Source: a bacterium
GTDB lineage: Bacteria > UBA8248
Reading direction: 5' to 3'
DNA length: 64,000 nt
Assembly: GCA_965202625.1 (NCBI GenBank)
Contig: CBDBBI010000010.1
Span: 224,001-288,000, forward strand
Position 1 is the first letter of the stretch, and each line of letters begins with the position of its first letter. Below, piece after piece: positions 1 to 64,000 of this stretch. Under the pieces are notes generated by a model, which was not told where the DNA came from, did not search any database, and saw only the letters and a list, made by a program, of their open reading frames with translations. The translations under genes and the position numbers were made by a program.

Positions 1-5
1 ACCAG

Positions 6-1088
6 ATGTTGCCCAAAGTCTGGCGCGAGTCCGCCGAGACGCATGAGAAGCTCGCCAAGAAGGCGCAAAGGGAGGGTTTTCATCCCACGGCCACGGAGCA
101 CTACGACCACGCCATCGAAGCGTATCGAATGGCCCAGCATCCGATTTTTTACGACGACAATCCGGTGAAGATCTACCTCACCAACAAGCTCAAGGAGATG
201 GTGGACAGGCGATCCGAGACCGCCTCCTATCCCATCGAGCGCGTCGAAGTCCCCTTCGATGACGGCAAGACCATATCGTGCCTTCTGCATTTGCTGCCGG
301 ATCGCAGAAAGGCGCCTTGCGTGATCTACGTGCCGGGAATGGACCAGACCAAGGAGGTGTTTCCCCACGCGAGGCACAACGTCGCGGCCGAGCGGGGCTT
401 TCACGTCCTGGCGATGGACGGGCCCGGACAGGGGAACTCCAACATGCAGAAGATACGCGCCGTCGGGGACAATTATGAGCGCGCAGGCGCCGCGGTGATG
501 GACTACCTTCTGGGTCGCGAGGAAATCGAGCCGACCAAAATCGGCGTATACGGCATCAGCATGGGCAGCTTCTGGTCGCTTCGCCTGGCGAGTTACGACC
601 GCCGCGCGGCCGCCGTGGCGAGTGCGGTGGCCTGCTTCAACCCGAACAACACGATCTTCACGCAGTCCTCGCCCCGCTTCAAGCAGGTGTTCATGTATAT
701 GGCGGGCATGGAGGATGAGGATGCGTTTGACGAGATGGCGCGGAATATGACCGTGAAGGGGTATATGGGCGAGATACAATGTCCCACCCTTCTGGTGACG
801 GGCGAGTTCGACCCGCTCTGCCCCCTTGAGGATGCGATTGAGGTGTATGAGGACCTCACGTGCAAAAAGGAGATGTGGGTGTTCGAGAATCAGTTCCACC
901 CCCTGGTCAGCCTGAAGAATCTCGGGGGCATGGACAACCATCAATACATTCTGGACTGGCTGCGTCGCACCCTCGTGGATGGGCGGGTGAGCGACGACCG
1001 CATCGCCTACGTGAAGGAGGACGGGGATGGTCCATTCGGGCAGTGCGAATGGACGCCGCCCGTGCGTTCCGGCCAGGTCTATTTTTAG
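6..1088 (+). CDS. Alpha/beta hydrolase (FrsA/DUF1100, 2,6-dihydroxypseudooxynicotine hydrolase-like); probably 5'-truncated by the window edge
   Basis: Nucleophile elbow GISMG, oxyanion motif VPGMD, DGPGQG, GEFDPLCP and a C-terminal His (QFHP). The frame is open to the window start. Confidence 0.8.
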   Translation: MLPKVWRESAETHEKLAKKAQREGFHPTATEHYDHAIEAYRMAQHPIFYDDNPVKIYLTNKLKEMVDRRSETASYPIERVEVPFDDGKTISCLLHLLPDRRKAPCVIYVPGMDQTKEVFPHARHNVAAERGFHVLAMDGPGQGNSNMQKIRAVGDNYERAGAAVMDYLLGREEIEPTKIGVYGISMGSFWSLRLASYDRRAAAVASAVACFNPNNTIFTQSSPRFKQVFMYMAGMEDEDAFDEMARNMTVKGYMGEIQCPTLLVTGEFDPLCPLEDAIEVYEDLTCKKEMWVFENQFHPLVSLKNLGGMDNHQYILDWLRRTLVDGRVSDDRIAYVKEDGDGPFGQCEWTPPVRSGQVYF

Positions 1089-1207
1089 CGGATGAGAGAA
1101 TGCGAGAAGCGGTGAGTTGAACGCAACCTGAATAAGGGGCGCGCCGGGGCGGAAGCGTGGGTCTTCCGCCCCGGCTTTTTGATGCCTGCACTTTGCGGGG
1201 AGGCTTC

Positions 1208-2083
1208 TTGGAGCATTATCTCGCCATCGTTTTAAGTCTGGCGTCGGCGGTTCTGTTCGCCGTATTCAGCGTTATCGCGCGCAAGGGGCTGGGAGAGACG
1301 ACCGCCTACGTCGGCGCGGTCGTCGGTCTGGCCATCGGAATTCCGATTCTGGGGGGGCTATCCCTCGCTTTCTCCAGCTGGGGGCAGCTCTCCTATCGGG
1401 CGGGGCTTTGGTTTCTCGCAGGCGGCGTCCTGGCTCCAGGGTTCAGCCGCTTCCTCCTTTTTCTGGGTTTCAGGACGATAGGCGTCGGCCGCACCATGCC
1501 CCTGGTGACGATCACCCCCTTCCTCTCGACCCTGGTGGCGATCGCCTGGCTTGGAGAGAGGCCGGGGCCTGCGGTTTGGATCGCCATCGTTTTCGTAATG
1601 GCGGGATGTTTGTTCTTGACCGTCAAGCCGGAGGGCGACTCCGACTGGAGGCGCGTCCACATGATCTACCCTTTCCTTCACGCCGTCGTGATGGCGGTCG
1701 CATCCACCCTGCGGCGCTACGGGCTGCTCGTTTACGGCGATCCCTTGATCGGCGCGACGATCGCGAACCTCGTTTCGCTGCCCGCGCTCCTGTTGTTCGC
1801 TCCCGCCCTGCCGGAAGCCGAGCGTTTCCGCATGGACTGGGTGGGCCTCAAGTGGTTCAGCCTGGCGGGCGTGGTCAACGCCGCGGCCTATCTGGCGTTT
1901 TTCTCCGCGTTTCAGTATGGCGAGGTGTTCGTCGTCATGCCCCTCAGCTATACCGCGCCCTTGTTCTCCCTGGCGCTCGCGCGCGTTTGGCTCAAAGAAG
2001 AAGAGAAACTCACGTGGCGGAAATGGGCGGGAGGCGTCTTGTTGTTTTTCGCCACGATGATGATCGCCTGGGCGAGCGTGTAG
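1208..2083 (+). CDS. DMT/EamA family transporter
   Basis: About 10 hydrophobic helices in two repeats, with AWLGERP and VWLKEEEKLTWRKWAG motifs. Likely start is TTG 1208 after GGAGG. Confidence 0.85.
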   Translation: MEHYLAIVLSLASAVLFAVFSVIARKGLGETTAYVGAVVGLAIGIPILGGLSLAFSSWGQLSYRAGLWFLAGGVLAPGFSRFLLFLGFRTIGVGRTMPLVTITPFLSTLVAIAWLGERPGPAVWIAIVFVMAGCLFLTVKPEGDSDWRRVHMIYPFLHAVVMAVASTLRRYGLLVYGDPLIGATIANLVSLPALLLFAPALPEAERFRMDWVGLKWFSLAGVVNAAAYLAFFSAFQYGEVFVVMPLSYTAPLFSLALARVWLKEEEKLTWRKWAGGVLLFFATMMIAWASV

Positions 2084-2110
2084 ACGGAACGAGACGTTTC
2101 ATGTTGAAAA

Positions 2111-2130
2111 TCCCCCCTTTTGGGGGGGGC
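2111..2130. terminator. Possible hairpin terminator between the converging DMT and pyrR genes
   Basis: C6-TTTT-G8 hairpin preceded by AAAA, lying between two convergent stop codons. Confidence 0.35.
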
Positions 2131-2221
2131 GGGCGTCTCCCGCAAGCGTCGGTCGAAAGTGCGCCCCCGCGCGCTGCGCATCGGGGAGGAGGAGCGACCG
2201 GCCAGTCTCCCCCCTTGCGGG

Positions 2222-2755
2222 TCATTTTTTGAGGAGCCACACGCCGTCCTCGCCATCCACTTCCCGCATTCGAACCTGGATGTGCTCCTGGGGGGAGGTG
2301 GGCACGTTCTTGCCGACGAAATCGGGACGAAACGGCAGCTCTCGGTGCCCTCGGTCTATCAGGGTGGCGAGCCATATTCTCTTTGGTCGTCCCATTTCCA
2401 TGATGGCGTCCAGTGCCGCGCGCGTGGTTCTGCCCGTGAAGAACACGTCGTCCACCAGAAAAATCTGGCGATTCGTCATGTCAAAATCAACGAGCGTCGG
2501 CTCGAAATGACGCCCCTCCGCGGGGTGCCCCGCGTCGTCTCGATGGATGCCGATGTCGAGCACGCCAAGAGGGGGGGTGACGTTTTCGAGTTCCTGAATG
2601 TGTTCCTTGAGCCGCCTGGCCAACGGTTCTCCTCGCGTGAGCACTCCGAGGAGGGCGACGCTTTCATCTCCGGCGCACGCCTCCATCATCTCAGAGGCGA
2701 TCCGCTTGAGGGACAATTCGAGCTCTTTCGCCGTCATGATGGAAACCGCAGCCAT
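2222..2755 (-). CDS. pyrR: PyrR-family uracil phosphoribosyltransferase / attenuation protein, orphan paralogue
   Basis: GVLTRG, LDIGIHRDD, PRPP loop LVDDVFFTGRTTRAALDA and DRGHRELPFRPDFVGKNVPT. Likely ATG at 2755. Confidence 0.9.
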   Translation of the reverse strand: MAAVSIMTAKELELSLKRIASEMMEACAGDESVALLGVLTRGEPLARRLKEHIQELENVTPPLGVLDIGIHRDDAGHPAEGRHFEPTLVDFDMTNRQIFLVDDVFFTGRTTRAALDAIMEMGRPKRIWLATLIDRGHRELPFRPDFVGKNVPTSPQEHIQVRMREVDGEDGVWLLKK

Positions 2756-2817
2756 GCAGGATACCCGGAGTGGGGGAGAAGTGCACCGCTTCATCCTAGC
2801 GGTTGTCGTTTCGCGAA

Positions 2818-4143
2818 TCAACGACTTTGCGGAATGGCGAAATTTCGCCTTACGAAATCCCTGGCCTGCTCGGCGTTGGACACGCACCCCTCGAGCTGCG
2901 CATCTTCAAGCGCGAAGAGAATCTCTCCCAGCCTCGGCCCTTGCGGGTAGCCCATGTCCATGAGCGCGCGCCCATCCAGCAGACGCGGCGGACGGAGGGA
3001 TTCCTCCTGGAGTGCGCGCAGTTTTTCGGTGCAGAACTCATGGGTTCCCAAATCGCCGTGGCTGGCGAGGCAATCGATGCGATGCAGCTCCAGCAACTCC
3101 TCGAAGTAGGGCTCCCGCAGAAATCGCTTCAGGCGGCTGTCCCGCATCTTCTCCACGTGCATGAAGCGCATGTGGTTGGCGACCAGCGCCTGAATGCGCA
3201 GCGCGCGCGACCGCGCCATGCGAAGCCTCTCGCAAATGGCCAGACCCATTTCCGCGCCTGCCTTGTCGTGTCCGTTGAAGCGGATTCTGTCGGTTTTCGC
3301 GTATGTGGAGGGTTTGCCGACGTCGTGGAGCAATACGCTCCAGGAGAGGGTGGGCGAGGAGGAGCGCTTGATGTGCAGCATGATGAGGGTGTGCGTCCAG
3401 ACGTCGCCTTCGGGGTGAAATTCCGGAGGTTGCGCAACGCCCTTCAGGGCGACGACCTCGGGCAGTGCGTAAGGGAGAAGCCCCAGCGAATCGAGCATGG
3501 GGAAAGCGCGGTCGGGATTCTCCTGGGTGAGCATCGTCGTCAGTTCGTCTCGAATCCGCTCGGCGCTTATTTTCTCGATGCGCCTCGCGTTCGCCTGGAT
3601 GGCCGAGGCGGTCGCCGGCTCGATGGCGAAACCGAATTTCGCCGAGAAGCGGACCGCTCTCATCATCCGCAGGTGGTCCTCCTGGAATCGAAGCCCCGGC
3701 TCTCCGATGGCGCGAATGGTTTTCTCCGCAAGGTCGCGCATACCGCCGACGTAGTCGAGAACCCGACTCTCGAGTATGTCGTAAAACATTCCGTTGACCG
3801 TGAAATCCCGCCTTCTCGCATCTTCGACCTCGTTGGAAGGGCGTACCGCATTCGGGCGTCTTCCGTCGCCATACACGTCGTCTTCGCGAAATTGCGCCAC
3901 TTCAAACTCTCGCCCCTCCATGCGCACGCGCACCACGCCAAACTGCGCTCCCGTCATCGCGGTTTTCTCGAAGCGGCTCCGCACGGTTTCCGGCCTCGCG
4001 TCCGTGGCGATGTCCCAGTCCTTTGGTTTCCGGCCGAGCAGGGCGTCTCTCACGCACCCTCCTGCAAGAAGGGCGCGATGGCCCAGTGCCCGCAGCGCTT
4101 GAATGATGCGAACCGCAGCGTCCGGCGGCTTGATGTCCAGCAT
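2818..4143 (-). CDS. cca: Class II tRNA nucleotidyltransferase (CCA-adding) with HD domain
   Basis: GGCVRDALL, DWDIAT, EDARRRDFTVN, RFQEDHLRMMRAVRF, and HD segment HPEGDVWTHT...LLHDVGK. Lacks the poly(A) polymerase GRRF signature. Confidence 0.85.
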   Translation of the reverse strand: MLDIKPPDAAVRIIQALRALGHRALLAGGCVRDALLGRKPKDWDIATDARPETVRSRFEKTAMTGAQFGVVRVRMEGREFEVAQFREDDVYGDGRRPNAVRPSNEVEDARRRDFTVNGMFYDILESRVLDYVGGMRDLAEKTIRAIGEPGLRFQEDHLRMMRAVRFSAKFGFAIEPATASAIQANARRIEKISAERIRDELTTMLTQENPDRAFPMLDSLGLLPYALPEVVALKGVAQPPEFHPEGDVWTHTLIMLHIKRSSSPTLSWSVLLHDVGKPSTYAKTDRIRFNGHDKAGAEMGLAICERLRMARSRALRIQALVANHMRFMHVEKMRDSRLKRFLREPYFEELLELHRIDCLASHGDLGTHEFCTEKLRALQEESLRPPRLLDGRALMDMGYPQGPRLGEILFALEDAQLEGCVSNAEQARDFVRRNFAIPQSR

Positions 4144-4407
4144 GAACTACCCTCCATGGTGAAGGCGTCTGCGCTCTCGGTGCAGGATAGCCCAGCCCTG
4201 AGCGCCGGCAAAACCTGGGTTTCATGGAGGGGTTTGCCTCGATTCGCGTCTGGCTGATAACTTGCCGCGCGACGGAGGATGCGATGGTTCCCCAAAGCGC
4301 GCGCGTTTGTCGCTTGCCGCATCATTTTCCGGCCTCGGCGAGCGCGGCGTTCGGGGCGTCCCTTCTGCGATGATGCAGAAAAGCCCCCACCCGAAGCGCG
4401 GGGAGAG

Positions 4408-5259
4408 ATGGTGATGTGCTCAGCCATACGGGCAGGTTTGGCGATTATCGCGCTGATGCTCGCCTCTTTTTCTCTTCCGGGTTTCGCATGGTCCGCTCCA
4501 GTCGAGGTGGACCTGGAGCTCGTCCTGGCCGTGGACGTTTCCGGAAGCGTGGATGCGGAGGAGGGGAGGCTCCAGCGCATGGGCTACGTGAACGCCTTTC
4601 GCTCCGCATCCGTTTTGCGCGCCATTCGCTCGGGCAGGCGCAAACGCGTCGCGGTGGCTTACGTGGAATGGGCCGGCCATGATTTTCAGCACACTGTGGC
4701 GGGCTGGACGCAGATTCACGACGCGGCGAGCGCGGGGGCGTTCGCCGCGCTCCTCGCCCGGAAACCTGTGGGTGCGGGCCCCTACACCTCCATCAGCGGC
4801 GCGATAGAGTTCGCCTTGCCCATGTTCGATGACAACGGATTCACGGGCACGCGCCGCGTCATTGATATTTCCGGAGATGGGCCGAACAACAGCGGAGATG
4901 ACGTGACGACGGCGCGGGCGAAGGCCATACGGGCGGGGGTGACGATAAATGGACTCCCCATCGTGAACGACCGGCCCAGTCCCTGGGGGAGAGTGCCGAT
5001 GGCGAACCTGGATTTGTATTACAGAAACTGCGTCATCGGGGGCAGGCGCTCCTTCATGGTGGTTGCGAGTGATTTTGCGTCTTTTGGACGCGCCATTCGC
5101 AGAAAACTGGTTCTGGAGATCGTGGGCGCGCCGGCGGAAAGGCCGCGCCAGGCCCATCGCGTGCGAGAAGCAGGGCGAATTCCTGTTCTCATATCCAGGA
5201 CGTCCCCGCCGTGCGATGCGGGCGAGCGACGCCGCAGCAGCTGGCCGGAGGATTTTTAG
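4408..5259 (+). CDS. DUF1194 family exported vWA-like protein
   Basis: Signal peptide followed by VDLELVLAVDVSGSVD, RRVIDISGDGPNN and YYRNCVIGG. Confidence 0.85.
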   Translation: MVMCSAIRAGLAIIALMLASFSLPGFAWSAPVEVDLELVLAVDVSGSVDAEEGRLQRMGYVNAFRSASVLRAIRSGRRKRVAVAYVEWAGHDFQHTVAGWTQIHDAASAGAFAALLARKPVGAGPYTSISGAIEFALPMFDDNGFTGTRRVIDISGDGPNNSGDDVTTARAKAIRAGVTINGLPIVNDRPSPWGRVPMANLDLYYRNCVIGGRRSFMVVASDFASFGRAIRRKLVLEIVGAPAERPRQAHRVREAGRIPVLISRTSPPCDAGERRRSSWPEDF

Positions 5260-5367
5260 GATTTATCAGGCGTTTGTATTTTCTTTTCGTGTTCAGGCGC
5301 GGGCGGAACCTCTGTGCCGTCCGGTGGCGTTTGAACTGGTTTTCAAAACTGAAGGAGTGAAACTTCG

Positions 5368-6342
5368 ATGAAAGCGGTGCGCGTACATGAATTCAACATG
5401 GATGTCCCCATGCGGGTGGATGAGGTGGAAGACCCGAAGCCAGCCCCTGGCGAGGTGTTGATAAAAACCGGCGCGGCCAGCGTCAATCCGGTGGACTTGG
5501 CCATTCGCGCCGCCAAACACCCCTACGCCAGGCTGGTTGTGCCGCCCTACGTTCCGGGCGCCGAGGCGGCGGGGGAAATCATCGCCTTGGGAGAGGGGGT
5601 GGAGGGCTGGCGTATCGGGCAGCGCGCGTATGGCCGCGCGGTGGGCGGCGGCTACGCCGAGAACGTGCGCCTCTCGGCGGACGCGGCGGCGGAGTTGCCC
5701 GACGCCTGCTCCTACGAGGAGGGAGCGTGCATCACCGTGGCGTTCTATACCGCCTGGAACGCGCTCGTCATCAAGGCCCAGGCGGGTCCCGGCGAGACGG
5801 TGCTGATTCAGGGCGGAGCGGGAGGCGTCGGCATGGCGGCGATTCAACTCGCCCGGCGCCTGGGGTGTCGCGTCTTCGCCACGGTGAGCTCTGATGAAAA
5901 GGCGAAATTTTGCAGGGATTTGGGCGCGGACGAGACGATCAACTACCGAGAGGAGGATTTCGCGGAACGCTGCATGGAGCTCACCGACGGGCGCGGCGTC
6001 GACGTCGTCGTCGAGCTTTGCGCGTGCGATAATTTTGACAAGGATCTGGACGCCATCCGCGTGGACGGAAGAATTATCGTCATAGGTACGGGAACGGGGA
6101 AGGGGCCGGGCGCGGAGTTTCGCGTTCCGGCCGTGATGACGAAAGACACCGTCGTTCTCGGTTTGGCCGTGGTGAACCTGTTTCCGAAGATGCCGGAGTT
6201 GGTGCGCCGCTTCACGCCTTTGCTGCGCGAGGGCGCGTTTCGCGTCCACGTCGATAGGACATGGGGGTTTGCGGAGGCGAACCAGGCACACGATCACGTT
6301 TTGGAGGGGCGGTTTCTGGGCAAGGTTGTCCTGACCCCATAA
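5368..6342 (+). CDS. NADPH:quinone oxidoreductase (zeta-crystallin/MDR family), copy 1
   Basis: SVNPVD, YVPGAEAAG, GGYAE, Rossmann motif QGGAGGVG, GRGVDVV and GKVVL. Confidence 0.9.
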   Translation: MKAVRVHEFNMDVPMRVDEVEDPKPAPGEVLIKTGAASVNPVDLAIRAAKHPYARLVVPPYVPGAEAAGEIIALGEGVEGWRIGQRAYGRAVGGGYAENVRLSADAAAELPDACSYEEGACITVAFYTAWNALVIKAQAGPGETVLIQGGAGGVGMAAIQLARRLGCRVFATVSSDEKAKFCRDLGADETINYREEDFAERCMELTDGRGVDVVVELCACDNFDKDLDAIRVDGRIIVIGTGTGKGPGAEFRVPAVMTKDTVVLGLAVVNLFPKMPELVRRFTPLLREGAFRVHVDRTWGFAEANQAHDHVLEGRFLGKVVLTP

Positions 6343-6382
6343 GCGCCCACGGGCGAGGGTTGCGGGGCGAGAGGAGAAGGAA

Positions 6383-7357
6383 ATGAAAGCGATAAGGGTG
6401 ACCCGGTTCGGGCTCGAGCATCCGATGGTTCTGGAAGACGTGGAGGAGCCGAAGCCGGGGCGCGGCGAGATTTTGGTGCGCGTAGCGGCCGCCGGAGTGA
6501 ATCCTCTGGAAGTCGCCATACGCTCGGGAAAGCATCCGCGCTCCAGGGCGATGCGCCTCCCCTATACGTGCGGCACGGACGTGGCGGGCGAGGTGGAGGC
6601 GGTGGGCGAGGGCGTCGATGCGTTCTCTCCGGGAGATCGGGTATGGGGGCGCGCCCCGGCCGGCGCGTACGCCGAGAGAGGGCTGGTGCCCGCAGACGCG
6701 GCGGGAAGGCTGCCGGATTCCATGTCCCTCGCGCAGGGTGCCGCGCTGCCCATCCCCCTCCTCACGGCCTGGAACGCCTTGATTCTGAAGGGAGAGGCGA
6801 CTCCGGGCGATTGCGTGCTCGTGCAGGGGGGAGCGGGCGGCGTGGGCTATTTGTCCATTCAGCTCGCCCGCGAGGTGGGTTGTCGGGTGTTCGCCACCGT
6901 GAGCTCGAAGGAGAAGGCGGATTTTTGTCTCGCCGCCGGTGCCGAGGCGGCCATCAACTACAGGGAGGAGAACGTGCCCGAGCGCGTGATGGCACTCACT
7001 GCCGGACGGGGCGTCGATGTCGTCGTGGAGACTGCGGGCTGCGAGAATTTGCCCGCCGACCTCACGCTCAACGCCGTCAACGGCCGAATCGTCATCGTGG
7101 GAACGGGGACGGGCAAGGGGCCGGAAGCGACGATTCCGCTGCCGGCGGCCATGGGACGAGACGCCAGAATTCTGGCGCTCTCATCGGGGAATCTGGGCCC
7201 GCTCGTTCCGGGCATCATCCGGCGTCTGTCCCCTTTGCTGGACAGAGGCGCCATCAACCCCCACGTCGGACGGGAGTTTCCGCTTGCGGAGGCGAACGAC
7301 GCCCACGCGCTTTTGTTGAGCGGAAAGTTTCTGGGCAAACTGAACCTCGCACCCTAG
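6383..7357 (+). CDS. NADPH:quinone oxidoreductase (MDR family), copy 2
   Basis: Same motifs and same length (324 aa) as the upstream paralogue. Confidence 0.9.
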   Translation: MKAIRVTRFGLEHPMVLEDVEEPKPGRGEILVRVAAAGVNPLEVAIRSGKHPRSRAMRLPYTCGTDVAGEVEAVGEGVDAFSPGDRVWGRAPAGAYAERGLVPADAAGRLPDSMSLAQGAALPIPLLTAWNALILKGEATPGDCVLVQGGAGGVGYLSIQLAREVGCRVFATVSSKEKADFCLAAGAEAAINYREENVPERVMALTAGRGVDVVVETAGCENLPADLTLNAVNGRIVIVGTGTGKGPEATIPLPAAMGRDARILALSSGNLGPLVPGIIRRLSPLLDRGAINPHVGREFPLAEANDAHALLLSGKFLGKLNLAP

Positions 7358-7378
7358 CGCAAAACGAACCGCGCTTTG

Positions 7379-8083
7379 ATGAGGGGAGAGAACGTGCGCT
7401 TGCTGAACGGCCATGAAATCGACGTCTGTTTGTTCGACGCCTACGGCACCTTGTTTGACGTGTCCGCCGCCGCCGAGGAGAAGGAATCCGCTCTGGGCGA
7501 TCGGTGGCGGGTGCTCTCCTCGCTTTGGCGGACGAAGCAGATCGAATACACGTGGCTGAGGAGCCTGATGGGGTGTCACGCGGATTTCTGGCGGGTGACG
7601 GGCGACGCGCTGGATTTCGCCCTTGATACTCTGGGAATGGAGGAGCCGGAGCTTCGAGACGAACTCATGGCGCTTTACAAGCGATTGCGCGCGTATCCCG
7701 AGGTGAGAGGCGCACTCGGGAAGCTCCGGAGGAGCCGGATGCGGGCGGCGATTCTCTCCAACGGCTCTCCCGAAATGCTCGACAGCGCGGTGAGAAGCGC
7801 CGATATCGGGGAGTATCTGGAAGCGGTCCTCTCCGCCGAGGAGGTGGGGGTGTTCAAGACGCACCCCTCCGTCTATCAACTGGCGGTGGACAGGCTCGGC
7901 GTTCCCGCCGGCAGAATCTGCTTTTTCTCCTCCAACGCCTGGGACGTGGCGGGCGCGTCGCATTTCGGGTATCGCGTGGTCTGGGTCAATCGATTCGCAC
8001 AGAAAAAAGAGCGCGTCCCGCACGAGATCGACGCGGAAATCGGCTCGCTTGAGGAGCTGGAAGGCGTGCTGGCGTATGCGTGA
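7379..8083 (+). CDS. Haloacid dehalogenase type II (L-2-haloacid dehalogenase-like)
   Basis: FDAYGTLFDV, WRTKQIEYTW, ILSNG, FKTHPSVY and SSNAWDVAGA. Confidence 0.9.
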   Translation: MRGENVRLLNGHEIDVCLFDAYGTLFDVSAAAEEKESALGDRWRVLSSLWRTKQIEYTWLRSLMGCHADFWRVTGDALDFALDTLGMEEPELRDELMALYKRLRAYPEVRGALGKLRRSRMRAAILSNGSPEMLDSAVRSADIGEYLEAVLSAEEVGVFKTHPSVYQLAVDRLGVPAGRICFFSSNAWDVAGASHFGYRVVWVNRFAQKKERVPHEIDAEIGSLEELEGVLAYA

Positions 8084-8104
8084 AGCCCCCGCATCTCTCG
8101 CGGC

Positions 8105-8689
8105 TTACGAGACGTTCAGCGCACCTCTGAGGGTTTGAATTCTCCCCGCGTGATCGGAATGGCTGACGGGCGGAAGTTTTTCCCTGTTCGTGACGGGAAG
8201 CGCGATGAAGTGCGGTCCCGCCTCGGCGAGGAGCCGGGGGAGGGTTTTGCGAAACGCCCCGAGAGAATCCACCCGCTCCACCTTGCCCTTTCCCGTCGCG
8301 CCGCCGCCCTCAAACCCCGAGGCGCGCGCCAGCGCGACGAAATCTGCCCGGGGGGGGAGCCTTTGCCCGCCCACCATTTCGTAGCTCCTGTTCTCCAGCA
8401 GAAAGACGAGCAGGTTTTCGGGTCCATAGCGCGCCAGCGTCACGAGCGAGCCGAGACTCATCAGCATCCCCCCGTCCCCTTTCCAGACGATGACCTTTCT
8501 CTCGGGTCGCGCGAGGGCGAGGCCCAGGCCGAAGTCGGCGGCGTGCCCCATGCCGAACGCCAGAAAGTCGAAATCGAGGTCGCTTTGCGAGACCAGGGGC
8601 CACTGCAGGGTGGCGGTCATGGTCATCACCACGATCTCTGTCGTTCTGTGCTCCGCCACGGCCTGAAACAGCCCCATCCGCTCTATCAA
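8105..8689 (-). CDS. ThDP-binding decarboxylase beta subunit (ComE / sulfopyruvate or phosphonopyruvate decarboxylase-like)
   Basis: GMGH...GLGLALARPERKVIV and ThDP motif GDG...LEN.SYE. Confidence 0.8.
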   Translation of the reverse strand: MIERMGLFQAVAEHRTTEIVVMTMTATLQWPLVSQSDLDFDFLAFGMGHAADFGLGLALARPERKVIVWKGDGGMLMSLGSLVTLARYGPENLLVFLLENRSYEMVGGQRLPPRADFVALARASGFEGGGATGKGKVERVDSLGAFRKTLPRLLAEAGPHFIALPVTNREKLPPVSHSDHAGRIQTLRGALNVS

Positions 8690-8707
8690 GACGCTCCGCC
8701 TCTGTGG

Positions 8708-9217
8708 TCAGGGTTGGAATGCGTAGCCGGTGAGGACGGCCGCCGGATAGGAGGAGGCCGCCGCCGCTTCGTCCATCAGGTCGAGCGTGCCCAGGTCTTC
8801 GTCCGACATGAGGTGCCAGGTCGGTATCCCCCACGCCTTGAGAAGCGGCTCTGTGAAGGGGTAGGCCGAATCTATCGGCAGCTTGCCCGCCATCGCCCCG
8901 CCGTATCCCCGCCAGCCGACCACCATGCGCAAGGGTACCCTGGGCCCTGCACCGCAGCCTCTCAAGGCGTCTCCCGCCTCCATCAGCCCCGTGTTCTGAA
9001 TCACGAGCAGCGGTTTTTGCCCCCCCGTCCACAGCCCGGCGGCGATGGCGATCGACTCCCCCTCCCGGCAGGGGGTGATGAGGTCGATTTCCGGGGCACT
9101 CTCCAGACGTTCGTAGAGGAGCCTGCTCTCGCTGTCCGGAATCATGAGGACGTGCGTGAATCCGAGTTCGTGAAATTTCCGCACCGTGTGGGTCGCACTC
9201 GCACCTTTTGCGTCCAA
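8708..9217 (-). CDS. ThDP-dependent decarboxylase alpha subunit (ComD-like)
   Basis: IPDS, catalytic Glu in CREGESIAIAAGL, IQNTGL and VGWRG. Confidence 0.8.
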   Translation of the reverse strand: MDAKGASATHTVRKFHELGFTHVLMIPDSESRLLYERLESAPEIDLITPCREGESIAIAAGLWTGGQKPLLVIQNTGLMEAGDALRGCGAGPRVPLRMVVGWRGYGGAMAGKLPIDSAYPFTEPLLKAWGIPTWHLMSDEDLGTLDLMDEAAAASSYPAAVLTGYAFQP

Positions 9218-9399
9218 AGGGTTTTCCTCTCCGCCCCTTGATGAGAGTTCCAGGTTCTTTCATATTCAGGCAGCCATCTTCGGCCGCGCGCGTCGCCAAA
9301 GTCAAGGGTTTCCGGCGAGACGATGCGCGAAGCGAGAATGATAGGCGCGCGCGGCTGCGTTTTGGTTTTTCCCGTGCGGTGTGCGGAGAAGGAGCCACC

Positions 9400-10434
9400 T
9401 TGAGAAGACGACCTGTCATCGCGATGACCATGGGGGATCCTGCGGGAGTGGGCCCCGAGGTGTGCCTGAAGGCGGCTCAGGAGGTGCGCGTTCAAAAAAA
9501 ATGTGTCCCCGTCATCGTCGGCGACGCGGCGGTTCTTCGCAAACACGCGCGCAGAATGGGAGTTCGGCCCCGGCTCCAGTCGCTCGCAGAGGAGAAGCCG
9601 CCCCCTCCGGAGTGCGAATCCTCGTCCATTTGCGTGATCGACCTCAAAAACGTCGCTCCCGCGCATCGGGTGTTCGGAGAGGTTCTTCCCGAACTCGGCA
9701 GGGCGTCGGGCGAATACGTCGAAAGAGCCGTCTCGATGGTGCGCACCGGATGGGCGGACGCCGTTGCGACCGCACCGATAAGCAAGGAATCCTTGCAGGC
9801 CGGAGGTTATGACTATCCCGGGCATACCGAAATGCTCGCCGCCCTGTGCGGCGGGGGACGGCCCGTCATGATGCTGGCCCACCGCAGAATACGCATCGCC
9901 CACCTATCCACGCATTGCCCTCTTCGGACGGCGGTTCAGCTCGTGAAGAGAAAAAGAATCGTATGCGTGGGGCGGATTTTCGACGAGGCGTTGTGCCTGC
10001 TCGACCGCAAGAGGCCCAGAATCGGGGTTGCGGGCCTGAATCCCCACGCGGGCGAATCCGGCTTGTTCGGAACCGAGGAGGGGGAGGAAATCGCGCCGGC
10101 GGTTTCGGATTTGCGGGCGATGGGCATCGACGCGCATGGGCCCGAGCCGCCGGATACGATATTCGCGAAATTGCGAGGGGGGCACTACGCTGGCGTCGTG
10201 GCCATGTATCACGACCAGGGACACATTCCGGGGAAGCTGGCGTGTTTTCGCTTCAACGCCCGGGGGGAGGGGAGCGTTCGGGGCGTCAACGTCACGCTGG
10301 GCCTGCCCATCATCAGAACGTCGGCGGAACACGGAACGGGGTTTCCCATCGCAGGGCGGGGGGTCGCCGACCCCTCCAGCATGATCGACGCGCTCCTCCT
10401 CGCCGCCCGAATGGTCAAAAATGGCGGGAAATGA
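9400..10434 (+). CDS. pdxA: 4-hydroxythreonine-4-phosphate dehydrogenase family (PdxA/PdxA2)
   Basis: TMGDPAGVGPE, TAPISKE, YPGHTE, GLNPHAGE, AMYHDQG and NVTLGLPIIRTS. TTG start after AAGGAG. Confidence 0.9.
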   Translation: MRRRPVIAMTMGDPAGVGPEVCLKAAQEVRVQKKCVPVIVGDAAVLRKHARRMGVRPRLQSLAEEKPPPPECESSSICVIDLKNVAPAHRVFGEVLPELGRASGEYVERAVSMVRTGWADAVATAPISKESLQAGGYDYPGHTEMLAALCGGGRPVMMLAHRRIRIAHLSTHCPLRTAVQLVKRKRIVCVGRIFDEALCLLDRKRPRIGVAGLNPHAGESGLFGTEEGEEIAPAVSDLRAMGIDAHGPEPPDTIFAKLRGGHYAGVVAMYHDQGHIPGKLACFRFNARGEGSVRGVNVTLGLPIIRTSAEHGTGFPIAGRGVADPSSMIDALLLAARMVKNGGK

Positions 10435-10646
10435 ACAGTTTGTGGTGCCGCTCCGCCAGAGCCGTTTCGCTTTTATGCTTCGGTATCTGAGAAATTTTCT
10501 GCGCACGACGCCGTTGTCTGCCCCCACGACGCCCTGTGCGGGCTGAGACGCAGGGCGGCGTGGGCGAGTAGGTTGGCAGGAGATGCGCGGCCGGCTTCGG
10601 CGACGCCAACGGTTTATAAAATCGCACTGGCTGGCCTGATCCGTGA

Positions 10647-10675
10647 TTGACGGTTCTGGCCGTTGTGGCCACTAT
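10647..10675 (+). promoter_or_regulatory. Putative sigma70 promoter with operator-like TGGCC repeats upstream of the antitoxin remnant and hsdM
   Basis: TTGACG-17 nt-CACTAT, with TGGCC-N4-TGGCCA overlapping the spacer. Confidence 0.4.
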
Positions 10676-10697
10676 CCCGTCAAAATGGAGATAGCCC

Positions 10698-10800
10698 ATG
10701 AAAGCGATTTCCGCCCGGCGCGCGCCCGTTGTGGTCGAAAAGCACGGTCGGCCGTTCGTCGTGGTCATGGCCGTCAAGGAACGTGAAAATCTGACGGGGA
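10698..10800 (+). pseudogene. Internally deleted Phd/YefM-type antitoxin remnant
   Basis: MKAISAR-RAPVVVEKHGRPFVVVMAVKERENL matches the Phd pattern (M..ISAR[EAKN.FG.LID.A]R..PV.IEKHGRP.VVV.S.EEYE.L) with the bracketed helix missing. Good RBS, no toxin gene. Confidence 0.6.
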
Positions 10801-10837
10801 ACATCGTCCTTCCCTCACAAGATAAGGAGCACGAACC

Positions 10838-12401
<1,564 letters not shown>

Positions 12402-12409
<8 letters not shown>

Positions 12410-13688
12410 TATCTGGCCGAGAATACCTTTAGATTCTGTTGTCCGCTTCCAAGAAGGTCCGGGCATCCTTGCGAAAGACTTTCATCCAGACGGCGTTCCG
12501 CTTGTTAGGCTTGCGGGGCTTGGCGGGTACGAAGTAACGCTCAACAAGTGTAACTATCTTGATCCGTCTTTCGTAGCGAAGAAGTGGGATCACTTCAGGC
12601 TTAAAAAGGGGGACATACTTATTTCAACGAGTGCATCATTTGGAAGACCTGCGGTTGTGGGTGCAGAAGCCGAAGGCGCAATATTTTACACGGGAATAAT
12701 CCGCTTTCGTTCTATGTCTAGTGAGCTAAACGAGGGCTATTTGAAAAGCTTCCTCGGGTCTCGCGCGTTTATGCTTCAGGCCGAAGCACAGGCGTCAGGA
12801 AGTGTAATTAGTCATTTTGGACCTTCGCATTTGCGCCGGATGGAAATCCCACTGCCGCCATTGAAAGAGCAGCAAAATATCGCGTACGTACATTCCACCC
12901 TCGACGACAAGATCGAACTGAACCGGTGGATGAACGAGACGCTGGAGGCGATGGCGCGGGCGATTTTCAAGGACTGGTTCGTGGATTTCGGCCCCACCCG
13001 CGCCAGGATGGAAGGCCGCGAACCCTGCCTCGCCCCCGAAATCTGGAACCTGTTCCCCGACAGGCTGGATGCGGAAGGCAAGCCGGAGGGGTGGGAGCAA
13101 GGAACCCTTGTGGATATTGCGGATTCCCCGAGGCGAGGCGTTAGCCCAGCCGACGTTGCCGAGGACACGCCCTACATCGGCCTAGAGCATATGCCGCGCC
13201 GTTCAATCGCACTCTCGGAGTGGGAAGGCGCGGGGAAAGTTACGAGCAACAAGTCGATCTTTAAAAAGGGGGAATTCCTGTTCGGGAAACTGCGGCCCTA
13301 CTTCCACAAGGTCGGATTTGCGCTATTGGACGGCATTTGTTCGACTGACATCGTTGTTGTGATCCCGCGAGCCCCGAACTGGGGAGCGTTTACTCTCGCC
13401 TGCCTATCTACGGATGAATTCGTGGATTACACGGATCAGACGTCGACCGGCACGAAGATGCCGCGCACGGGCTGGAATACAATGGGGCAATACGAGGTTT
13501 GCATTCCATCTGAGCAGATTGCCCATGCTTTTCAGAGCATCGCGCAGACGCTGTTTGACCGTGTCAGCACGAACATTCATGAATCCCGCACCCTCGCCCA
13601 AACCCGCGACTTTATTCTTCCGAAACTGATGTCCGGCGAAATCCGGCTCCGTGAAGCCGAGAAGATCGCAGGGGAGGCAGTTGCATGA
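12402..13688 (+). CDS. hsdS: Type I R-M specificity subunit
   Basis: Two TRDs separated by the conserved IPLPPLKEQ...LDDKIELNR...[12 protein letters not shown] region, ending in [14 protein letters not shown]. Overlaps the hsdM stop. Confidence 0.95.
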
Positions 13689-14482
13689 AGGTAGCGGCAG
13701 GAGAACCGGTGTACCATGAAGGCAGCGCCCCGTGTTCCGGGCTTGGCCTGAAGTGGTCGGGCGACGAGCTTGATGCTGCGATGAATGGCCGCGTGGCTGC
13801 CGTCCTGTTTGATGACGCAGGCAAGGCCGACATCGAAGGCATTCTGACCGGCCTTCCCGAGACCGACTTTGAGCAGGAAGGGCTTCGCCGTATTCTCTCC
13901 GCTCCCGATGATATGGAGGACTGGCGCGTCGGAGAGGCGATCGCCGAGGCCTATCTCACTGATCACCGCGATTGCTGTTTCCCGTGGCCTGCCGGACGAG
14001 ACGAGCGCAAGCGAGGCTCCAGTCTGCCTGGTGCGGATCTTGTCGGCTTCCATGCCGACGAGCAGGGCGATTGCCTGGCATTTGGTGAAGTCAAGACGTC
14101 CTCCGAAGCCAGGTATCCACCGGGGAGCATGTATGGCCGGACAGGGCTCAAGCAACAACTTGGGGACTTGCGAGACAGGGTTTCCATACGCGATGACCTC
14201 GTCTGGTATCTCTTCCATCGTGCCAAGGGGGCCGATTGGTTTGCGCGGTTCATGAAGGCGACAAAGCGCTATCTGGCCAACAAATCGGACGTGCGGCTTT
14301 ACGGGTTTCTTGTCCGTGATGTTCAACCGCAGAAAGATGACGTGCGAGTCCGTGTGGAAAAGCTCGGAAAGGACTGCCCGGAGGGAACGAAAGTTGAACT
14401 TCTTGCGCTGTATCTTCCGAAGGGCCGCATTAAAGGAATCGGCGCCGCCGCTGTGAAGACAAGGACAGGAGCGGGATCATGA
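13685..14482 (+). CDS. HamA-like (Hachiman/DUF1837-type) PD-(D/E)xK nuclease
   Basis: GEAIAEAYL...SLPGADLVGF...LAFGEVKTS gives the GE..GxD..GExK catalytic pattern. ATGA overlaps with both hsdS and the helicase. Confidence 0.65.
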   Translation: MKVAAGEPVYHEGSAPCSGLGLKWSGDELDAAMNGRVAAVLFDDAGKADIEGILTGLPETDFEQEGLRRILSAPDDMEDWRVGEAIAEAYLTDHRDCCFPWPAGRDERKRGSSLPGADLVGFHADEQGDCLAFGEVKTSSEARYPPGSMYGRTGLKQQLGDLRDRVSIRDDLVWYLFHRAKGADWFARFMKATKRYLANKSDVRLYGFLVRDVQPQKDDVRVRVEKLGKDCPEGTKVELLALYLPKGRIKGIGAAAVKTRTGAGS

Positions 14483-17400
14483 CTCTGTCCATGAAATCTC
14501 TTGACGATCTCAGAGAACATTGGGCTGTCAGTGCAATCGGCGCGGAGGATATCGCGCGGGCCGAAAGGCTCGTAAACGAAAATCTCGCCCGTCGAGCGGT
14601 TGGCCAGCAGATAGCCTTTTCGTTCTCGCCAGGTGCGAGTGACGACGCCTTTCTGGAGCGCGTTGCGCTGGCCTTTGAAATGGCGGCTATTGAGGGCCTG
14701 GACGAGCTGAGCCGTCCTTCCGGCGAGAACGCGGCATTGCGCGATCAGGCGACTGCCGCGTCATTCCGCGCTTTTGATATTCGCCGTTTGCTGCCGGTCC
14801 CGACCGAAACGCATGACCGGCTTTTCTTTGTCCTGCAACTTTCCGCCCTTGCCTATTGCGGGGATCGCTGGTCGGACCTTCGCCGCTGGTACAAGGAAAA
14901 CGCCGGGGCACTGGCGGCTCCGAGCGTTGCCGAAAGCCTGTGGGACCGCCGCCTTCTGTACCGTTTGTTCCATTGCTGGGTCCGGTTGTTCCGGAAGGAG
15001 GGCTGGGATGATCTTGACCGGATCAGTGAGATCATCGACGGACTGCGCGACGATCAAAAGATATATGAGAAAGAGCGACTTAAGAACGGTTCGCACGCGG
15101 CGAATCGGGCAATCGCCCTGCGGCTTGCGGCGCTTTATCACTGGGCGAAGAGCACCGAGCTTGTTGCGCAATACATGTTGCAGGGGCAGCCGGCAAACCC
15201 GTTTGGCTTGATTGACAAGCACTTCGACGGGGCCATCAAGGCAGCGACGGCCTCAGGCGACGCGCAGCACGAGATTATTCTGCGCTGGTTACATGCAGCC
15301 GCGCGGATCATGATCACGAACTCGCTTTGGTGGGCGACGCGTACCGTCAATTCACGCACAACGCGTTTTGTCCACTCCTTGACGCACCGCAAACACCAGG
15401 CGATGTTCGAGCTCCTGCCGCCTCAGCGAGCGGCCCTTCTTGAGCAGGGGCTGCTCGATCAGGCCAAGACGGCAATCGTGGTCGATATGCCGACCTCGGG
15501 AGGAAAAACCCTCCTCGCGCAATTCCGCATCCTTCAGGCATTGAATCAGTTCAGCGCCGATGGTGGCTGGGTCGCATATGTTGCGCCCACACGCGCCTTG
15601 TCCGCCCAGATCACCCGGCGGCTGCGAAAAGACTTCGAGCCGCTCGGCGTCCGGGTCGAGCAACTAACGGCCGCGGTCGAGGTGGACGCCTTTGAGGAGG
15701 AGCTGCTGGCGAACAAGGAGCAGCCATTCACGGCCACGGTCCGGGTGGACGTCTTTGAGGAGGAGCAGCCGGCGGACAACGATCCGCCATTCGACATTCT
15801 CGTGGCTACACCCGAGAAGCTGTCCCTCGTCATCCGCAACAAGAAGGTCGAGAACCGGCCGCTTGCCCTCGTTGTCATGGACGAAGCACACAATCTCGAA
15901 ACGAAAGACAGAGGGCTCCGCATCGAGTTGTTGCTCGCGACGGTGAAGAGGGATTGTCCGAAGGCGAACTTCCTTCTCCTCATGCCTTATGTAGAAGGAG
16001 CGGAATCCGTAGCGCGGTGGCTGGCACATGATATAAACGCCGGCCAGGCGATCAGCCTTGGAACGACGCCCTGGAAACCCAATGAACGAATTATCGGCCT
16101 TTATAGTGCCGTTGCGGATGACAGCCAGCGCGCTGGATGGCATCTCAAATTCGAGACTTTAACTGCTACTTCGAAAGCTATGCAGCTTCACGGCACTCAC
16201 CGCGTTGGCGGTGTGAAGCCCATCAATGTTCCCAAAAGCAAGGTGCTTATCAAAGGCCGGCAGGAAGGTTTCGGCCTTCAGACGGCGGCCATTGCGACCG
16301 TCATGTCCGCCCGTGGCACGAGCGTCGCCATAGCCAACCATATTCCCACCGTGTGGAACATGGCCGCCAAGGCGGCAGAGTGCTTGTCGGATTTCGATAC
16401 GATTCCGACCGACATCAAGCTCGTTCAGGATTTTCTGCGCACCGAGATCAGCCCCGACTTCCCGCTGATTGCAATGCTGGACAAGGGAGTCGGTGTCCAC
16501 CATGCCGGTCTTTCCGATGACGTGCGCGGCCTTATGGAGTGGCTTGCCGAAACCGGAAGCCTGCGGATGCTTTGTGCGACCACCACGATTGCGCAGGGGA
16601 TCAATTTTCCGGTTTCCTCCGTTTTCCTGCAAACGCACAAATATCGCTACGGGCAGGAAATGTCGCCGCGCGAGTTCTGGAACCTGGCCGGTCGCGCAGG
16701 CCGTATCGATCATGACAGCGTGGGTGTCATTGGCATTGCGGAAGGTTCGAGTCGAGATTCTCTCATCAAGTTCGTCAGCCGCAACACGGGTGCTCTCGTC
16801 TCGCGCCTTGTCTCGTTGCTGGACGATCTTGCCAAGCAAGGCGAATTGGCGAATCTGTCGGAAGTCCTTTGTCAGGAACAATGGGAGGATTTCCGCTGTT
16901 ACATTGCGCATCTTTGGGCGGAGAAAAAGAACCTCGACGCCGTTCTCTCTGAATCTGATCAGCTCCTTCGCCAGACGTTCGGCTATACGTCTCTGCGAAA
17001 CGACCCCGCGCAGCGGGAGAAGGCTGACGCATTGCTGCTTGCGGCCCACGCCTACGCGCGCGAACTTGCCAAGAAGCCTGGCGTCGCCGAACTTGCGGAC
17101 TCGACGGGCTTCTCACCGGAAGGCGTGGGTAAAGCGATGAGCGAACTTAACCAGCTTGAGACCAAACTCACGCCATCGGATTGGGCTCCGGAGAGTCTTT
17201 TCGGAAAGGGCGGCAAAATCGCCGATTTGTATGGCGTCATGTTGAAAGTGCCGCAACTCCAGAAGCAACTTGAGGAGATTGGCGGCCAGGGTTTTGATCG
17301 CACCCGGATTTCCGATATCACGCGCGACTGGGTGAATGGCAAGGGAATTGACGCCATAGCCAGGGAGTACTTCAGCCGGGAAACGGACGACGAAGGGAGA

Positions 17401-17814
17401 ACGGCTGCGATTACGGATGCCTGCCGCGCCATATATCGCGCGATTGTCAATAATGGAACCTGGGGTGTTTCCGCGCTGAGCCGCATTTCCGGTATCGACT
17501 TTGACAGTCTGCCGGAGGCCGAGCGTCGCAGGATCAATGCGCTTCCCGCGATGATTTATCACGGCGTCCGCACGGAAGATGCGGTTTTGATGCGTATGAA
17601 TGCCGCGCCACGCAGCGCGTCTGTAAACCTAGGGAATTTGTATCGCGAGACAATCGGCGAAGGCGATGGTCGCTATTCCGTCGGCCAAGCCCGCCAATTC
17701 CTGAAAGACCTGAGCGATCGCGACTGGCACCGCGCCCGCCCGGAAAGCGCCGCTCTCTCTGGCGACGGATACAAGCGCGTCTGGGAAGTGCTTTCCGGGG
17801 AGAGAAGCACATGA
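14479..17814 (+). CDS. Ski2-like SF2 DEAH helicase with long helical N-terminus (HamB/AbpB-like)
   Basis: [42 protein letters not shown] and NLAGRAGR. Confidence 0.85.
15667..15792 (+). repeat. In-frame 63 bp tandem duplication inside the helicase gene
   Basis: 15667-15729 versus 15730-15792 are 53/63 nt identical: [21 protein letters not shown] / [21 protein letters not shown]. Confidence 0.9.
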
Positions 17815-17848
17815 CGGCATTTGCCGAAAACGTCAAGGAGGCCGTGTA

Positions 17849-21007
<3,159 letters not shown>

Positions 21008-21361
21008 TGACCAGAAAAGACGAGACATGAGAAGCTCCGTTCCATGCGGACTCTCTTCCAAAAATTTCTGGGACGCAGGGTGTCCCGGTTCCTTGACGCG
21101 GCGGGCCGGGCGGTATGCGCGGAACCCCCTCGGGTCGCATACGCCCTGGACAGCCTGGTCGGCTGTAGCCAGACAAAATAATTGCGAATTTGCACAAAAA
21201 TAACCCGGAATGCCTTGTGAAAAAGACCGTTTTTCGGGGCCTAAACGGCTTGTGAAATGGCCGTGCAAGGGTGTTGCAAAGGTCGCGCAAGGCAGAATCC
21301 GCAAGCGTTGATTGCGGCGAGGGCGTCCGCAGCCTTTGATATCTCCAAGGAAAATTTGGTT

Positions 21362-21400
21362 TGGTTGCGGGGGCAGGATGTGAACCTGTGCCTTCAGGTT
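21362..21400 (-). other. Degenerate 3' half of an initiator tRNA-Met (att-site relic), not a functional tRNA
   Basis: Plus strand TGGTTGCGGGGGCAGGATgTGAACCTGtG-CCTTCAGGTT is the reverse complement of a tRNA-fMet 3' end (...AACCTGAAGGTCGCAGGTTCAAATCCTGCCCCCGCAACCA) with 2 substitutions and 1 deletion. No 5' half present. Confidence 0.75.
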
Positions 21401-21434
21401 TGGGGATGGGGGTCTTGCGAGAAGACGCGGCCCC

Positions 21435-22190
21435 TCAAGCGCGGCAGATGGTGAGGAGGTGCACCGCGTTGGCCCCCGCTTTTTTGAGCTCCCGCGCACA
21501 CGCCGAGGCGGTCGAGCCGGTCGTGACCACGTCGTCGATCAAGATGCACGTGGCGGATGCGAGTTTTTCACGCACCCCTCCGGAGCGAACCCTGAATACC
21601 CCGCGCATGTTTCGCCGCCTCTCCCGCCCGGACAATCCCGTTTGCGAGCGGCCTGGCTTCGCGCGTTCCAGCAAGCGCGCGTGCGGCTTGCCCAGGTGCT
21701 CCGCCGTCTGGAGGGAGAGGAGCAGTGCCTGATCGAAGCCCCGGGTTCTCCAGCGCGCGCGGTCGATCGGCACGTGCGTGAGGATGACGTTCGGCGTTTC
21801 TTCACCGACGCCGAATTCGCTTGTCGCCAGATCGGCGAGATGGGGAGCGAGTGCGCGCGCCAGCTTCGTGACGCCCCCGAACTTGAGGAGATGCACCAAC
21901 TCTCGCAAAGAACCCTCAAAGGCGCCGATGGAGCGGACCTTGTCATAGTGAAGGTCGTCTTGTTGGCACGGGGCGCAGACGTGCGCGGGAAAATGGGACA
22001 GGGCGGCCTGGGAGTGAAAGGGTCTGCCGCATCTGGGGCACCAGGGCGGCTTGAAGCATTCGAAGGCGTCCGCGCAAGGGGTGCATATCGCATCGGTACC
22101 GCCGATTTCCATCAGATTCAGGCACAAGGGGCACTTTCTGGGGAGGAGAAAGTCCGTCGCCGCGCGAAGGAGAGAACGCAGGTGGCGCAT
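21435..22190 (-). CDS. comF: ComF family protein (double zinc ribbon plus PRTase domain)
   Basis: Four CxxC pairs, RGFDQA, SQTGL...RRRN and LIDDVVTTGST. Confidence 0.9.
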   Translation of the reverse strand: MRHLRSLLRAATDFLLPRKCPLCLNLMEIGGTDAICTPCADAFECFKPPWCPRCGRPFHSQAALSHFPAHVCAPCQQDDLHYDKVRSIGAFEGSLRELVHLLKFGGVTKLARALAPHLADLATSEFGVGEETPNVILTHVPIDRARWRTRGFDQALLLSLQTAEHLGKPHARLLERAKPGRSQTGLSGRERRRNMRGVFRVRSGGVREKLASATCILIDDVVTTGSTASACARELKKAGANAVHLLTICRA

Positions 22191-22258
22191 AGGCTTTTCG
22201 CTTCAGGTGAAAGGGGAGACACTCTTGTCCGAGCGCCGCGGGCGTTCTTTGCGGGACG

Positions 22259-23404
22259 TCAGGATTTTCTTCTCAACTGCACCCTTTTGCTGCCCGCCCC
22301 CTCGCTTCTCGCCTCGCCCCGGCGGCGGTGGCGAATGAGTTCTGCGACGATGGCGACCCCGATCTCCCCCGGCGTATCGGCGCCAATGTCCAGGCCGATG
22401 GGTGCGTGGACGCGCTTGATGAGTTCTCCCCGATCGTGGCCCTTCTCTTCGAGGTGGCGATAGGTGAGCAGTACCTTGCTCTTTGAACCTATCATTCCGA
22501 TGTAGCGCGCGTTCGTCTGCATCGCCCATTCGAGGACGACCTCGTCGTTCGCGTGTCCCCGGGTGATGATGGCCATGTAGTCTGCCTCGTCCACCGGAAT
22601 TTTCTCGAAAATTTCGGGAAAATCCCCCACGTAGAACGCCTCCGCCATCGGAAAGCGCTCCGCGTTGGCGAACGATGGTCTGTCCTCTACGACCGCGACC
22701 CTGAAGCCGGCGAGATAGGCCGCCTGCGCGACGCAGAAAGACACGTGCCCGCCGCCGAAGACGTAGACGAGCGGCTGGCCGGATATGGGTTCGACGAAAA
22801 TTTCTGTGGCTTCTCCGGGCGCGGACCTCTTTCGCCCCGCGCGCGCCGCCTCCGTGTGGAAATGCAGGAGAGAGGGGCTGCCCTGGCGAATGATTTGCGT
22901 GCTCTCCGCCCAAATCTCTGCCGAATAGTGGGGAATTTCGCCCACGGCGCTGCCGTCGCGCCTGAAAAGCATTTTTCTGGCCTCCGGCGTCGGAATGTCG
23001 AGCGCGCCCGGCTGGACGATGGTCGCCAACGCCGCGCTGCCGCCCTGGTTTCTGATGGCGTTGATCGCATCGAGCAGTTCCGGATGAAACACCCGAAACG
23101 GCTCCACCAGTATCTCCACGACGCCGCCGCAGATGTGTCCGCTGTCCTCCGCCTCCTGCTGGGTGAGGTCGAAGGCGCACTTCTCAGGCTCGCCCGTCTC
23201 CAGGACGCTCATGGCGCTTTCCCAGACCTCCGCCTCCAGGCAGCCGCCCCCGACGGTACCCTCCGTGCTGCCGTCCTCGCGCACGAGCATTTTCGCATCC
23301 CCGCTCATGGGCGCCGATCCCTTGCGGTTCACCACGGTGGCGAGCGCGCCGCTCTGGCCTTCTTCCTTCAGCCTGGCCATTTCCCTGAAAACGTCCTTGC
23401 CCAT
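22259..23404 (-). CDS. xdhC: XdhC/CoxF family Moco-insertion chaperone
   Basis: ALATVV.RKGSAP, GTVGGGCLE, CGG, a second N-domain repeat, VFGGGHV, TRGH..D, YIGMIGS and HAPIGLDIGADTPGEI. Confidence 0.92.
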   Translation of the reverse strand: MGKDVFREMARLKEEGQSGALATVVNRKGSAPMSGDAKMLVREDGSTEGTVGGGCLEAEVWESAMSVLETGEPEKCAFDLTQQEAEDSGHICGGVVEILVEPFRVFHPELLDAINAIRNQGGSAALATIVQPGALDIPTPEARKMLFRRDGSAVGEIPHYSAEIWAESTQIIRQGSPSLLHFHTEAARAGRKRSAPGEATEIFVEPISGQPLVYVFGGGHVSFCVAQAAYLAGFRVAVVEDRPSFANAERFPMAEAFYVGDFPEIFEKIPVDEADYMAIITRGHANDEVVLEWAMQTNARYIGMIGSKSKVLLTYRHLEEKGHDRGELIKRVHAPIGLDIGADTPGEIGVAIVAELIRHRRRGEARSEGAGSKRVQLRRKS

Positions 23405-23434
23405 TCCCCGCTCCCTTGAGGCGCACCGCCCGTC

Positions 23435-24262
23435 TCAGGCGTCTGGTGCGATTCGCAAAAAGACTTTGCACGCGTTCTGCAAGCAAGACGTGAGGAGAAT
23501 ACCGTCCGCCGGACCGTTCGATCCTCCGGCCATCTCCCAGATAATATATGCCATTTTTTCGAGTTTTTCCACCGAGGGCTCCAGGTCGGCCTTGTTGATG
23601 ACGATCCACTTCCGCACACCAGCCCCCGCCTTGTGAAACAGACCCGCAGGGCTCGCGCATAATTTTCCGATCGCTTGCGCCGTTATCTCCTCGCCGGCCT
23701 GCACGCCGCACACTTTCGAGAACCGCTTCGCGCGAAAGACGCGCGCCTCGCTCAAGGGGGCGCCCAACGCATCCAGCCCTACGACGCCCAGAACGGCGTC
23801 CAGGCTTTCCGGCAGCACGGGCTCGTCCGGCCCAGGCGCCTTGATGGGCAGCCTTCTCGCCCCGTCCGCCTCGACGAGGGTGAGGCCATCGCATAATTGC
23901 AGGCGGGCGATTTCCGCAGGGGCGAAGCCGACGAGCTTCATGCGCCGCTCGCCCTGCCGGCCCGGGAGCGGCGCCTTTCCCTCCCTGCGGCGAGCGAACC
24001 ACGAGATTCCGCAGACGCGCATGTAAGGGCGGAGGCGCTTCGAGAGGGTGTCGACGTGGCCCAGGGCGAGGGGCGTCTCCTCCTCCGGAAGCGGCGCGAA
24101 AACCTTGGTGGTCGTCGTAAGAAGCGCGGGTTTTCCGTATTGGGCGTGAAACTCTTTGGCGATGGCCGTCAGCAGACTCGTTTTTCCGCCCGCCCCGACC
24201 GCCGCCAGGCTTTGGCCCGGCCGGACGTCGAGTGCCTGAACCGCACCGCCTCGCGCTACCAA
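23435..24262 (-). CDS. yqeC: Selenium-dependent molybdenum hydroxylase accessory protein YqeC
   Basis: VGAGGKTSL, LTTTTK, LVEADGARRLPIKAP...EPVLP and INKAD. Confidence 0.88.
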   Translation of the reverse strand: MVARGGAVQALDVRPGQSLAAVGAGGKTSLLTAIAKEFHAQYGKPALLTTTTKVFAPLPEEETPLALGHVDTLSKRLRPYMRVCGISWFARRREGKAPLPGRQGERRMKLVGFAPAEIARLQLCDGLTLVEADGARRLPIKAPGPDEPVLPESLDAVLGVVGLDALGAPLSEARVFRAKRFSKVCGVQAGEEITAQAIGKLCASPAGLFHKAGAGVRKWIVINKADLEPSVEKLEKMAYIIWEMAGGSNGPADGILLTSCLQNACKVFLRIAPDA

Positions 24263-26025
24263 GGGCGCCTCTCCGCACCGCCGAGCAGCTCGTGCCTGAG
24301 AATGCGCACGAGCTCCGCGGAAAGCTGGGAGAGATCCTCCACCACGATGTGGTTGGGGTAGATTTGCTCGACGAATGGGTCGACCACGCCAACGCCGATG
24401 ACGCGGACGCCCAGCTTGTGCATCCGGTTCACCGCGCCCACGAGGTGGGTCGCGTCCCCGTTGGGCTGGCCGTCCGAGGTGATGATGATGATTTTTTCCT
24501 CCTCGGGCCGCTGGATGAGCCTTCGGTAGGCGAACAGGAGATGTTCCTCGTCCCAGTTGTTGAAGCGCGGATAAATGTTGACGAGGCGATTTTTGACCTG
24601 CGAGAAAGCGTCATCGAATCCCTTGTAGATGCGGTGCTGCAGGGGGGAGTGTCGAATGTGCCGGAACTTGAACGCGGGGATGTGGCCCAGGGCGGCCGCC
24701 ATCGCGGCTTCTGAACTCTCGGTGGAATAGCCGATCACCTCAAAGGGCACGTCCAGGCGATTCAGAACTTCCGCGAAAAATATGGTCGCCTCTCTCGCTG
24801 CGACGTATTTTGATTCGCGATTCATGCTGCCGCTCTCATCCACGAGCAGCGTGAAGCAGACGTCGAGCTTCTCCGGTTCTTCCTTTCGGTGAAAAAGATG
24901 AAACTTCCCCAAGCGCTGCTTCCAGAGTTTCGGGACGTTCAGCTTGCCGGAGCGATGGGCGCCGCTGAAGCGGGTATAGGTTCTCTCGTGAATGATCTGG
25001 GTGAGCTTCCATACCAGCACCTTGATGTGGCTGCCCGCGTTGTCCATGATCGCCGCGTATTCCTCGGCCTTGCCCTCGGGCGGCAATATGATGGTGCGCT
25101 CATCGGGATGCCGCGCCGTCGGATGCACCTCCTTCCCGTGTCCCTCGCGCTCGAACCACGGAGCGGCCCAGCGCCCCATGGCGGCGAGCTCCTCCGGCGT
25201 CAGCTCGACCTGTTCGCCTTCCTCCCCGTCGATTTCCTCGAGCGCCTCCGCGTGAAGCGCCTCGAGCGTCTCGTCCTCTTCTCCCTCCATGCTTTGGCTC
25301 TCGATTTTCTCGAGAATCTCGTCGGGAATCTCGGAGAGTTGTTCATAATTGCTCATCTCGCTTCGCTGCGCTTCGGTGAAATATCGTTGAATGGCGTCAT
25401 AGACCTCATGCGCGCAGTCGAAGGCGGCCTTCGGGCTGCGGCCGGCACACCCCCGAACCACCAGGGGGGCGATTCGTTGAAGGATTTGCGCGACGACGGG
25501 GTCGAGCCAGGCGGAGGGCAAGTCTCCGGGCCTTGAGGAGGCGACGCCGGGCGTTTGTCCGACGCCGGCGAGATAGATTCCCCACTGAATCTGTAGAAAC
25601 AGGGGGAGCTCTCCGCGCGCGTGGGTGCCCTCGGCGGACTCAATCGCCGGACGAACGAAGGCGCGAAAGTTTTTCTTCGTGCCGGGCAGCGATTCGGCGA
25701 GGCGGTTTTCGCACCTCGCGTCCTCTATCACGCGCCAGAGGAGAAAAAGCCCCGGTCTTTCACGGTTGGCGCGCGCGGCGCGTCCCGCCCAGCAAAGCGT
25801 ACCCTGGAGTCTGTGGGCCGCCTCGATGAGCGTCATGCCCTTTTGGTATCTCAGGACGCACTCGTCTTCTAACTCGCCGCCCAGGCGCGCCAGGGTTTGT
25901 TCCGGGTCTTCGAGGTGGATGGCGTCGTTCCCGGCCTTCGTCTGGGAGCCGAAGAGCAGGGCGAGGTCGTAATCGTGCGTCGTGACCTGCGCAAGTGCCT
26001 CCAGACGGGCGCGTCGGTGCTCCAT
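24256..26025 (-). CDS. vWA (MIDAS) domain protein, CobT/NorD/CbbO-like partner of the AAA+ ATPase
   Basis: N-terminal WRVIEDARCE, acidic linker, SGKLN, MIDAS LVDESGSM and IITSDGQP. Confidence 0.85.
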   Translation of the reverse strand: MEHRRARLEALAQVTTHDYDLALLFGSQTKAGNDAIHLEDPEQTLARLGGELEDECVLRYQKGMTLIEAAHRLQGTLCWAGRAARANRERPGLFLLWRVIEDARCENRLAESLPGTKKNFRAFVRPAIESAEGTHARGELPLFLQIQWGIYLAGVGQTPGVASSRPGDLPSAWLDPVVAQILQRIAPLVVRGCAGRSPKAAFDCAHEVYDAIQRYFTEAQRSEMSNYEQLSEIPDEILEKIESQSMEGEEDETLEALHAEALEEIDGEEGEQVELTPEELAAMGRWAAPWFEREGHGKEVHPTARHPDERTIILPPEGKAEEYAAIMDNAGSHIKVLVWKLTQIIHERTYTRFSGAHRSGKLNVPKLWKQRLGKFHLFHRKEEPEKLDVCFTLLVDESGSMNRESKYVAAREATIFFAEVLNRLDVPFEVIGYSTESSEAAMAAALGHIPAFKFRHIRHSPLQHRIYKGFDDAFSQVKNRLVNIYPRFNNWDEEHLLFAYRRLIQRPEEEKIIIITSDGQPNGDATHLVGAVNRMHKLGVRVIGVGVVDPFVEQIYPNHIVVEDLSQLSAELVRILRHELLGGAERRPW

Positions 26026-26039
26026 GCCCCATCCTCCGG

Positions 26040-26924
26040 CTAGAAGTGGTTGTCTACGATGTCCTCAAGCACTTTGGCGTCGAAAGAGTTCACCTTGCTG
26101 AAGATGGTGGAGACGGCGGCCTCCATGGGGCTGAACCGCGCCGCCATTCGCGCCCAGTCTATCAGGCGGCGGGTGCTGAACGTGCAAAATACCTTTTCGT
26201 TTCTCATGGCCTCGCGCACGTCGTGGCCCACGCGCACCATGCGCTGGACGAGCTCCTCGTCGTGATTTCCGCTTTGCCGCATGATGACCTCGACTTCGGC
26301 CTCAAAGGGCAGGTAGTCCATTCGCACGCTGACCGGAAAGCGATCCAGAAGCGCCTCGTTCAGTGGCTTCGTGCCGCCGTATCTGCGGTCCTCGTGCGGG
26401 TTCATGCTGGCGAAGAGCCTGAAGCCCGGATGCGGCCTGACGATGCGGCCGTCATACTCCGACAGGACGATCATGCGATCGTCGTCAAGAAGGCTGTGCA
26501 GACAAAAGGCGATTTCGGGCAGACATGCGTTGATCTCGTCGATGAGCAGCCAGTCGCCCGATTCCATCGCGTCCACGAGAATGCCGTTCACCCAGTAGGT
26601 GCCCTGTTCGTTGATCATGAGCTTGCCGACGAACTCATCGACCGTGGTCATGCCGTTGAGGTTCACGCGCCTGAAGCCGTTGTTCGTCATGTGCGCGAGG
26701 TGCCGCACCGAGAGCGTTTTGCCGACTCCGGTCTCTCCCACGAGGAGGACGGGCAGGTTCTGGCTCACCGCCCACGCGATGCGCTCCAGCCCATCGCCGC
26801 CGGCCAGATAAAACTGCCCTGGCGGGACGAAGGAATTCCCGTTCGATTCATTGACGGGGATGACGCTGCGCCCGATGCGGTAGGCGCCGTTCTCCACCGT
26901 TTCGGTCAAAATTTCGGGGCTCAA
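26040..26924 (-). CDS. MoxR-clade AAA+ ATPase, CbbQ/NirQ/NorQ type
   Basis: Walker A GETGVGKT, Walker B LLIDEIN, FASMNP, ALLDRF and STRRL. Confidence 0.9.
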   Translation of the reverse strand: MSPEILTETVENGAYRIGRSVIPVNESNGNSFVPPGQFYLAGGDGLERIAWAVSQNLPVLLVGETGVGKTLSVRHLAHMTNNGFRRVNLNGMTTVDEFVGKLMINEQGTYWVNGILVDAMESGDWLLIDEINACLPEIAFCLHSLLDDDRMIVLSEYDGRIVRPHPGFRLFASMNPHEDRRYGGTKPLNEALLDRFPVSVRMDYLPFEAEVEVIMRQSGNHDEELVQRMVRVGHDVREAMRNEKVFCTFSTRRLIDWARMAARFSPMEAAVSTIFSKVNSFDAKVLEDIVDNHF

Positions 26925-27778
26925 TTCGCATACTCCAAGGCTGAATGCGCACCGAACAGGAACGCCATGACCGCCTCAAGCGCGCCGCCGCCGACCGCGC
27001 GCGATTTGTCGGATATCGTCGTGCAGTGGGAAGGATCGGCCCTCGGGTCCACGTCGCCCACCTTGAAGCCGGCGCACACCTCGATGCCGTCTCTGATGAT
27101 GCCGCGCAAAACGCCGTCAACGCGCGCGGTCACCTCCGCCCCATCCACCCGCGCAACGACCTGGCCCGCCCGCACCACGTCTCCCATTTTGGCGATGGAC
27201 GTGAACGCGCCGGCCTGGGGGGCGCGCAGCAGGCGCTCGGTGGTGTAGCCCGCGATGGCGCCCGGCACGCCCGTGTCGGGTTTCGCCGCCCCGTCAAGGA
27301 TCACCCGGCCCAGGTCGTGCCCCCGGGCCGTCTCGATGACGGCGTGGCAATCCACGCCCGCGGTGAAACCGGGCCCCAGCCCGACGACGACGTCGGCGTC
27401 GGCCATGCGCGTGCCGAGGTTTCGCTTCGCCAGAATCGCGTCGATCAGGACGACGGGCCGGAGGCGGGGGATCGACTCGGCGCGCGGGTCCGCCATCACC
27501 GGAATGGAGCCCGCCTCAAGCGACGCGCGCGCGTTCGCTATTTTCTCCTCAATGGTCTCTCCGTCCGCTCTGGCGGACCGCACGCCCTCCACCTCCCATG
27601 CGCCGACGTAGAGGCACTCGGCGAAGGAGACGGCGCGCCTCACCATGGTGGGGTTCTCGATTTCCGTTATCATGACCGGAAAGCCCGAGCGGTGCAGACG
27701 GTGGGCCACGCCGGTGGCGAGATCGCCGCCGCCCTTGACGATCACGAGCGTCTCGCAAATCGGCCTTTGCCCTCTCAT
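26921..27778 (-). CDS. yqeB: Selenium-dependent molybdenum hydroxylase system protein YqeB (EF2563 family)
   Basis: VKGGGDLATGVAHRL, VRRAVSF, DAILAKRNLGT, GLGPGFTAGVDCHAVIET.RGH.LG and KVGDVDPR...SDKSRAVGGG. Confidence 0.92.
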   Translation of the reverse strand: MRGQRPICETLVIVKGGGDLATGVAHRLHRSGFPVMITEIENPTMVRRAVSFAECLYVGAWEVEGVRSARADGETIEEKIANARASLEAGSIPVMADPRAESIPRLRPVVLIDAILAKRNLGTRMADADVVVGLGPGFTAGVDCHAVIETARGHDLGRVILDGAAKPDTGVPGAIAGYTTERLLRAPQAGAFTSIAKMGDVVRAGQVVARVDGAEVTARVDGVLRGIIRDGIEVCAGFKVGDVDPRADPSHCTTISDKSRAVGGGALEAVMAFLFGAHSALEYAN

Positions 27779-28176
27779 GGCGTCTCGTCTTCCACGAAGG
27801 CGACGGCGTCGATCTCGATGAGCCATTCGGGTTTCGCCAGCCCGCTCACGATCAAAAGCGTGCTCGCCGGATAGGGCGCGCTGAAATAATTTTGCCGCAC
27901 TTCCGTGCTTCCCGGAAAATTCGCCCGATCCGTGAGGTAGACGGTGAGGCGGATGACGTCCTCCATTCCGGCGCCCGCCGCCTCGAGTGCCGCCTTGATG
28001 TTCTCATATACCTGCCGGGCCTGTGCCTTGACGTCATCCCCCCCGACGGTGCGGCCCTCCACGTCGGTCGCCACCTGGCCCGCCAGCAGGATGAGATGCC
28101 CGTTCGATACCTTCCAGCCCGTGGAATACGCGGCTACGGGCCTGACCTTCTCCGTGTCAATCTGTCGTTTTCCCAT
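27775..28176 (-). CDS. RidA/YjgF/UK114 family protein
   Basis: AYS, LAGQV, YFSAPYPASTLLIVSGLAKPEWLIEIDAVA. The C-terminal Arg is replaced by Ser (PAS), so it is not canonical RidA. Confidence 0.85.
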   Translation of the reverse strand: MGKRQIDTEKVRPVAAYSTGWKVSNGHLILLAGQVATDVEGRTVGGDDVKAQARQVYENIKAALEAAGAGMEDVIRLTVYLTDRANFPGSTEVRQNYFSAPYPASTLLIVSGLAKPEWLIEIDAVAFVEDETP

Positions 28177-28336
28177 GGAGTTTCCCTCCGACGCCTCATC
28201 GAAAAGAATCGTCCCTTCCCTGAAAACGAGAATCTAGCACGGGGGCGAAACTCCAGGCAACGCGAACGAACGATGTGGGGTTCCGTATTTCCATCATCTG
28301 GCGCATGGGAAGGATCGCGAGGTTGGGGAATCACAA

Positions 28337-29503
28337 TCACCCATCCAGCAAATTCCGGGCGATGACCATGCGTTGAATCTGGTTGGTTCCCTCGATGATT
28401 TGCAGTTGCTTGGCGTCGCGCATGAAACGCTCCAGCGGGTAGTCCTTCATATAGCCCGCCTCGCCGAGCACCTGAATCCCGTTCACGGCGGCTCGCATGG
28501 CGACGTCGGTGGCGTAGCATTTCGCGGCGCACATGAAGTGCGCTCTCTCTTTTTGGTAAGCGCCGTTATCCACCATGGCGGCGGCGCGGTAAACGAGCAG
28601 ACGCGCCGCTTCGATTTCCATGAACGCATCGGCGAGAATGAACTGGACGGCCTGGAGTCGGCTGATCGGCTCTCCGAAAGCCTCGCGCTCTTTCGCATAT
28701 TGGGACGCGCAGTCCAGACACCCTTGCGCCAGGCCCACGGCCCTGGCACCGATGGCGGGCCGGGCCTGGTTGAAGCCGAGCATGGCGGTCTTGAACCCCT
28801 CCGCGCGTTCGCCAATCATGTTTTCCAGAGGCACGCGGGCGTTCTCCAGAAATATCTCGCAGGTGGGAATTCCCCGCATCCCCATCTTTCTCTCCCGTCG
28901 GCCCACCCGAAACTCCCCCTTGGGGACGATAAAGAGAGAGATGCCCCTCGCCCCCTTATCAGGTTCGGTCTTCGCCGCCACGACGATGAAATCGGCGACG
29001 CTCGCACCGGTGCAGTAGCACTTCTGGCCGTTGATGCGCCACGAATCTCCATCCCGCGTCGCCCTCGTCAATATGCGCGCGGCGTCGGAACCCGCATGCG
29101 GCTCGGTGAGGGAGAAGGCGGGCCGCATCTCGCCGCGCGCGACGCCGGCCAGATAGCGGTTTTTCTGCGCCTCGGTTCCGCCGATGGCGATGGGGCGCGT
29201 GGCGAGCAGGTGGACGGAGAGGAAGAGGGGGGAGTTCGAGCAGAAGCGCGCCATCTCCTCAATGGCGACGCACGTCTCCAGAATTCCGAGGCCTGCCCCG
29301 CCATACGCCTCGGGAACGTAGAGGCCGAGCAGTGCGCGGGATTTCAGAATCTGAAAAATATCTTCGGGATATTCGTCGTTCTCGTCAATTTCACCCGCGC
29401 GGGGGGCGATGTGGCGGCGGCTGAGTTCGCGCACCGACTCCCCCAGCTTCCGCTGGGCTTCGGTGAGAGCGAACGCGCCCGCGGAATCCGTTTCTTCCCC
29501 CAC
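28337..29503 (-). CDS. Acyl-CoA dehydrogenase, copy 2
   Basis: LTEPHAGSDA, NGQKCYCT, KMGMRG, REAFG and catalytic Glu in QIIEGTNQIQR. Confidence 0.93.
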   Translation of the reverse strand: MGEETDSAGAFALTEAQRKLGESVRELSRRHIAPRAGEIDENDEYPEDIFQILKSRALLGLYVPEAYGGAGLGILETCVAIEEMARFCSNSPLFLSVHLLATRPIAIGGTEAQKNRYLAGVARGEMRPAFSLTEPHAGSDAARILTRATRDGDSWRINGQKCYCTGASVADFIVVAAKTEPDKGARGISLFIVPKGEFRVGRRERKMGMRGIPTCEIFLENARVPLENMIGERAEGFKTAMLGFNQARPAIGARAVGLAQGCLDCASQYAKEREAFGEPISRLQAVQFILADAFMEIEAARLLVYRAAAMVDNGAYQKERAHFMCAAKCYATDVAMRAAVNGIQVLGEAGYMKDYPLERFMRDAKQLQIIEGTNQIQRMVIARNLLDG

Positions 29504-29518
29504 CGCCGGACCCGCTCC

Positions 29519-30691
29519 CTAGAGGTCGAGCAGGTTGCGAGCGATGATCATCCGTTGAATCTGGCTCGTCCCCTCGACGATCTGGATTTGCTTGGCGTCG
29601 CGCATGAAACGCTCCAGCGGGTGGTCCTTCATATAGCCCGCTCCGCCCAGGACCTGAATGCTGTCTATCGCGCACTTCATCGCCATGTCGGCCGCATAGG
29701 TTTTCGCCGTTGAGAAATATCGGGCGTTTTCCTTGCCGATTTGTCCCGCGTCCACGAGAGAGGCCGCGCGATAGACGAGCAGCCGCGAGGCCTCGATGTC
29801 CATGAACATGTCGGCGAGCATGAACTGAACGGCCTGGTGCCGGGCGATCGGTTTTCCGAAGGCTTCACGCTCTTTGGCGTAGTTGGCAGCGTAGTCGAGG
29901 CACCCCTGGGCGAGGCCCACCGCGCGCGCACCGATGGCGGGCCGCATCTGGTTGAACCCGAGCATCGCGGACTTGAACCCCTGGTTCAGCGCGCCGATTT
30001 GATTCTCCAGCGGGACGGCCACGTTGTCGAAGCGGATCATGCAGGTCGAGACGCCCCGCATCCCCATCTTGCGCTCGTGCTTGTCGATGCTGAAGCCCGG
30101 CGCGTCCGTGGGGACGACGTAGTAGGTGATGCCCCGCGTGCCCGCGTTGGGGTCGGTCTTGGCGGCGACGGTGATGAAGTCCGCTTTGTCGGGCCCCGTG
30201 CAGTAGCATTTCACGCCGTTGATGACCCATTCGCCGCCCTCCTTGACGGCGCGCGTGCGGATGTTTCCGGCGTCGGAGCCCGCGTGGGGTTCCGTAAGAG
30301 CGTAGGCACCGCGCAGCTCTCCTTTCGCGAGGCCCGACATGTAATGGTTTTTCTGCTCCTGCGTGCCGCTCAGGTCGATGACGCGGCTCGACAGCATGTT
30401 GAGCACGATGAAAAGGGGAGAGTTCGAGCAGAAGCGCGCGATTTCCTCAATCGCGACGCAACCGCCTAAAAAGCCCATTCCGCCGCCGCCGTATTCCTCG
30501 GGAAAGAATATGCCGAGGAGACCGTGGTCCTTTTGCATCTGGTAGATGTCTTCGGGGTATTCTTCGCTCTCGTCAATTTCGGCGGCGCGCGGGGCGACGT
30601 GACGCTCGGCGAGTTCGCGGACCGTCCGGCGGAGCATCTTTTGCGTATCGTCCAGGTCGAATGGAAGCGTGGATTCCGTTTGCAGGCTCAT
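29519..30691 (-). CDS. Acyl-CoA dehydrogenase, copy 1
   Basis: Same motifs, with QIVEGTSQIQR. Likely ATG at 30691. Confidence 0.93.
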   Translation of the reverse strand: MSLQTESTLPFDLDDTQKMLRRTVRELAERHVAPRAAEIDESEEYPEDIYQMQKDHGLLGIFFPEEYGGGGMGFLGGCVAIEEIARFCSNSPLFIVLNMLSSRVIDLSGTQEQKNHYMSGLAKGELRGAYALTEPHAGSDAGNIRTRAVKEGGEWVINGVKCYCTGPDKADFITVAAKTDPNAGTRGITYYVVPTDAPGFSIDKHERKMGMRGVSTCMIRFDNVAVPLENQIGALNQGFKSAMLGFNQMRPAIGARAVGLAQGCLDYAANYAKEREAFGKPIARHQAVQFMLADMFMDIEASRLLVYRAASLVDAGQIGKENARYFSTAKTYAADMAMKCAIDSIQVLGGAGYMKDHPLERFMRDAKQIQIVEGTSQIQRMIIARNLLDL

Positions 30692-30869
30692 CTCGCGGCT
30701 CCAGAGGTTTCGTTCACATTTGGAGTGCATTCTCGTTGCTTTTCCATCCATCATCTATTTCGCGGCGATTGCGTGTCAACGCCCCCGGATGAATAATGTC
30801 CTCCCCCCTCGGCTGTCGGTCCAAGCGAGCGGGCGCTTTCCGGCCCCGCTCCTGGAGGAATTATCGAGA

Positions 30870-32042
30870 ATGGATATCATCATCCGCGGTGGATACGTCG
30901 TCGATCCGTCCCAGGGTTTGGAAGGGACGCTGGACGTGGAAATCGCCGGCGGCCGCGTGCAGCGGGTGGCGCCCCGCATTGAGCCGGAGGGCAGGCGGAC
31001 GCTGAACGCCAGAGGAAAAATCGTCACCCCAGGGCTGGTGGACCTTCACTGCCACTTCTATGAGGGCATCACGCATTACGGCGTGAACCTCGAGGCGGCG
31101 ATGCTCTCGCGCGGGGTGACGACGGCGGTGGACACGGGAAGCGCCGGCGCGCGGACGTATCCGAGCTTTCAAAAATGGTTTCTGGAGAAGGCACGGCCCA
31201 TGGTTCGCGCCTATCTGAACATTTCCGAGGGAGGGCTTTTGATCGACGGCCTGGGCGAGAACGTGGACATGCGCGCGCTGCGGGTGGACAGGGCGGTGGA
31301 GTGCTATCAGGCGAATCGAAAATATCTCATCGGCATGAAGGTGCGCCTGAGCGACAACGTGGTGGAGCGCAGCGGCTCAAGGCCTCTGGACGCGGCACTT
31401 GAGGCGGCGCGGTTTCTGAAAGTCCCCCTCATGGCACACGTGGGAGATACGCCGTCCTCCCTGCCCAGCATTCTCAAGCGCCTTCGCCCGGGAGACGTGC
31501 TCACGCACGCGTTTCACGGCCGGGGGGAGAACATACTCGACAAAAGGGGCAAGGTGCGCCGCGCCGTTTGGGAGGCGAGAGACGCGGGCGTGCTGCTCGA
31601 CGTCGCCCACGGGCGCGCGAGCTTCAGCTTCGAGGTTTTGGAGAGGGCCATGGCCCAGGGACTGATGCCGGGAAATCTCAGCACGGACCTTCACGCGCAT
31701 TGCGTTCACGGGCCCGTTTATGATTTTCCGAACCTGATGAGCAAGTTTCTCGCCCTCGGGTTTCCCCTCTCGGAGGTGGTGCGCCTCAGCACGCAAACGG
31801 CGGCGGAGTGGATTGGCCTGAAGGGGGAGGCGGGAACGCTGAAGAGAGGCGCTCGAGGGGATGTGGCCGTGTTTCGGATGAAGGAGGGCAGGTTTGCGTT
31901 TGAAGACTCTCTGGGGGCGCGGCGCGCGGGGGATCGAATGCTTGAGGCGACGCACGTGGTCCTGGGCGGCAGGCTCTTGCGGCCGTCGGGGCCGGAGAAG
32001 CGCCGACTCACCGAGGTGGGGAAGGCGCGGAGAATGTCGTAA
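30870..32042 (+). CDS. Amidohydrolase/deacetylase family metallohydrolase (EF_0837 / dihydroorotase-like)
   Basis: PGLVDLHCH, GVTTAVDTGSAG, MKVR, MAHVG, LTHAFHG, DVAHG and STDLH. Confidence 0.85.
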   Translation: MDIIIRGGYVVDPSQGLEGTLDVEIAGGRVQRVAPRIEPEGRRTLNARGKIVTPGLVDLHCHFYEGITHYGVNLEAAMLSRGVTTAVDTGSAGARTYPSFQKWFLEKARPMVRAYLNISEGGLLIDGLGENVDMRALRVDRAVECYQANRKYLIGMKVRLSDNVVERSGSRPLDAALEAARFLKVPLMAHVGDTPSSLPSILKRLRPGDVLTHAFHGRGENILDKRGKVRRAVWEARDAGVLLDVAHGRASFSFEVLERAMAQGLMPGNLSTDLHAHCVHGPVYDFPNLMSKFLALGFPLSEVVRLSTQTAAEWIGLKGEAGTLKRGARGDVAVFRMKEGRFAFEDSLGARRAGDRMLEATHVVLGGRLLRPSGPEKRRLTEVGKARRMS

Positions 32043-32070
32043 TGCGTTCTGGGAATTTCCGCCCCGGAGG

Positions 32071-32099
32071 TTGACGCTTCGGGCTTGCCGAATTATGGT
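32071..32099 (+). promoter_or_regulatory. sigma70 promoter for the leader-aroF transcript
   Basis: TTGACG-17 nt-TATGGT. Confidence 0.6.
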
Positions 32100-32168
32100 C
32101 TCCCCCCCTTTTGAGGAGAGGCTGGAGAGGAAATCGGGGTTTTTGTAGAGGAGCCAAAGGACAGCGTG

Positions 32169-32246
32169 ATGCGGGCGATGCGGGGATTGGTCGGCGGGTA
32201 TTTCTTTTTCGGCTTTATCACCGTCCGTCCGCCTGCCGTTTTATAA
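32169..32246 (+). CDS. Phe/Tyr-rich attenuator leader peptide MRAMRGLVGGYFFFGFITVRPPAVL
   Basis: 25-codon ORF with AAGGA RBS and a YFFFGF cluster, immediately upstream of alternative hairpins and DAHP synthase. Confidence 0.85.
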   Translation: MRAMRGLVGGYFFFGFITVRPPAVL

Positions 32247-32330
32247 AAAAAAAGACGGCGGCGGACGGACAGCCCGCCGCGAACAGATAGCAGAAACGTT
32301 CGCCGTGGGTCGCCTCACGGCGATTTTTTT
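32223..32330 (+). promoter_or_regulatory. Transcription attenuator (1:2 pause, 2:3 antiterminator, 3:4 terminator)
   Basis: 1:2 is GTCCGTCCGCC(T)GCCGTTTT with AAAGACGGCGGCGGACGGAC. 2:3 is GCGGCGGACG with CGTTCGCCGT (10 bp including GU). 3:4 is TCGCCGTGGG-TCGC-CTCACGGCGA followed by T7. Confidence 0.85.
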
Positions 32331-32370
32331 AGAATGGCGCGGGACGTCCCGCCTGGGAAGGAGATCGGAT

Positions 32371-33390
32371 TTGATTATCGTGATGAAACAAAGCGCCACT
32401 GAGGATGAGATACGAAGCGCCGTCAGAAGCATCAACGAACTCGGCTACAAAGAGCATGTGATGAAGGGGGTGGAGCGCACGGTGATTGGCGCCATCGGGG
32501 ATGAGCGCGGGAAATACATGCTGGAGTCGCTCGCCTCGCTGAATGGCGTGGAAAACGTGATGCCCATCTTGAAGCCTTTCAAACTGGCGAGCGCGGAGGG
32601 CAGGAGCGATCGCAGCCAGTTGCCGATGGGCGAGGGGGTGCGCATCGGCGGTGAGCGGCTCGTCGTTATTGGCGGGCCATGCTCGGTGGAGAGCAGGGAG
32701 CAGATCATAGAATCCGCTGAGGCGGTGAAGAGGGGCGGCGGCCACGTTCTGAGAGGAGGTGCCTATAAGCCGCGCACGTCGCCATACAGCTTTCAGGGCA
32801 TGGAGGAGGAGGGTCTCAAACTCCTCGCGGAGGCGCGCGAGAAGACGGGGCTTCCCATTCAGACGGAGGTGATGGATTCAGAGGACATAGAGGTGTGCTG
32901 CGCGTATGCGGACGTGCTCCAAATCGGCGCGCGCAACGTGCAGAATTTCTCTTTGCTGAAAAAGGTGGGCAAGACGAACAAAACCATTTTCCTCAAGCGC
33001 GGCATGTCCACGACGCTGGAGGAGCTTCTGATGTCGGCCGAATACGTCATGAGCCAGGGAAACCCGAACGTCGTGCTGTGCGAGAGGGGGATACGGACGT
33101 TCGAGACGTCTATGCGCAACACGTTGGACATCAGCGCCGTGCCCGCCCTCAAGGAGCAGACGCATTTGCCGGTCGTGGTGGACCCAAGCCATGCGGCGGG
33201 TGCCTGGCGGTTTGTCGGATCGCTGGCGAAGGCGGCCGTGGCCGTTGGGGCGGACGGCTTGATGCTCGAAATGCACCCCGCGCCCGAGAAGGCGATGAGC
33301 GATGGAGCGCAATCGCTCAGGCCGCAGAGGTTCGCCGCGTTGCTCCAGGAGCTGAAGGCGTTCGCAGAGGCCGCCGGACGCACCCTCTAA
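32371..33390 (+). CDS. aroF: DAHP synthase, type I-beta with N-terminal regulatory domain
   Basis: GVERTVIGAIGD, GPCSVES, GGAYKPRTSPYSFQG, QIGARN, LCERGIRTFE and DPSH. TTG start after AAGGAG. Confidence 0.95.
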   Translation: MIIVMKQSATEDEIRSAVRSINELGYKEHVMKGVERTVIGAIGDERGKYMLESLASLNGVENVMPILKPFKLASAEGRSDRSQLPMGEGVRIGGERLVVIGGPCSVESREQIIESAEAVKRGGGHVLRGGAYKPRTSPYSFQGMEEEGLKLLAEAREKTGLPIQTEVMDSEDIEVCCAYADVLQIGARNVQNFSLLKKVGKTNKTIFLKRGMSTTLEELLMSAEYVMSQGNPNVVLCERGIRTFETSMRNTLDISAVPALKEQTHLPVVVDPSHAAGAWRFVGSLAKAAVAVGADGLMLEMHPAPEKAMSDGAQSLRPQRFAALLQELKAFAEAAGRTL

Positions 33391-33391
33391 C

Positions 33392-34261
33392 ATGTCGATT
33401 CTCTTCGTTTTTGTGGACGGCTTGGGAATCGCTCCCCCGGGGCCGGGAAATCCTCTCTCCCGCCTGACGGAGCCTCCGCTGGGCCCGTTGGGCGGAAAGC
33501 CGGCGCAAGGTTTTTCGCTTATCGAGGCGGACGCCTGTCTCGGCGTTGAGGGCGTCCCCCAAAGCGCGACGGGAGGGACGGCGCTGTTCACGGGCGTGAA
33601 CGCGCCCCAACTTGAGGGGGGGCACCGTCAGGGTCTGCCGAACACGCGGTTGCGCCATATCTTGTGCAGAAACGGCCTGCTCAGGCGTGCCCGGGAGAGG
33701 GGCGCGCTCGTCGGGTTCGCCAACGCATATACGCCTCGTTTTTTTGCGCGTCGCCGAAGCCGCAGGCGTTCGGTAACCACGGTGATGGCGGAAAGCGCGG
33801 GAATTTCGCTCAACCGTCTGGACGATCTCCTTGACGGAAGAGCCGTTTATCGAGACTACACGAACGGGAGCGTCGCCGGGCAGGGCCACGAGATAAGAAC
33901 AATAGACGCACAAGAGGCGGGCGGCCGCCTTGGAGAGTTGGCGAAGAGAGCGGATTTGCTGATCTATGAATTTTTTCATACCGATCATGTCGGGCACCGG
34001 GGCGGGCCGGACGACGCTTTTGCTGTTTTGGCGGACTTGAACCGGTTTTTGCGCGCCGCGTTGCGGCGTATGGACCCGGCGGAGGATACGTTCATCTTGA
34101 GCAGCGATCACGGAAACGTGGAGGATATGAAAACGTCCTCCCACACGAGAAACCCCGTCCCGATACTTCTGTATGGCAAATATGCGGAGAACCTGCTTGC
34201 GGGGGCGAGCAGTCCGAGCATCTGCCATGTGACGCCCTCGATTCTTTCCATCGTTACATAA
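33392..34261 (+). CDS. Alkaline-phosphatase-superfamily metalloenzyme (phosphoglycerate/phosphopentomutase-like)
   Basis: FVDGLG, PQSATG.T, TDHVGH, SSDHGNVED and HTRNPVP. Confidence 0.75.
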   Translation: MSILFVFVDGLGIAPPGPGNPLSRLTEPPLGPLGGKPAQGFSLIEADACLGVEGVPQSATGGTALFTGVNAPQLEGGHRQGLPNTRLRHILCRNGLLRRARERGALVGFANAYTPRFFARRRSRRRSVTTVMAESAGISLNRLDDLLDGRAVYRDYTNGSVAGQGHEIRTIDAQEAGGRLGELAKRADLLIYEFFHTDHVGHRGGPDDAFAVLADLNRFLRAALRRMDPAEDTFILSSDHGNVEDMKTSSHTRNPVPILLYGKYAENLLAGASSPSICHVTPSILSIVT

Positions 34262-34263
34262 AA

Positions 34264-34286
34264 AGGCGTCAACGCCTCTTCTTTCT
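34264..34286 (+). terminator. Short intrinsic terminator
   Basis: AGGCG-TCAA-CGCCT followed by a pyrimidine run, directly after the stop codon. Confidence 0.4.
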
Positions 34287-34292
34287 CACGTG

Positions 34293-34321
34293 TTGACTTT
34301 CCAGGCAGTCGCGCATATAAT
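34293..34321 (+). promoter_or_regulatory. Near-consensus sigma70 promoter for rodZ-mfd
   Basis: TTGACT-17 nt-TATAAT. Confidence 0.75.
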
Positions 34322-34362
34322 CATACTTCTGTTCAACGTAAGTTATTTCTAGAATTGGGTAA

Positions 34363-35373
34363 ATGGGCAAAAATACGGACGTGCCGCGGATAGAGAAGGG
34401 GGGGTTGGGGTCTTTTCTCAAAAGAGCCCGTGAGCAGAGGAGTATATCCCTCCGCTACGTGTCTGACTGCACGAAAATCAGGACCTACTATCTGGAAAGC
34501 TTGGAAAACAGCGAGTTGGATCGGTTGCCGTCCGGACCGGTGGGGGTGGGGTTCGTTCGCGCTTTTGCGGATGCGATTGGCGTGGATGCGGACGTCGTCG
34601 TGACAGCCTATAAGCAGGAGACTTCGATCGAACGCCCCTCGGATGTGCCTGAGCCTGCGTCAAATTCCCAACCCTTCCGCATCCTACCCCCCTATGCGAA
34701 TCGCGTTTTGCCTATCGTATCCGTCGTCTCCATCCTGCTTTTGCTCCTTGCCAGCGGTGGGTTTTTCTGGTTCGTGAAAGGAAGGACGGAATCGTTTACG
34801 GACCCGCTTGTCAAGAGAGTAAAAATTGCGCTTGTGCCTGGGACGAATGGGCAGGTGCGCCTAGAAAGCGGGCGCGGCAAGGAGAACAACAACAACGGCG
34901 CGAATAGCACAGGGCGAGAGGTTGGCGTCGTTGAGGGGAGCGAGGTTTCTGAAGAGGCGGGCTCTGCCGCCTCGGCCGGGAGTTTGCAGGTTTATTCAAA
35001 TGGGGAGGAAGGGGGCATTTCCACCAAGGAAAACGCTACGGCCGCAAAGAAAGTTGCCCTCAACGTCCCTTTAAATGGAGACGATGCGCCACAAGGCGAG
35101 CTGATGCCGGCGGCTCCTGAGGCAATTTCGTTGACGTTGAGGGTCGTGGCGATAGAGGATACGTGGCTGCGAATCGTGGTTGACGCGAAAAGCACGCAGG
35201 AACTTCTCTTGTTGGCGGGCCAAGAGAGAAACTGGGACGCGTTGGAGAAATTCGTGGTCACCGTAGGCAACGTGGTGGGAACGCAGATGTACCTGAACGG
35301 CGCAAGCATTCCATTGCAAAGCACTGATAACGTGCTGAGGGATTTTCCCATCACCAAGGAATCTCTGAATTAG
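34363..35373 (+). CDS. rodZ: RodZ-like protein (HTH, TM helix, DUF4115)
   Basis: GSFLKRARE..SISL...TKIR..YLESLE...GFVRAFA, one TM helix and C-terminal TWLRIVVD...VGN...LNG. Confidence 0.85.
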   Translation: MGKNTDVPRIEKGGLGSFLKRAREQRSISLRYVSDCTKIRTYYLESLENSELDRLPSGPVGVGFVRAFADAIGVDADVVVTAYKQETSIERPSDVPEPASNSQPFRILPPYANRVLPIVSVVSILLLLLASGGFFWFVKGRTESFTDPLVKRVKIALVPGTNGQVRLESGRGKENNNNGANSTGREVGVVEGSEVSEEAGSAASAGSLQVYSNGEEGGISTKENATAAKKVALNVPLNGDDAPQGELMPAAPEAISLTLRVVAIEDTWLRIVVDAKSTQELLLLAGQERNWDALEKFVVTVGNVVGTQMYLNGASIPLQSTDNVLRDFPITKESLN

Positions 35374-35465
35374 CCGTTTACTATCCGAAGTTTTTATGAC
35401 CTCCGAAGTCTCCACCCCGTTTCAGCCGTTTGTCGCCTGGTGCCATTCAAAACCTGAAGTCTCGT

Positions 35466-38400
35466 ATGATAGATAAATCTTTCTTGTCGCCCGGAACGTC
35501 GGAGGAGAAGGCGTGGGTGCGCCTGCGTGGTGCGAATGAGGCGACTATTGCCTGGTGGCTCGCCTGGCTCGCGCGCGAAAACCCGGGTCCCGTTATTTTC
35601 GTCGAGGAGAATCAGCGTCGCCTCAAGACGATCGAGACGAACTTTAACATGTTCGTCGGCGCTTCGGGCGCGCGGGGCTTTCTGCCAGTATTTGTCTTTC
35701 CTTCCTGGGATGCGTATCCGTTCTCTAGGTTGTCTCCATCCAGTGAAGTCGTCGGCGAGAGGATGGCCGCGTTGCAGTTCTTGCGCGAGGGAGGACGGGG
35801 CGTCGTGCTGACGACGGCGTCGGCGATAGGCGCGAGAATGCCTCCGCCCGCTCGGTTGGACGACGCCATGATCCGCCTGCGCGAGGGGATGGCGATCGAG
35901 TGGGATGAACTGATGGGGTCGCTCGAATCGTTGATGTATCAAAGAAGGTCGGTGGTTGAATCCCCCGGAGATTACGCGGTGCGGGGCGGCATTCTGGATT
36001 TTTTCTCCCCCCAGAACGCCCATCCGACGCGCCTGGAGTTTCGAGGCGACGAGCTGGACTCCCTGCGAAATTTTAATCCACAGACCCAGCGAAATCTGGA
36101 CACGCTCCAGAGCGTGGACGTTTTCCCGTCGAGGGAGATTGTTCTCTCGCCGGACGAGCTGGAAAGGGGCCGCCGTGCCATTTTGGAGGCCGTCGCGCCC
36201 GAGACGAGACAAAGAACGGAGCGCCTCCTTGAATACCTGGATGCGGATAGATACTTCCCGGGCATGGAGGGGCTCGCGCCACTTTTTTTGTCCAAGATGA
36301 CGACGTTGTTCGATGTGGCGCCAGGCGATGCGTTGTGGATTTTGAATGAGCCGGAAGCCCTGAACGAGGCGATGGAGCAGTCGTGGAGCGAGATCTGCGA
36401 GGAGGCGCGCCTCGCACCCGAGAGGGGCCTCATCTCTTTTGCTCCCGAGCTTTTATGGCTCAGACCCGGGGAGATTCGAGAAGAGTTGTCCATCTGGCCG
36501 CGCCTTGAGTTCGATTCCCTGGGGCTTGACGCCGCCAACGCGGAAGAAGAAGAGGCCTCGCGCGCGCGCGAGGAGGAGGAGAATACCCTCTCTGCGGAGA
36601 TTATCAATCCCTTCCGTGGGCGCGTGGAGGCGTTCATCGCGCAACTGCGTTCGTGGAGGCGCGAAGATGAAAGCATCGTCATCACGGCGCAGGAGAAGAC
36701 CCTCGCGCTGAGGATACAGGCGTTGCTGCGCGAGCATGAGCTGGGCGTAAGAATTTTGCCGCAGGGCGTTTCGCTCATGGATGAGCGGCCCGACGTCGTT
36801 TTAGTCGAAGGCAAGCTCAGCGCTAGTTTCCGACTCCCAGTGGAGAGGAGGATTTTCTTTCGTGCGGAGGATTTGCTGGTCGGCGCCTTGGGGGGAGATT
36901 CGCGCCGCCTCCCTCCGTCAAGGCCCGGCGAGGGTTTCAAGGATTTGAACGAAAAGGATTTGGTGGTGCACGTGGAGCATGGCGTGGGCCGCTACGTGGG
37001 CACGCGCGTCATCGCGCATCAAGACGGAGAGAGTGAATTCCTCACCCTACAATACGCGGGCAGCGACAAACTGTATGTTCCAATGGACGACGTCGAGAGC
37101 ATCCACAAGTATCGCGGAGCAGGCGCTGCGCCGCCTTTGGATAGGCTGGGGGGAAGCCGCTGGAGCAAGGCGAAGAAAAACGTTAAGAGGAGGCTTCGAA
37201 GCGTCGCCCGTGATCTGGTGCGCCTCTATTCCGAGCGAAACGCCGCCAAAGGGTATGCCTTCTCAGGGGACAGCGCGTTCGATCGTGAAATATCTGACGG
37301 CTTCGATTTCGAGGAGACGCCCGATCAGGAGCAGGCCATTCGCGCCGTTTTGGAGGATATGGAGCGTGCCCAGCCGATGGATCGCCTCGTTTGCGGAGAC
37401 GTGGGGTATGGAAAAACGGAGGTGGCCCTCCGCGCCGCCGCCAGGGCGATTTCGGCCGGTAAGCAGGTCGCCGTCATTGTACCGACGACGCTGTTGGCCC
37501 ATCAGCATTGGGACACGTTCCGGAGGAGGTTCGAGAAACTACCGGTTCGCGTCGAGATGCTCTCTCGCTTCAGGAGCCGTAAGGCACAGGGCGAGGTGGT
37601 CGAGGGCCTCTCCCGTGGGGGCGTGGATATCGTGGTGGGCACCCATCGGCTGTTGCAGAAGGGGGTATCGTTTCATGACCTGGGACTCTTGGTCATCGAC
37701 GAGGAGCATCGCTTTGGCGTCTCCCACAAGGAAAAGATCAAGAAGCTTCGCGTCAACGTGGACGTTCTGACGCTGACCGCCACGCCTATTCCGAGAACGT
37801 TACAGATGGCGCTGTCCGGAACGCGCGACTTGAGCGTCATCGAAACGCCTCCGCGCCACAGGGTCGCGCCGCGCACGTATATCTCCCGCTTCAGCGAAAG
37901 GTTGATCAAGGAGGCTATCACGAAGGAAATCGACCGGGGGGGACAGGCGTTTTTCGTGCACAATCGGGTGCGCAGCCTTCCCGCCATGCGCCGGCTTCTT
38001 GCCAGATTGTTGCCGGACGCACGCATCCTGGTGGGGCACGGCCAGATGAAGGAGCGAGAACTGGAGGAGGTGATGGAGCAGTTCGTGACCCGTCGAGCTG
38101 ACGTTCTGCTCTGCACGACGATTATCGAAAGCGGACTCGACATTCCCTCGGTGAACACGATCTTGATCCATCGGGCGGACATGTTCGGCATGGCGCAACT
38201 ATACCAGTTGCGCGGTCGGGTGGGACGCGACCGTTTTCAGTCCCACGCCTATCTTTTGGTGTCGGGTGCGGAATCCTTGACGAAGCAGGCAAAGGAGCGG
38301 TTGCGGGCGCTGGAGGAGTTGAGCGAACTGGGGGACGGCTTCAAACTGTCCATGCGGGATTTGGAAATTCGCGGCGCCGGACACTTGCTGGGGCATCGGC

Positions 38401-38945
38401 AAGCAGGACAAATCTCCGCCGTGGGGTTTGACATGTATTGTCGACTGTTGGAGGAGGTTGTTCAGGAGACGAAGGGTGCGCGCATCGATCGCCACGAGCC
38501 CGATATAGTCGCGCCGGTGGCGGGTGCGCTGCCCCCTTCATGGATTTCGGGCCAGGCAGAGCGCTTGGACGTGTATCGCAGAATCGCCTCGGCGCGGGGG
38601 CCAGGCGAGTTGAGAGAATTGGCAGTCGAGCTCAGGGATAAATTCGGGGAAATGCCGATTCGCGCTCTCCATCTTCTGCAGTTGGGGGAAATTCGCTTGC
38701 GCGCCCGTCTTTGCGGAATTAAATCCCTCCACCTTCGGGGCAAGGAGGCGCACCTGGAGGTTTTTCCAGGAGATTACGAATTAACGGCCGCTTTTTTGGA
38801 CGTGCCGGGGATGACGTTCACCGATGCGCACGCTTTTCGGGCGTCCATCAGCGGTCGTTGGCCCGAAGATTTTGACTTTCTCGTCCAAGTCTTGGATGCT
38901 TTGGAGGTATGCAAGGTGTCCGAAGGCGAGTGGGCGGCGGAATAG
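35466..38945 (+). CDS. mfd: Transcription-repair coupling factor
   Basis: AVRGGILD, VVHVEHGVGRY, ETPDQ, CGDVGYGKTEVA, DEEHRFGV, QLRGRVGR and DLEIRGAG. Confidence 0.97.
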   Translation: MIDKSFLSPGTSEEKAWVRLRGANEATIAWWLAWLARENPGPVIFVEENQRRLKTIETNFNMFVGASGARGFLPVFVFPSWDAYPFSRLSPSSEVVGERMAALQFLREGGRGVVLTTASAIGARMPPPARLDDAMIRLREGMAIEWDELMGSLESLMYQRRSVVESPGDYAVRGGILDFFSPQNAHPTRLEFRGDELDSLRNFNPQTQRNLDTLQSVDVFPSREIVLSPDELERGRRAILEAVAPETRQRTERLLEYLDADRYFPGMEGLAPLFLSKMTTLFDVAPGDALWILNEPEALNEAMEQSWSEICEEARLAPERGLISFAPELLWLRPGEIREELSIWPRLEFDSLGLDAANAEEEEASRAREEEENTLSAEIINPFRGRVEAFIAQLRSWRREDESIVITAQEKTLALRIQALLREHELGVRILPQGVSLMDERPDVVLVEGKLSASFRLPVERRIFFRAEDLLVGALGGDSRRLPPSRPGEGFKDLNEKDLVVHVEHGVGRYVGTRVIAHQDGESEFLTLQYAGSDKLYVPMDDVESIHKYRGAGAAPPLDRLGGSRWSKAKKNVKRRLRSVARDLVRLYSERNAAKGYAFSGDSAFDREISDGFDFEETPDQEQAIRAVLEDMERAQPMDRLVCGDVGYGKTEVALRAAARAISAGKQVAVIVPTTLLAHQHWDTFRRRFEKLPVRVEMLSRFRSRKAQGEVVEGLSRGGVDIVVGTHRLLQKGVSFHDLGLLVIDEEHRFGVSHKEKIKKLRVNVDVLTLTATPIPRTLQMALSGTRDLSVIETPPRHRVAPRTYISRFSERLIKEAITKEIDRGGQAFFVHNRVRSLPAMRRLLARLLPDARILVGHGQMKERELEEVMEQFVTRRADVLLCTTIIESGLDIPSVNTILIHRADMFGMAQLYQLRGRVGRDRFQSHAYLLVSGAESLTKQAKERLRALEELSELGDGFKLSMRDLEIRGAGHLLGHRQAGQISAVGFDMYCRLLEEVVQETKGARIDRHEPDIVAPVAGALPPSWISGQAERLDVYRRIASARGPGELRELAVELRDKFGEMPIRALHLLQLGEIRLRARLCGIKSLHLRGKEAHLEVFPGDYELTAAFLDVPGMTFTDAHAFRASISGRWPEDFDFLVQVLDALEVCKVSEGEWAAE

Positions 38946-39268
38946 ACATGAGGCTCAATGCCATGGAGAGCGAGCGGAGCGCGCGGTGCCTGGTTTTTAA
39001 GCGGCGGGATCTGGTGGGTTTTCATTTGTCTGATGTGGCTCTTGTTCCTTGTTTTCTAGGCGGCTCGGTTATTTCACGCGGGTGTGGGGTGAGAAAAAAA
39101 TGTATTCTCCTCGCCGAGCTAAACGGCGAACCCATCACCAGGGTGCTGGTGAGCAGATTGTGAACAGGCGCCCCTTTCTGCCGTCCGTCTGAGGGGACAT
39201 TCGGTGTCAGTTGCTGGTGGACAAGGGACGAGAGAGGTTTCAGAATTGGCTGAGGAAACTGAGGCGAA

Positions 39269-40780
39269 ATGCGAAAATTCAATACCATTGGGGAAACCTT
39301 GAAAACCTCGCGTCTGGCTAAGAGTTTTGGTGTTTGGACTGCGGTTTTTTGTGCCTTTGCGGGGGGCGCGACGGCGGCGGTCGTGACGGTCGAGAGAATT
39401 ATCGCTAAGGTCAACGATGAGATCATCATGCTTTCCGAGCTTCAGGATTTCGTGAAGCCGCGCGTCGAGGAGTTGAGGAAGAACTATGCGGGAGAGGCAC
39501 TCAATAGCAGGATTCGTGAACTGGAGCTCGCCGCACTGGACGCCATGGTCGAGAAGAAGCTTATCTTGAAGCGCGCCGGCGTCATTGGGGCGAAAGTCGA
39601 CGAGAAAGAAATTGAAGGCGGCGTCACGCGCATCCTTCAGGAAAACAACATTACGACGGCTAGGCTGCGCGATATTTTGTCGGCGCAAGGCACGACTTTT
39701 GAGAAATATCGTGAGGACATACGTGAGCGGATATTGGCCCGGAAGGTGGAGCGTGCGGAGGTCGGCTTGCGCGTGCGCGTGGGGGAGCAGGAAGTTGCAG
39801 ACTATTATAACGCCCACGAGGACGACTACCGAGAGGGCGAGAGCAGGGTGGTCCGACAAATTTTCTTTCCCCTTGCCGAAGGAGCCTCCGCTCCGGAGGT
39901 GGAGGCGCAGCGGAAAAAGGCGACTCGCGCCTACGAGGAAGCGGCGAGACCGGATGCGGATTTCGCCCGAGTGGCTGCAAAGCGTTCACAAGGCCCCTCT
40001 AAGGGCCGGGGCGGATTGCTGGGCTCCTTGAAGAGGGGCGAGGTTTTTCCGGAGCTAGAACAACTCGTTTTCTCAGCGGAAGAGGGGAAGATAAGCAAGC
40101 CGACGAGAACGAGGGTTGGCTATCATGTCGTTCGCGTCGAGAAGGTGAATCCAGGAAAAACGATCAGCCTGGATCGCTTGGCGGGCAAGATTCGCGACAA
40201 ACTCTACGCGGAGAAATTCGTCAAGAGACGCCGTGAATGGATGGCGGATCTCAAGCGCAGCGCTTTTTTGGAAATCAGCTACGACCCCAAGACTCTGGGC
40301 AGCGGGCTCGCCTCCATCTCTCGGAACGTTCGCGAGCAGGTTACTTTCCGGCTGGTCGGCGTGCAGCTCAACGGATCCAGGGGCGTGTTTGGCCGCAGCT
40401 CCATTTTGTGGGCGTATGGCTCGAATCAGAGAGAGACGCGCTGGAAGTCCGATAAATTAAGCGTAGGCGCCCAAAGTCGTTTGGATAAGGACGCCATCGG
40501 TGCGTTGGCGCCAGGGCAGCGTCTGTTCGTCAATCCGGACCCGTCGGCGAACCTCTATTTGTTCGAGCATCGTTATTTGTTTCCTGACTCCTACATCGGG
40601 AAGGTGAATTTCGCGGACGTGATCAAGGCGTTCTCCCTCCAGTCCAGAGACCGGGGGGGAGGGGAAAAAATTGTGAAGATCGACTTTGATACCGATACGA
40701 AGTCCGCGCGGCTCGAGTTCGAAGTAGAGGTCGATATGATGCGCAGCATCGTGGCGGATCCCAAAAGAATCTCCCAGTGA
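39269..40780 (+). CDS. surA: SurA-like chaperone/parvulin PPIase with an extra C-terminal beta domain
   Basis: ERIIAKVNDEII SurA N-domain and parvulin FARVA..SQGPS...GGLLG...GYHVVRV, then about 150 extra residues. Confidence 0.8.
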   Translation: MRKFNTIGETLKTSRLAKSFGVWTAVFCAFAGGATAAVVTVERIIAKVNDEIIMLSELQDFVKPRVEELRKNYAGEALNSRIRELELAALDAMVEKKLILKRAGVIGAKVDEKEIEGGVTRILQENNITTARLRDILSAQGTTFEKYREDIRERILARKVERAEVGLRVRVGEQEVADYYNAHEDDYREGESRVVRQIFFPLAEGASAPEVEAQRKKATRAYEEAARPDADFARVAAKRSQGPSKGRGGLLGSLKRGEVFPELEQLVFSAEEGKISKPTRTRVGYHVVRVEKVNPGKTISLDRLAGKIRDKLYAEKFVKRRREWMADLKRSAFLEISYDPKTLGSGLASISRNVREQVTFRLVGVQLNGSRGVFGRSSILWAYGSNQRETRWKSDKLSVGAQSRLDKDAIGALAPGQRLFVNPDPSANLYLFEHRYLFPDSYIGKVNFADVIKAFSLQSRDRGGGEKIVKIDFDTDTKSARLEFEVEVDMMRSIVADPKRISQ

Positions 40781-41097
40781 CGATGCGCTTGGATCAGTTT
40801 TTGAGCCAGAGCCGCCTCGTGAAACGTCGGTCGCTCGCCAAGCGCTTGGTGGACGGGGGCGTCGTAAGCATTGAGGGCAGAGCGGCGAAAGCTTCCTCCC
40901 GAGTGGAAGTCGGAGACGTGCTCACAGTGCGGTTCGAGAGTAGGACGTTGCGAATTCGCGTGCTGGGTGAGGCGAATCGTCCCCTCTCGAAAGAGGGCGC
41001 CTCTGGCCAGTTCGAGGTTCTTGAGGAGTCGGTTCTCGCCGTTGATGAGACGAAAAACGCCTCGAACGCCCCGATGGATTTCTTGAAGCGCGCGTAA
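40777..41097 (+). CDS. S4-domain RNA-binding protein (Hsp15/RqcP-like)
   Basis: MRLDQFLSQSRLVKRRSLAK...AKASSRVEVGD. Confidence 0.85.
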   Translation: MTMRLDQFLSQSRLVKRRSLAKRLVDGGVVSIEGRAAKASSRVEVGDVLTVRFESRTLRIRVLGEANRPLSKEGASGQFEVLEESVLAVDETKNASNAPMDFLKRA

Positions 41098-41198
41098 ATC
41101 CGCCCTTGTCCTTCATAGAGAAGGCTGCTAGGCTTCGTGGCCGTCGCTTGATGCGCTTGCTTGCTATCGCCGGGCGGAAGATAAGGATGTGGCAGGTT

Positions 41199-41231
41199 CC
41201 CCTTTAATGCCGTCCTGTGAGGCGGCGAAGG
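41199..41231 (+). promoter_or_regulatory. PyrR-binding RNA loop (anti-antiterminator) of the pyr leader
   Basis: CCTTTAATGCCGTCCTGTGAGGCGGCGAAGG matches the PyrR site pattern CUUUAA..(A)GUCCNGNGAGGCU..AAGG. Confidence 0.85.
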
Positions 41232-41276
41232 AGGAAGCGTCGGATGTTTTTGCTCTTTTCGTCCATTCTACGCGCT

Positions 41277-41305
41277 CCATGCCCTGATGGCATGGTGTTT
41301 TTTTT
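41277..41305 (+). terminator. pyr attenuator terminator
   Basis: CCATGCC-CTGAT-GGCATGG followed by TG and T8, upstream of pyrR. Confidence 0.8.
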
Positions 41306-41355
41306 GTGTTCTCCTCTTGCGCCCCGCTGGCCGGGCGGTGGATTTTGCCCTGGCG

Positions 41356-41886
41356 ATGAAACAACTCGGCGCTGAGCAGCTGCGGCGCACCTTGAGGCGC
41401 TTGTCGCACGAGATTCTCGAGCGGACGACCGATATGTCCGCCTTGGTGATGGTCGGCATCCGCACGAGGGGCGCGCCGCTCGCCGAAAGGCTGGCGGAGG
41501 AACTCAGGTCTCTGACGGGTGCCCGTCCGCTCGTGGGTGCGCTTGACGTCACCCTGTATCGCGACGACCTGGATCAGGGCGGCGACGTGCGAACCAAGCT
41601 GCTCAGGACGCACCTCCCCTTCTCGTGTGAGGAGAGGGATGTCGTTCTCGTCGATGATGTGCTCCACACGGGCCGGACGGCGCGCGCCGCCTTGGCCGCG
41701 CTCCTCGGTTTCGGGCGGCCCCGCAGGGTGAGACTCGCCATTCTCATAGACAGAGGAGGGTGCGAGCTGCCGATTCGCGCTGATTTCGTGGGGAGGAACG
41801 TCGAGGCGGCCCCGCATGAGGAAGTGCGCGTGAATCTGGAGGAAATCGACGGCCAGGACGCCGTATTCAAGCGCTCGAGCGAATAA
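41356..41886 (+). CDS. pyrR: PyrR attenuation protein, operonic copy
   Basis: LRRTLRRLSHEILER, GIRTRG, LDVTLYRDDL and LVDDVLHTGRT. Start may instead be GTG 41338. Confidence 0.9.
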   Translation: MKQLGAEQLRRTLRRLSHEILERTTDMSALVMVGIRTRGAPLAERLAEELRSLTGARPLVGALDVTLYRDDLDQGGDVRTKLLRTHLPFSCEERDVVLVDDVLHTGRTARAALAALLGFGRPRRVRLAILIDRGGCELPIRADFVGRNVEAAPHEEVRVNLEEIDGQDAVFKRSSE

Positions 41887-41907
41887 GGGTGTTATCGGGG
41901 GGATGAC

Positions 41908-42924
41908 ATGAGTGTGGAGACGTATCGGAGAAAGGATTTGCTCTCGATTCGGGAGCTCGCCCCTGAAGAGATATTGTTTCTGCTTGACCAGACCAATTCT
42001 TTTCGGGAGATCAACGAGCGCGATATCAAGAAGGTTCCCACGCTGAGGGGGAAAACCATTGTCAACTTCTTCTTTGAGAACAGCACGAGAACGCGCGCTT
42101 CATTTGAGATCGCGGGCAAGCGCCTCTCGGCGGACGTGATCAACCTTTCCGTCTCCACGAGCTCGGCGAGCAAGGGGGAAACCCTGCGGGATATGGCGAG
42201 AAACATCGAGGCGATGGCCACCGACGTGCTCGTCGTTCGCCATTGGGCGTCCGGAGCGCCCGCCTACCTGGGGCGGGAGCTCGGGTGCGCCGTCGTGAAC
42301 GCGGGCGACGGCTGTCATGAGCACCCCACGCAGGCGTTACTCGACCTCTACACCATCCGCGAGCACAAGGAGAAATTTGAGGGGTTGCGCGTTTCCATCG
42401 TGGGGGATATCGCCCATAGCCGCGTGGCGCGCTCCAACGTGGCGGGGCTGTTGAAACTTGGTGCGGAGGTTACTTTTTGTGGTCCCTCGACGATGCTGCC
42501 GGCCGACGTGGAATGTCTGGGGGCGCGCGTGACGACGAGGCTGGATGAGGCGATCGACGACGCGGACGTTCTCATTGCCCTTCGAATTCAGTTGGAGCGA
42601 GGCGCAGGGGGTGCGTTTCCCAGCGCGCGCGAATACGCCAACACCTATGGCATCACCCGAAAGAAGTTGCGGGACGCGAAGAGCGACCTCCTGATCATGC
42701 ACCCAGGGCCAATCAATCGCGGAGTGGAAATGTCTCCCGACGTGGCCGACGGACGATTCTCCGTCATCCTGCAGCAGGTCGAATACGGGGTCGCCTGCCG
42801 AATGGCGATTCTCTACCTCCTCTCGATGAGAAGGGATGAGGAGCAAAAAGACGCGGTACCAAAGACGGCGAGCGCTGTTTCGGAAAAATCACGAGAGGAG
42901 GCGAGAGATGCCGTTGCTCATTAG
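41908..42924 (+). CDS. pyrB: Aspartate carbamoyltransferase catalytic subunit
   Basis: [30 protein letters not shown] and [10 protein letters not shown]. Confidence 0.97.
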
Positions 42925-44230
42925 GGGGGGGCGTCTCGTCGATCCCTCCGATGGGGTCGATGAGAAATGCGATATCCTAATAGAGGCGGGACGGGTCGCG
43001 CACAGGAGCAAGAACATACTGCCGCGCGGAGGGGACGAGGTTTTGGACGCTGGGGGGCTGGTCGTGGCGCCGGGTTTCATCGACATGCACGTCCATTTCA
43101 GGGAGCCAGGGCAAGAATACAAAGAGGATATCGAAAGCGGGACCCGCGCCGCCGTCGCGGGCGGTTTCACCGGCGTGGCGTGCATGGCGAACACCGATCC
43201 GGTGAACGACACGAGCTCGATCACCGAGCGCATCCTCAAGCGCGCGCGCGAGGTGGGTTCGTGCCGCGTGTTTCCCGTCGGCTCGGTTTCCGTAGGTTTG
43301 GAAGGCGAGGAATTGAGCGAGATGGCCGAACAGATAGAAGCCGGCGCGGTGGCCTTTAGCGATGACGGCGCGCCGGTCAAGACGGCCGCACTGATGCGCT
43401 CCGCGCTCGAATATGCCGGTATGCTGGGGGTGAGCGTGCTCGATCACGCTGAGGACGCGTCGCTCTCCGAGGGCAGGGTGATGAACGAGGGGGCGGTGTC
43501 CACCATGCTTGGCCTGTCGGGGAACCCTGAGGCCAGCGAGGACATATGCGTCTATCGGGATGTCCGCCTAGCGGAACTGACGGGGGGGAGGCTCCACGTC
43601 CTGCACCTATCCTCTGCCGGCGCGGTGGATTTGATTCGAGAGGCGAGAGCGCGGGGCGTCCGCGTGACGGGAGAGGTGACGCCGCACCATTTTTCTTTGA
43701 CCGAGGAGGCGATTCGCGGATTCAACTCATCAGCAAAGATGGCGCCTCCGTTGCGCGACGAGGCGAACCGTCGCGCGCTCCTTAAGGGACTCAAGGAGGA
43801 TGTTATCTCTGTTATTGCCTCGGACCACGCCCCCCATTACGAGGCGGAGATCCAAAGGGAGTTCGACGCCGTTCCGTTCGGGGTGGTGGGTCTGGAGACG
43901 GCCGTGTCCCTCGCACTGGACAGGTTGGTGGGCGGGGGTGTGCTCACGTTGTCCGAGATGATCGCGAAATTTACCAAGGGCCCGTGCGAGGTGCTGGGTT
44001 TGCCATACGGCACTCTGAAGGAGGGCGCGCCCGCAGACGTAACGATACTCGACCCCGCGCGCGAGGTGCTTGTCGACCCCAGCACTTTCGAGAGCAATGG
44101 CAAGAACACGCCCTTCGCCGGCTGGAAACTCAGGGGATGTGCTGTAGCCACGATCGTTTCGGGGCGTTTGCGGATGAGTCGGCTCGGGGGCACGCTGCGC
44201 ATCTCTGCACAGGAGGCGCTCGCCCTATGA
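42908..44230 (+). CDS. pyrC: Dihydroorotase, long type I
   Basis: [37 protein letters not shown] and KNTPF. Confidence 0.95.
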
Positions 44231-45318
44231 GAGGTCGAAGAACGAAGCCGGCGCTTCTCGCCCTAGAGGATGGCGGAATTTTTAGGGGCGAGAGTTTCGG
44301 GGCGGATTCGGAGGCCGCAGGGGAACTCGTCTTCAACACGGCGATGACGGGTTATCAGGAAGTGCTCACCGACCCTTCTTACCGTGGCCAGATAGTGGTG
44401 ATGACGTATCCCCACATCGGAAACTACGGCATCATTCCGGGGGACGGGGAATCGCGCCGCGCCTGGGTTGAGGCGTTTATTGTGAAGGAGGTTTGCCGAC
44501 GCCACAGCAATTTCAGGGCGACGGACGACTTGGATTCTTACCTGAAGAAAGAAGGCGTTCCAGGGATCGAGGGCGTCGACACCCGCGCGCTCACGCGCCA
44601 CATTCGTGAGGCGGGCGCCTTGCGAGCGATACTCTCCTCTACGAACCTGGACGCCGAAAATCTCGTCGGGCGTGCCAAGGCAAGCCCGGGGCTCGACGGG
44701 CGTGACATGGTGAAGGACGTAACGTGCACCGCCGCGCACCCTTACGGCGAGAGGAAGGGCCGTCCACTCTGCGTGGCCTACGATTTGGGAGCAAAGGACA
44801 ACATATTCCGGGAACTCAGCCGGAGGTTCGACTTGGAGGTCGTGCCGGCCTCGGAGGCGGCGGAGAGCGTGTTGGCGAGAAAGCCGGCAGCCGTGTTCCT
44901 CTCGAATGGCCCGGGGGATCCTGCCGCACTCGGCTACGTGGTGGAAAACGTGAAAAAAATCATCGGCCAGGCCCCCGTCGTGGGCATCTGCCTGGGGCAT
45001 CAAATTCTCGCCCAGGCTCTGGGCGGCAGGACGTATAAACTCAAATTCGGCCACCATGGGGCGAACCACCCCGTCCAGGATGTCCACACGAAGAGGGTCG
45101 CCATCACCTCCCAGAACCATTCGTTTGCCGTGGACCCCGAAAGCCTGCCGGCGGGCGTCGCCGTCACGCATTTCTCCTTGAACGATCAAACTTGCGAGGG
45201 CTTGCGGGCGGGCGCTCCCAAGGTGTTCAGCGTGCAGTATCACCCCGAAGCTTGCCCGGGCCCGCGCGACGCGGGCGCGCTTTTCGATGCGTTTTTCCAC
45301 TTCTGCGTGGGGGAGTGA
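44227..45318 (+). CDS. carA: Carbamoyl-phosphate synthase small subunit
   Basis: GELVFNTAMTGYQE.LTDPSY, SNGPGDP, GICLGHQ and VQYHPE. Confidence 0.97.
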   Translation: MRGRRTKPALLALEDGGIFRGESFGADSEAAGELVFNTAMTGYQEVLTDPSYRGQIVVMTYPHIGNYGIIPGDGESRRAWVEAFIVKEVCRRHSNFRATDDLDSYLKKEGVPGIEGVDTRALTRHIREAGALRAILSSTNLDAENLVGRAKASPGLDGRDMVKDVTCTAAHPYGERKGRPLCVAYDLGAKDNIFRELSRRFDLEVVPASEAAESVLARKPAAVFLSNGPGDPAALGYVVENVKKIIGQAPVVGICLGHQILAQALGGRTYKLKFGHHGANHPVQDVHTKRVAITSQNHSFAVDPESLPAGVAVTHFSLNDQTCEGLRAGAPKVFSVQYHPEACPGPRDAGALFDAFFHFCVGE

Positions 45319-45525
45319 GAGAGTGATTCCTTGATGCGGTTTTGGCTTTGGAAGGCGAGCGAACGGAAATCGCACAGGGGAGGTTGACGGAAAAGAAAAA
45401 AATTAAGCGAAAGCGTCAATGGCGAAATGAACCCATGTTTTTTTGAGACGATTCGGCGGGGAAATCGCCTGCGTCAAATGGATGGCGAACATATTTGATG
45501 CGCCAAACAACGGGGAGGTTGGCGG

Positions 45526-46347
45526 ATGAATGATTGGTGCAATCGCGTTCATCATGGCGACTGCCTTGACGTTATGAGGCGTATTCCTTCCAACAACGTG
45601 GATCTCATCGTCACCTCGCCGCCCTATGCGGATGCGAGAGCACATACCTATGGCGGGATCAAGCCGGATGAATACGTTGCATGGTTTTGTGAGCGCGGCC
45701 TTGAAATGCGCAGGATTTTGAAGCCCAGCGGGTCGTTCGTTTTGAACATCAAGGAAAAGGCGGTAGATGGCGAACGGCATACTTACGTCCTTGAACTCAT
45801 TCTTGCCCTGAAAAGAGAGGTCGGTTTTCGCTGGGTGGAAGAATACGTTTGGCATAAGACGACTTCCGCACCGGGGAAATGGAAGTATCGTTTTCGGGAC
45901 GCCTGGGAGCGCATTCTGCATTTCAGTAAAACGAAAGAAGTCAAGATGCGCCAGGATGCGGTAAAAGTGCCCATTGGCAACTGGACGGAAAAACGGCTTC
46001 GCAACATGAGCAGGAACGACAGGGAAAGGCAAGAATCCGCTACGAACTCGAAAATTGGTCGAAGGATCGAAGCGTGGGAGGGGAAGGACACAGTGTATCC
46101 GTCCAACGTCCTGTATCGCCCGCCCGTTTGCCATAATACGGGACACAGCGCGGTGTTCCCCGAATGGTTGCCGGAGTTTTTCATCCGACTTTTTACGGAT
46201 GAGGGCGACGTTGTTCTCGATCCGTTCTCCGGCAGTGGAACGACGTTCAAGGTGGCGCGGAAAATGGGGCGTGCACCCGTTGGAATAGAGATACGAGAAG
46301 AATACGCGTTCCCGAAATCCGATTCGCAAGCTTCCCTTTTCGGTTAA
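45526..46347 (+). CDS. Beta-class amino-DNA methyltransferase (N4-C likely, or N6-A)
   Basis: GDCLDV, motif IV VTSPPY before motif I VLDPFSGSGTT, and HSAVFP. Confidence 0.92.
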   Translation: MNDWCNRVHHGDCLDVMRRIPSNNVDLIVTSPPYADARAHTYGGIKPDEYVAWFCERGLEMRRILKPSGSFVLNIKEKAVDGERHTYVLELILALKREVGFRWVEEYVWHKTTSAPGKWKYRFRDAWERILHFSKTKEVKMRQDAVKVPIGNWTEKRLRNMSRNDRERQESATNSKIGRRIEAWEGKDTVYPSNVLYRPPVCHNTGHSAVFPEWLPEFFIRLFTDEGDVVLDPFSGSGTTFKVARKMGRAPVGIEIREEYAFPKSDSQASLFG

Positions 46348-46353
46348 GCCGCC

Positions 46354-47007
46354 ATGCGCGAATTGCCTTGGCTTTCGCATGAAGTATTGGGCATGGCCAC
46401 GCGGGATTTGCTCCATTCATCCAATGAGGCGTTTTCTGAGGCGGAAGAACGATTGCGCAAGAATGTGATAGACCCTTTCTCATCAATCGTGGTTGCTTCC
46501 GTATTGGGGATAAATACTTCAAGCGACTTATCAAACGAGCAGGCTTTGCGAACGACAATGGGCGGCATATCCAACGCGGTCGGTGCGTTCCATCAATCTA
46601 TTTTAGTTTCTATTGAGGGATGGGCGGACCATGATTCGGGGTACGATCTAGAAAATCGAGAACAGAAAATTCTTGCCGAGGTTAAAAACAAGCACAACAC
46701 AATGAATTCAGCGAATCGGATGCAAGTCATCTCTGACCTGGAAACTGCAATCCGGCAAAAGGGGCGTGGGTGGACTGGTTATCTGGTGCAGGTCGTCCCC
46801 AAGAAAAAAGAGCGTTTTAAGAAGTCGTTGGTCCCCAACAGACCGATATACGAAGTTGACGGAGCCACTTTTTATGAATTGGCGACAGGCGCAGCAACCG
46901 CCTTGCGAGATTTGTCCGATGTTCTCGAAGAATTTATTGGGAAGAACTTGTCCGATGACGTCAGAATGAAATGCAAGGAGCTATTTCATGCCAGCATCCC
47001 CGCATAA
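46354..47007 (+). CDS. Type II restriction endonuclease, Eco47II-like
   Basis: KNVIDPF...NAVGAFHQ...GYDL...LAEVKNKHNTMNS pattern, adjacent to the MTase, AT-rich. Confidence 0.75.
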   Translation: MRELPWLSHEVLGMATRDLLHSSNEAFSEAEERLRKNVIDPFSSIVVASVLGINTSSDLSNEQALRTTMGGISNAVGAFHQSILVSIEGWADHDSGYDLENREQKILAEVKNKHNTMNSANRMQVISDLETAIRQKGRGWTGYLVQVVPKKKERFKKSLVPNRPIYEVDGATFYELATGAATALRDLSDVLEEFIGKNLSDDVRMKCKELFHASIPA

Positions 47008-47234
47008 AGGCGTATTCGACGAATAAACAGACCGCGGGGAAATCAGACGATTTTGGTGGAGGAGTGATTTACCCTTACAGTAAAAATCAAATGGAATTGC
47101 TTCATCGACTCCTGAGCAAGTAGAGCGAATGCGCCCACCCGAGCGACTACTCGCCCGGGCTGAATGAATCGCTCGGATATGTTGCGGAGATTATGAAAAG
47201 AATACAACAGATCCAATCTAAGAAAGTCTGACCC

Positions 47235-50200
47235 ATGCCGAGGCGAACGGACATATCGAAGGTGTTGATCATCGGCTCGGGACCCATCGTCATCGGCCAG
47301 GCGTGCGAGTTCGACTATTCGGGCGTGCAGGCGTGCAAGGCGCTTCGGGAAGAGGGCTACGAGGTGGTGCTGGTGAACTCGAACCCCGCCACCATCATGA
47401 CCGACCCCGAGATGGCCGACGCCACCTACGTGGAACCTATCACCCCGCGCGTGGTGGAGGAGATCGTCAAAAAAGAGCGGCCCGATGTGCTGCTGCCCAC
47501 GATGGGCGGGCAAACGGGGCTGAACACGGCGGTGGCCTTGGCCGAGTCCGGCGCGCTCGACTCCTGGGGGGTGGAGCTCATCGGGGCGAAGCTGCCCGCC
47601 ATCCGTTGCGCCGAAGATAGGGATTTGTTCAAGAGGGCGATGCGTGCGATCGGCCTGGATTTGCCGAGAAGTGAGGTTGTCGCCACGATGGCGGCAGGCT
47701 GGACGGCGGCACGGGGAATCGGTTTTCCGGTGATTCTCAGGCCCGCCTTCACGCTGGGCGGATCGGGCGGGGCAGTGGCGTTCTCTGAGGAGGAATTTGA
47801 GGAGAAACTGGCGTGGGCTTTATCTGAGAGTCCGACCGATCAGGTGCTGCTCGAGGAGAGCGTCCTAGGCTGGAAGGAATTCGAGCTCGAGGTCATGCGC
47901 GATCTGAAGGACAACGTGTCGATCATCTGCTCAATTGAGAACTTCGACCCCATGGGTGTTCACACGGGCGATTCCATCACCGTCGCCCCCGCCCAGACGC
48001 TCTCGGATCGCGAGTACCAGACTATGCGCGACGCGGCCATCGCCTGTATCCGGAAGGTGGGGGTCGAGTGCGGCGGATCGAACATCCAGTTTGGCCTCAG
48101 TCCCACCGACGGCCGGATGGTGGTGATCGAAATGAACCCGAGGGTATCGAGAAGTTCCGCCCTTGCGAGCAAGGCCACAGGCTTTCCCATCGCCAAGATA
48201 GCGGCCAAACTGGCCGTAGGTCTCACGCTCGACGAGATACCCAATGACATTACACGCCGGACGCCCGCCTCTTTTGAGCCGTCCATCGACTATTGCGTCA
48301 CCAAGATACCGCGCTTCACGTTCGAGAAATTCCCCGAGACGCCCCCCGTCCTAGACACGCAGATGCGCTCCGTGGGGGAGGTGATGGCCATTGGCAGAAC
48401 GTTTCGCGAATCCTTGATGAAGGCGATCAGGTCCCTGGAAATCGACCGCTACGGCCTGGCGGACCCGAAGCCTGAGGATCTGGAGGGGCTATCCGCCAAG
48501 GAGCGCGAAGAAGTCATTTTTGAGGGTTTGCGGACGCCCAGCCCCGATCGTCTTTGGTCCATCGCCCGCGCCTTTCGGGAGGGATGGACGGAGGATGGGG
48601 TATATCGCGCGTCCGGAGTTGACCCCTGGTTTCTGGCGCATCTCGCCGAGCTGGTGGAGATGGAAGCGGACGCCGTCGCGCCCGGCTTGCTCGATGATGA
48701 GGTGGAGCTCAGATTTTTGAAGGAAAACGGTTTTAGCGATAAGGAGATCGCCGGAAGGCGGGGCGTGGAGGAGAGGGATGTTCGCGCGGCGCGACGCCGC
48801 CTAGGGGTTCGGCCCGCTTACAAGCAGGTGGATACCTGCGCCGCCGAGTTCGAGGTTCATACGCCCTATCTCTACTCCACTTATGAGTGCGAGGATGAGG
48901 CGAAGCCGACGAAGCGAAAAAAGATCGTCATTCTGGGCGGCGGCCCCAATCGCATTGGCCAGGGCATCGAGTTCGACTATTGCTGCGTTCACGCCGTGAT
49001 GGGGCTATCGGAGGCGGGCTTCGAGACCATCATGGTGAACTGTAACCCCGAGACGGTGAGCACCGACTATGATACGAGCGACAGGCTGTATTTCGAGCCG
49101 CTCACGTTGGAGGACGTGCTGGAGATCGTCGAAAGGGAGAGTCCACAGGGCGTCATCGTCCAGTTCGGTGGTCAAACGCCGCTCAAACTCGCTCTCGCCC
49201 TCAAGGAGGCGGGCGCGCCGATTCTGGGAACCTCGCCCGAGAGCATTGACCTGACCGAAGACAGGGATCGATTCAGCAAAATGCTCAAGGAACTTCACCT
49301 CACTCAACCTCCCTCTGGAACGGCCACGAACGCCGAAGACGCGCTCAAGGTCGCTCGCGCGGTTGGCTATCCCGTTCTGATACGCCCCAGCTACGTGCTG
49401 GGTGGACGCGCCATGGTGCTCGTCCACGATGGGGATGAGCTCGCCGCCTATATGCGTGAAGCCGTTCGCGCCTCCGCGGAGAAGCCTGTCTTGATCGACC
49501 GATTTCTGGAGGACTCTGTGGAGGTGGACGTGGACGCGGTGTCCGACGGGCGCAGCGTGGTCATCGCGGGCGTGATGGAGCACATTGAGGAGGCAGGAAT
49601 TCACAGCGGCGATTCTGCCTGCTCCACCCCCCCCTACACGCTGGGCCCCTACATCGTGGAGGAATTGAAGCGCCAGACGAAGATATTGGCGCGCGCTCTG
49701 AACGTTGTGGGCCTCGGCAACTTCCAGTTTGCGGTGCACAAGCGACAGGTGTTCGTCCTAGAGGTGAACCCCCGCGCGAGCCGGACGGTGCCCTACGTGA
49801 GCAAGGTGGTCGGCGCGCCTTTCGCCAAGATCGCCGCTCGGGTGATGGCGGGGGAGACGCTCTCCTCGCTTGGTTTGCGCGGGGATTTTCAACCCCGACA
49901 TTTTGGGGTGAAAGAGGCGGTGTTTCCCTTTAAGAAATTCTCTGGCGTGGACGTCATCCTCGGGCCGGAGATGAAGTCCACGGGCGAGGTGATGGGACTA
50001 GGCGTGGATTTTCCCACCGCGTTTCTGAAGGCCCAGGAAGGGGCGGGTGCCACTCTGCCGAGAGAGGGGCGCGCGTTCCTCTCCGTTCGGGATGCGGACA
50101 AGGCGGCTATCGTTCCCCTCGCGCAGCTGCTCATCGAGCTGGGGTTCTCGCTGGTGTCCACGGAGGGGACGAGAGCGGTGCTCATGGCCAACGGGATAGA

Positions 50201-50486
50201 GACGGACTTCGCGCACAAGGTGATCGACGGCGTGCCGGGCCACATTGTGGAGCAGATGGAAGCGGGCGGGGTGCAGTTCGTCTTGAACACCACGGCGGGG
50301 AGGCAGTCGATCAGGGACAGCTATTCTATACGCAGAACGGCACTTTTGCGGAATATATTCTATTGCACCACCCTCGCCGCCGGGCAGGCGGCCATCCGCG
50401 CCGTACGGATTATGCGCGAGGGGGCATATTCGGTGCGTTCTTTACAGGATTATCATGCGGACATGAGAAAAGCCCACCTCCGATGA
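47235..50486 (+). CDS. carB: Carbamoyl-phosphate synthase large subunit
   Basis: MPRRTDI...[17 protein letters not shown], two ATP-grasp domains and an MGS domain. Confidence 0.98.
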
Positions 50487-50946
50487 GAGGATTTTTGCGC
50501 ATGGGACGCTTCGCCGTCCCGGCGCGAAATTTCCCACGCGAACGCCCTCTGCGAGGCGAGCCGTTTAAACGTATGGCTCACACCGCGCAAGGGGAAGCTG
50601 TCAAAGTCCTGAAAGACAACCTGAATGGGGGATAATACGCCAGTGCTTCGTCATGCGTCTCGCCGGCGGCCATATCCCCCTCCCCGCGACATCGGCGTCG
50701 GCCCCGTATATACCAGTGGCGGGGGCATGAAGTGATGATACATGGTCTTTGCGCATGGACCCGCAAAGGTGGGGTTTTTCATTAGATGCTTCACGACCCG
50801 GCGGGGATTAGAAGGAGCGGCCGGATGCGTTATATCGGGAAAACGCGCAGGTGAGGGGATTGTTGGAACTTTCGGCCCGCTGGGGGACTTGAAGTCGCTC
50901 GGGCGGTGCGGTTCGTCTGATTCTCGAAGCTGAGAGGCGCAAGATC

Positions 50947-51210
50947 ATGCTTCGGCTCATATTCTATCTGGCGTTGTCTTGGGCGATCTATTACCTTGTT
51001 CGCAGCCTCGTCGGGAATCCGAGGGGAGCAGCGCGGAAAAATTCTGAGCGCGCTGAGGAAATGGACGACGAGATGCTGCATTGCCCCGAATGTGAGACCT
51101 TTTTCCCCTCCTTCATGAGCGTCTCCCGCCGGGCGGGTGCTGGCAGGCGTTCGTTTTGCAGCGAAGCGTGCGCGGAGAATTTCGCCAATAGAGGCGGCCC
51201 GCCGAAATAG
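50947..51210 (+). CDS. Small membrane-anchored TRASH/YHS-type zinc-finger protein (PP0621-like)
   Basis: N-terminal TM helix, then EMLHCPEC...FCSEAC. Confidence 0.7.
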   Translation: MLRLIFYLALSWAIYYLVRSLVGNPRGAARKNSERAEEMDDEMLHCPECETFFPSFMSVSRRAGAGRRSFCSEACAENFANRGGPPK

Positions 51211-51677
51211 AGGGCGGCTTGAGTCAGAGGGGACGTCTGCTTTTCCTGCTCGTGTCTTCCCATCGTTCTGAAGCGTCGCTCGGCGCTTTTTGAAAAATGG
51301 TCGGAGCCTCGCCTCCTTTCGCCTGGGTAGGGAGGTGTTGCGGTCGCCAAATAGCATTCTGCTCGTCTCCCTTGTTTAAATGGAGATGAAGGGCGGATGG
51401 AGGAGGAGAATTTATGAAAATTAACGAAAATTTCTAGTACAAGAACCCGCCGCCAAACAAGGGCCGATTCAGTGAGGTTCAGCCTTGGGCAGAAGATGGA
51501 TGCGGGCGGGGGCGTCATATGTAACTAATTGACTCAATATGGGTTTCAGAATCCATCTCTCTCTTTCTTCCACCATGTTGACATTTGGACACAGCGGCGT
51601 AATCTGCGAAATATGCAGCTTTCGCCCGTATCGTTAACGCCCTTGGCGAGCGGCCAAAAAACGTGGCGGGAGAGAAA

Positions 51678-52328
51678 ATGAAGATATTTATTGATACGGC
51701 CAACTTGGAGGAGATCGAAGAGGCGGCGTCGATCGGTATATTGGACGGCGTGACGACGAATCCCTCGCTCATAGCGAAGGAGGGGGCGGACCATCACGCG
51801 CGTATCAACGAAATATGCGAGATGGTTGATGGTCCGGTGAGTGCGGAGGTCGTCGCCACGCAGTGGCGGGAGATGGTTGAGGAGGGCCGAGAACTGGCTG
51901 CCGTCCATGAGAACGTCGTGGTAAAGGTACCGGTGGGCGTTGAGGGCTTGCGTGCCTCCAAAGCCTTGCACGAGGAGAACGTCGACACGAACGTCACGCT
52001 GATATTCAGCCCCGCCCAAGCCATGCTGGCGGCCAAGGCGGGTGCCTCGTTCGTGAGCCCTTTCGTCGGCCGGCTGGACGATATCTCGAATCCTGGTATG
52101 GAGATGGTGCGGGATATCGTGCGGATATTTCAGAACTATGATTACGCCGCCCAAGTCTTGGTGGCGAGCATACGCACGCCGATTCATTTGCTTGAGGCCG
52201 CAAAAATGGGAGCGGACGTCGCGACGGCGCCTTTCCACGTGATCGCGCAGCTGCTCAAGCACCCATTGACGGACATGGGGTTGGAGAAATTTTTGGCAGA
52301 CTGGCGCCAAGCCAATGAAATGCGCTGA
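51678..52328 (+). CDS. tal: Transaldolase / fructose-6-phosphate aldolase (TalC/Fsa type)
   Basis: [37 protein letters not shown] and ASIR. Confidence 0.93.
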
Positions 52329-52348
52329 CTATTCTGGAGGTGTGGACC

Positions 52349-52582
52349 ATGATGCCGATGTATGAATTTCTTTGTGGAAACTGTGAAAAGGATTTTGAGA
52401 CGATCATCTCATCCGTGCAAGCGGTCGATCTGGTGGAATGTCCTGAGTGCAGCTCTCTAAAAGTGCATAAAAAGCTCTCTTTGTTCGCCAAATCCTCTTC
52501 CGGCGCGGCGGGGGCGACGGCGGCTTTTGATGGATACGCATCCGGTGGGGGTTGTTGCGGCGGGGCATGCGCGTGCCGCTAG
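52349..52582 (+). CDS. FmdB-family zinc-ribbon protein
   Basis: MPMYEFLCGNC...FE...CPEC...KKLS and C-terminal CCGGACAC. Confidence 0.85.
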   Translation: MMPMYEFLCGNCEKDFETIISSVQAVDLVECPECSSLKVHKKLSLFAKSSSGAAGATAAFDGYASGGGCCGGACACR

Positions 52583-52668
52583 CTTCTTATGGGTTTTGTC
52601 TTTGACTGTCTTTCTGGATGGACTTGAACTCTATCCTTTCAGGAATTTCTTTAGGAGGAAGGGAGGTC

Positions 52669-53919
52669 GTGGCACGAGAGGAGCAGGTCAGTGTACGCCA
52701 GACCGTGGAAGCGCAGTTCGACCGGGCGGCGGAGCACATAAACATAGATGATGAGTTGTCCGTCCTCCTCAAGAAGCCTTTTCGAGAGATGAGGGTTGAA
52801 ATACCCATTCGCAGAGACGATGGCTCTCTCGGGGTTTGGGAAGGATACCGCGTTCAGTTCAATGGCTCCCGAGGCCCATTCAAGGGTGGAATCCGGTACC
52901 ACCATGAAGTGAATATGGACGAAGTGTGCGGACTTTCGGCGCTCATGGCTTGGAAGACGGCCTTGGTGAACGTTCCATTTGGTGGAGGGAAGGGAGGCGT
53001 CAACGTCAACGTGCATGAGCTCAGTCGGTTTGAGCTGGAGCGGCTGACGAGAAAGTTTATCGCGCGCATTGGGCGAATTCTGGGTCCATACCGCGATATT
53101 CCTGCCCCCGACGTCAATACGAACGCGCAGGTGATGGCGTGGATTTTCGATGAATACAGCAGTCGTCAGGGGTATGCGCCGGCGTGCGTCACCGGAAAGC
53201 CTTTGACCATGGGCGGCTCTCTGGGGCGTGAGGCTGCCACGGGGCGAGGCGTCGTGATGGTGTATGAGGAGTTCGCCAAAAAGGAAGGCTGGGACCCGGC
53301 GAATATGACGGTGGCGATACAAGGTTTCGGGAACGTCGGAACCTTCGCCGCTAGGTTCATGAGCGATCTGGGGGTGAAAGTCTTGGCGATTTCGGGCAGT
53401 AGAGGCGCTTATTTTAACGGTGATGGCGTTGAAGTCGAAGCGGCTGCGGTGCATCGCAAAGAAGAGGGAACGCTAGAAGGTCTCGCGGGAGTCGAAGAAA
53501 TCACCAATGAAGAGCTTTTGACGCTTGATGTGGACGTCTTAATTCCAGCGGCCCTTGGTGGCGCGATTCACGCGGGCAATGCGGCGGACGTGAAGGCGCG
53601 CGTCGTTCTGGAGGCGGCCAATGCGCCCATCACTGATGAGGGAGAGAAAATACTGGGCGTCAGCGATCACGTCGTGGTGGTCCCGGACGTGTTGGCGAAT
53701 GCGGGCGGTGTGACGGTTTCATATTTTGAGTGGGTGCAGAACATTCAGCAATTCCGGTGGAATGAAGAGCAGGTGAATGTCGAGCTGGGCAAAATCATGG
53801 CACGCGCCACTGGTGAGGTCTATGAACTGTCCAAGGAGAAAAATGTGTCTTTGCGCATGGCCGCTTTCATCATTGCGATTCAAAGAGTGGCGGAGGCGGA
53901 ACGCCTTCGCGGCGTATAG
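52669..53919 (+). CDS. gdhA: Glu/Leu/Phe/Val dehydrogenase (glutamate dehydrogenase)
   Basis: [32 protein letters not shown] and [15 protein letters not shown]. Confidence 0.92.
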
Positions 53920-53942
53920 GGCCAGCCGCATCGCTGGAGTTT

Positions 53943-54859
53943 TTGTTGTCTGGATTCGTGATAGACGCTCGCGACATCGAAAAATTGTTTGGAACTCTCA
54001 AAGCTGTCAATGGTATTTCGCTTCAGGTGGAGCCCGGCGAGTGTTTTGGCATTCTGGGCCCGAACGGGGCTGGTAAAACAACTACAATCAAGATGATACA
54101 TGGAGCCGTTCAGCTCGACGGGGGCGACCTTAAGGTGTTGGCTGGGACGTTCTGACCAAGAATTGACTTATTCGCGCCGAGATGGGAATCGTATCGCAAG
54201 AAGATACCTTGGACCGAGATCTGACAGTATATGAAAACCTGTGGGTCTATGCCGGATTTTTCGGCATCTCCAAGAAGGCGTCTTTGTCCCGCATCGCCCG
54301 TATGCTCGATTTCATGCAGCTTCGAGAGAAACGGGATGCGCGGATCAACACTTTGTCTGGCGGAATGAAGCGCCGACTCCACATTGCGCGCGCCTTGATC
54401 CATGACCCAAAGTTCCTGATTCTGGATGAGCCCACCACCGGCCTTGACCCCCAAGCGCGGCATCTCGTCTGGGGAAGGCTTCGGGAATTGAAGGACAAGG
54501 GGCTCACTATCCTTCTCACTAAGCATTACATGGAAGAGGCGGCCCAGATGTGCGATCGCATAGGCATCATGGATGCGGGAAAATTTCTCCTTGAGGGCGC
54601 GCCGCAAGCCCTGGTGCATGAAAACGTGGGTGATGAGGTGTGCGAACTCAGGGGCGGCGCTTCGGAGGAATTACTCGATTCACTAAAGGGTTTTCACGTA
54701 ACCACCGAAGCCGTTGCGGACATATTGTATATGTATAGCCACGATGAAATGCGGATGATGGAGCATTTGCTCTCTCGGGGGCGGAAAGATTTTTTGAGGA
54801 GGCCCGCGACTCTGGAAGACTTGTTTTTAAGACTCACAGGACGGGATCTTCGGGATTGA
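53943..54859 (+). pseudogene. NodI-like ABC exporter ATPase, disrupted
   Basis: Walker A (GPNGAGKT) and the signature/Walker B (LSGG, DEPTTGLD) lie in different frames. There is a 1-nt deletion near 54141 and an in-frame TGA at 54164-54166. Confidence 0.8.
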
Positions 54860-55633
54860 TGTTTTCTCCCCAAGCCGCCGAGCCGTCGTGCCTTTCGCGT
54901 CTGGGTTCGCCATTTGGTGTATTACCGCTCTTTTTACCTGGCGGAATGGGCTGGTAATCTGGGTGAGCATGTTTTGTGGCTGGTGGCGTTTGGTTATGGA
55001 CTGGGTCGCCTAGTACCGCATCTGGACGGCGTCTCGTATGCGCAATTCATCGGTCCCGGCCTGATGGTCTCCGTAGCTATGTGGAACGCCACTTATGAGT
55101 CCACGTACGGGGCGTATTCAAGAATGCGTATTCAAAACGTGTATGAGTCCATGCTGATGGCTCCGCTCACGGTGGGCGACGTTGTCCTGGGTGATCTTCT
55201 TTGGTGCGCCAGCCGCGCATTGATAGGCTCGACGCTCATGCTGATCGTTTTAGGCCTGTTCGGTTTGGTTAGCTCGTTGTGGGCGTTCGCGATTCTTCCG
55301 ATTCTATTTATTGAGGCGGTGATGTTCGCAGCCTTGGGGCTGATTGCGACATCGTTGGCCCATGGCTTTTCGTTTTTTAATTTCTATTTCTCTGTCATTG
55401 TCATGCCTATGTTTTTCTTTGCGGGTGCCTTGTTTCCCATCAAAGGTCTTCCATCGTGGGTGGAGCGACTGTCCGACGCTCTCCCGCTTACACATGCGAT
55501 GAGAATCGCGCGTGGCTTGTTCATTTACGGGCGTGTGGAGAATTTTATCTGGCATTTTTCCTTTCTGCTCGGTTTTATGCTCTTGTCCTTGGTCATCGCC
55601 TGCTTTTTGGTGAGCAGGCGGATGGTGGAATGA
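54859..55633 (+). pseudogene. NodJ-like ABC-2 permease with a +1 frameshift just after its ATG
   Basis: ATG 54859 followed by one extra T, then FLPKPPSRRAFRVWVRHLVYY in the frame of the permease body (Y.QFI.PGL, PMFFF.G..FP, LPLTH). Confidence 0.65.
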
Positions 55634-56580
55634 GCATGGGGTCCGCAATAAAAATTCTGCATTCTCCGGAACCTTTTTTGTTTCATGAGAGTTTGTTGCG
55701 TTTTCGCACCTCGAGTGAAGATTTCATCAATTCGTATATGGATGGGGTTTACCGTAGGGTTTTGGAGGAAGCTAATGGCGCTTTGGTTTTTTTGGAAGCG
55801 GAACCGAAAGCGAAAGAGAGAAGGCTAGGGTGCCCGATTCGATTAAGAATTGTGAATGAAGGCCCAATGATGAAATCAACGCAAAGAGCGGGCTTGGACG
55901 CCATCAAGCATATCTTGTCTTTTGACCTTGATCTGAAGCCATTTTATAGGATGGCGAAAGACGACGCGGATTTGGCTCCCATTGTGAAAAGATTCAAGGG
56001 ACTCAAGCCGGTAAGGCACTTGAGCGCATTCGAGGCTCTTGTTACGGCAATCACGGCGCAACAGGTGAATTTGACGTTTGCCGGAGTGATACGAGGGCGC
56101 ATGGTGAAGCGATGGGGCAGGAAATTGCGTGTTGATGAACAAACGTATTACGCTTTTCCACGCCCGGAGCGTTTGGCGAGGGCGCGCGTGTCCACTTTTC
56201 GCGCCATGCAGTTTTCGGAGCGAAAGGCGGAATACGTGATTGGCGTGGCGCGCGCGGCTCTGGAGGGTCGTTTGGAAGAAGGCGAATTGCGTGCTCTGCC
56301 GATTGGTGAGGCGGTGAATCGCCTTACTGAGATACGAGGCGTAGGTCGTTGGACGGCTGAGCAAATGCTGTTTCGCGCCCTCGGCCGCGTGGAAGTGTTT
56401 CCTGGCGGAGATTTGGGAGTGCAGAAAGTCGTGGCGCATTATTGTTTTGGGAAGGAACGCGTGGATGAGAGGTGCGCGCGCGTCCGAGCGGATGGTTGGC
56501 ACCCGTGGGCTTCTCTGGCGACGACGTATTTGTTTGCCGCGTGGCGCGCGGGCGTCCCGCCTACGAGTGAGATGAAATGA
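55630..56580 (+). CDS. alkA: AlkA-family DNA-3-methyladenine glycosylase II
   Basis: FEALVTAITAQQV, FPRPE, HhH-GPD IRGVGRWTAE and FPGGDLG. Confidence 0.9.
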   Translation: MSMGSAIKILHSPEPFLFHESLLRFRTSSEDFINSYMDGVYRRVLEEANGALVFLEAEPKAKERRLGCPIRLRIVNEGPMMKSTQRAGLDAIKHILSFDLDLKPFYRMAKDDADLAPIVKRFKGLKPVRHLSAFEALVTAITAQQVNLTFAGVIRGRMVKRWGRKLRVDEQTYYAFPRPERLARARVSTFRAMQFSERKAEYVIGVARAALEGRLEEGELRALPIGEAVNRLTEIRGVGRWTAEQMLFRALGRVEVFPGGDLGVQKVVAHYCFGKERVDERCARVRADGWHPWASLATTYLFAAWRAGVPPTSEMK

Positions 56581-57746
56581 TGTCCTGGGAGATAGACGTG
56601 CGTACAAACAATTGTCGCGTTTCCATCGAAGAGCAGGAAAGAAATATTCTAGCGCCCTATGCTGCGCATAGTGCCGATAGTCTGGGACGGAGGCATCCGG
56701 AAACGGAGCACAACATGAGGACCGTTTTTCAGCGCGATCGCGACCGCATCATCCATACGCAGGCGTTCAGGAGGCTTGAGTATAAGACGCAAGTGTTTGT
56801 GAATCATGAGGGGGACCATTATCGCACGCGTCTGACGCACACTATCGAGGTAAGCCAAATTGCCCGTTCCATCGCCCGCGCGCTTGGCTTGAATGAAGAG
56901 CTCGCCGAGGCTGTCGCTCTCGCGCACGATTTAGGACACCCCCCTTTTGGTCATGCCGGAGAAAAGGTGCTGAATGAGCTCATGAGAGAGCACGGGGGGT
57001 TTGAGCATAATTTGCAAGCTTTGCGGATCGTCGAGATTTTAGAGAGGCGTTACCCGTCGTTTCCGGGTTTGAACCTGACATGGGAAACGCGCGAAGGAAT
57101 TATAAAGTATCTTGATCGCTACGAGGGTTTGATGCCTCCGGGTCTGACGAACGCCATCGCTCCCAGCTTGGAGGCCCAAGTAGTAGATGCGGCGGATGAG
57201 ATTGCATATAACAACCATGATCTGGACGATGGGCTATCGTCTCACCTGTTTGGCCCTGAGGATTTACGTGATACGCGGCTTTGGCGCGAGCATTATGAAA
57301 GCTCGAAAAAATCTTTTCCCAATTCTTCTTGGCGGGAGAGTAAACATGACGCCATTCGTCGAATCATCAACTCACAAGTCCAGGATATCATCACATCTGC
57401 GTGTGAGCGCATCAAGAGCCGAGGGTTGAGAAACATTTCGGATGTAAGAGAATTTGGGCACGAGGTAGTTGTCTTCAGTGAAGAGATGAATGAGAAAAAC
57501 GTCGAGCTCAAACGTTTTCTGATGGAGTGGATGTATACGAACGAGCGTGTCATAAAATTAGAAGAAAGTGCTCAAAAAACGTTGACTGGACTGTTTCATC
57601 TCTATATTGTGGACTTCAGCAAAATACCGGAGCATATACGACAACTTAAAAGAGCGAGTGGGCCGCACCGCATGGTCTGTGATTACGTCGCCGGTATGAC
57701 GGACCGCTATGCGCTGCAACATCATGAATTGTGGTTGGGGCCTTGA
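56577..57746 (+). CDS. dgt: Deoxyguanosinetriphosphate triphosphohydrolase
   Basis: FQRDRDRIIH..AFRRL..KTQVF, RTRLTH, AHDLGHPPFGHAGE and DYVAGMTD. Confidence 0.95.
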   Translation: MMSWEIDVRTNNCRVSIEEQERNILAPYAAHSADSLGRRHPETEHNMRTVFQRDRDRIIHTQAFRRLEYKTQVFVNHEGDHYRTRLTHTIEVSQIARSIARALGLNEELAEAVALAHDLGHPPFGHAGEKVLNELMREHGGFEHNLQALRIVEILERRYPSFPGLNLTWETREGIIKYLDRYEGLMPPGLTNAIAPSLEAQVVDAADEIAYNNHDLDDGLSSHLFGPEDLRDTRLWREHYESSKKSFPNSSWRESKHDAIRRIINSQVQDIITSACERIKSRGLRNISDVREFGHEVVVFSEEMNEKNVELKRFLMEWMYTNERVIKLEESAQKTLTGLFHLYIVDFSKIPEHIRQLKRASGPHRMVCDYVAGMTDRYALQHHELWLGP

Positions 57747-57845
57747 TATGCGTGGTCCCGCCTTAGCCCCAAAAAGAATGGGTAGAGAAAGAAAAACTTG
57801 AAACGGTGATTCGCCGATAATCGCCTCATATTTATCGTAGGGATG

Positions 57846-59288
57846 TCACTTCATTGGAAGGGCGGCGAAGATATTCATCCCTTTTCGCCTTAAAAGGAGC
57901 AGGACCGAGTCCCGAAGTCGCGACCTGTCAATGGCCGACTGAAATTCTTCCATTGTTTTTACTGATTTGTGATTCACCTCTTCAATTTCATCGCCAGGTC
58001 TGATTCCGCTGTTTTCCGCAATACCCCCTCGTCGAATGGAGGAGACCACCAATGTATTCTCCTCGTAATTCAATTCGAAGCGCTTGGCGAGATATGGAGT
58101 AAGCGCCTCTACTTTCATCCCCATGAGAGTCTGGTTGGTGGTCTTGCTCGAATGAGGTGTTTCAGGGCGACTTCCCAAGCGGACATAGACGCTCTCAAGA
58201 CGTTTTTCCCGATAATACTTCACCAACACAAGAGAATCAGGTTTTGTGCGGGCCACGATTCGGGGGAGACTCTGCCACGTGCTGACCAATTTTCCATTAA
58301 ATTCAACGATCACATCTCCTCCGCGCAAGCCAGCGCGATGGGCGGGACCGCCGCGCGTGACTTCGGTGAGTTTAGCGCCCTCAAAACGGGTAAGGCCAAG
58401 ACTTTTCCCCTCCTGCCGGGGTACCTCGGTCACTGCTGCTCCCAACCGGCCTCGTACAGGATAGCCTTTGTGGCGCAGAGCGTCGATAACGGTTTTGGCC
58501 TGATTTATCGGAATGGCGAAACCAACCCCTAAGCTCCAGGCGCGCGATCCTCTAGAGAATATGACCGTGTTGATGCCTATGACGGAGCCTTGCGTGTCAG
58601 CGAGCGGCCCGCCAGAGTTGCCCGGATTTATGGAAGCGTCAGTTTGGAGATATTCATCAAAGGGACCTTCTTTCAAGTCCCGATCTTTGGCGCTGATAAT
58701 TCCCACGGACACGGAATTCTCTAAACCAAAGGGGCTGCCAATCGCCAGAACCCACTGGCCGACCTCTATTTTATCGGAATCACCAAGAGGCGCAGCCTGA
58801 AGTTTGCTTGTTGAACTTATTTTTAATAATGCTAGGTCGGTTTTGTCATCTGTGCCCAGCAGACGGGGCGAGAACTCTTCGCCTTGATGGAGTTTCACCA
58901 GGATTTTTTCCGCATCTTTGATAACGTGGTGGTTCGTGAGGATATGACCTTCTGTTGAAACGATAATTCCCGAACCTATGTTGTAGTGGCCGCTAAAGGG
59001 CGCGTTGCCCTGCTCAAATTTGTGGGGATTATCTCTTCGGCGGCCTCTACCGAAGATGTTGAGTAGCGGGTGCCCTTCCGCATCTCTCGGCTTTATGTGG
59101 ATATGCACGACAGACGGTTGCAGTTTCTTGGCCGCCTCAATGATGAAGTGCTTCCCAAAGTGATGGCGTGTCGCGGCTGATGCGGATGATGAGCAGAATA
59201 CGAAAGCGGATAATAGGCAGATGGAGATATCTTGATATCGGCAGCGCATGTTCGAGTATGCCCTTATGGTTGAGTCTGAAACGCCCAC
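57846..59288 (-). CDS. DegP/DegQ (Do family) serine protease with two PDZ domains
   Basis: GSGII, LTNHHV, DLALLK and QTDASINPGNSGGPL. True start probably near 59249. Confidence 0.93.
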   Translation of the reverse strand: MGVSDSTIRAYSNMRCRYQDISICLLSAFVFCSSSASAATRHHFGKHFIIEAAKKLQPSVVHIHIKPRDAEGHPLLNIFGRGRRRDNPHKFEQGNAPFSGHYNIGSGIIVSTEGHILTNHHVIKDAEKILVKLHQGEEFSPRLLGTDDKTDLALLKISSTSKLQAAPLGDSDKIEVGQWVLAIGSPFGLENSVSVGIISAKDRDLKEGPFDEYLQTDASINPGNSGGPLADTQGSVIGINTVIFSRGSRAWSLGVGFAIPINQAKTVIDALRHKGYPVRGRLGAAVTEVPRQEGKSLGLTRFEGAKLTEVTRGGPAHRAGLRGGDVIVEFNGKLVSTWQSLPRIVARTKPDSLVLVKYYREKRLESVYVRLGSRPETPHSSKTTNQTLMGMKVEALTPYLAKRFELNYEENTLVVSSIRRGGIAENSGIRPGDEIEEVNHKSVKTMEEFQSAIDRSRLRDSVLLLLRRKGMNIFAALPMK

Positions 59289-59484
59289 AAGCGCCTGACG
59301 CGCCTAACTTTTGATATGCTAGCATTGTGTATTTCCAGGAGCAATCAATTTGACCGGGATTGGCTAAATTTGATATAGCGTATTCGCTTGATATTGGAGA
59401 ATTCAGCAAATCTGAGGTTTTCAACTAGAATCACGAGGTTTTGGCATTTACGCTATTTTCCTTCGCAGAGAGATTTTTCTAGCC

Positions 59485-61287
59485 GTGGTCATCGAGAAAA
59501 TTAGGAACTTTTCCATCATCGCGCATATAGATCATGGGAAATCTACGCTGGCGGATCGCATTTTGGAAATAACCGGAGCGCTTTCAAAACGTGAAATGGC
59601 TTCTCAGGTCCTGGATTCCATGGCGCTGGAGCAGGAGCGAGGCATCACGATCAAGGCGGCGACGGTTCGCATACTTTACCGTTCGCATCAGGGCGAGGAA
59701 TATATTTTTAACCTCATAGATACGCCTGGGCACGTGGATTTTCATTATGAAGTTTCCAGGAGCCTGCAGGCTTGCGAGGGCGCCTTGTTGCTCGTTGACG
59801 CCACCCAGGGGATACAGGCTCAAACGATGGCGAATGCGTATCTGGCTTTGGAACAGGACTTGGCTATCATACCCGTGATCAACAAAATTGACTTGCCAGC
59901 GGCGGACCCTGAACGCGTCATGAAACAAGTAGAAGACGTCATGGGGATGGATGGGGAAGAATGCCTGATGGTGAGCGCGAAACAAGGAGAGGGCGTGGAT
60001 GCGCTCCTCGAAGCGATTGTCGAGCGAATTCCGCATCCAAGTGGAGAACCACGAGGTCCTGCGCGAGGGCTCGTTATAGACTCTTGGTATGACTCTTACC
60101 AAGGTGCCATCCCATTATTCCGTATGTTTGAGGGAACCATTCGCAAGGGCGATGTAGTGAGGTTCATGTCGACTGCCGAAGAGTATCAAGTTTTGAGTTT
60201 GAGCACCTTTACGCCTCATGAGGTGAAGGTGAAGGAAATCGGGCCTGGCGAGGTGGGCGCATTGTCGGCTTCGATACGTGAGGTGAGTGATACCCGAGTG
60301 GGCGATACCATCACCCTTGCTGAAAAGCCCGCAAGAGAAGCCATTCGTGGTTTCCAGGAGCCAAAAGCAATGGTGTATAGCGGTTTGTATGCGTCTGATA
60401 GTGCCGAGTATGAAGATTTGAGGACGGCGCTCGAGAAGCTGAGGCTGAACGATTCGGCTTTCACCTATGAGCCTGAAACCTCGGTCGCTTTAGGTTTTGG
60501 TTTTAGGTGTGGGTTTTTGGGACTTCTTCATATGGAAATCATTCGCGAGAGGTTGGAGCGCGAATATGACCTCACTCTCATCATCACGGCCCCGACGGTG
60601 ATTTTTCGCGTTCTACTAAGCGATGGGGAGGTGGAAGAAATTGATAGCCCCGCGAAGCTTCCTCATCTATCTAGGATCGAAGCGATTGAGGAGCCTTTTA
60701 TTTTGGGGACCATACTCGTGCCCTCGGAATACGTAGGCGGCGTTCTGAGATTAGCGCAGGAGAAGCGAGGCATACAGCGTTCAATGAAATATCTTGATAC
60801 CGATACCGTGGAAATCGCTTACGAGCTGCCCTTCAGTGAGATTCTTTTCGATTTTTATGACAAATTGAAGTCCGTTTCTCGGGGATACGCGAGTTTCGAC
60901 TATGAACATCTGGGCTATCGCTCGGCGGAAGTGGTAAAACTGGATATTCTGCTGAATGGGCAGCCGATAGACCCATTTTCTACGATCATTCATAAAGAGA
61001 AGGCCTATTACCATGGGCGGGCGCTGGTGCAAAAAATGAAAAGGATTATTCCGCGGCAAATGTTTGAGGTTGTCATCCAGGCCGCGGTTGGAAATCGGGT
61101 GATAGCGCGGGAGACGATCCGGGCCTTGCGGAAAGATGTGACGGCGAAATGTTATGGTGGCGATATAACGCGAAAACGAAAACTGCTTGAAAAGCAGCGC
61201 GAGGGGAAAAAACGCATGAAAAATATCGGGACTGTGGAAGTGCCCCAAGAGGCGTTTATGGCGGTTTTGGATGTGGGTAAGGAGTAG
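59485..61287 (+). CDS. lepA: Elongation factor 4
   Basis: [39 protein letters not shown] and [17 protein letters not shown]. Confidence 0.98.
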
Positions 61288-61294
61288 TAAAAAC

Positions 61295-62023
61295 GTGTCG
61301 GATACGAGTTTGACAGCACGCAAGAGCGCGGCGCGTAAGCGAAAATCGAAATCCACGCTTCGCGAATATGCCGAAGCGATCGTTATCGCTTTGTTGCTGG
61401 CCATGTTCGTGCGCACCTTTGTAGTACAGGCGTTCAAGATACCCTCGGGCTCCATGGAAAACACCCTTCTTGTCGGAGATCATATACTCGTCAATAAATT
61501 TATATTCTGGTTCCGTGCTCCTCGGCGCGGAGATATTATCGTATTCAGGTTTCCTAAAGATGAACGGCGGGATTTCATCAAGCGCGTGATCGCGTTACCG
61601 GGTGAGGAGGTGATGATTCGCGGCAAAAAAGTGTTCATCAATTGCGCAACGCCGAATGCGCCGGAAAAATGCGAGCCTCTGGATGAGAAATACGTAGAGT
61701 TTAAAGCGAATGGCGGCGGCGAGGGTTTTGAAAGTCAATGGGGGCCTCAGAAAGTCCCCCCGGATCACCTCTTTATGCTAGGGGATAACCGAAACAACAG
61801 TCAAGACAGCCGTGTTTGGGGCTTTTTGAAAGTAGGCGAGCGCATAAATCATGTCCTTGTCCGTTTTTGGCATTATTCTTTTCGTGTACCTTTTCCGTGC
61901 TCGATATGGTCCGCGCCGTGTTGGGACGGCAAAATTCGCGGTTCCGCATTCATGATCTATTGGTCATGGAACGGGGATTCTGGCTCGCCACGTTGGGGCA
62001 GGCTGGCCAACATTCTTGGCTAG
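61295..62023 (+). CDS. lepB: Signal peptidase I
   Basis: FKIPSGSME.TL.VGD, FIKRVI and GDNRNNSQDSR, directly after lepA. Confidence 0.95.
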   Translation: MSDTSLTARKSAARKRKSKSTLREYAEAIVIALLLAMFVRTFVVQAFKIPSGSMENTLLVGDHILVNKFIFWFRAPRRGDIIVFRFPKDERRDFIKRVIALPGEEVMIRGKKVFINCATPNAPEKCEPLDEKYVEFKANGGGEGFESQWGPQKVPPDHLFMLGDNRNNSQDSRVWGFLKVGERINHVLVRFWHYSFRVPFPCSIWSAPCWDGKIRGSAFMIYWSWNGDSGSPRWGRLANILG

Positions 62024-62145
62024 TCAAGTTTGTTGCGTCCCCGCTCACTTGCCGTCGTATGGTCTCCACAAAGCGTGGGGGACCAATCGTGGTAGATACT
62101 ATTAAGGCCCCAAGCAATAGCGCAAAAGATGAATGGTCCCTCATC

Positions 62146-63033
62146 CTAAAACATCTCCCAAGGAACACATTTTGTATGAGAGCCTATGGGACGCCAGGCT
62201 CCCATGTCCGAATGAGGGCCATATAATATCATAGTGCGTGGTGCATAGAGGGAGGCGAGGTGGGAAACGCCGGAATCCCCCCCAATATAAGCGGATGACG
62301 TTGAAAGCAGTGCGCTTAGGGGTTTGGGTAGGGTGTCCTTGATGACGCGGATCGGCTCGCCCCAAAATTTTTGAAATTCCTTGCAAGCGATGGGATCCGC
62401 CGGCCCTTCCACCAGAACGGGTTGGTGCCCGGTTTCCTCCGCATGTTCGCGACCTATTCTGGTCAGAATTTCCGGCGGCGCCCATTTTTTTTCGCTTCCG
62501 CCTCCGGAATGCATAATGAAGAAATGGGATGCTTCTATATCATGTTTATTCAATATATTATGTGCTAACACCAAACTGTTTCTCGATGCTTTCAGCTTCA
62601 TGTTTCCGAGATCGCTTGTGCCCACTGATGGCCATGGGCGTGTCATCCACTCGGAGACGTGAACATTCTCCTCCTCAGGGGGAAAGGGCGGGTGGATGTA
62701 GCATTGTTTTAATCTGTTTAAATTCAGCCGGTTAGCAAGTTCTCCTGAACGGTCCGCCGTATAGAACGCGCACTTGTCATATCTCTTGATGAGTGGGGAC
62801 AGTACATCATTTTCCGAGGGCCGCTCAGAATATAAAAGATGAAAAGGCGCCGCTCCGCCATTGAGAATTTCGTGAACCAGCCCGGCGTCAAGCAGGGGTG
62901 CAGCGTAGGTGGGATTTGCGGCCAAGGCGATGCGGATGTTTTTGTTATGAGCCGCTAGCTGTTTGAATAACAAGGATAATAGCAGCGTATCCCCGAAAGC
63001 TCCCATACGGTAGATGAGAATGTCGCCGGCCAA
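62146..63033 (-). CDS. Glycosyltransferase family 9 (heptosyltransferase-like)
   Basis: RMGAFGD, HSGGGSEKKW and IGGDSGVSHLA...LYGP. Confidence 0.85.
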   Translation of the reverse strand: MAGDILIYRMGAFGDTLLLSLLFKQLAAHNKNIRIALAANPTYAAPLLDAGLVHEILNGGAAPFHLLYSERPSENDVLSPLIKRYDKCAFYTADRSGELANRLNLNRLKQCYIHPPFPPEEENVHVSEWMTRPWPSVGTSDLGNMKLKASRNSLVLAHNILNKHDIEASHFFIMHSGGGSEKKWAPPEILTRIGREHAEETGHQPVLVEGPADPIACKEFQKFWGEPIRVIKDTLPKPLSALLSTSSAYIGGDSGVSHLASLYAPRTMILYGPHSDMGAWRPIGSHTKCVPWEMF

Positions 63034-63036
63034 CTT

Positions 63037-63867
63037 TCACGCTCTGTGGAGGATGAATTCCACGGCTTGGGCGATTTGGGCGAATTCGTGGGCGTCCAGC
63101 GTCTCGGCGCGCCGCCTCGGGTCGATACCCAATCCTTTGAGGAGGTCCCGTAAACCCTCCGGCTGGAATCCGCGTCGGTTCTTTTTTTCGAACTTGAATA
63201 TATTCAGTGATTTCAGATTATTGAGCAGCGTCTTTCTGCGGTGGGCGAAGCCCGCCTGGATAATCCGAAAATAGAGGTTCTCATCCGCTACTTTCACTTG
63301 AGGCGCGTTTCTGGCTTCCAGACGCATGATCGCTGAATCGACTTTCGGCGGCGGCCGAAACGCGCCTGGGGGCACTACTTGGCACAGCTTCGCTTCGTAG
63401 CGATAGCCCACCCAAAGGGTGAGCGAGCCATAGCCTTTTCCACCTGGTCTAGCGCAAATCCTCTCGCCCACCTCGCGTTGCACCATCAAGACCATGAGAG
63501 GAAAATTTTCAATATTTTCAATAAGTTGTGAGATGATACTTGAGGCGATATGGTAAGGTAGATTCGCCACCAGTTTCATCCTTGTTGGAAGCATTGAGTA
63601 GTCGATTCGGAGTGCATCGTCGTGTTGCAGATGAAATCGTTCGTGCGTGTTTTCGAGAATTCGCAGAGCGGGAATGAGTGCGTCATCTATCTCCACTCCG
63701 CGGACGTTCGCTCCGGCATTGAGCAGGAATTGTGTGAGAGAACCTCCGCCCACTCCGATTTCCAACACATCCTCTCCCGGGACAATACCTGCTAATTCAA
63801 TGATTTGTGTCAGATATTTCCTCTCGTGGAGGAAGTGTTGGCCAAGTTTTTTCTTGAAGTTTACCAT
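63037..63867 (-). CDS. rsmA: 16S rRNA m6,2A dimethyltransferase
   Basis: KKLGQHFL, LEIGVG.G.LT, VANLPY, MVQREV, FRPPPKVDS and FAHRRKTL. Confidence 0.96.
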   Translation of the reverse strand: MVNFKKKLGQHFLHERKYLTQIIELAGIVPGEDVLEIGVGGGSLTQFLLNAGANVRGVEIDDALIPALRILENTHERFHLQHDDALRIDYSMLPTRMKLVANLPYHIASSIISQLIENIENFPLMVLMVQREVGERICARPGGKGYGSLTLWVGYRYEAKLCQVVPPGAFRPPPKVDSAIMRLEARNAPQVKVADENLYFRIIQAGFAHRRKTLLNNLKSLNIFKFEKKNRRGFQPEGLRDLLKGLGIDPRRRAETLDAHEFAQIAQAVEFILHRA

Positions 63868-64000
63868 AGAGGACCGAGTACTGGTTGGGGAGATGGACGC
63901 GCGTGCTTCGCTTCAAGGGAGCCTCGCCCCTTCTCATGGGGGAAATGCGCTATTTCCGCTCCCTTTTCTTCGCGAGTTCTCCGTGAATTTTCATACATTC

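Follow-up and report, generated by a model that had tools for sequence, protein, structure and literature searches.

An AAA+ ATPase and vWA protein pair encoded between yqeB and yqeC, and its possible role in molybdenum hydroxylase maturation

The window analysed here, the whole 64,000-nucleotide stretch of bacterial DNA, contains a tight operon in which the genes for an AAA+ ATPase and a vWA adaptor protein lie between yqeB and yqeC, with xdhC behind them. The operon is conserved among relatives, and in another phylum the same ATPase/vWA family is linked to the structural genes of molybdenum hydroxylases. We lean, if modestly, towards the reading that yqeB-ATPase-vWA-yqeC-xdhC is a maturation module for at least one xanthine-oxidase-family hydroxylase encoded elsewhere in the genome.

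The operon and its products

The six co-oriented minus-strand genes, identified from ORF coordinates with Pfam and NCBIfam, are those named in a preliminary description of this DNA, and its junctions are likewise confirmed (Table 1). The yqeB and ATPase genes overlap by 4 nt (TTGA, the ATPase start codon being TTG), 14 nt separate the ATPase and vWA genes, the vWA gene and yqeC overlap by 7 nt (yqeC also starts with TTG), and yqeC and xdhC are 30 nt apart, such that the ATPase/vWA pair is indeed locked between yqeB and yqeC. The yqeB start is likely the ATG at 27778 and not that of the longest ORF at 27826, because the former gives an ATGA overlap (27778-27775) with the ridA stop codon; the tblastn matches of relatives fit this choice, most of them starting near residues 16-19 of the long ORF. 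Relatives share both the gene order and the overlapping starts, and the arrangement is therefore not due to chance.

Table 1. Coordinates of the operon and its neighbours in the window.
Feature	Coordinates	Strand	Basis and remarks
RidA/YjgF-like (Rid family) gene	27775..28176	-	Pfam Ribonuc_L-PSP, 96 bits; heads the co-oriented run
yqeB	26921..27778 (likely start); longest ORF to 27826	-	Stand-alone TIGR03309 domain
AAA+ ATPase, AAA_5/CbbQ_C type (MoxR-like; CbbQ/NorQ/CobS group)	26040..26924	-	Pfam
vWA adaptor protein, 589 aa	24256..26025	-	Pfam CobT_C, VWA
yqeC, P-loop protein	23435..24262	-	PF19842, TIGR03172
xdhC-family molybdenum cofactor chaperone gene	22259..23404	-	XdhC_CoxI, XdhC_C
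Two acyl-CoA dehydrogenase genes	28337-29503, 29519-30754 (28337..30754)	-	Pfam Acyl-CoA_dh; upstream of the operon
ComF-family gene	21435..22190	-	Pfam DZR_2 and Pribosyltran; 68 nt downstream of xdhC

YqeB scores 349.5 bits against TIGR03309 (cut-off 220) and finds no match in Pfam; an alignment shows a GGGDLATG motif together with invariant residues H251, C252, D257 and K258, and its structure model (pLDDT 87) yields weak fold matches only. YqeC matches PF19842 (114 bits) and TIGR03172 (153.8 bits, cut-off 73), and its translation contains GAGGKTS and NKAD motifs. XdhC has both XdhC_CoxI (94 bits) and XdhC_C (128 bits) domains in Pfam, with a score of 306.7 against NF045664 that is under the cut-off of 350. 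In the available text of the source, TIGR03309 members were previously reported from selD-positive species only (PMC2276186), and in C. difficile deletion of yqeB is described as giving a phenotype like that of selD mutants, and deletion of yqeC as giving none (PMC11448449).

The ATPase matches AAA_5 (99 bits) and CbbQ_C (41 bits) in Pfam; AAA_3, which we take to be the type of domain found in MoxR proper and CoxD, scores 36.5 bits. Its Walker A (GETGVGKT, residues 63-70) and Walker B (D129-E130) motifs are intact and invariant in ten sequences, and among solved single-domain chains the closest are CobS (98.9 bits), NorQ (82.9 bits) and CbbQ (76.9 bits). The adaptor matches CobT_C (68 bits) and VWA (27 bits), with VWA_CoxE at 19.8, under the cut-off of 26.4. 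A helical domain at its N-terminus is joined by an acidic disordered linker to a vWA domain at its C-terminus; these parts appear in the structure model as helices at about 40-230, a low-confidence segment at 243-295 and the vWA domain at 389-581; the MIDAS residues D396, S398, S400, T435 and D518 are intact and invariant in 21 sequences. Only vWA/MIDAS domains, those of Midasin and NorD, match it in fold, and the nearest solved relative is CobT (102 bits, in its C-terminal part only). For the N-domain, an Atlas feature search brought up a cluster for CobT (PF06213), at 0.93; we treat this as a lead only.

Related loci and their neighbourhoods

Eighty related loci were surveyed, 64 of which constitute the family proper and fall into three groups. 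Where a denominator below is smaller than its group, it covers the loci with enough flank; since the groups correspond to roughly three lineages, the 64 loci are not 64 independent observations.

Group 1 comprises 34 Nitrospinota-labelled loci that retain yqeB-ATPase-vWA-yqeC-xdhC, with vWA proteins 52-84% identical and a G+C content from 0.34 (L023) to 0.69 (L001). An adjacent ATPase gene is present in 29/29 of these, YqeB is directly upstream in 29/29, and YqeC and XdhC are adjacent in 30/32 and 28/30 respectively; both genes are present in the two exceptions, L037 and L042, where a shortened vWA match broke the distance rule. The four group 2 loci have yqeB-ATPase-vWA only (4/4; vWA 41-48% identical), the two YqeB proteins scanned (L035 and L036) score 371-378 bits against TIGR03309, and in L033 genes for FAD, molybdenum and 2Fe-2S subunits are located 3.4 kb downstream. 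Close homologues of the pair are thus linked to yqeB and not mostly unlinked from it.

The 26 Chloroflexota loci of group 3 (full-length matches: ATPase 64-75%, vWA 33-46% identical) present a different picture. In all 17 loci whose upstream flank reaches 5 kb or more, the pair follows, on the same strand, the four genes of a xanthine-oxidase-family hydroxylase, namely FAD, 2Fe-2S and the split molybdenum subunit genes MoCoBD_1 and MoCoBD_2; MoCoBD_2 is upstream in 18/18 with at least 2.1 kb of flank, and XdhC follows the pair in 10/18, providing independent support for the suggested role with xanthine-oxidase-family enzymes. A search reaching 10 kb from the pair found neither yqeB nor yqeC in any of the 26, even at E<=1e-3, and the pair is therefore not dependent on them in cis. 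The gene neighbourhoods of the three groups tie the ATPase/vWA family to molybdenum hydroxylases, with the tie to selenium markers limited to one subclade; taken as a whole, the family is not specific to selenium.

Sequence comparison shows a discrete family. Its roughly nine representatives reach 450-888 bits, after which full-length CobT-related proteins drop to about 180-260 bits, and a quick tree splits the family from 11 CobT-related proteins on a branch of 1.41 (SH-aLRT 100), with groups 1 and 2 forming one clade (SH-aLRT 99).

Other neighbours are conserved to varying degrees. The RidA-like gene (83.8 against TIGR00004, under the cut-off of 106.25) is upstream in 20 of the 28 group 1 loci with enough flank and is an accessory neighbour outside the core. 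Acyl-CoA dehydrogenases are upstream in 23 of the 25 group 1 loci having at least 5 kb of flank, and L023 to L025 have just one of these genes, its end 20-70 nt ahead of the yqeB match. Flanks vary within the group: in L027 the acyl-CoA dehydrogenases are missing and a chaperonin gene is found upstream. These are conserved neighbours and candidate module members only. The ComF-family gene (91 against TIGR00201, under the cut-off) follows xdhC in most group 1 loci, except L023 and L025, and is probably unrelated to the module. Because group 1 also keeps such housekeeping neighbours as comF, DAHP synthase and the acyl-CoA dehydrogenases, synteny inside this group alone is weak evidence.

As the preliminary description held, the target enzyme, selD and mocA are absent from the window: among 56 window ORFs of at least about 130 aa, Pfam found no xanthine-oxidase-family subunit and no SelD-type or MobA/MocA-type domain, and tblastn of the L041 and L033 hydroxylase subunits against the 64 kb matched xdhC only. 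None of 25 group 1 loci encodes a hydroxylase subunit up to 10 kb from the pair, nor is selD among the annotated flanks of relatives. One report (PMC13326102) gives 54 selenoprotein genes for a related genome, the source of L019.

Comparison with known systems

A close functional parallel is CoxD/CoxE/CoxF of the aerobic CO dehydrogenase of Oligotropha carboxidovorans. This set of jointly encoded proteins, comprising an AAA+ ATPase, a vWA protein and an XdhC-like protein, is described as acting on a folded xanthine-oxidase-family enzyme (PMC4240915, PMC2997495), CoxD being required for MgATP-dependent sulfuration of the molybdenum in folded CO dehydrogenase (PMC4240915). The parallel drawn earlier holds as an analogy but not as homology at the subfamily level: the ATPase favours AAA_5 over AAA_3, and the adaptor is of the CobT_C type with VWA_CoxE under cut-off, so that a CoxD/CoxE-type identity is rejected. 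The window pair also lacks cox structural genes, and its partners are YqeB and YqeC rather than copper-handling steps. It looks like a recruitment separate from CoxD/CoxE.

In NorQ/NorD, similarly, the gene next to that of a MoxR-like ATPase of the AAA_5 type encodes its vWA partner, and the pair is reported to open nitric oxide reductase for insertion of non-haem iron (PMC13036017). NorQ is one of the nearest solved chains to the ATPase, and the NorD vWA domain is among the best fold matches of the adaptor; nor genes are absent here, the clients differ, and the helical N-domain and acidic linker of the adaptor have no NorD match in the searches run. The CbbQ/CbbO Rubisco activase shares the CbbQ_C domain and an adaptor with MIDAS residues, and offers the concept of reactivating an enzyme with a blocked or incomplete active site; Rubisco genes are absent here, however, and the adaptor is shorter than CbbO, which has about 750-800 aa.

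YqeB and YqeC, both above their equivalog cut-offs, match the YqeB/YqeC/SelD selenium-cofactor trait, and published YqeB/YqeC loci, like the window, have an XdhC gene alongside (PMC2276186, PMC2432076). XdhC-like fusions of YqeB are described as frequent (PMC2276186), whereas here YqeB stands alone beside a separate XdhC, and selD, mocA and a hydroxylase are not near the operon. In the available text of the selenium-cofactor and molybdoenzyme-chaperone literature searched, no ATPase or vWA component of this trait is named, and no paper links an AAA+/vWA pair to YqeB or to hydroxylases that depend on selenium.

Proposed function and alternatives

The pair could serve xanthine-oxidase-family hydroxylases in a selenium-independent step (insertion with XdhC, the terminal sulfido ligand, or repair), yqeB and yqeC being co-operonic merely through a common client. 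The Chloroflexota neighbourhoods and the sulfuration function of CoxD favour this, and, given how similar the ATPase is between groups, its task as motor is probably common to all of them. But yqeB adjoins the ATPase gene in 33/33 group 1 and 2 loci with enough flank, many relatives share the window's overlap of the two genes, groups 1 and 2 are one clade, and the Chloroflexota genomes may have yqeB, yqeC and selD elsewhere; we consider such a step possible, though rather unlikely. A client other than a molybdenum hydroxylase, such as YqeB, YqeC or XdhC themselves or the neighbouring acyl-CoA dehydrogenases, is unlikely: it would fit the lack of nearby hydroxylase genes in group 1 and the same-strand dehydrogenases upstream, but the latter are absent in L027, group 2 and group 3, and all three groups have only one theme in common, xanthine-oxidase-family genes or genes for the maturation of such enzymes.

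A single insertion of the pair between yqeB and yqeC followed by passive inheritance, without functional coupling, seems very unlikely to us. While comF and DAHP synthase equal the block in their conservation across group 1, the 4-nt and 7-nt overlaps have the spacing of translational coupling, the block is retained despite changing flanks and across the whole G+C range, and the Chloroflexota loci independently associate the pair with hydroxylase structural genes. A CobS/CobT cobaltochelatase motor for aerobic cobalamin synthesis is hardly credible: the architecture of N-domain, acidic linker and CobT_C vWA is shared, CobS and CobT are the nearest solved chains and a homologue goes by 'cobaltochelatase CobT-related protein' in one source, but scores of 83 against TIGR01650 (cut-off 558.55) and 56 against TIGR01651 (cut-off 759.05) reject bona fide CobS/CobT, neither a CobN-type domain nor cobalamin genes were found in the window ORFs scanned or in annotated loci, and a long branch parts the family from CobT-related representatives.

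In the maturation module that we favour, XdhC would keep the molybdenum cofactor and then pass it on, while YqeB, with its Rossmann-like domain and invariant His-Cys, and the P-loop protein YqeC would provide a labile selenium ligand from selenophosphate in a putatively selenium-using host. MoxR-like ATPases with vWA partners are described as remodelling targets and inserting metals (PMC13036017), and from the gene context we infer a remodelling role here. The AAA_5 ATPase, presumably a hexamer, would act through the vWA/MIDAS adaptor, which would dock onto a folded but incomplete or inactivated hydroxylase, the putative client; ATP hydrolysis would then loosen the enzyme, allowing the buried molybdenum site to take the cofactor or a terminal selenium (or sulfur) ligand. 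The ATPase/vWA pair is probably a previously undescribed helper that opens molybdenum hydroxylases for cofactor completion, and the same ATP-driven opening may also serve the re-loading of a lost cofactor or selenium (or sulfur) ligand.

The six-gene run and its setting

Six co-oriented open reading frames called on the minus strand of the window form a run in which ridA is followed by yqeB, the gene for an AAA+ ATPase, the gene for a von Willebrand factor A (vWA) adaptor, yqeC and xdhC. The gene set and orientation given in the preliminary description are borne out by Pfam and NCBIfam, and its junctions also hold: yqeB shares 4 nt with the ATPase gene, 14 nt lie between the ATPase and vWA genes, the vWA gene overlaps yqeC by 7 nt, and 30 nt separate yqeC from xdhC. 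The ATGA overlap between ridA and yqeB is correct if yqeB starts at 27778, which is where the matches of most relatives begin. The XdhC-family protein scores 306.7 against a cut-off of 350 for the equivalog NF045664, and because this is below the cut-off we leave its subtype unassigned. The run is preceded, on the same strand, by two acyl-CoA dehydrogenase genes and followed by a gene of the comF family. A promoter and terminator scan, which overall returned 8 terminator-like sites against 10.9 expected, places none on the minus strand inside the run; a sigma-70-like match within the last part of yqeC, some 140 nt ahead of the start of xdhC, could, as a consensus match only, mark an internal promoter. 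The target enzyme, selD and mocA were said to lie outside the window, and no hydroxylase subunit, SelD-type or MocA-type domain is found by Pfam among the 56 window ORFs scanned, nor does tblastn with hydroxylase subunits find a hydroxylase gene there.

Features of the window, with coordinates, strand and supporting matches
Feature	Coordinates	Strand	Evidence
Six-gene run	28176-22259	-	Window ORF calling
Rid/YjgF-family protein (ridA), first of run		-	Pfam and NCBIfam
YqeB		-	TIGR03309, 349.5 bits (cut-off 220)
ATPase	26924-26040	-	AAA_5, 99 bits (cut-off 22); CbbQ_C tail, 41 bits (cut-off 20.6), residues 210-285
vWA protein (adaptor), 589 aa	26025-24256	-	CobT_C-type vWA domain
YqeC		-	TIGR03172, 153.8 bits (cut-off 73.05)
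XdhC-family protein		-	XdhC_CoxI, 94 bits, and XdhC_C, 128 bits, both above cut-off
Sigma-70-like site	23571-23543	-	Consensus match, 9/12
TPP enzyme halves	8108-9259	-	TPP_enzyme_N and TPP_enzyme_C in one frame, TGA at 8710 between them
Type I restriction-modification operon	10838-21007	+	
HsdM	10838-12409	+	
HsdS	12402-13688	+	
PDC-M23 component A	13685-14482	+	328 bits
PDC-M23 component B, HamB-like helicase	14479-17814	+	1423 bits
HsdR	17849-21007	+	
N6_N4_Mtase (type II pair)	45526-46347	+	
Eco47II-type endonuclease (type II pair)	46354-47007	+	

Elsewhere in the window, a restriction/defence island lies between comF and pdxA, where no more than an HTH gene is present in two of the surveyed relatives (L019 and L026). 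It holds a type I restriction-modification operon whose hsdS and hsdR genes flank PDC-M23, a candidate defence system of two genes recognised by PADLOC, and part of the island is lower in G+C (0.57-0.59 versus 0.62-0.64). A type II restriction-modification pair sits between the small-chain and large-chain genes of carbamoyl-phosphate synthase. The segment 54001-64000 has a G+C content of 0.50-0.52 compared with about 0.62 (0.57-0.65) in the first 34 kb, and its genes (LepA, signal peptidase, KsgA, DegP-like) look like housekeeping genes.

Gene neighbourhoods of the adaptor family

Close relatives of the adaptor are few. A word-indexed search yields 53 clusters at E<=1e-5, and of the 1.84 billion representatives in a sequence library about nine score 450-888 bits, after which full-length matches drop to about 180-260 bits; among these lower-scoring proteins, 13 representatives searched on NCBIfam give only sub-threshold CobT matches (54-120 bits versus a cut-off of 759). 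In a plasmid collection, tblastn with the vWA protein matches 741 records, none at 80% query coverage or above, and these are matches to the vWA domain only, at about 30% identity. We surveyed the neighbourhoods of the best 80 of 123 confirmed relatives in species-representative genomes, annotating the loci by tblastn with the window proteins and with hydroxylase subunits from two loci, and the ORFs of eleven loci also by Pfam or NCBIfam. Sixteen loci, one archaeal (L064) and the others from Firmicutes (L066-L080), were set aside as another family, matching in the vWA domain only at 25-30% identity and giving no YqeB, XdhC or hydroxylase matches. The remaining 64 loci fall into three groups.

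Group 1 comprises 34 loci labelled Nitrospinota, Tectomicrobia or 'bacterium', with 52-84% vWA identity. The ATPase gene is adjacent and yqeB upstream in 29 of the 29 loci with enough flank for each, yqeC is adjacent in 30/32 and xdhC comes next in 28/30; the two misses (L037 and L042) do carry yqeC and xdhC, but their vWA match is truncated, so that the distance rule failed. RidA is found in 20/28 and acyl-CoA dehydrogenase in 23/25, and hydroxylase subunits in none of 25. The five-gene block from yqeB to xdhC is kept from a G+C content of 0.34 (L023) to one of 0.69 (L001), and also where the flanks differ (L027). In 16 group 1 relatives the acyl-CoA dehydrogenase genes and ridA have between them a gene of about 360 codons with no Pfam or NCBIfam match (for example L001:6580-7671, plus strand). 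The window lacks this gene, and the interval there is just 160 nt.

The order yqeB-ATPase-vWA recurs in all four loci of group 2 (41-48% vWA identity), with neither yqeC nor xdhC. Genes for FAD, molybdenum and 2Fe-2S subunits lie 3.4 kb downstream in L033. Following the vWA gene, where yqeC and xdhC stand in group 1, L033 (9463-10146) and L035 (10599-11696) have a gene of the ornithine cyclodeaminase/mu-crystallin family, to which a 114-residue ORF in L036 (11913-12257) also belongs, and a tandem rhodanese gene is nearby, adjoining biotin synthesis genes.

Group 3 consists of 26 Chloroflexota loci with 33-46% vWA identity over full-length matches and 64-75% ATPase identity. Genes for FAD, 2Fe-2S, MoCoBD_1 and MoCoBD_2 subunits lie upstream of the pair on the same strand in every one of the 17 loci with at least 5 kb upstream, and MoCoBD_2 in all 18 with at least 2.1 kb; the distance from MoCoBD_2 to the ATPase gene is 17 nt in L041, and two genes intervene in L054. 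XdhC is encoded downstream in 10/18, and yqeB and yqeC in none of the 26 loci, even at E<=1e-3. The hydroxylase has a split large subunit and exceeds no NCBIfam equivalog cut-off (TIGR02416, 184 versus 991). Across L038-L063 (for example L041:297-18882) the hydroxylase, ATPase and vWA genes stand within a long co-oriented cluster, together with KduI/IolB, xylose-isomerase-like TIM barrel, 3-hydroxyisobutyrate-dehydrogenase-like, aldehyde dehydrogenase, 2-hydroxyacid dehydrogenase and transketolase-like genes, suggesting that the split-subunit molybdenum hydroxylase takes part in a pathway of sugar-acid or cyclitol type.

A quick IQ-TREE phylogeny with a midpoint root, built on 35 chosen rows (7 of 34 from group 1, 3 of 4 from group 2, 7 of 26 from group 3, 7 representatives and 11 CobT-related representatives), places a branch of 1.41 (SH-aLRT 100) between the family and the CobT-related proteins. 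Groups 1 and 2 are united in one clade (SH-aLRT 99), and a second clade joins group 3 to four representatives (SH-aLRT 84).

The preliminary description had proposed that the pair is an ATP-driven remodeller that opens a xanthine-oxidase-family apoenzyme for installation of a selenium-ligated molybdenum cofactor. The hydroxylase half of this proposal is supported: the common denominator of the family is the xanthine-oxidase-family hydroxylases, through maturation genes in group 1 and structural genes upstream in group 3, which supports the central idea better than the window alone does. The selenium half does not extend to the family as a whole, which is not selenium-specific; the yqeB link, complete in groups 1 and 2, is confined to one subclade. 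Passive synteny could account for the conserved order inside group 1; neighbours with no related function are kept there as well, so that this order alone says little. The weight of the case lies instead in the comparison across groups, the overlapping reading frames and the retention of the block across very different base compositions, and the three groups stand for about three lineages, so that the 64 loci do not count as independent cases.

The pair compared with known AAA+/vWA machines

The pair has the features of the AAA_5 (CbbQ/NorQ/CobS) group, namely an AAA_5 domain with Walker A and B, a CbbQ_C domain, and an adjoining vWA gene with a MIDAS. Neither Walker A (GETGVGKT) nor Walker B (D129-E130) varies across 10 sequences; CbbQ_C is not listed at E<=1e-8 in those group 2 and group 3 ATPases scanned. 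Five adaptor residues, D396, S398, S400, T435 and D518, are kept in all 21 aligned homologues and fit the MIDAS motif, DxSxS...T...D, so that the gene adjoining that of the ATPase has a complete set of MIDAS positions. In the adaptor model (mean pLDDT 74.7), helices at about 40-230 make up a confidently modelled N-domain, residues 243-295 are an acidic stretch of low confidence, and the vWA domain spans 389-581. Only the vWA domain has fold neighbours, namely the MIDAS domain of Midasin and the vWA domain of NorD. The ATPase is predicted to be a hexamer that would engage the vWA protein and remodel a client enzyme.

That the pair might be a genuine CobS/CobT, and hence part of a cobaltochelatase, is suggested by the nearest solved single-domain chains, which for the ATPase are CobS (98.9 bits), NorQ (82.9) and CbbQ (76.9) and for the adaptor is CobT (102 bits, C-terminal part). 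The equivalog scores are nevertheless far below their cut-offs (TIGR01650, 83.2 versus 558.55, for the ATPase; TIGR01651, 55.8 versus 759.05, for the adaptor), which tells against this identity, and no CobN-type domain turns up in the 56 window ORFs scanned or at the annotated loci. CoxD/CoxE differ as well: the window ATPase scores 36.5 bits for AAA_3 versus 99.2 for AAA_5, VWA_CoxE is sub-threshold at 19.8 (cut-off 26.4), there are no coxLMS structural genes in the window, and the group 3 hydroxylase matches no CO dehydrogenase equivalog. For these reasons of score and domain type we assign the pair to neither CobS/CobT nor CoxD/CoxE; it would appear to work like CoxD/CoxE, NorQ/NorD, CbbQ/CbbO and CobS/CobT, yet it belongs to none of them. 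PMC4240915 describes CoxD as needed for MgATP-dependent molybdenum sulfuration in folded CO dehydrogenase, and PMC13036017, on NorQ/NorD, describes a MoxR-like hexamer that acts through its vWA partner and permits metal insertion.

Selenium and the possible role of the pair

With YqeB (TIGR03309) and YqeC (TIGR03172) the window carries two components of the YqeB/YqeC/SelD maturation system. YqeB is a stand-alone TIGR03309 domain (366-378 bits in relatives) with a GGGDLATG motif and invariant H251, C252, D257 and K258, and YqeC has a P-loop (GAGGKTS) and an NKAD motif. A fold search with the YqeB model (pLDDT 87) returns weak partial matches only (TM 0.2-0.3), in which a Rossmann-like part may resemble TcdA/E1-like proteins and a beta-hybrid part biotinyl/lipoyl-type domains, a likeness that serves as a lead only. 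Co-folding of the whole vWA protein with YqeB scored 0.00 against a mark of 0.32, without controls, and bears neither way on binding.

The window itself yields no evidence of selenium use. It contains no tRNA, tRNA-Sec included, and no Rfam family, the Moco riboswitch included. A read-through scan for selenocysteine genes gave 18 candidates, of which the best, at the TPP enzyme halves, was rejected; it is most simply a small TPP-dependent decarboxylase encoded by two adjacent subunit genes, since L019 has two ORFs there, and neither of the two longest ORFs listed over it has a Pfam match. A protein search with the L033 large subunit finds no hydroxylase from the window's genome among the best 120 of 7242 matches, too few to exclude one. 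Two indirect points nonetheless favour selenium use in the lineage: in the 2008 data of a section of PMC2276186, TIGR03309 members come only from selD-positive species, and the genome behind L019 (vWA 66% identical) is placed in an excerpt of PMC13326102 among the most selenoprotein-rich bacteria, with 54 genes. In C. difficile, PMC11448449 reports that deletion of yqeB behaves like selD mutants and that deletion of yqeC is without phenotype.

The pair is known only from uncultured lineages. It seems to be missing from the organisms that serve as models for the selenium trait, since no such gene is listed for E. coli, E. faecalis or C. difficile in the gene tables excerpted from PMC2276186. 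No ATPase or vWA term occurs in the main text of PMC11448449, PMC5322559, PMC2276186 and PMC2432076, nor any AAA, CoxD, MoxR or von Willebrand term in that of PMC13653126. In excerpts of the literature on YqeB and AAA, the latter stands for strain names or for CoxD in a separate context; selenium-dependent molybdenum with von Willebrand gives nothing in the literature searched, and XdhC with any of MoxR, CbbQ, NorQ, CobS or vWA gives only CoxD papers among the matches listed. Within the limits of the open literature without supplements, an AAA+/vWA pair linked to yqeB and yqeC is thus not in print.

We conclude that the feature is real and conserved, an AAA+/vWA enzyme-maturation pair that represents a new family with, by inference, a new client. 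XdhC would deliver the molybdenum cofactor, a role of its family treated in passages of PMC2997495, YqeB and YqeC would provide labile selenium, and the ATPase, acting through the vWA/MIDAS domain of the adaptor, would open the folded hydroxylase, so that its buried molybdenum site could be completed or repaired. This mechanism as a whole we hold to be somewhat more probable than its negation. A selenium-independent variant, in which the pair acts on the same hydroxylases, fits the absence of yqeB and yqeC near the pair in group 3 and leaves the yqeB link of groups 1 and 2 aside; we consider it unlikely. Other clients, passive synteny and a cobaltochelatase jointly share the small probability that is left.

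A sharper version of the mechanism with labile selenium may be entertained, though we doubt it more than we credit it: the pair may be the energy-requiring step that is still missing from assembly of the labile selenium ligand, the adaptor gripping the folded enzyme and the ATPase opening the active-site funnel, while YqeB, with its invariant His-Cys, and YqeC place or replace selenium at the molybdenum. If so, the pair would be a selenium 'insertase/reactivase', parallel to CoxD for sulfur, and terminal chalcogen exchange in xanthine-oxidase-family enzymes would generally need mechanical opening.

To our knowledge only YqeB, YqeC and SelD have been on the table for selenium-ligand assembly, none of them with a known activity. 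Translational coupling of yqeB and yqeC to a motor and its adaptor points to a concrete, testable component and to the opening of a folded enzyme as a mechanistic frame. For reconstitution, the Chloroflexota loci hold a complete and compact set of four hydroxylase genes, ATPase, adaptor and XdhC. With hydroxylases as the inferred client, a fifth client class is added to the CbbQ/NorQ/CobS-type AAA+/vWA machines, and xanthine-oxidase-family enzymes would have recruited such machines at least twice, as CoxD/CoxE and as the present family.
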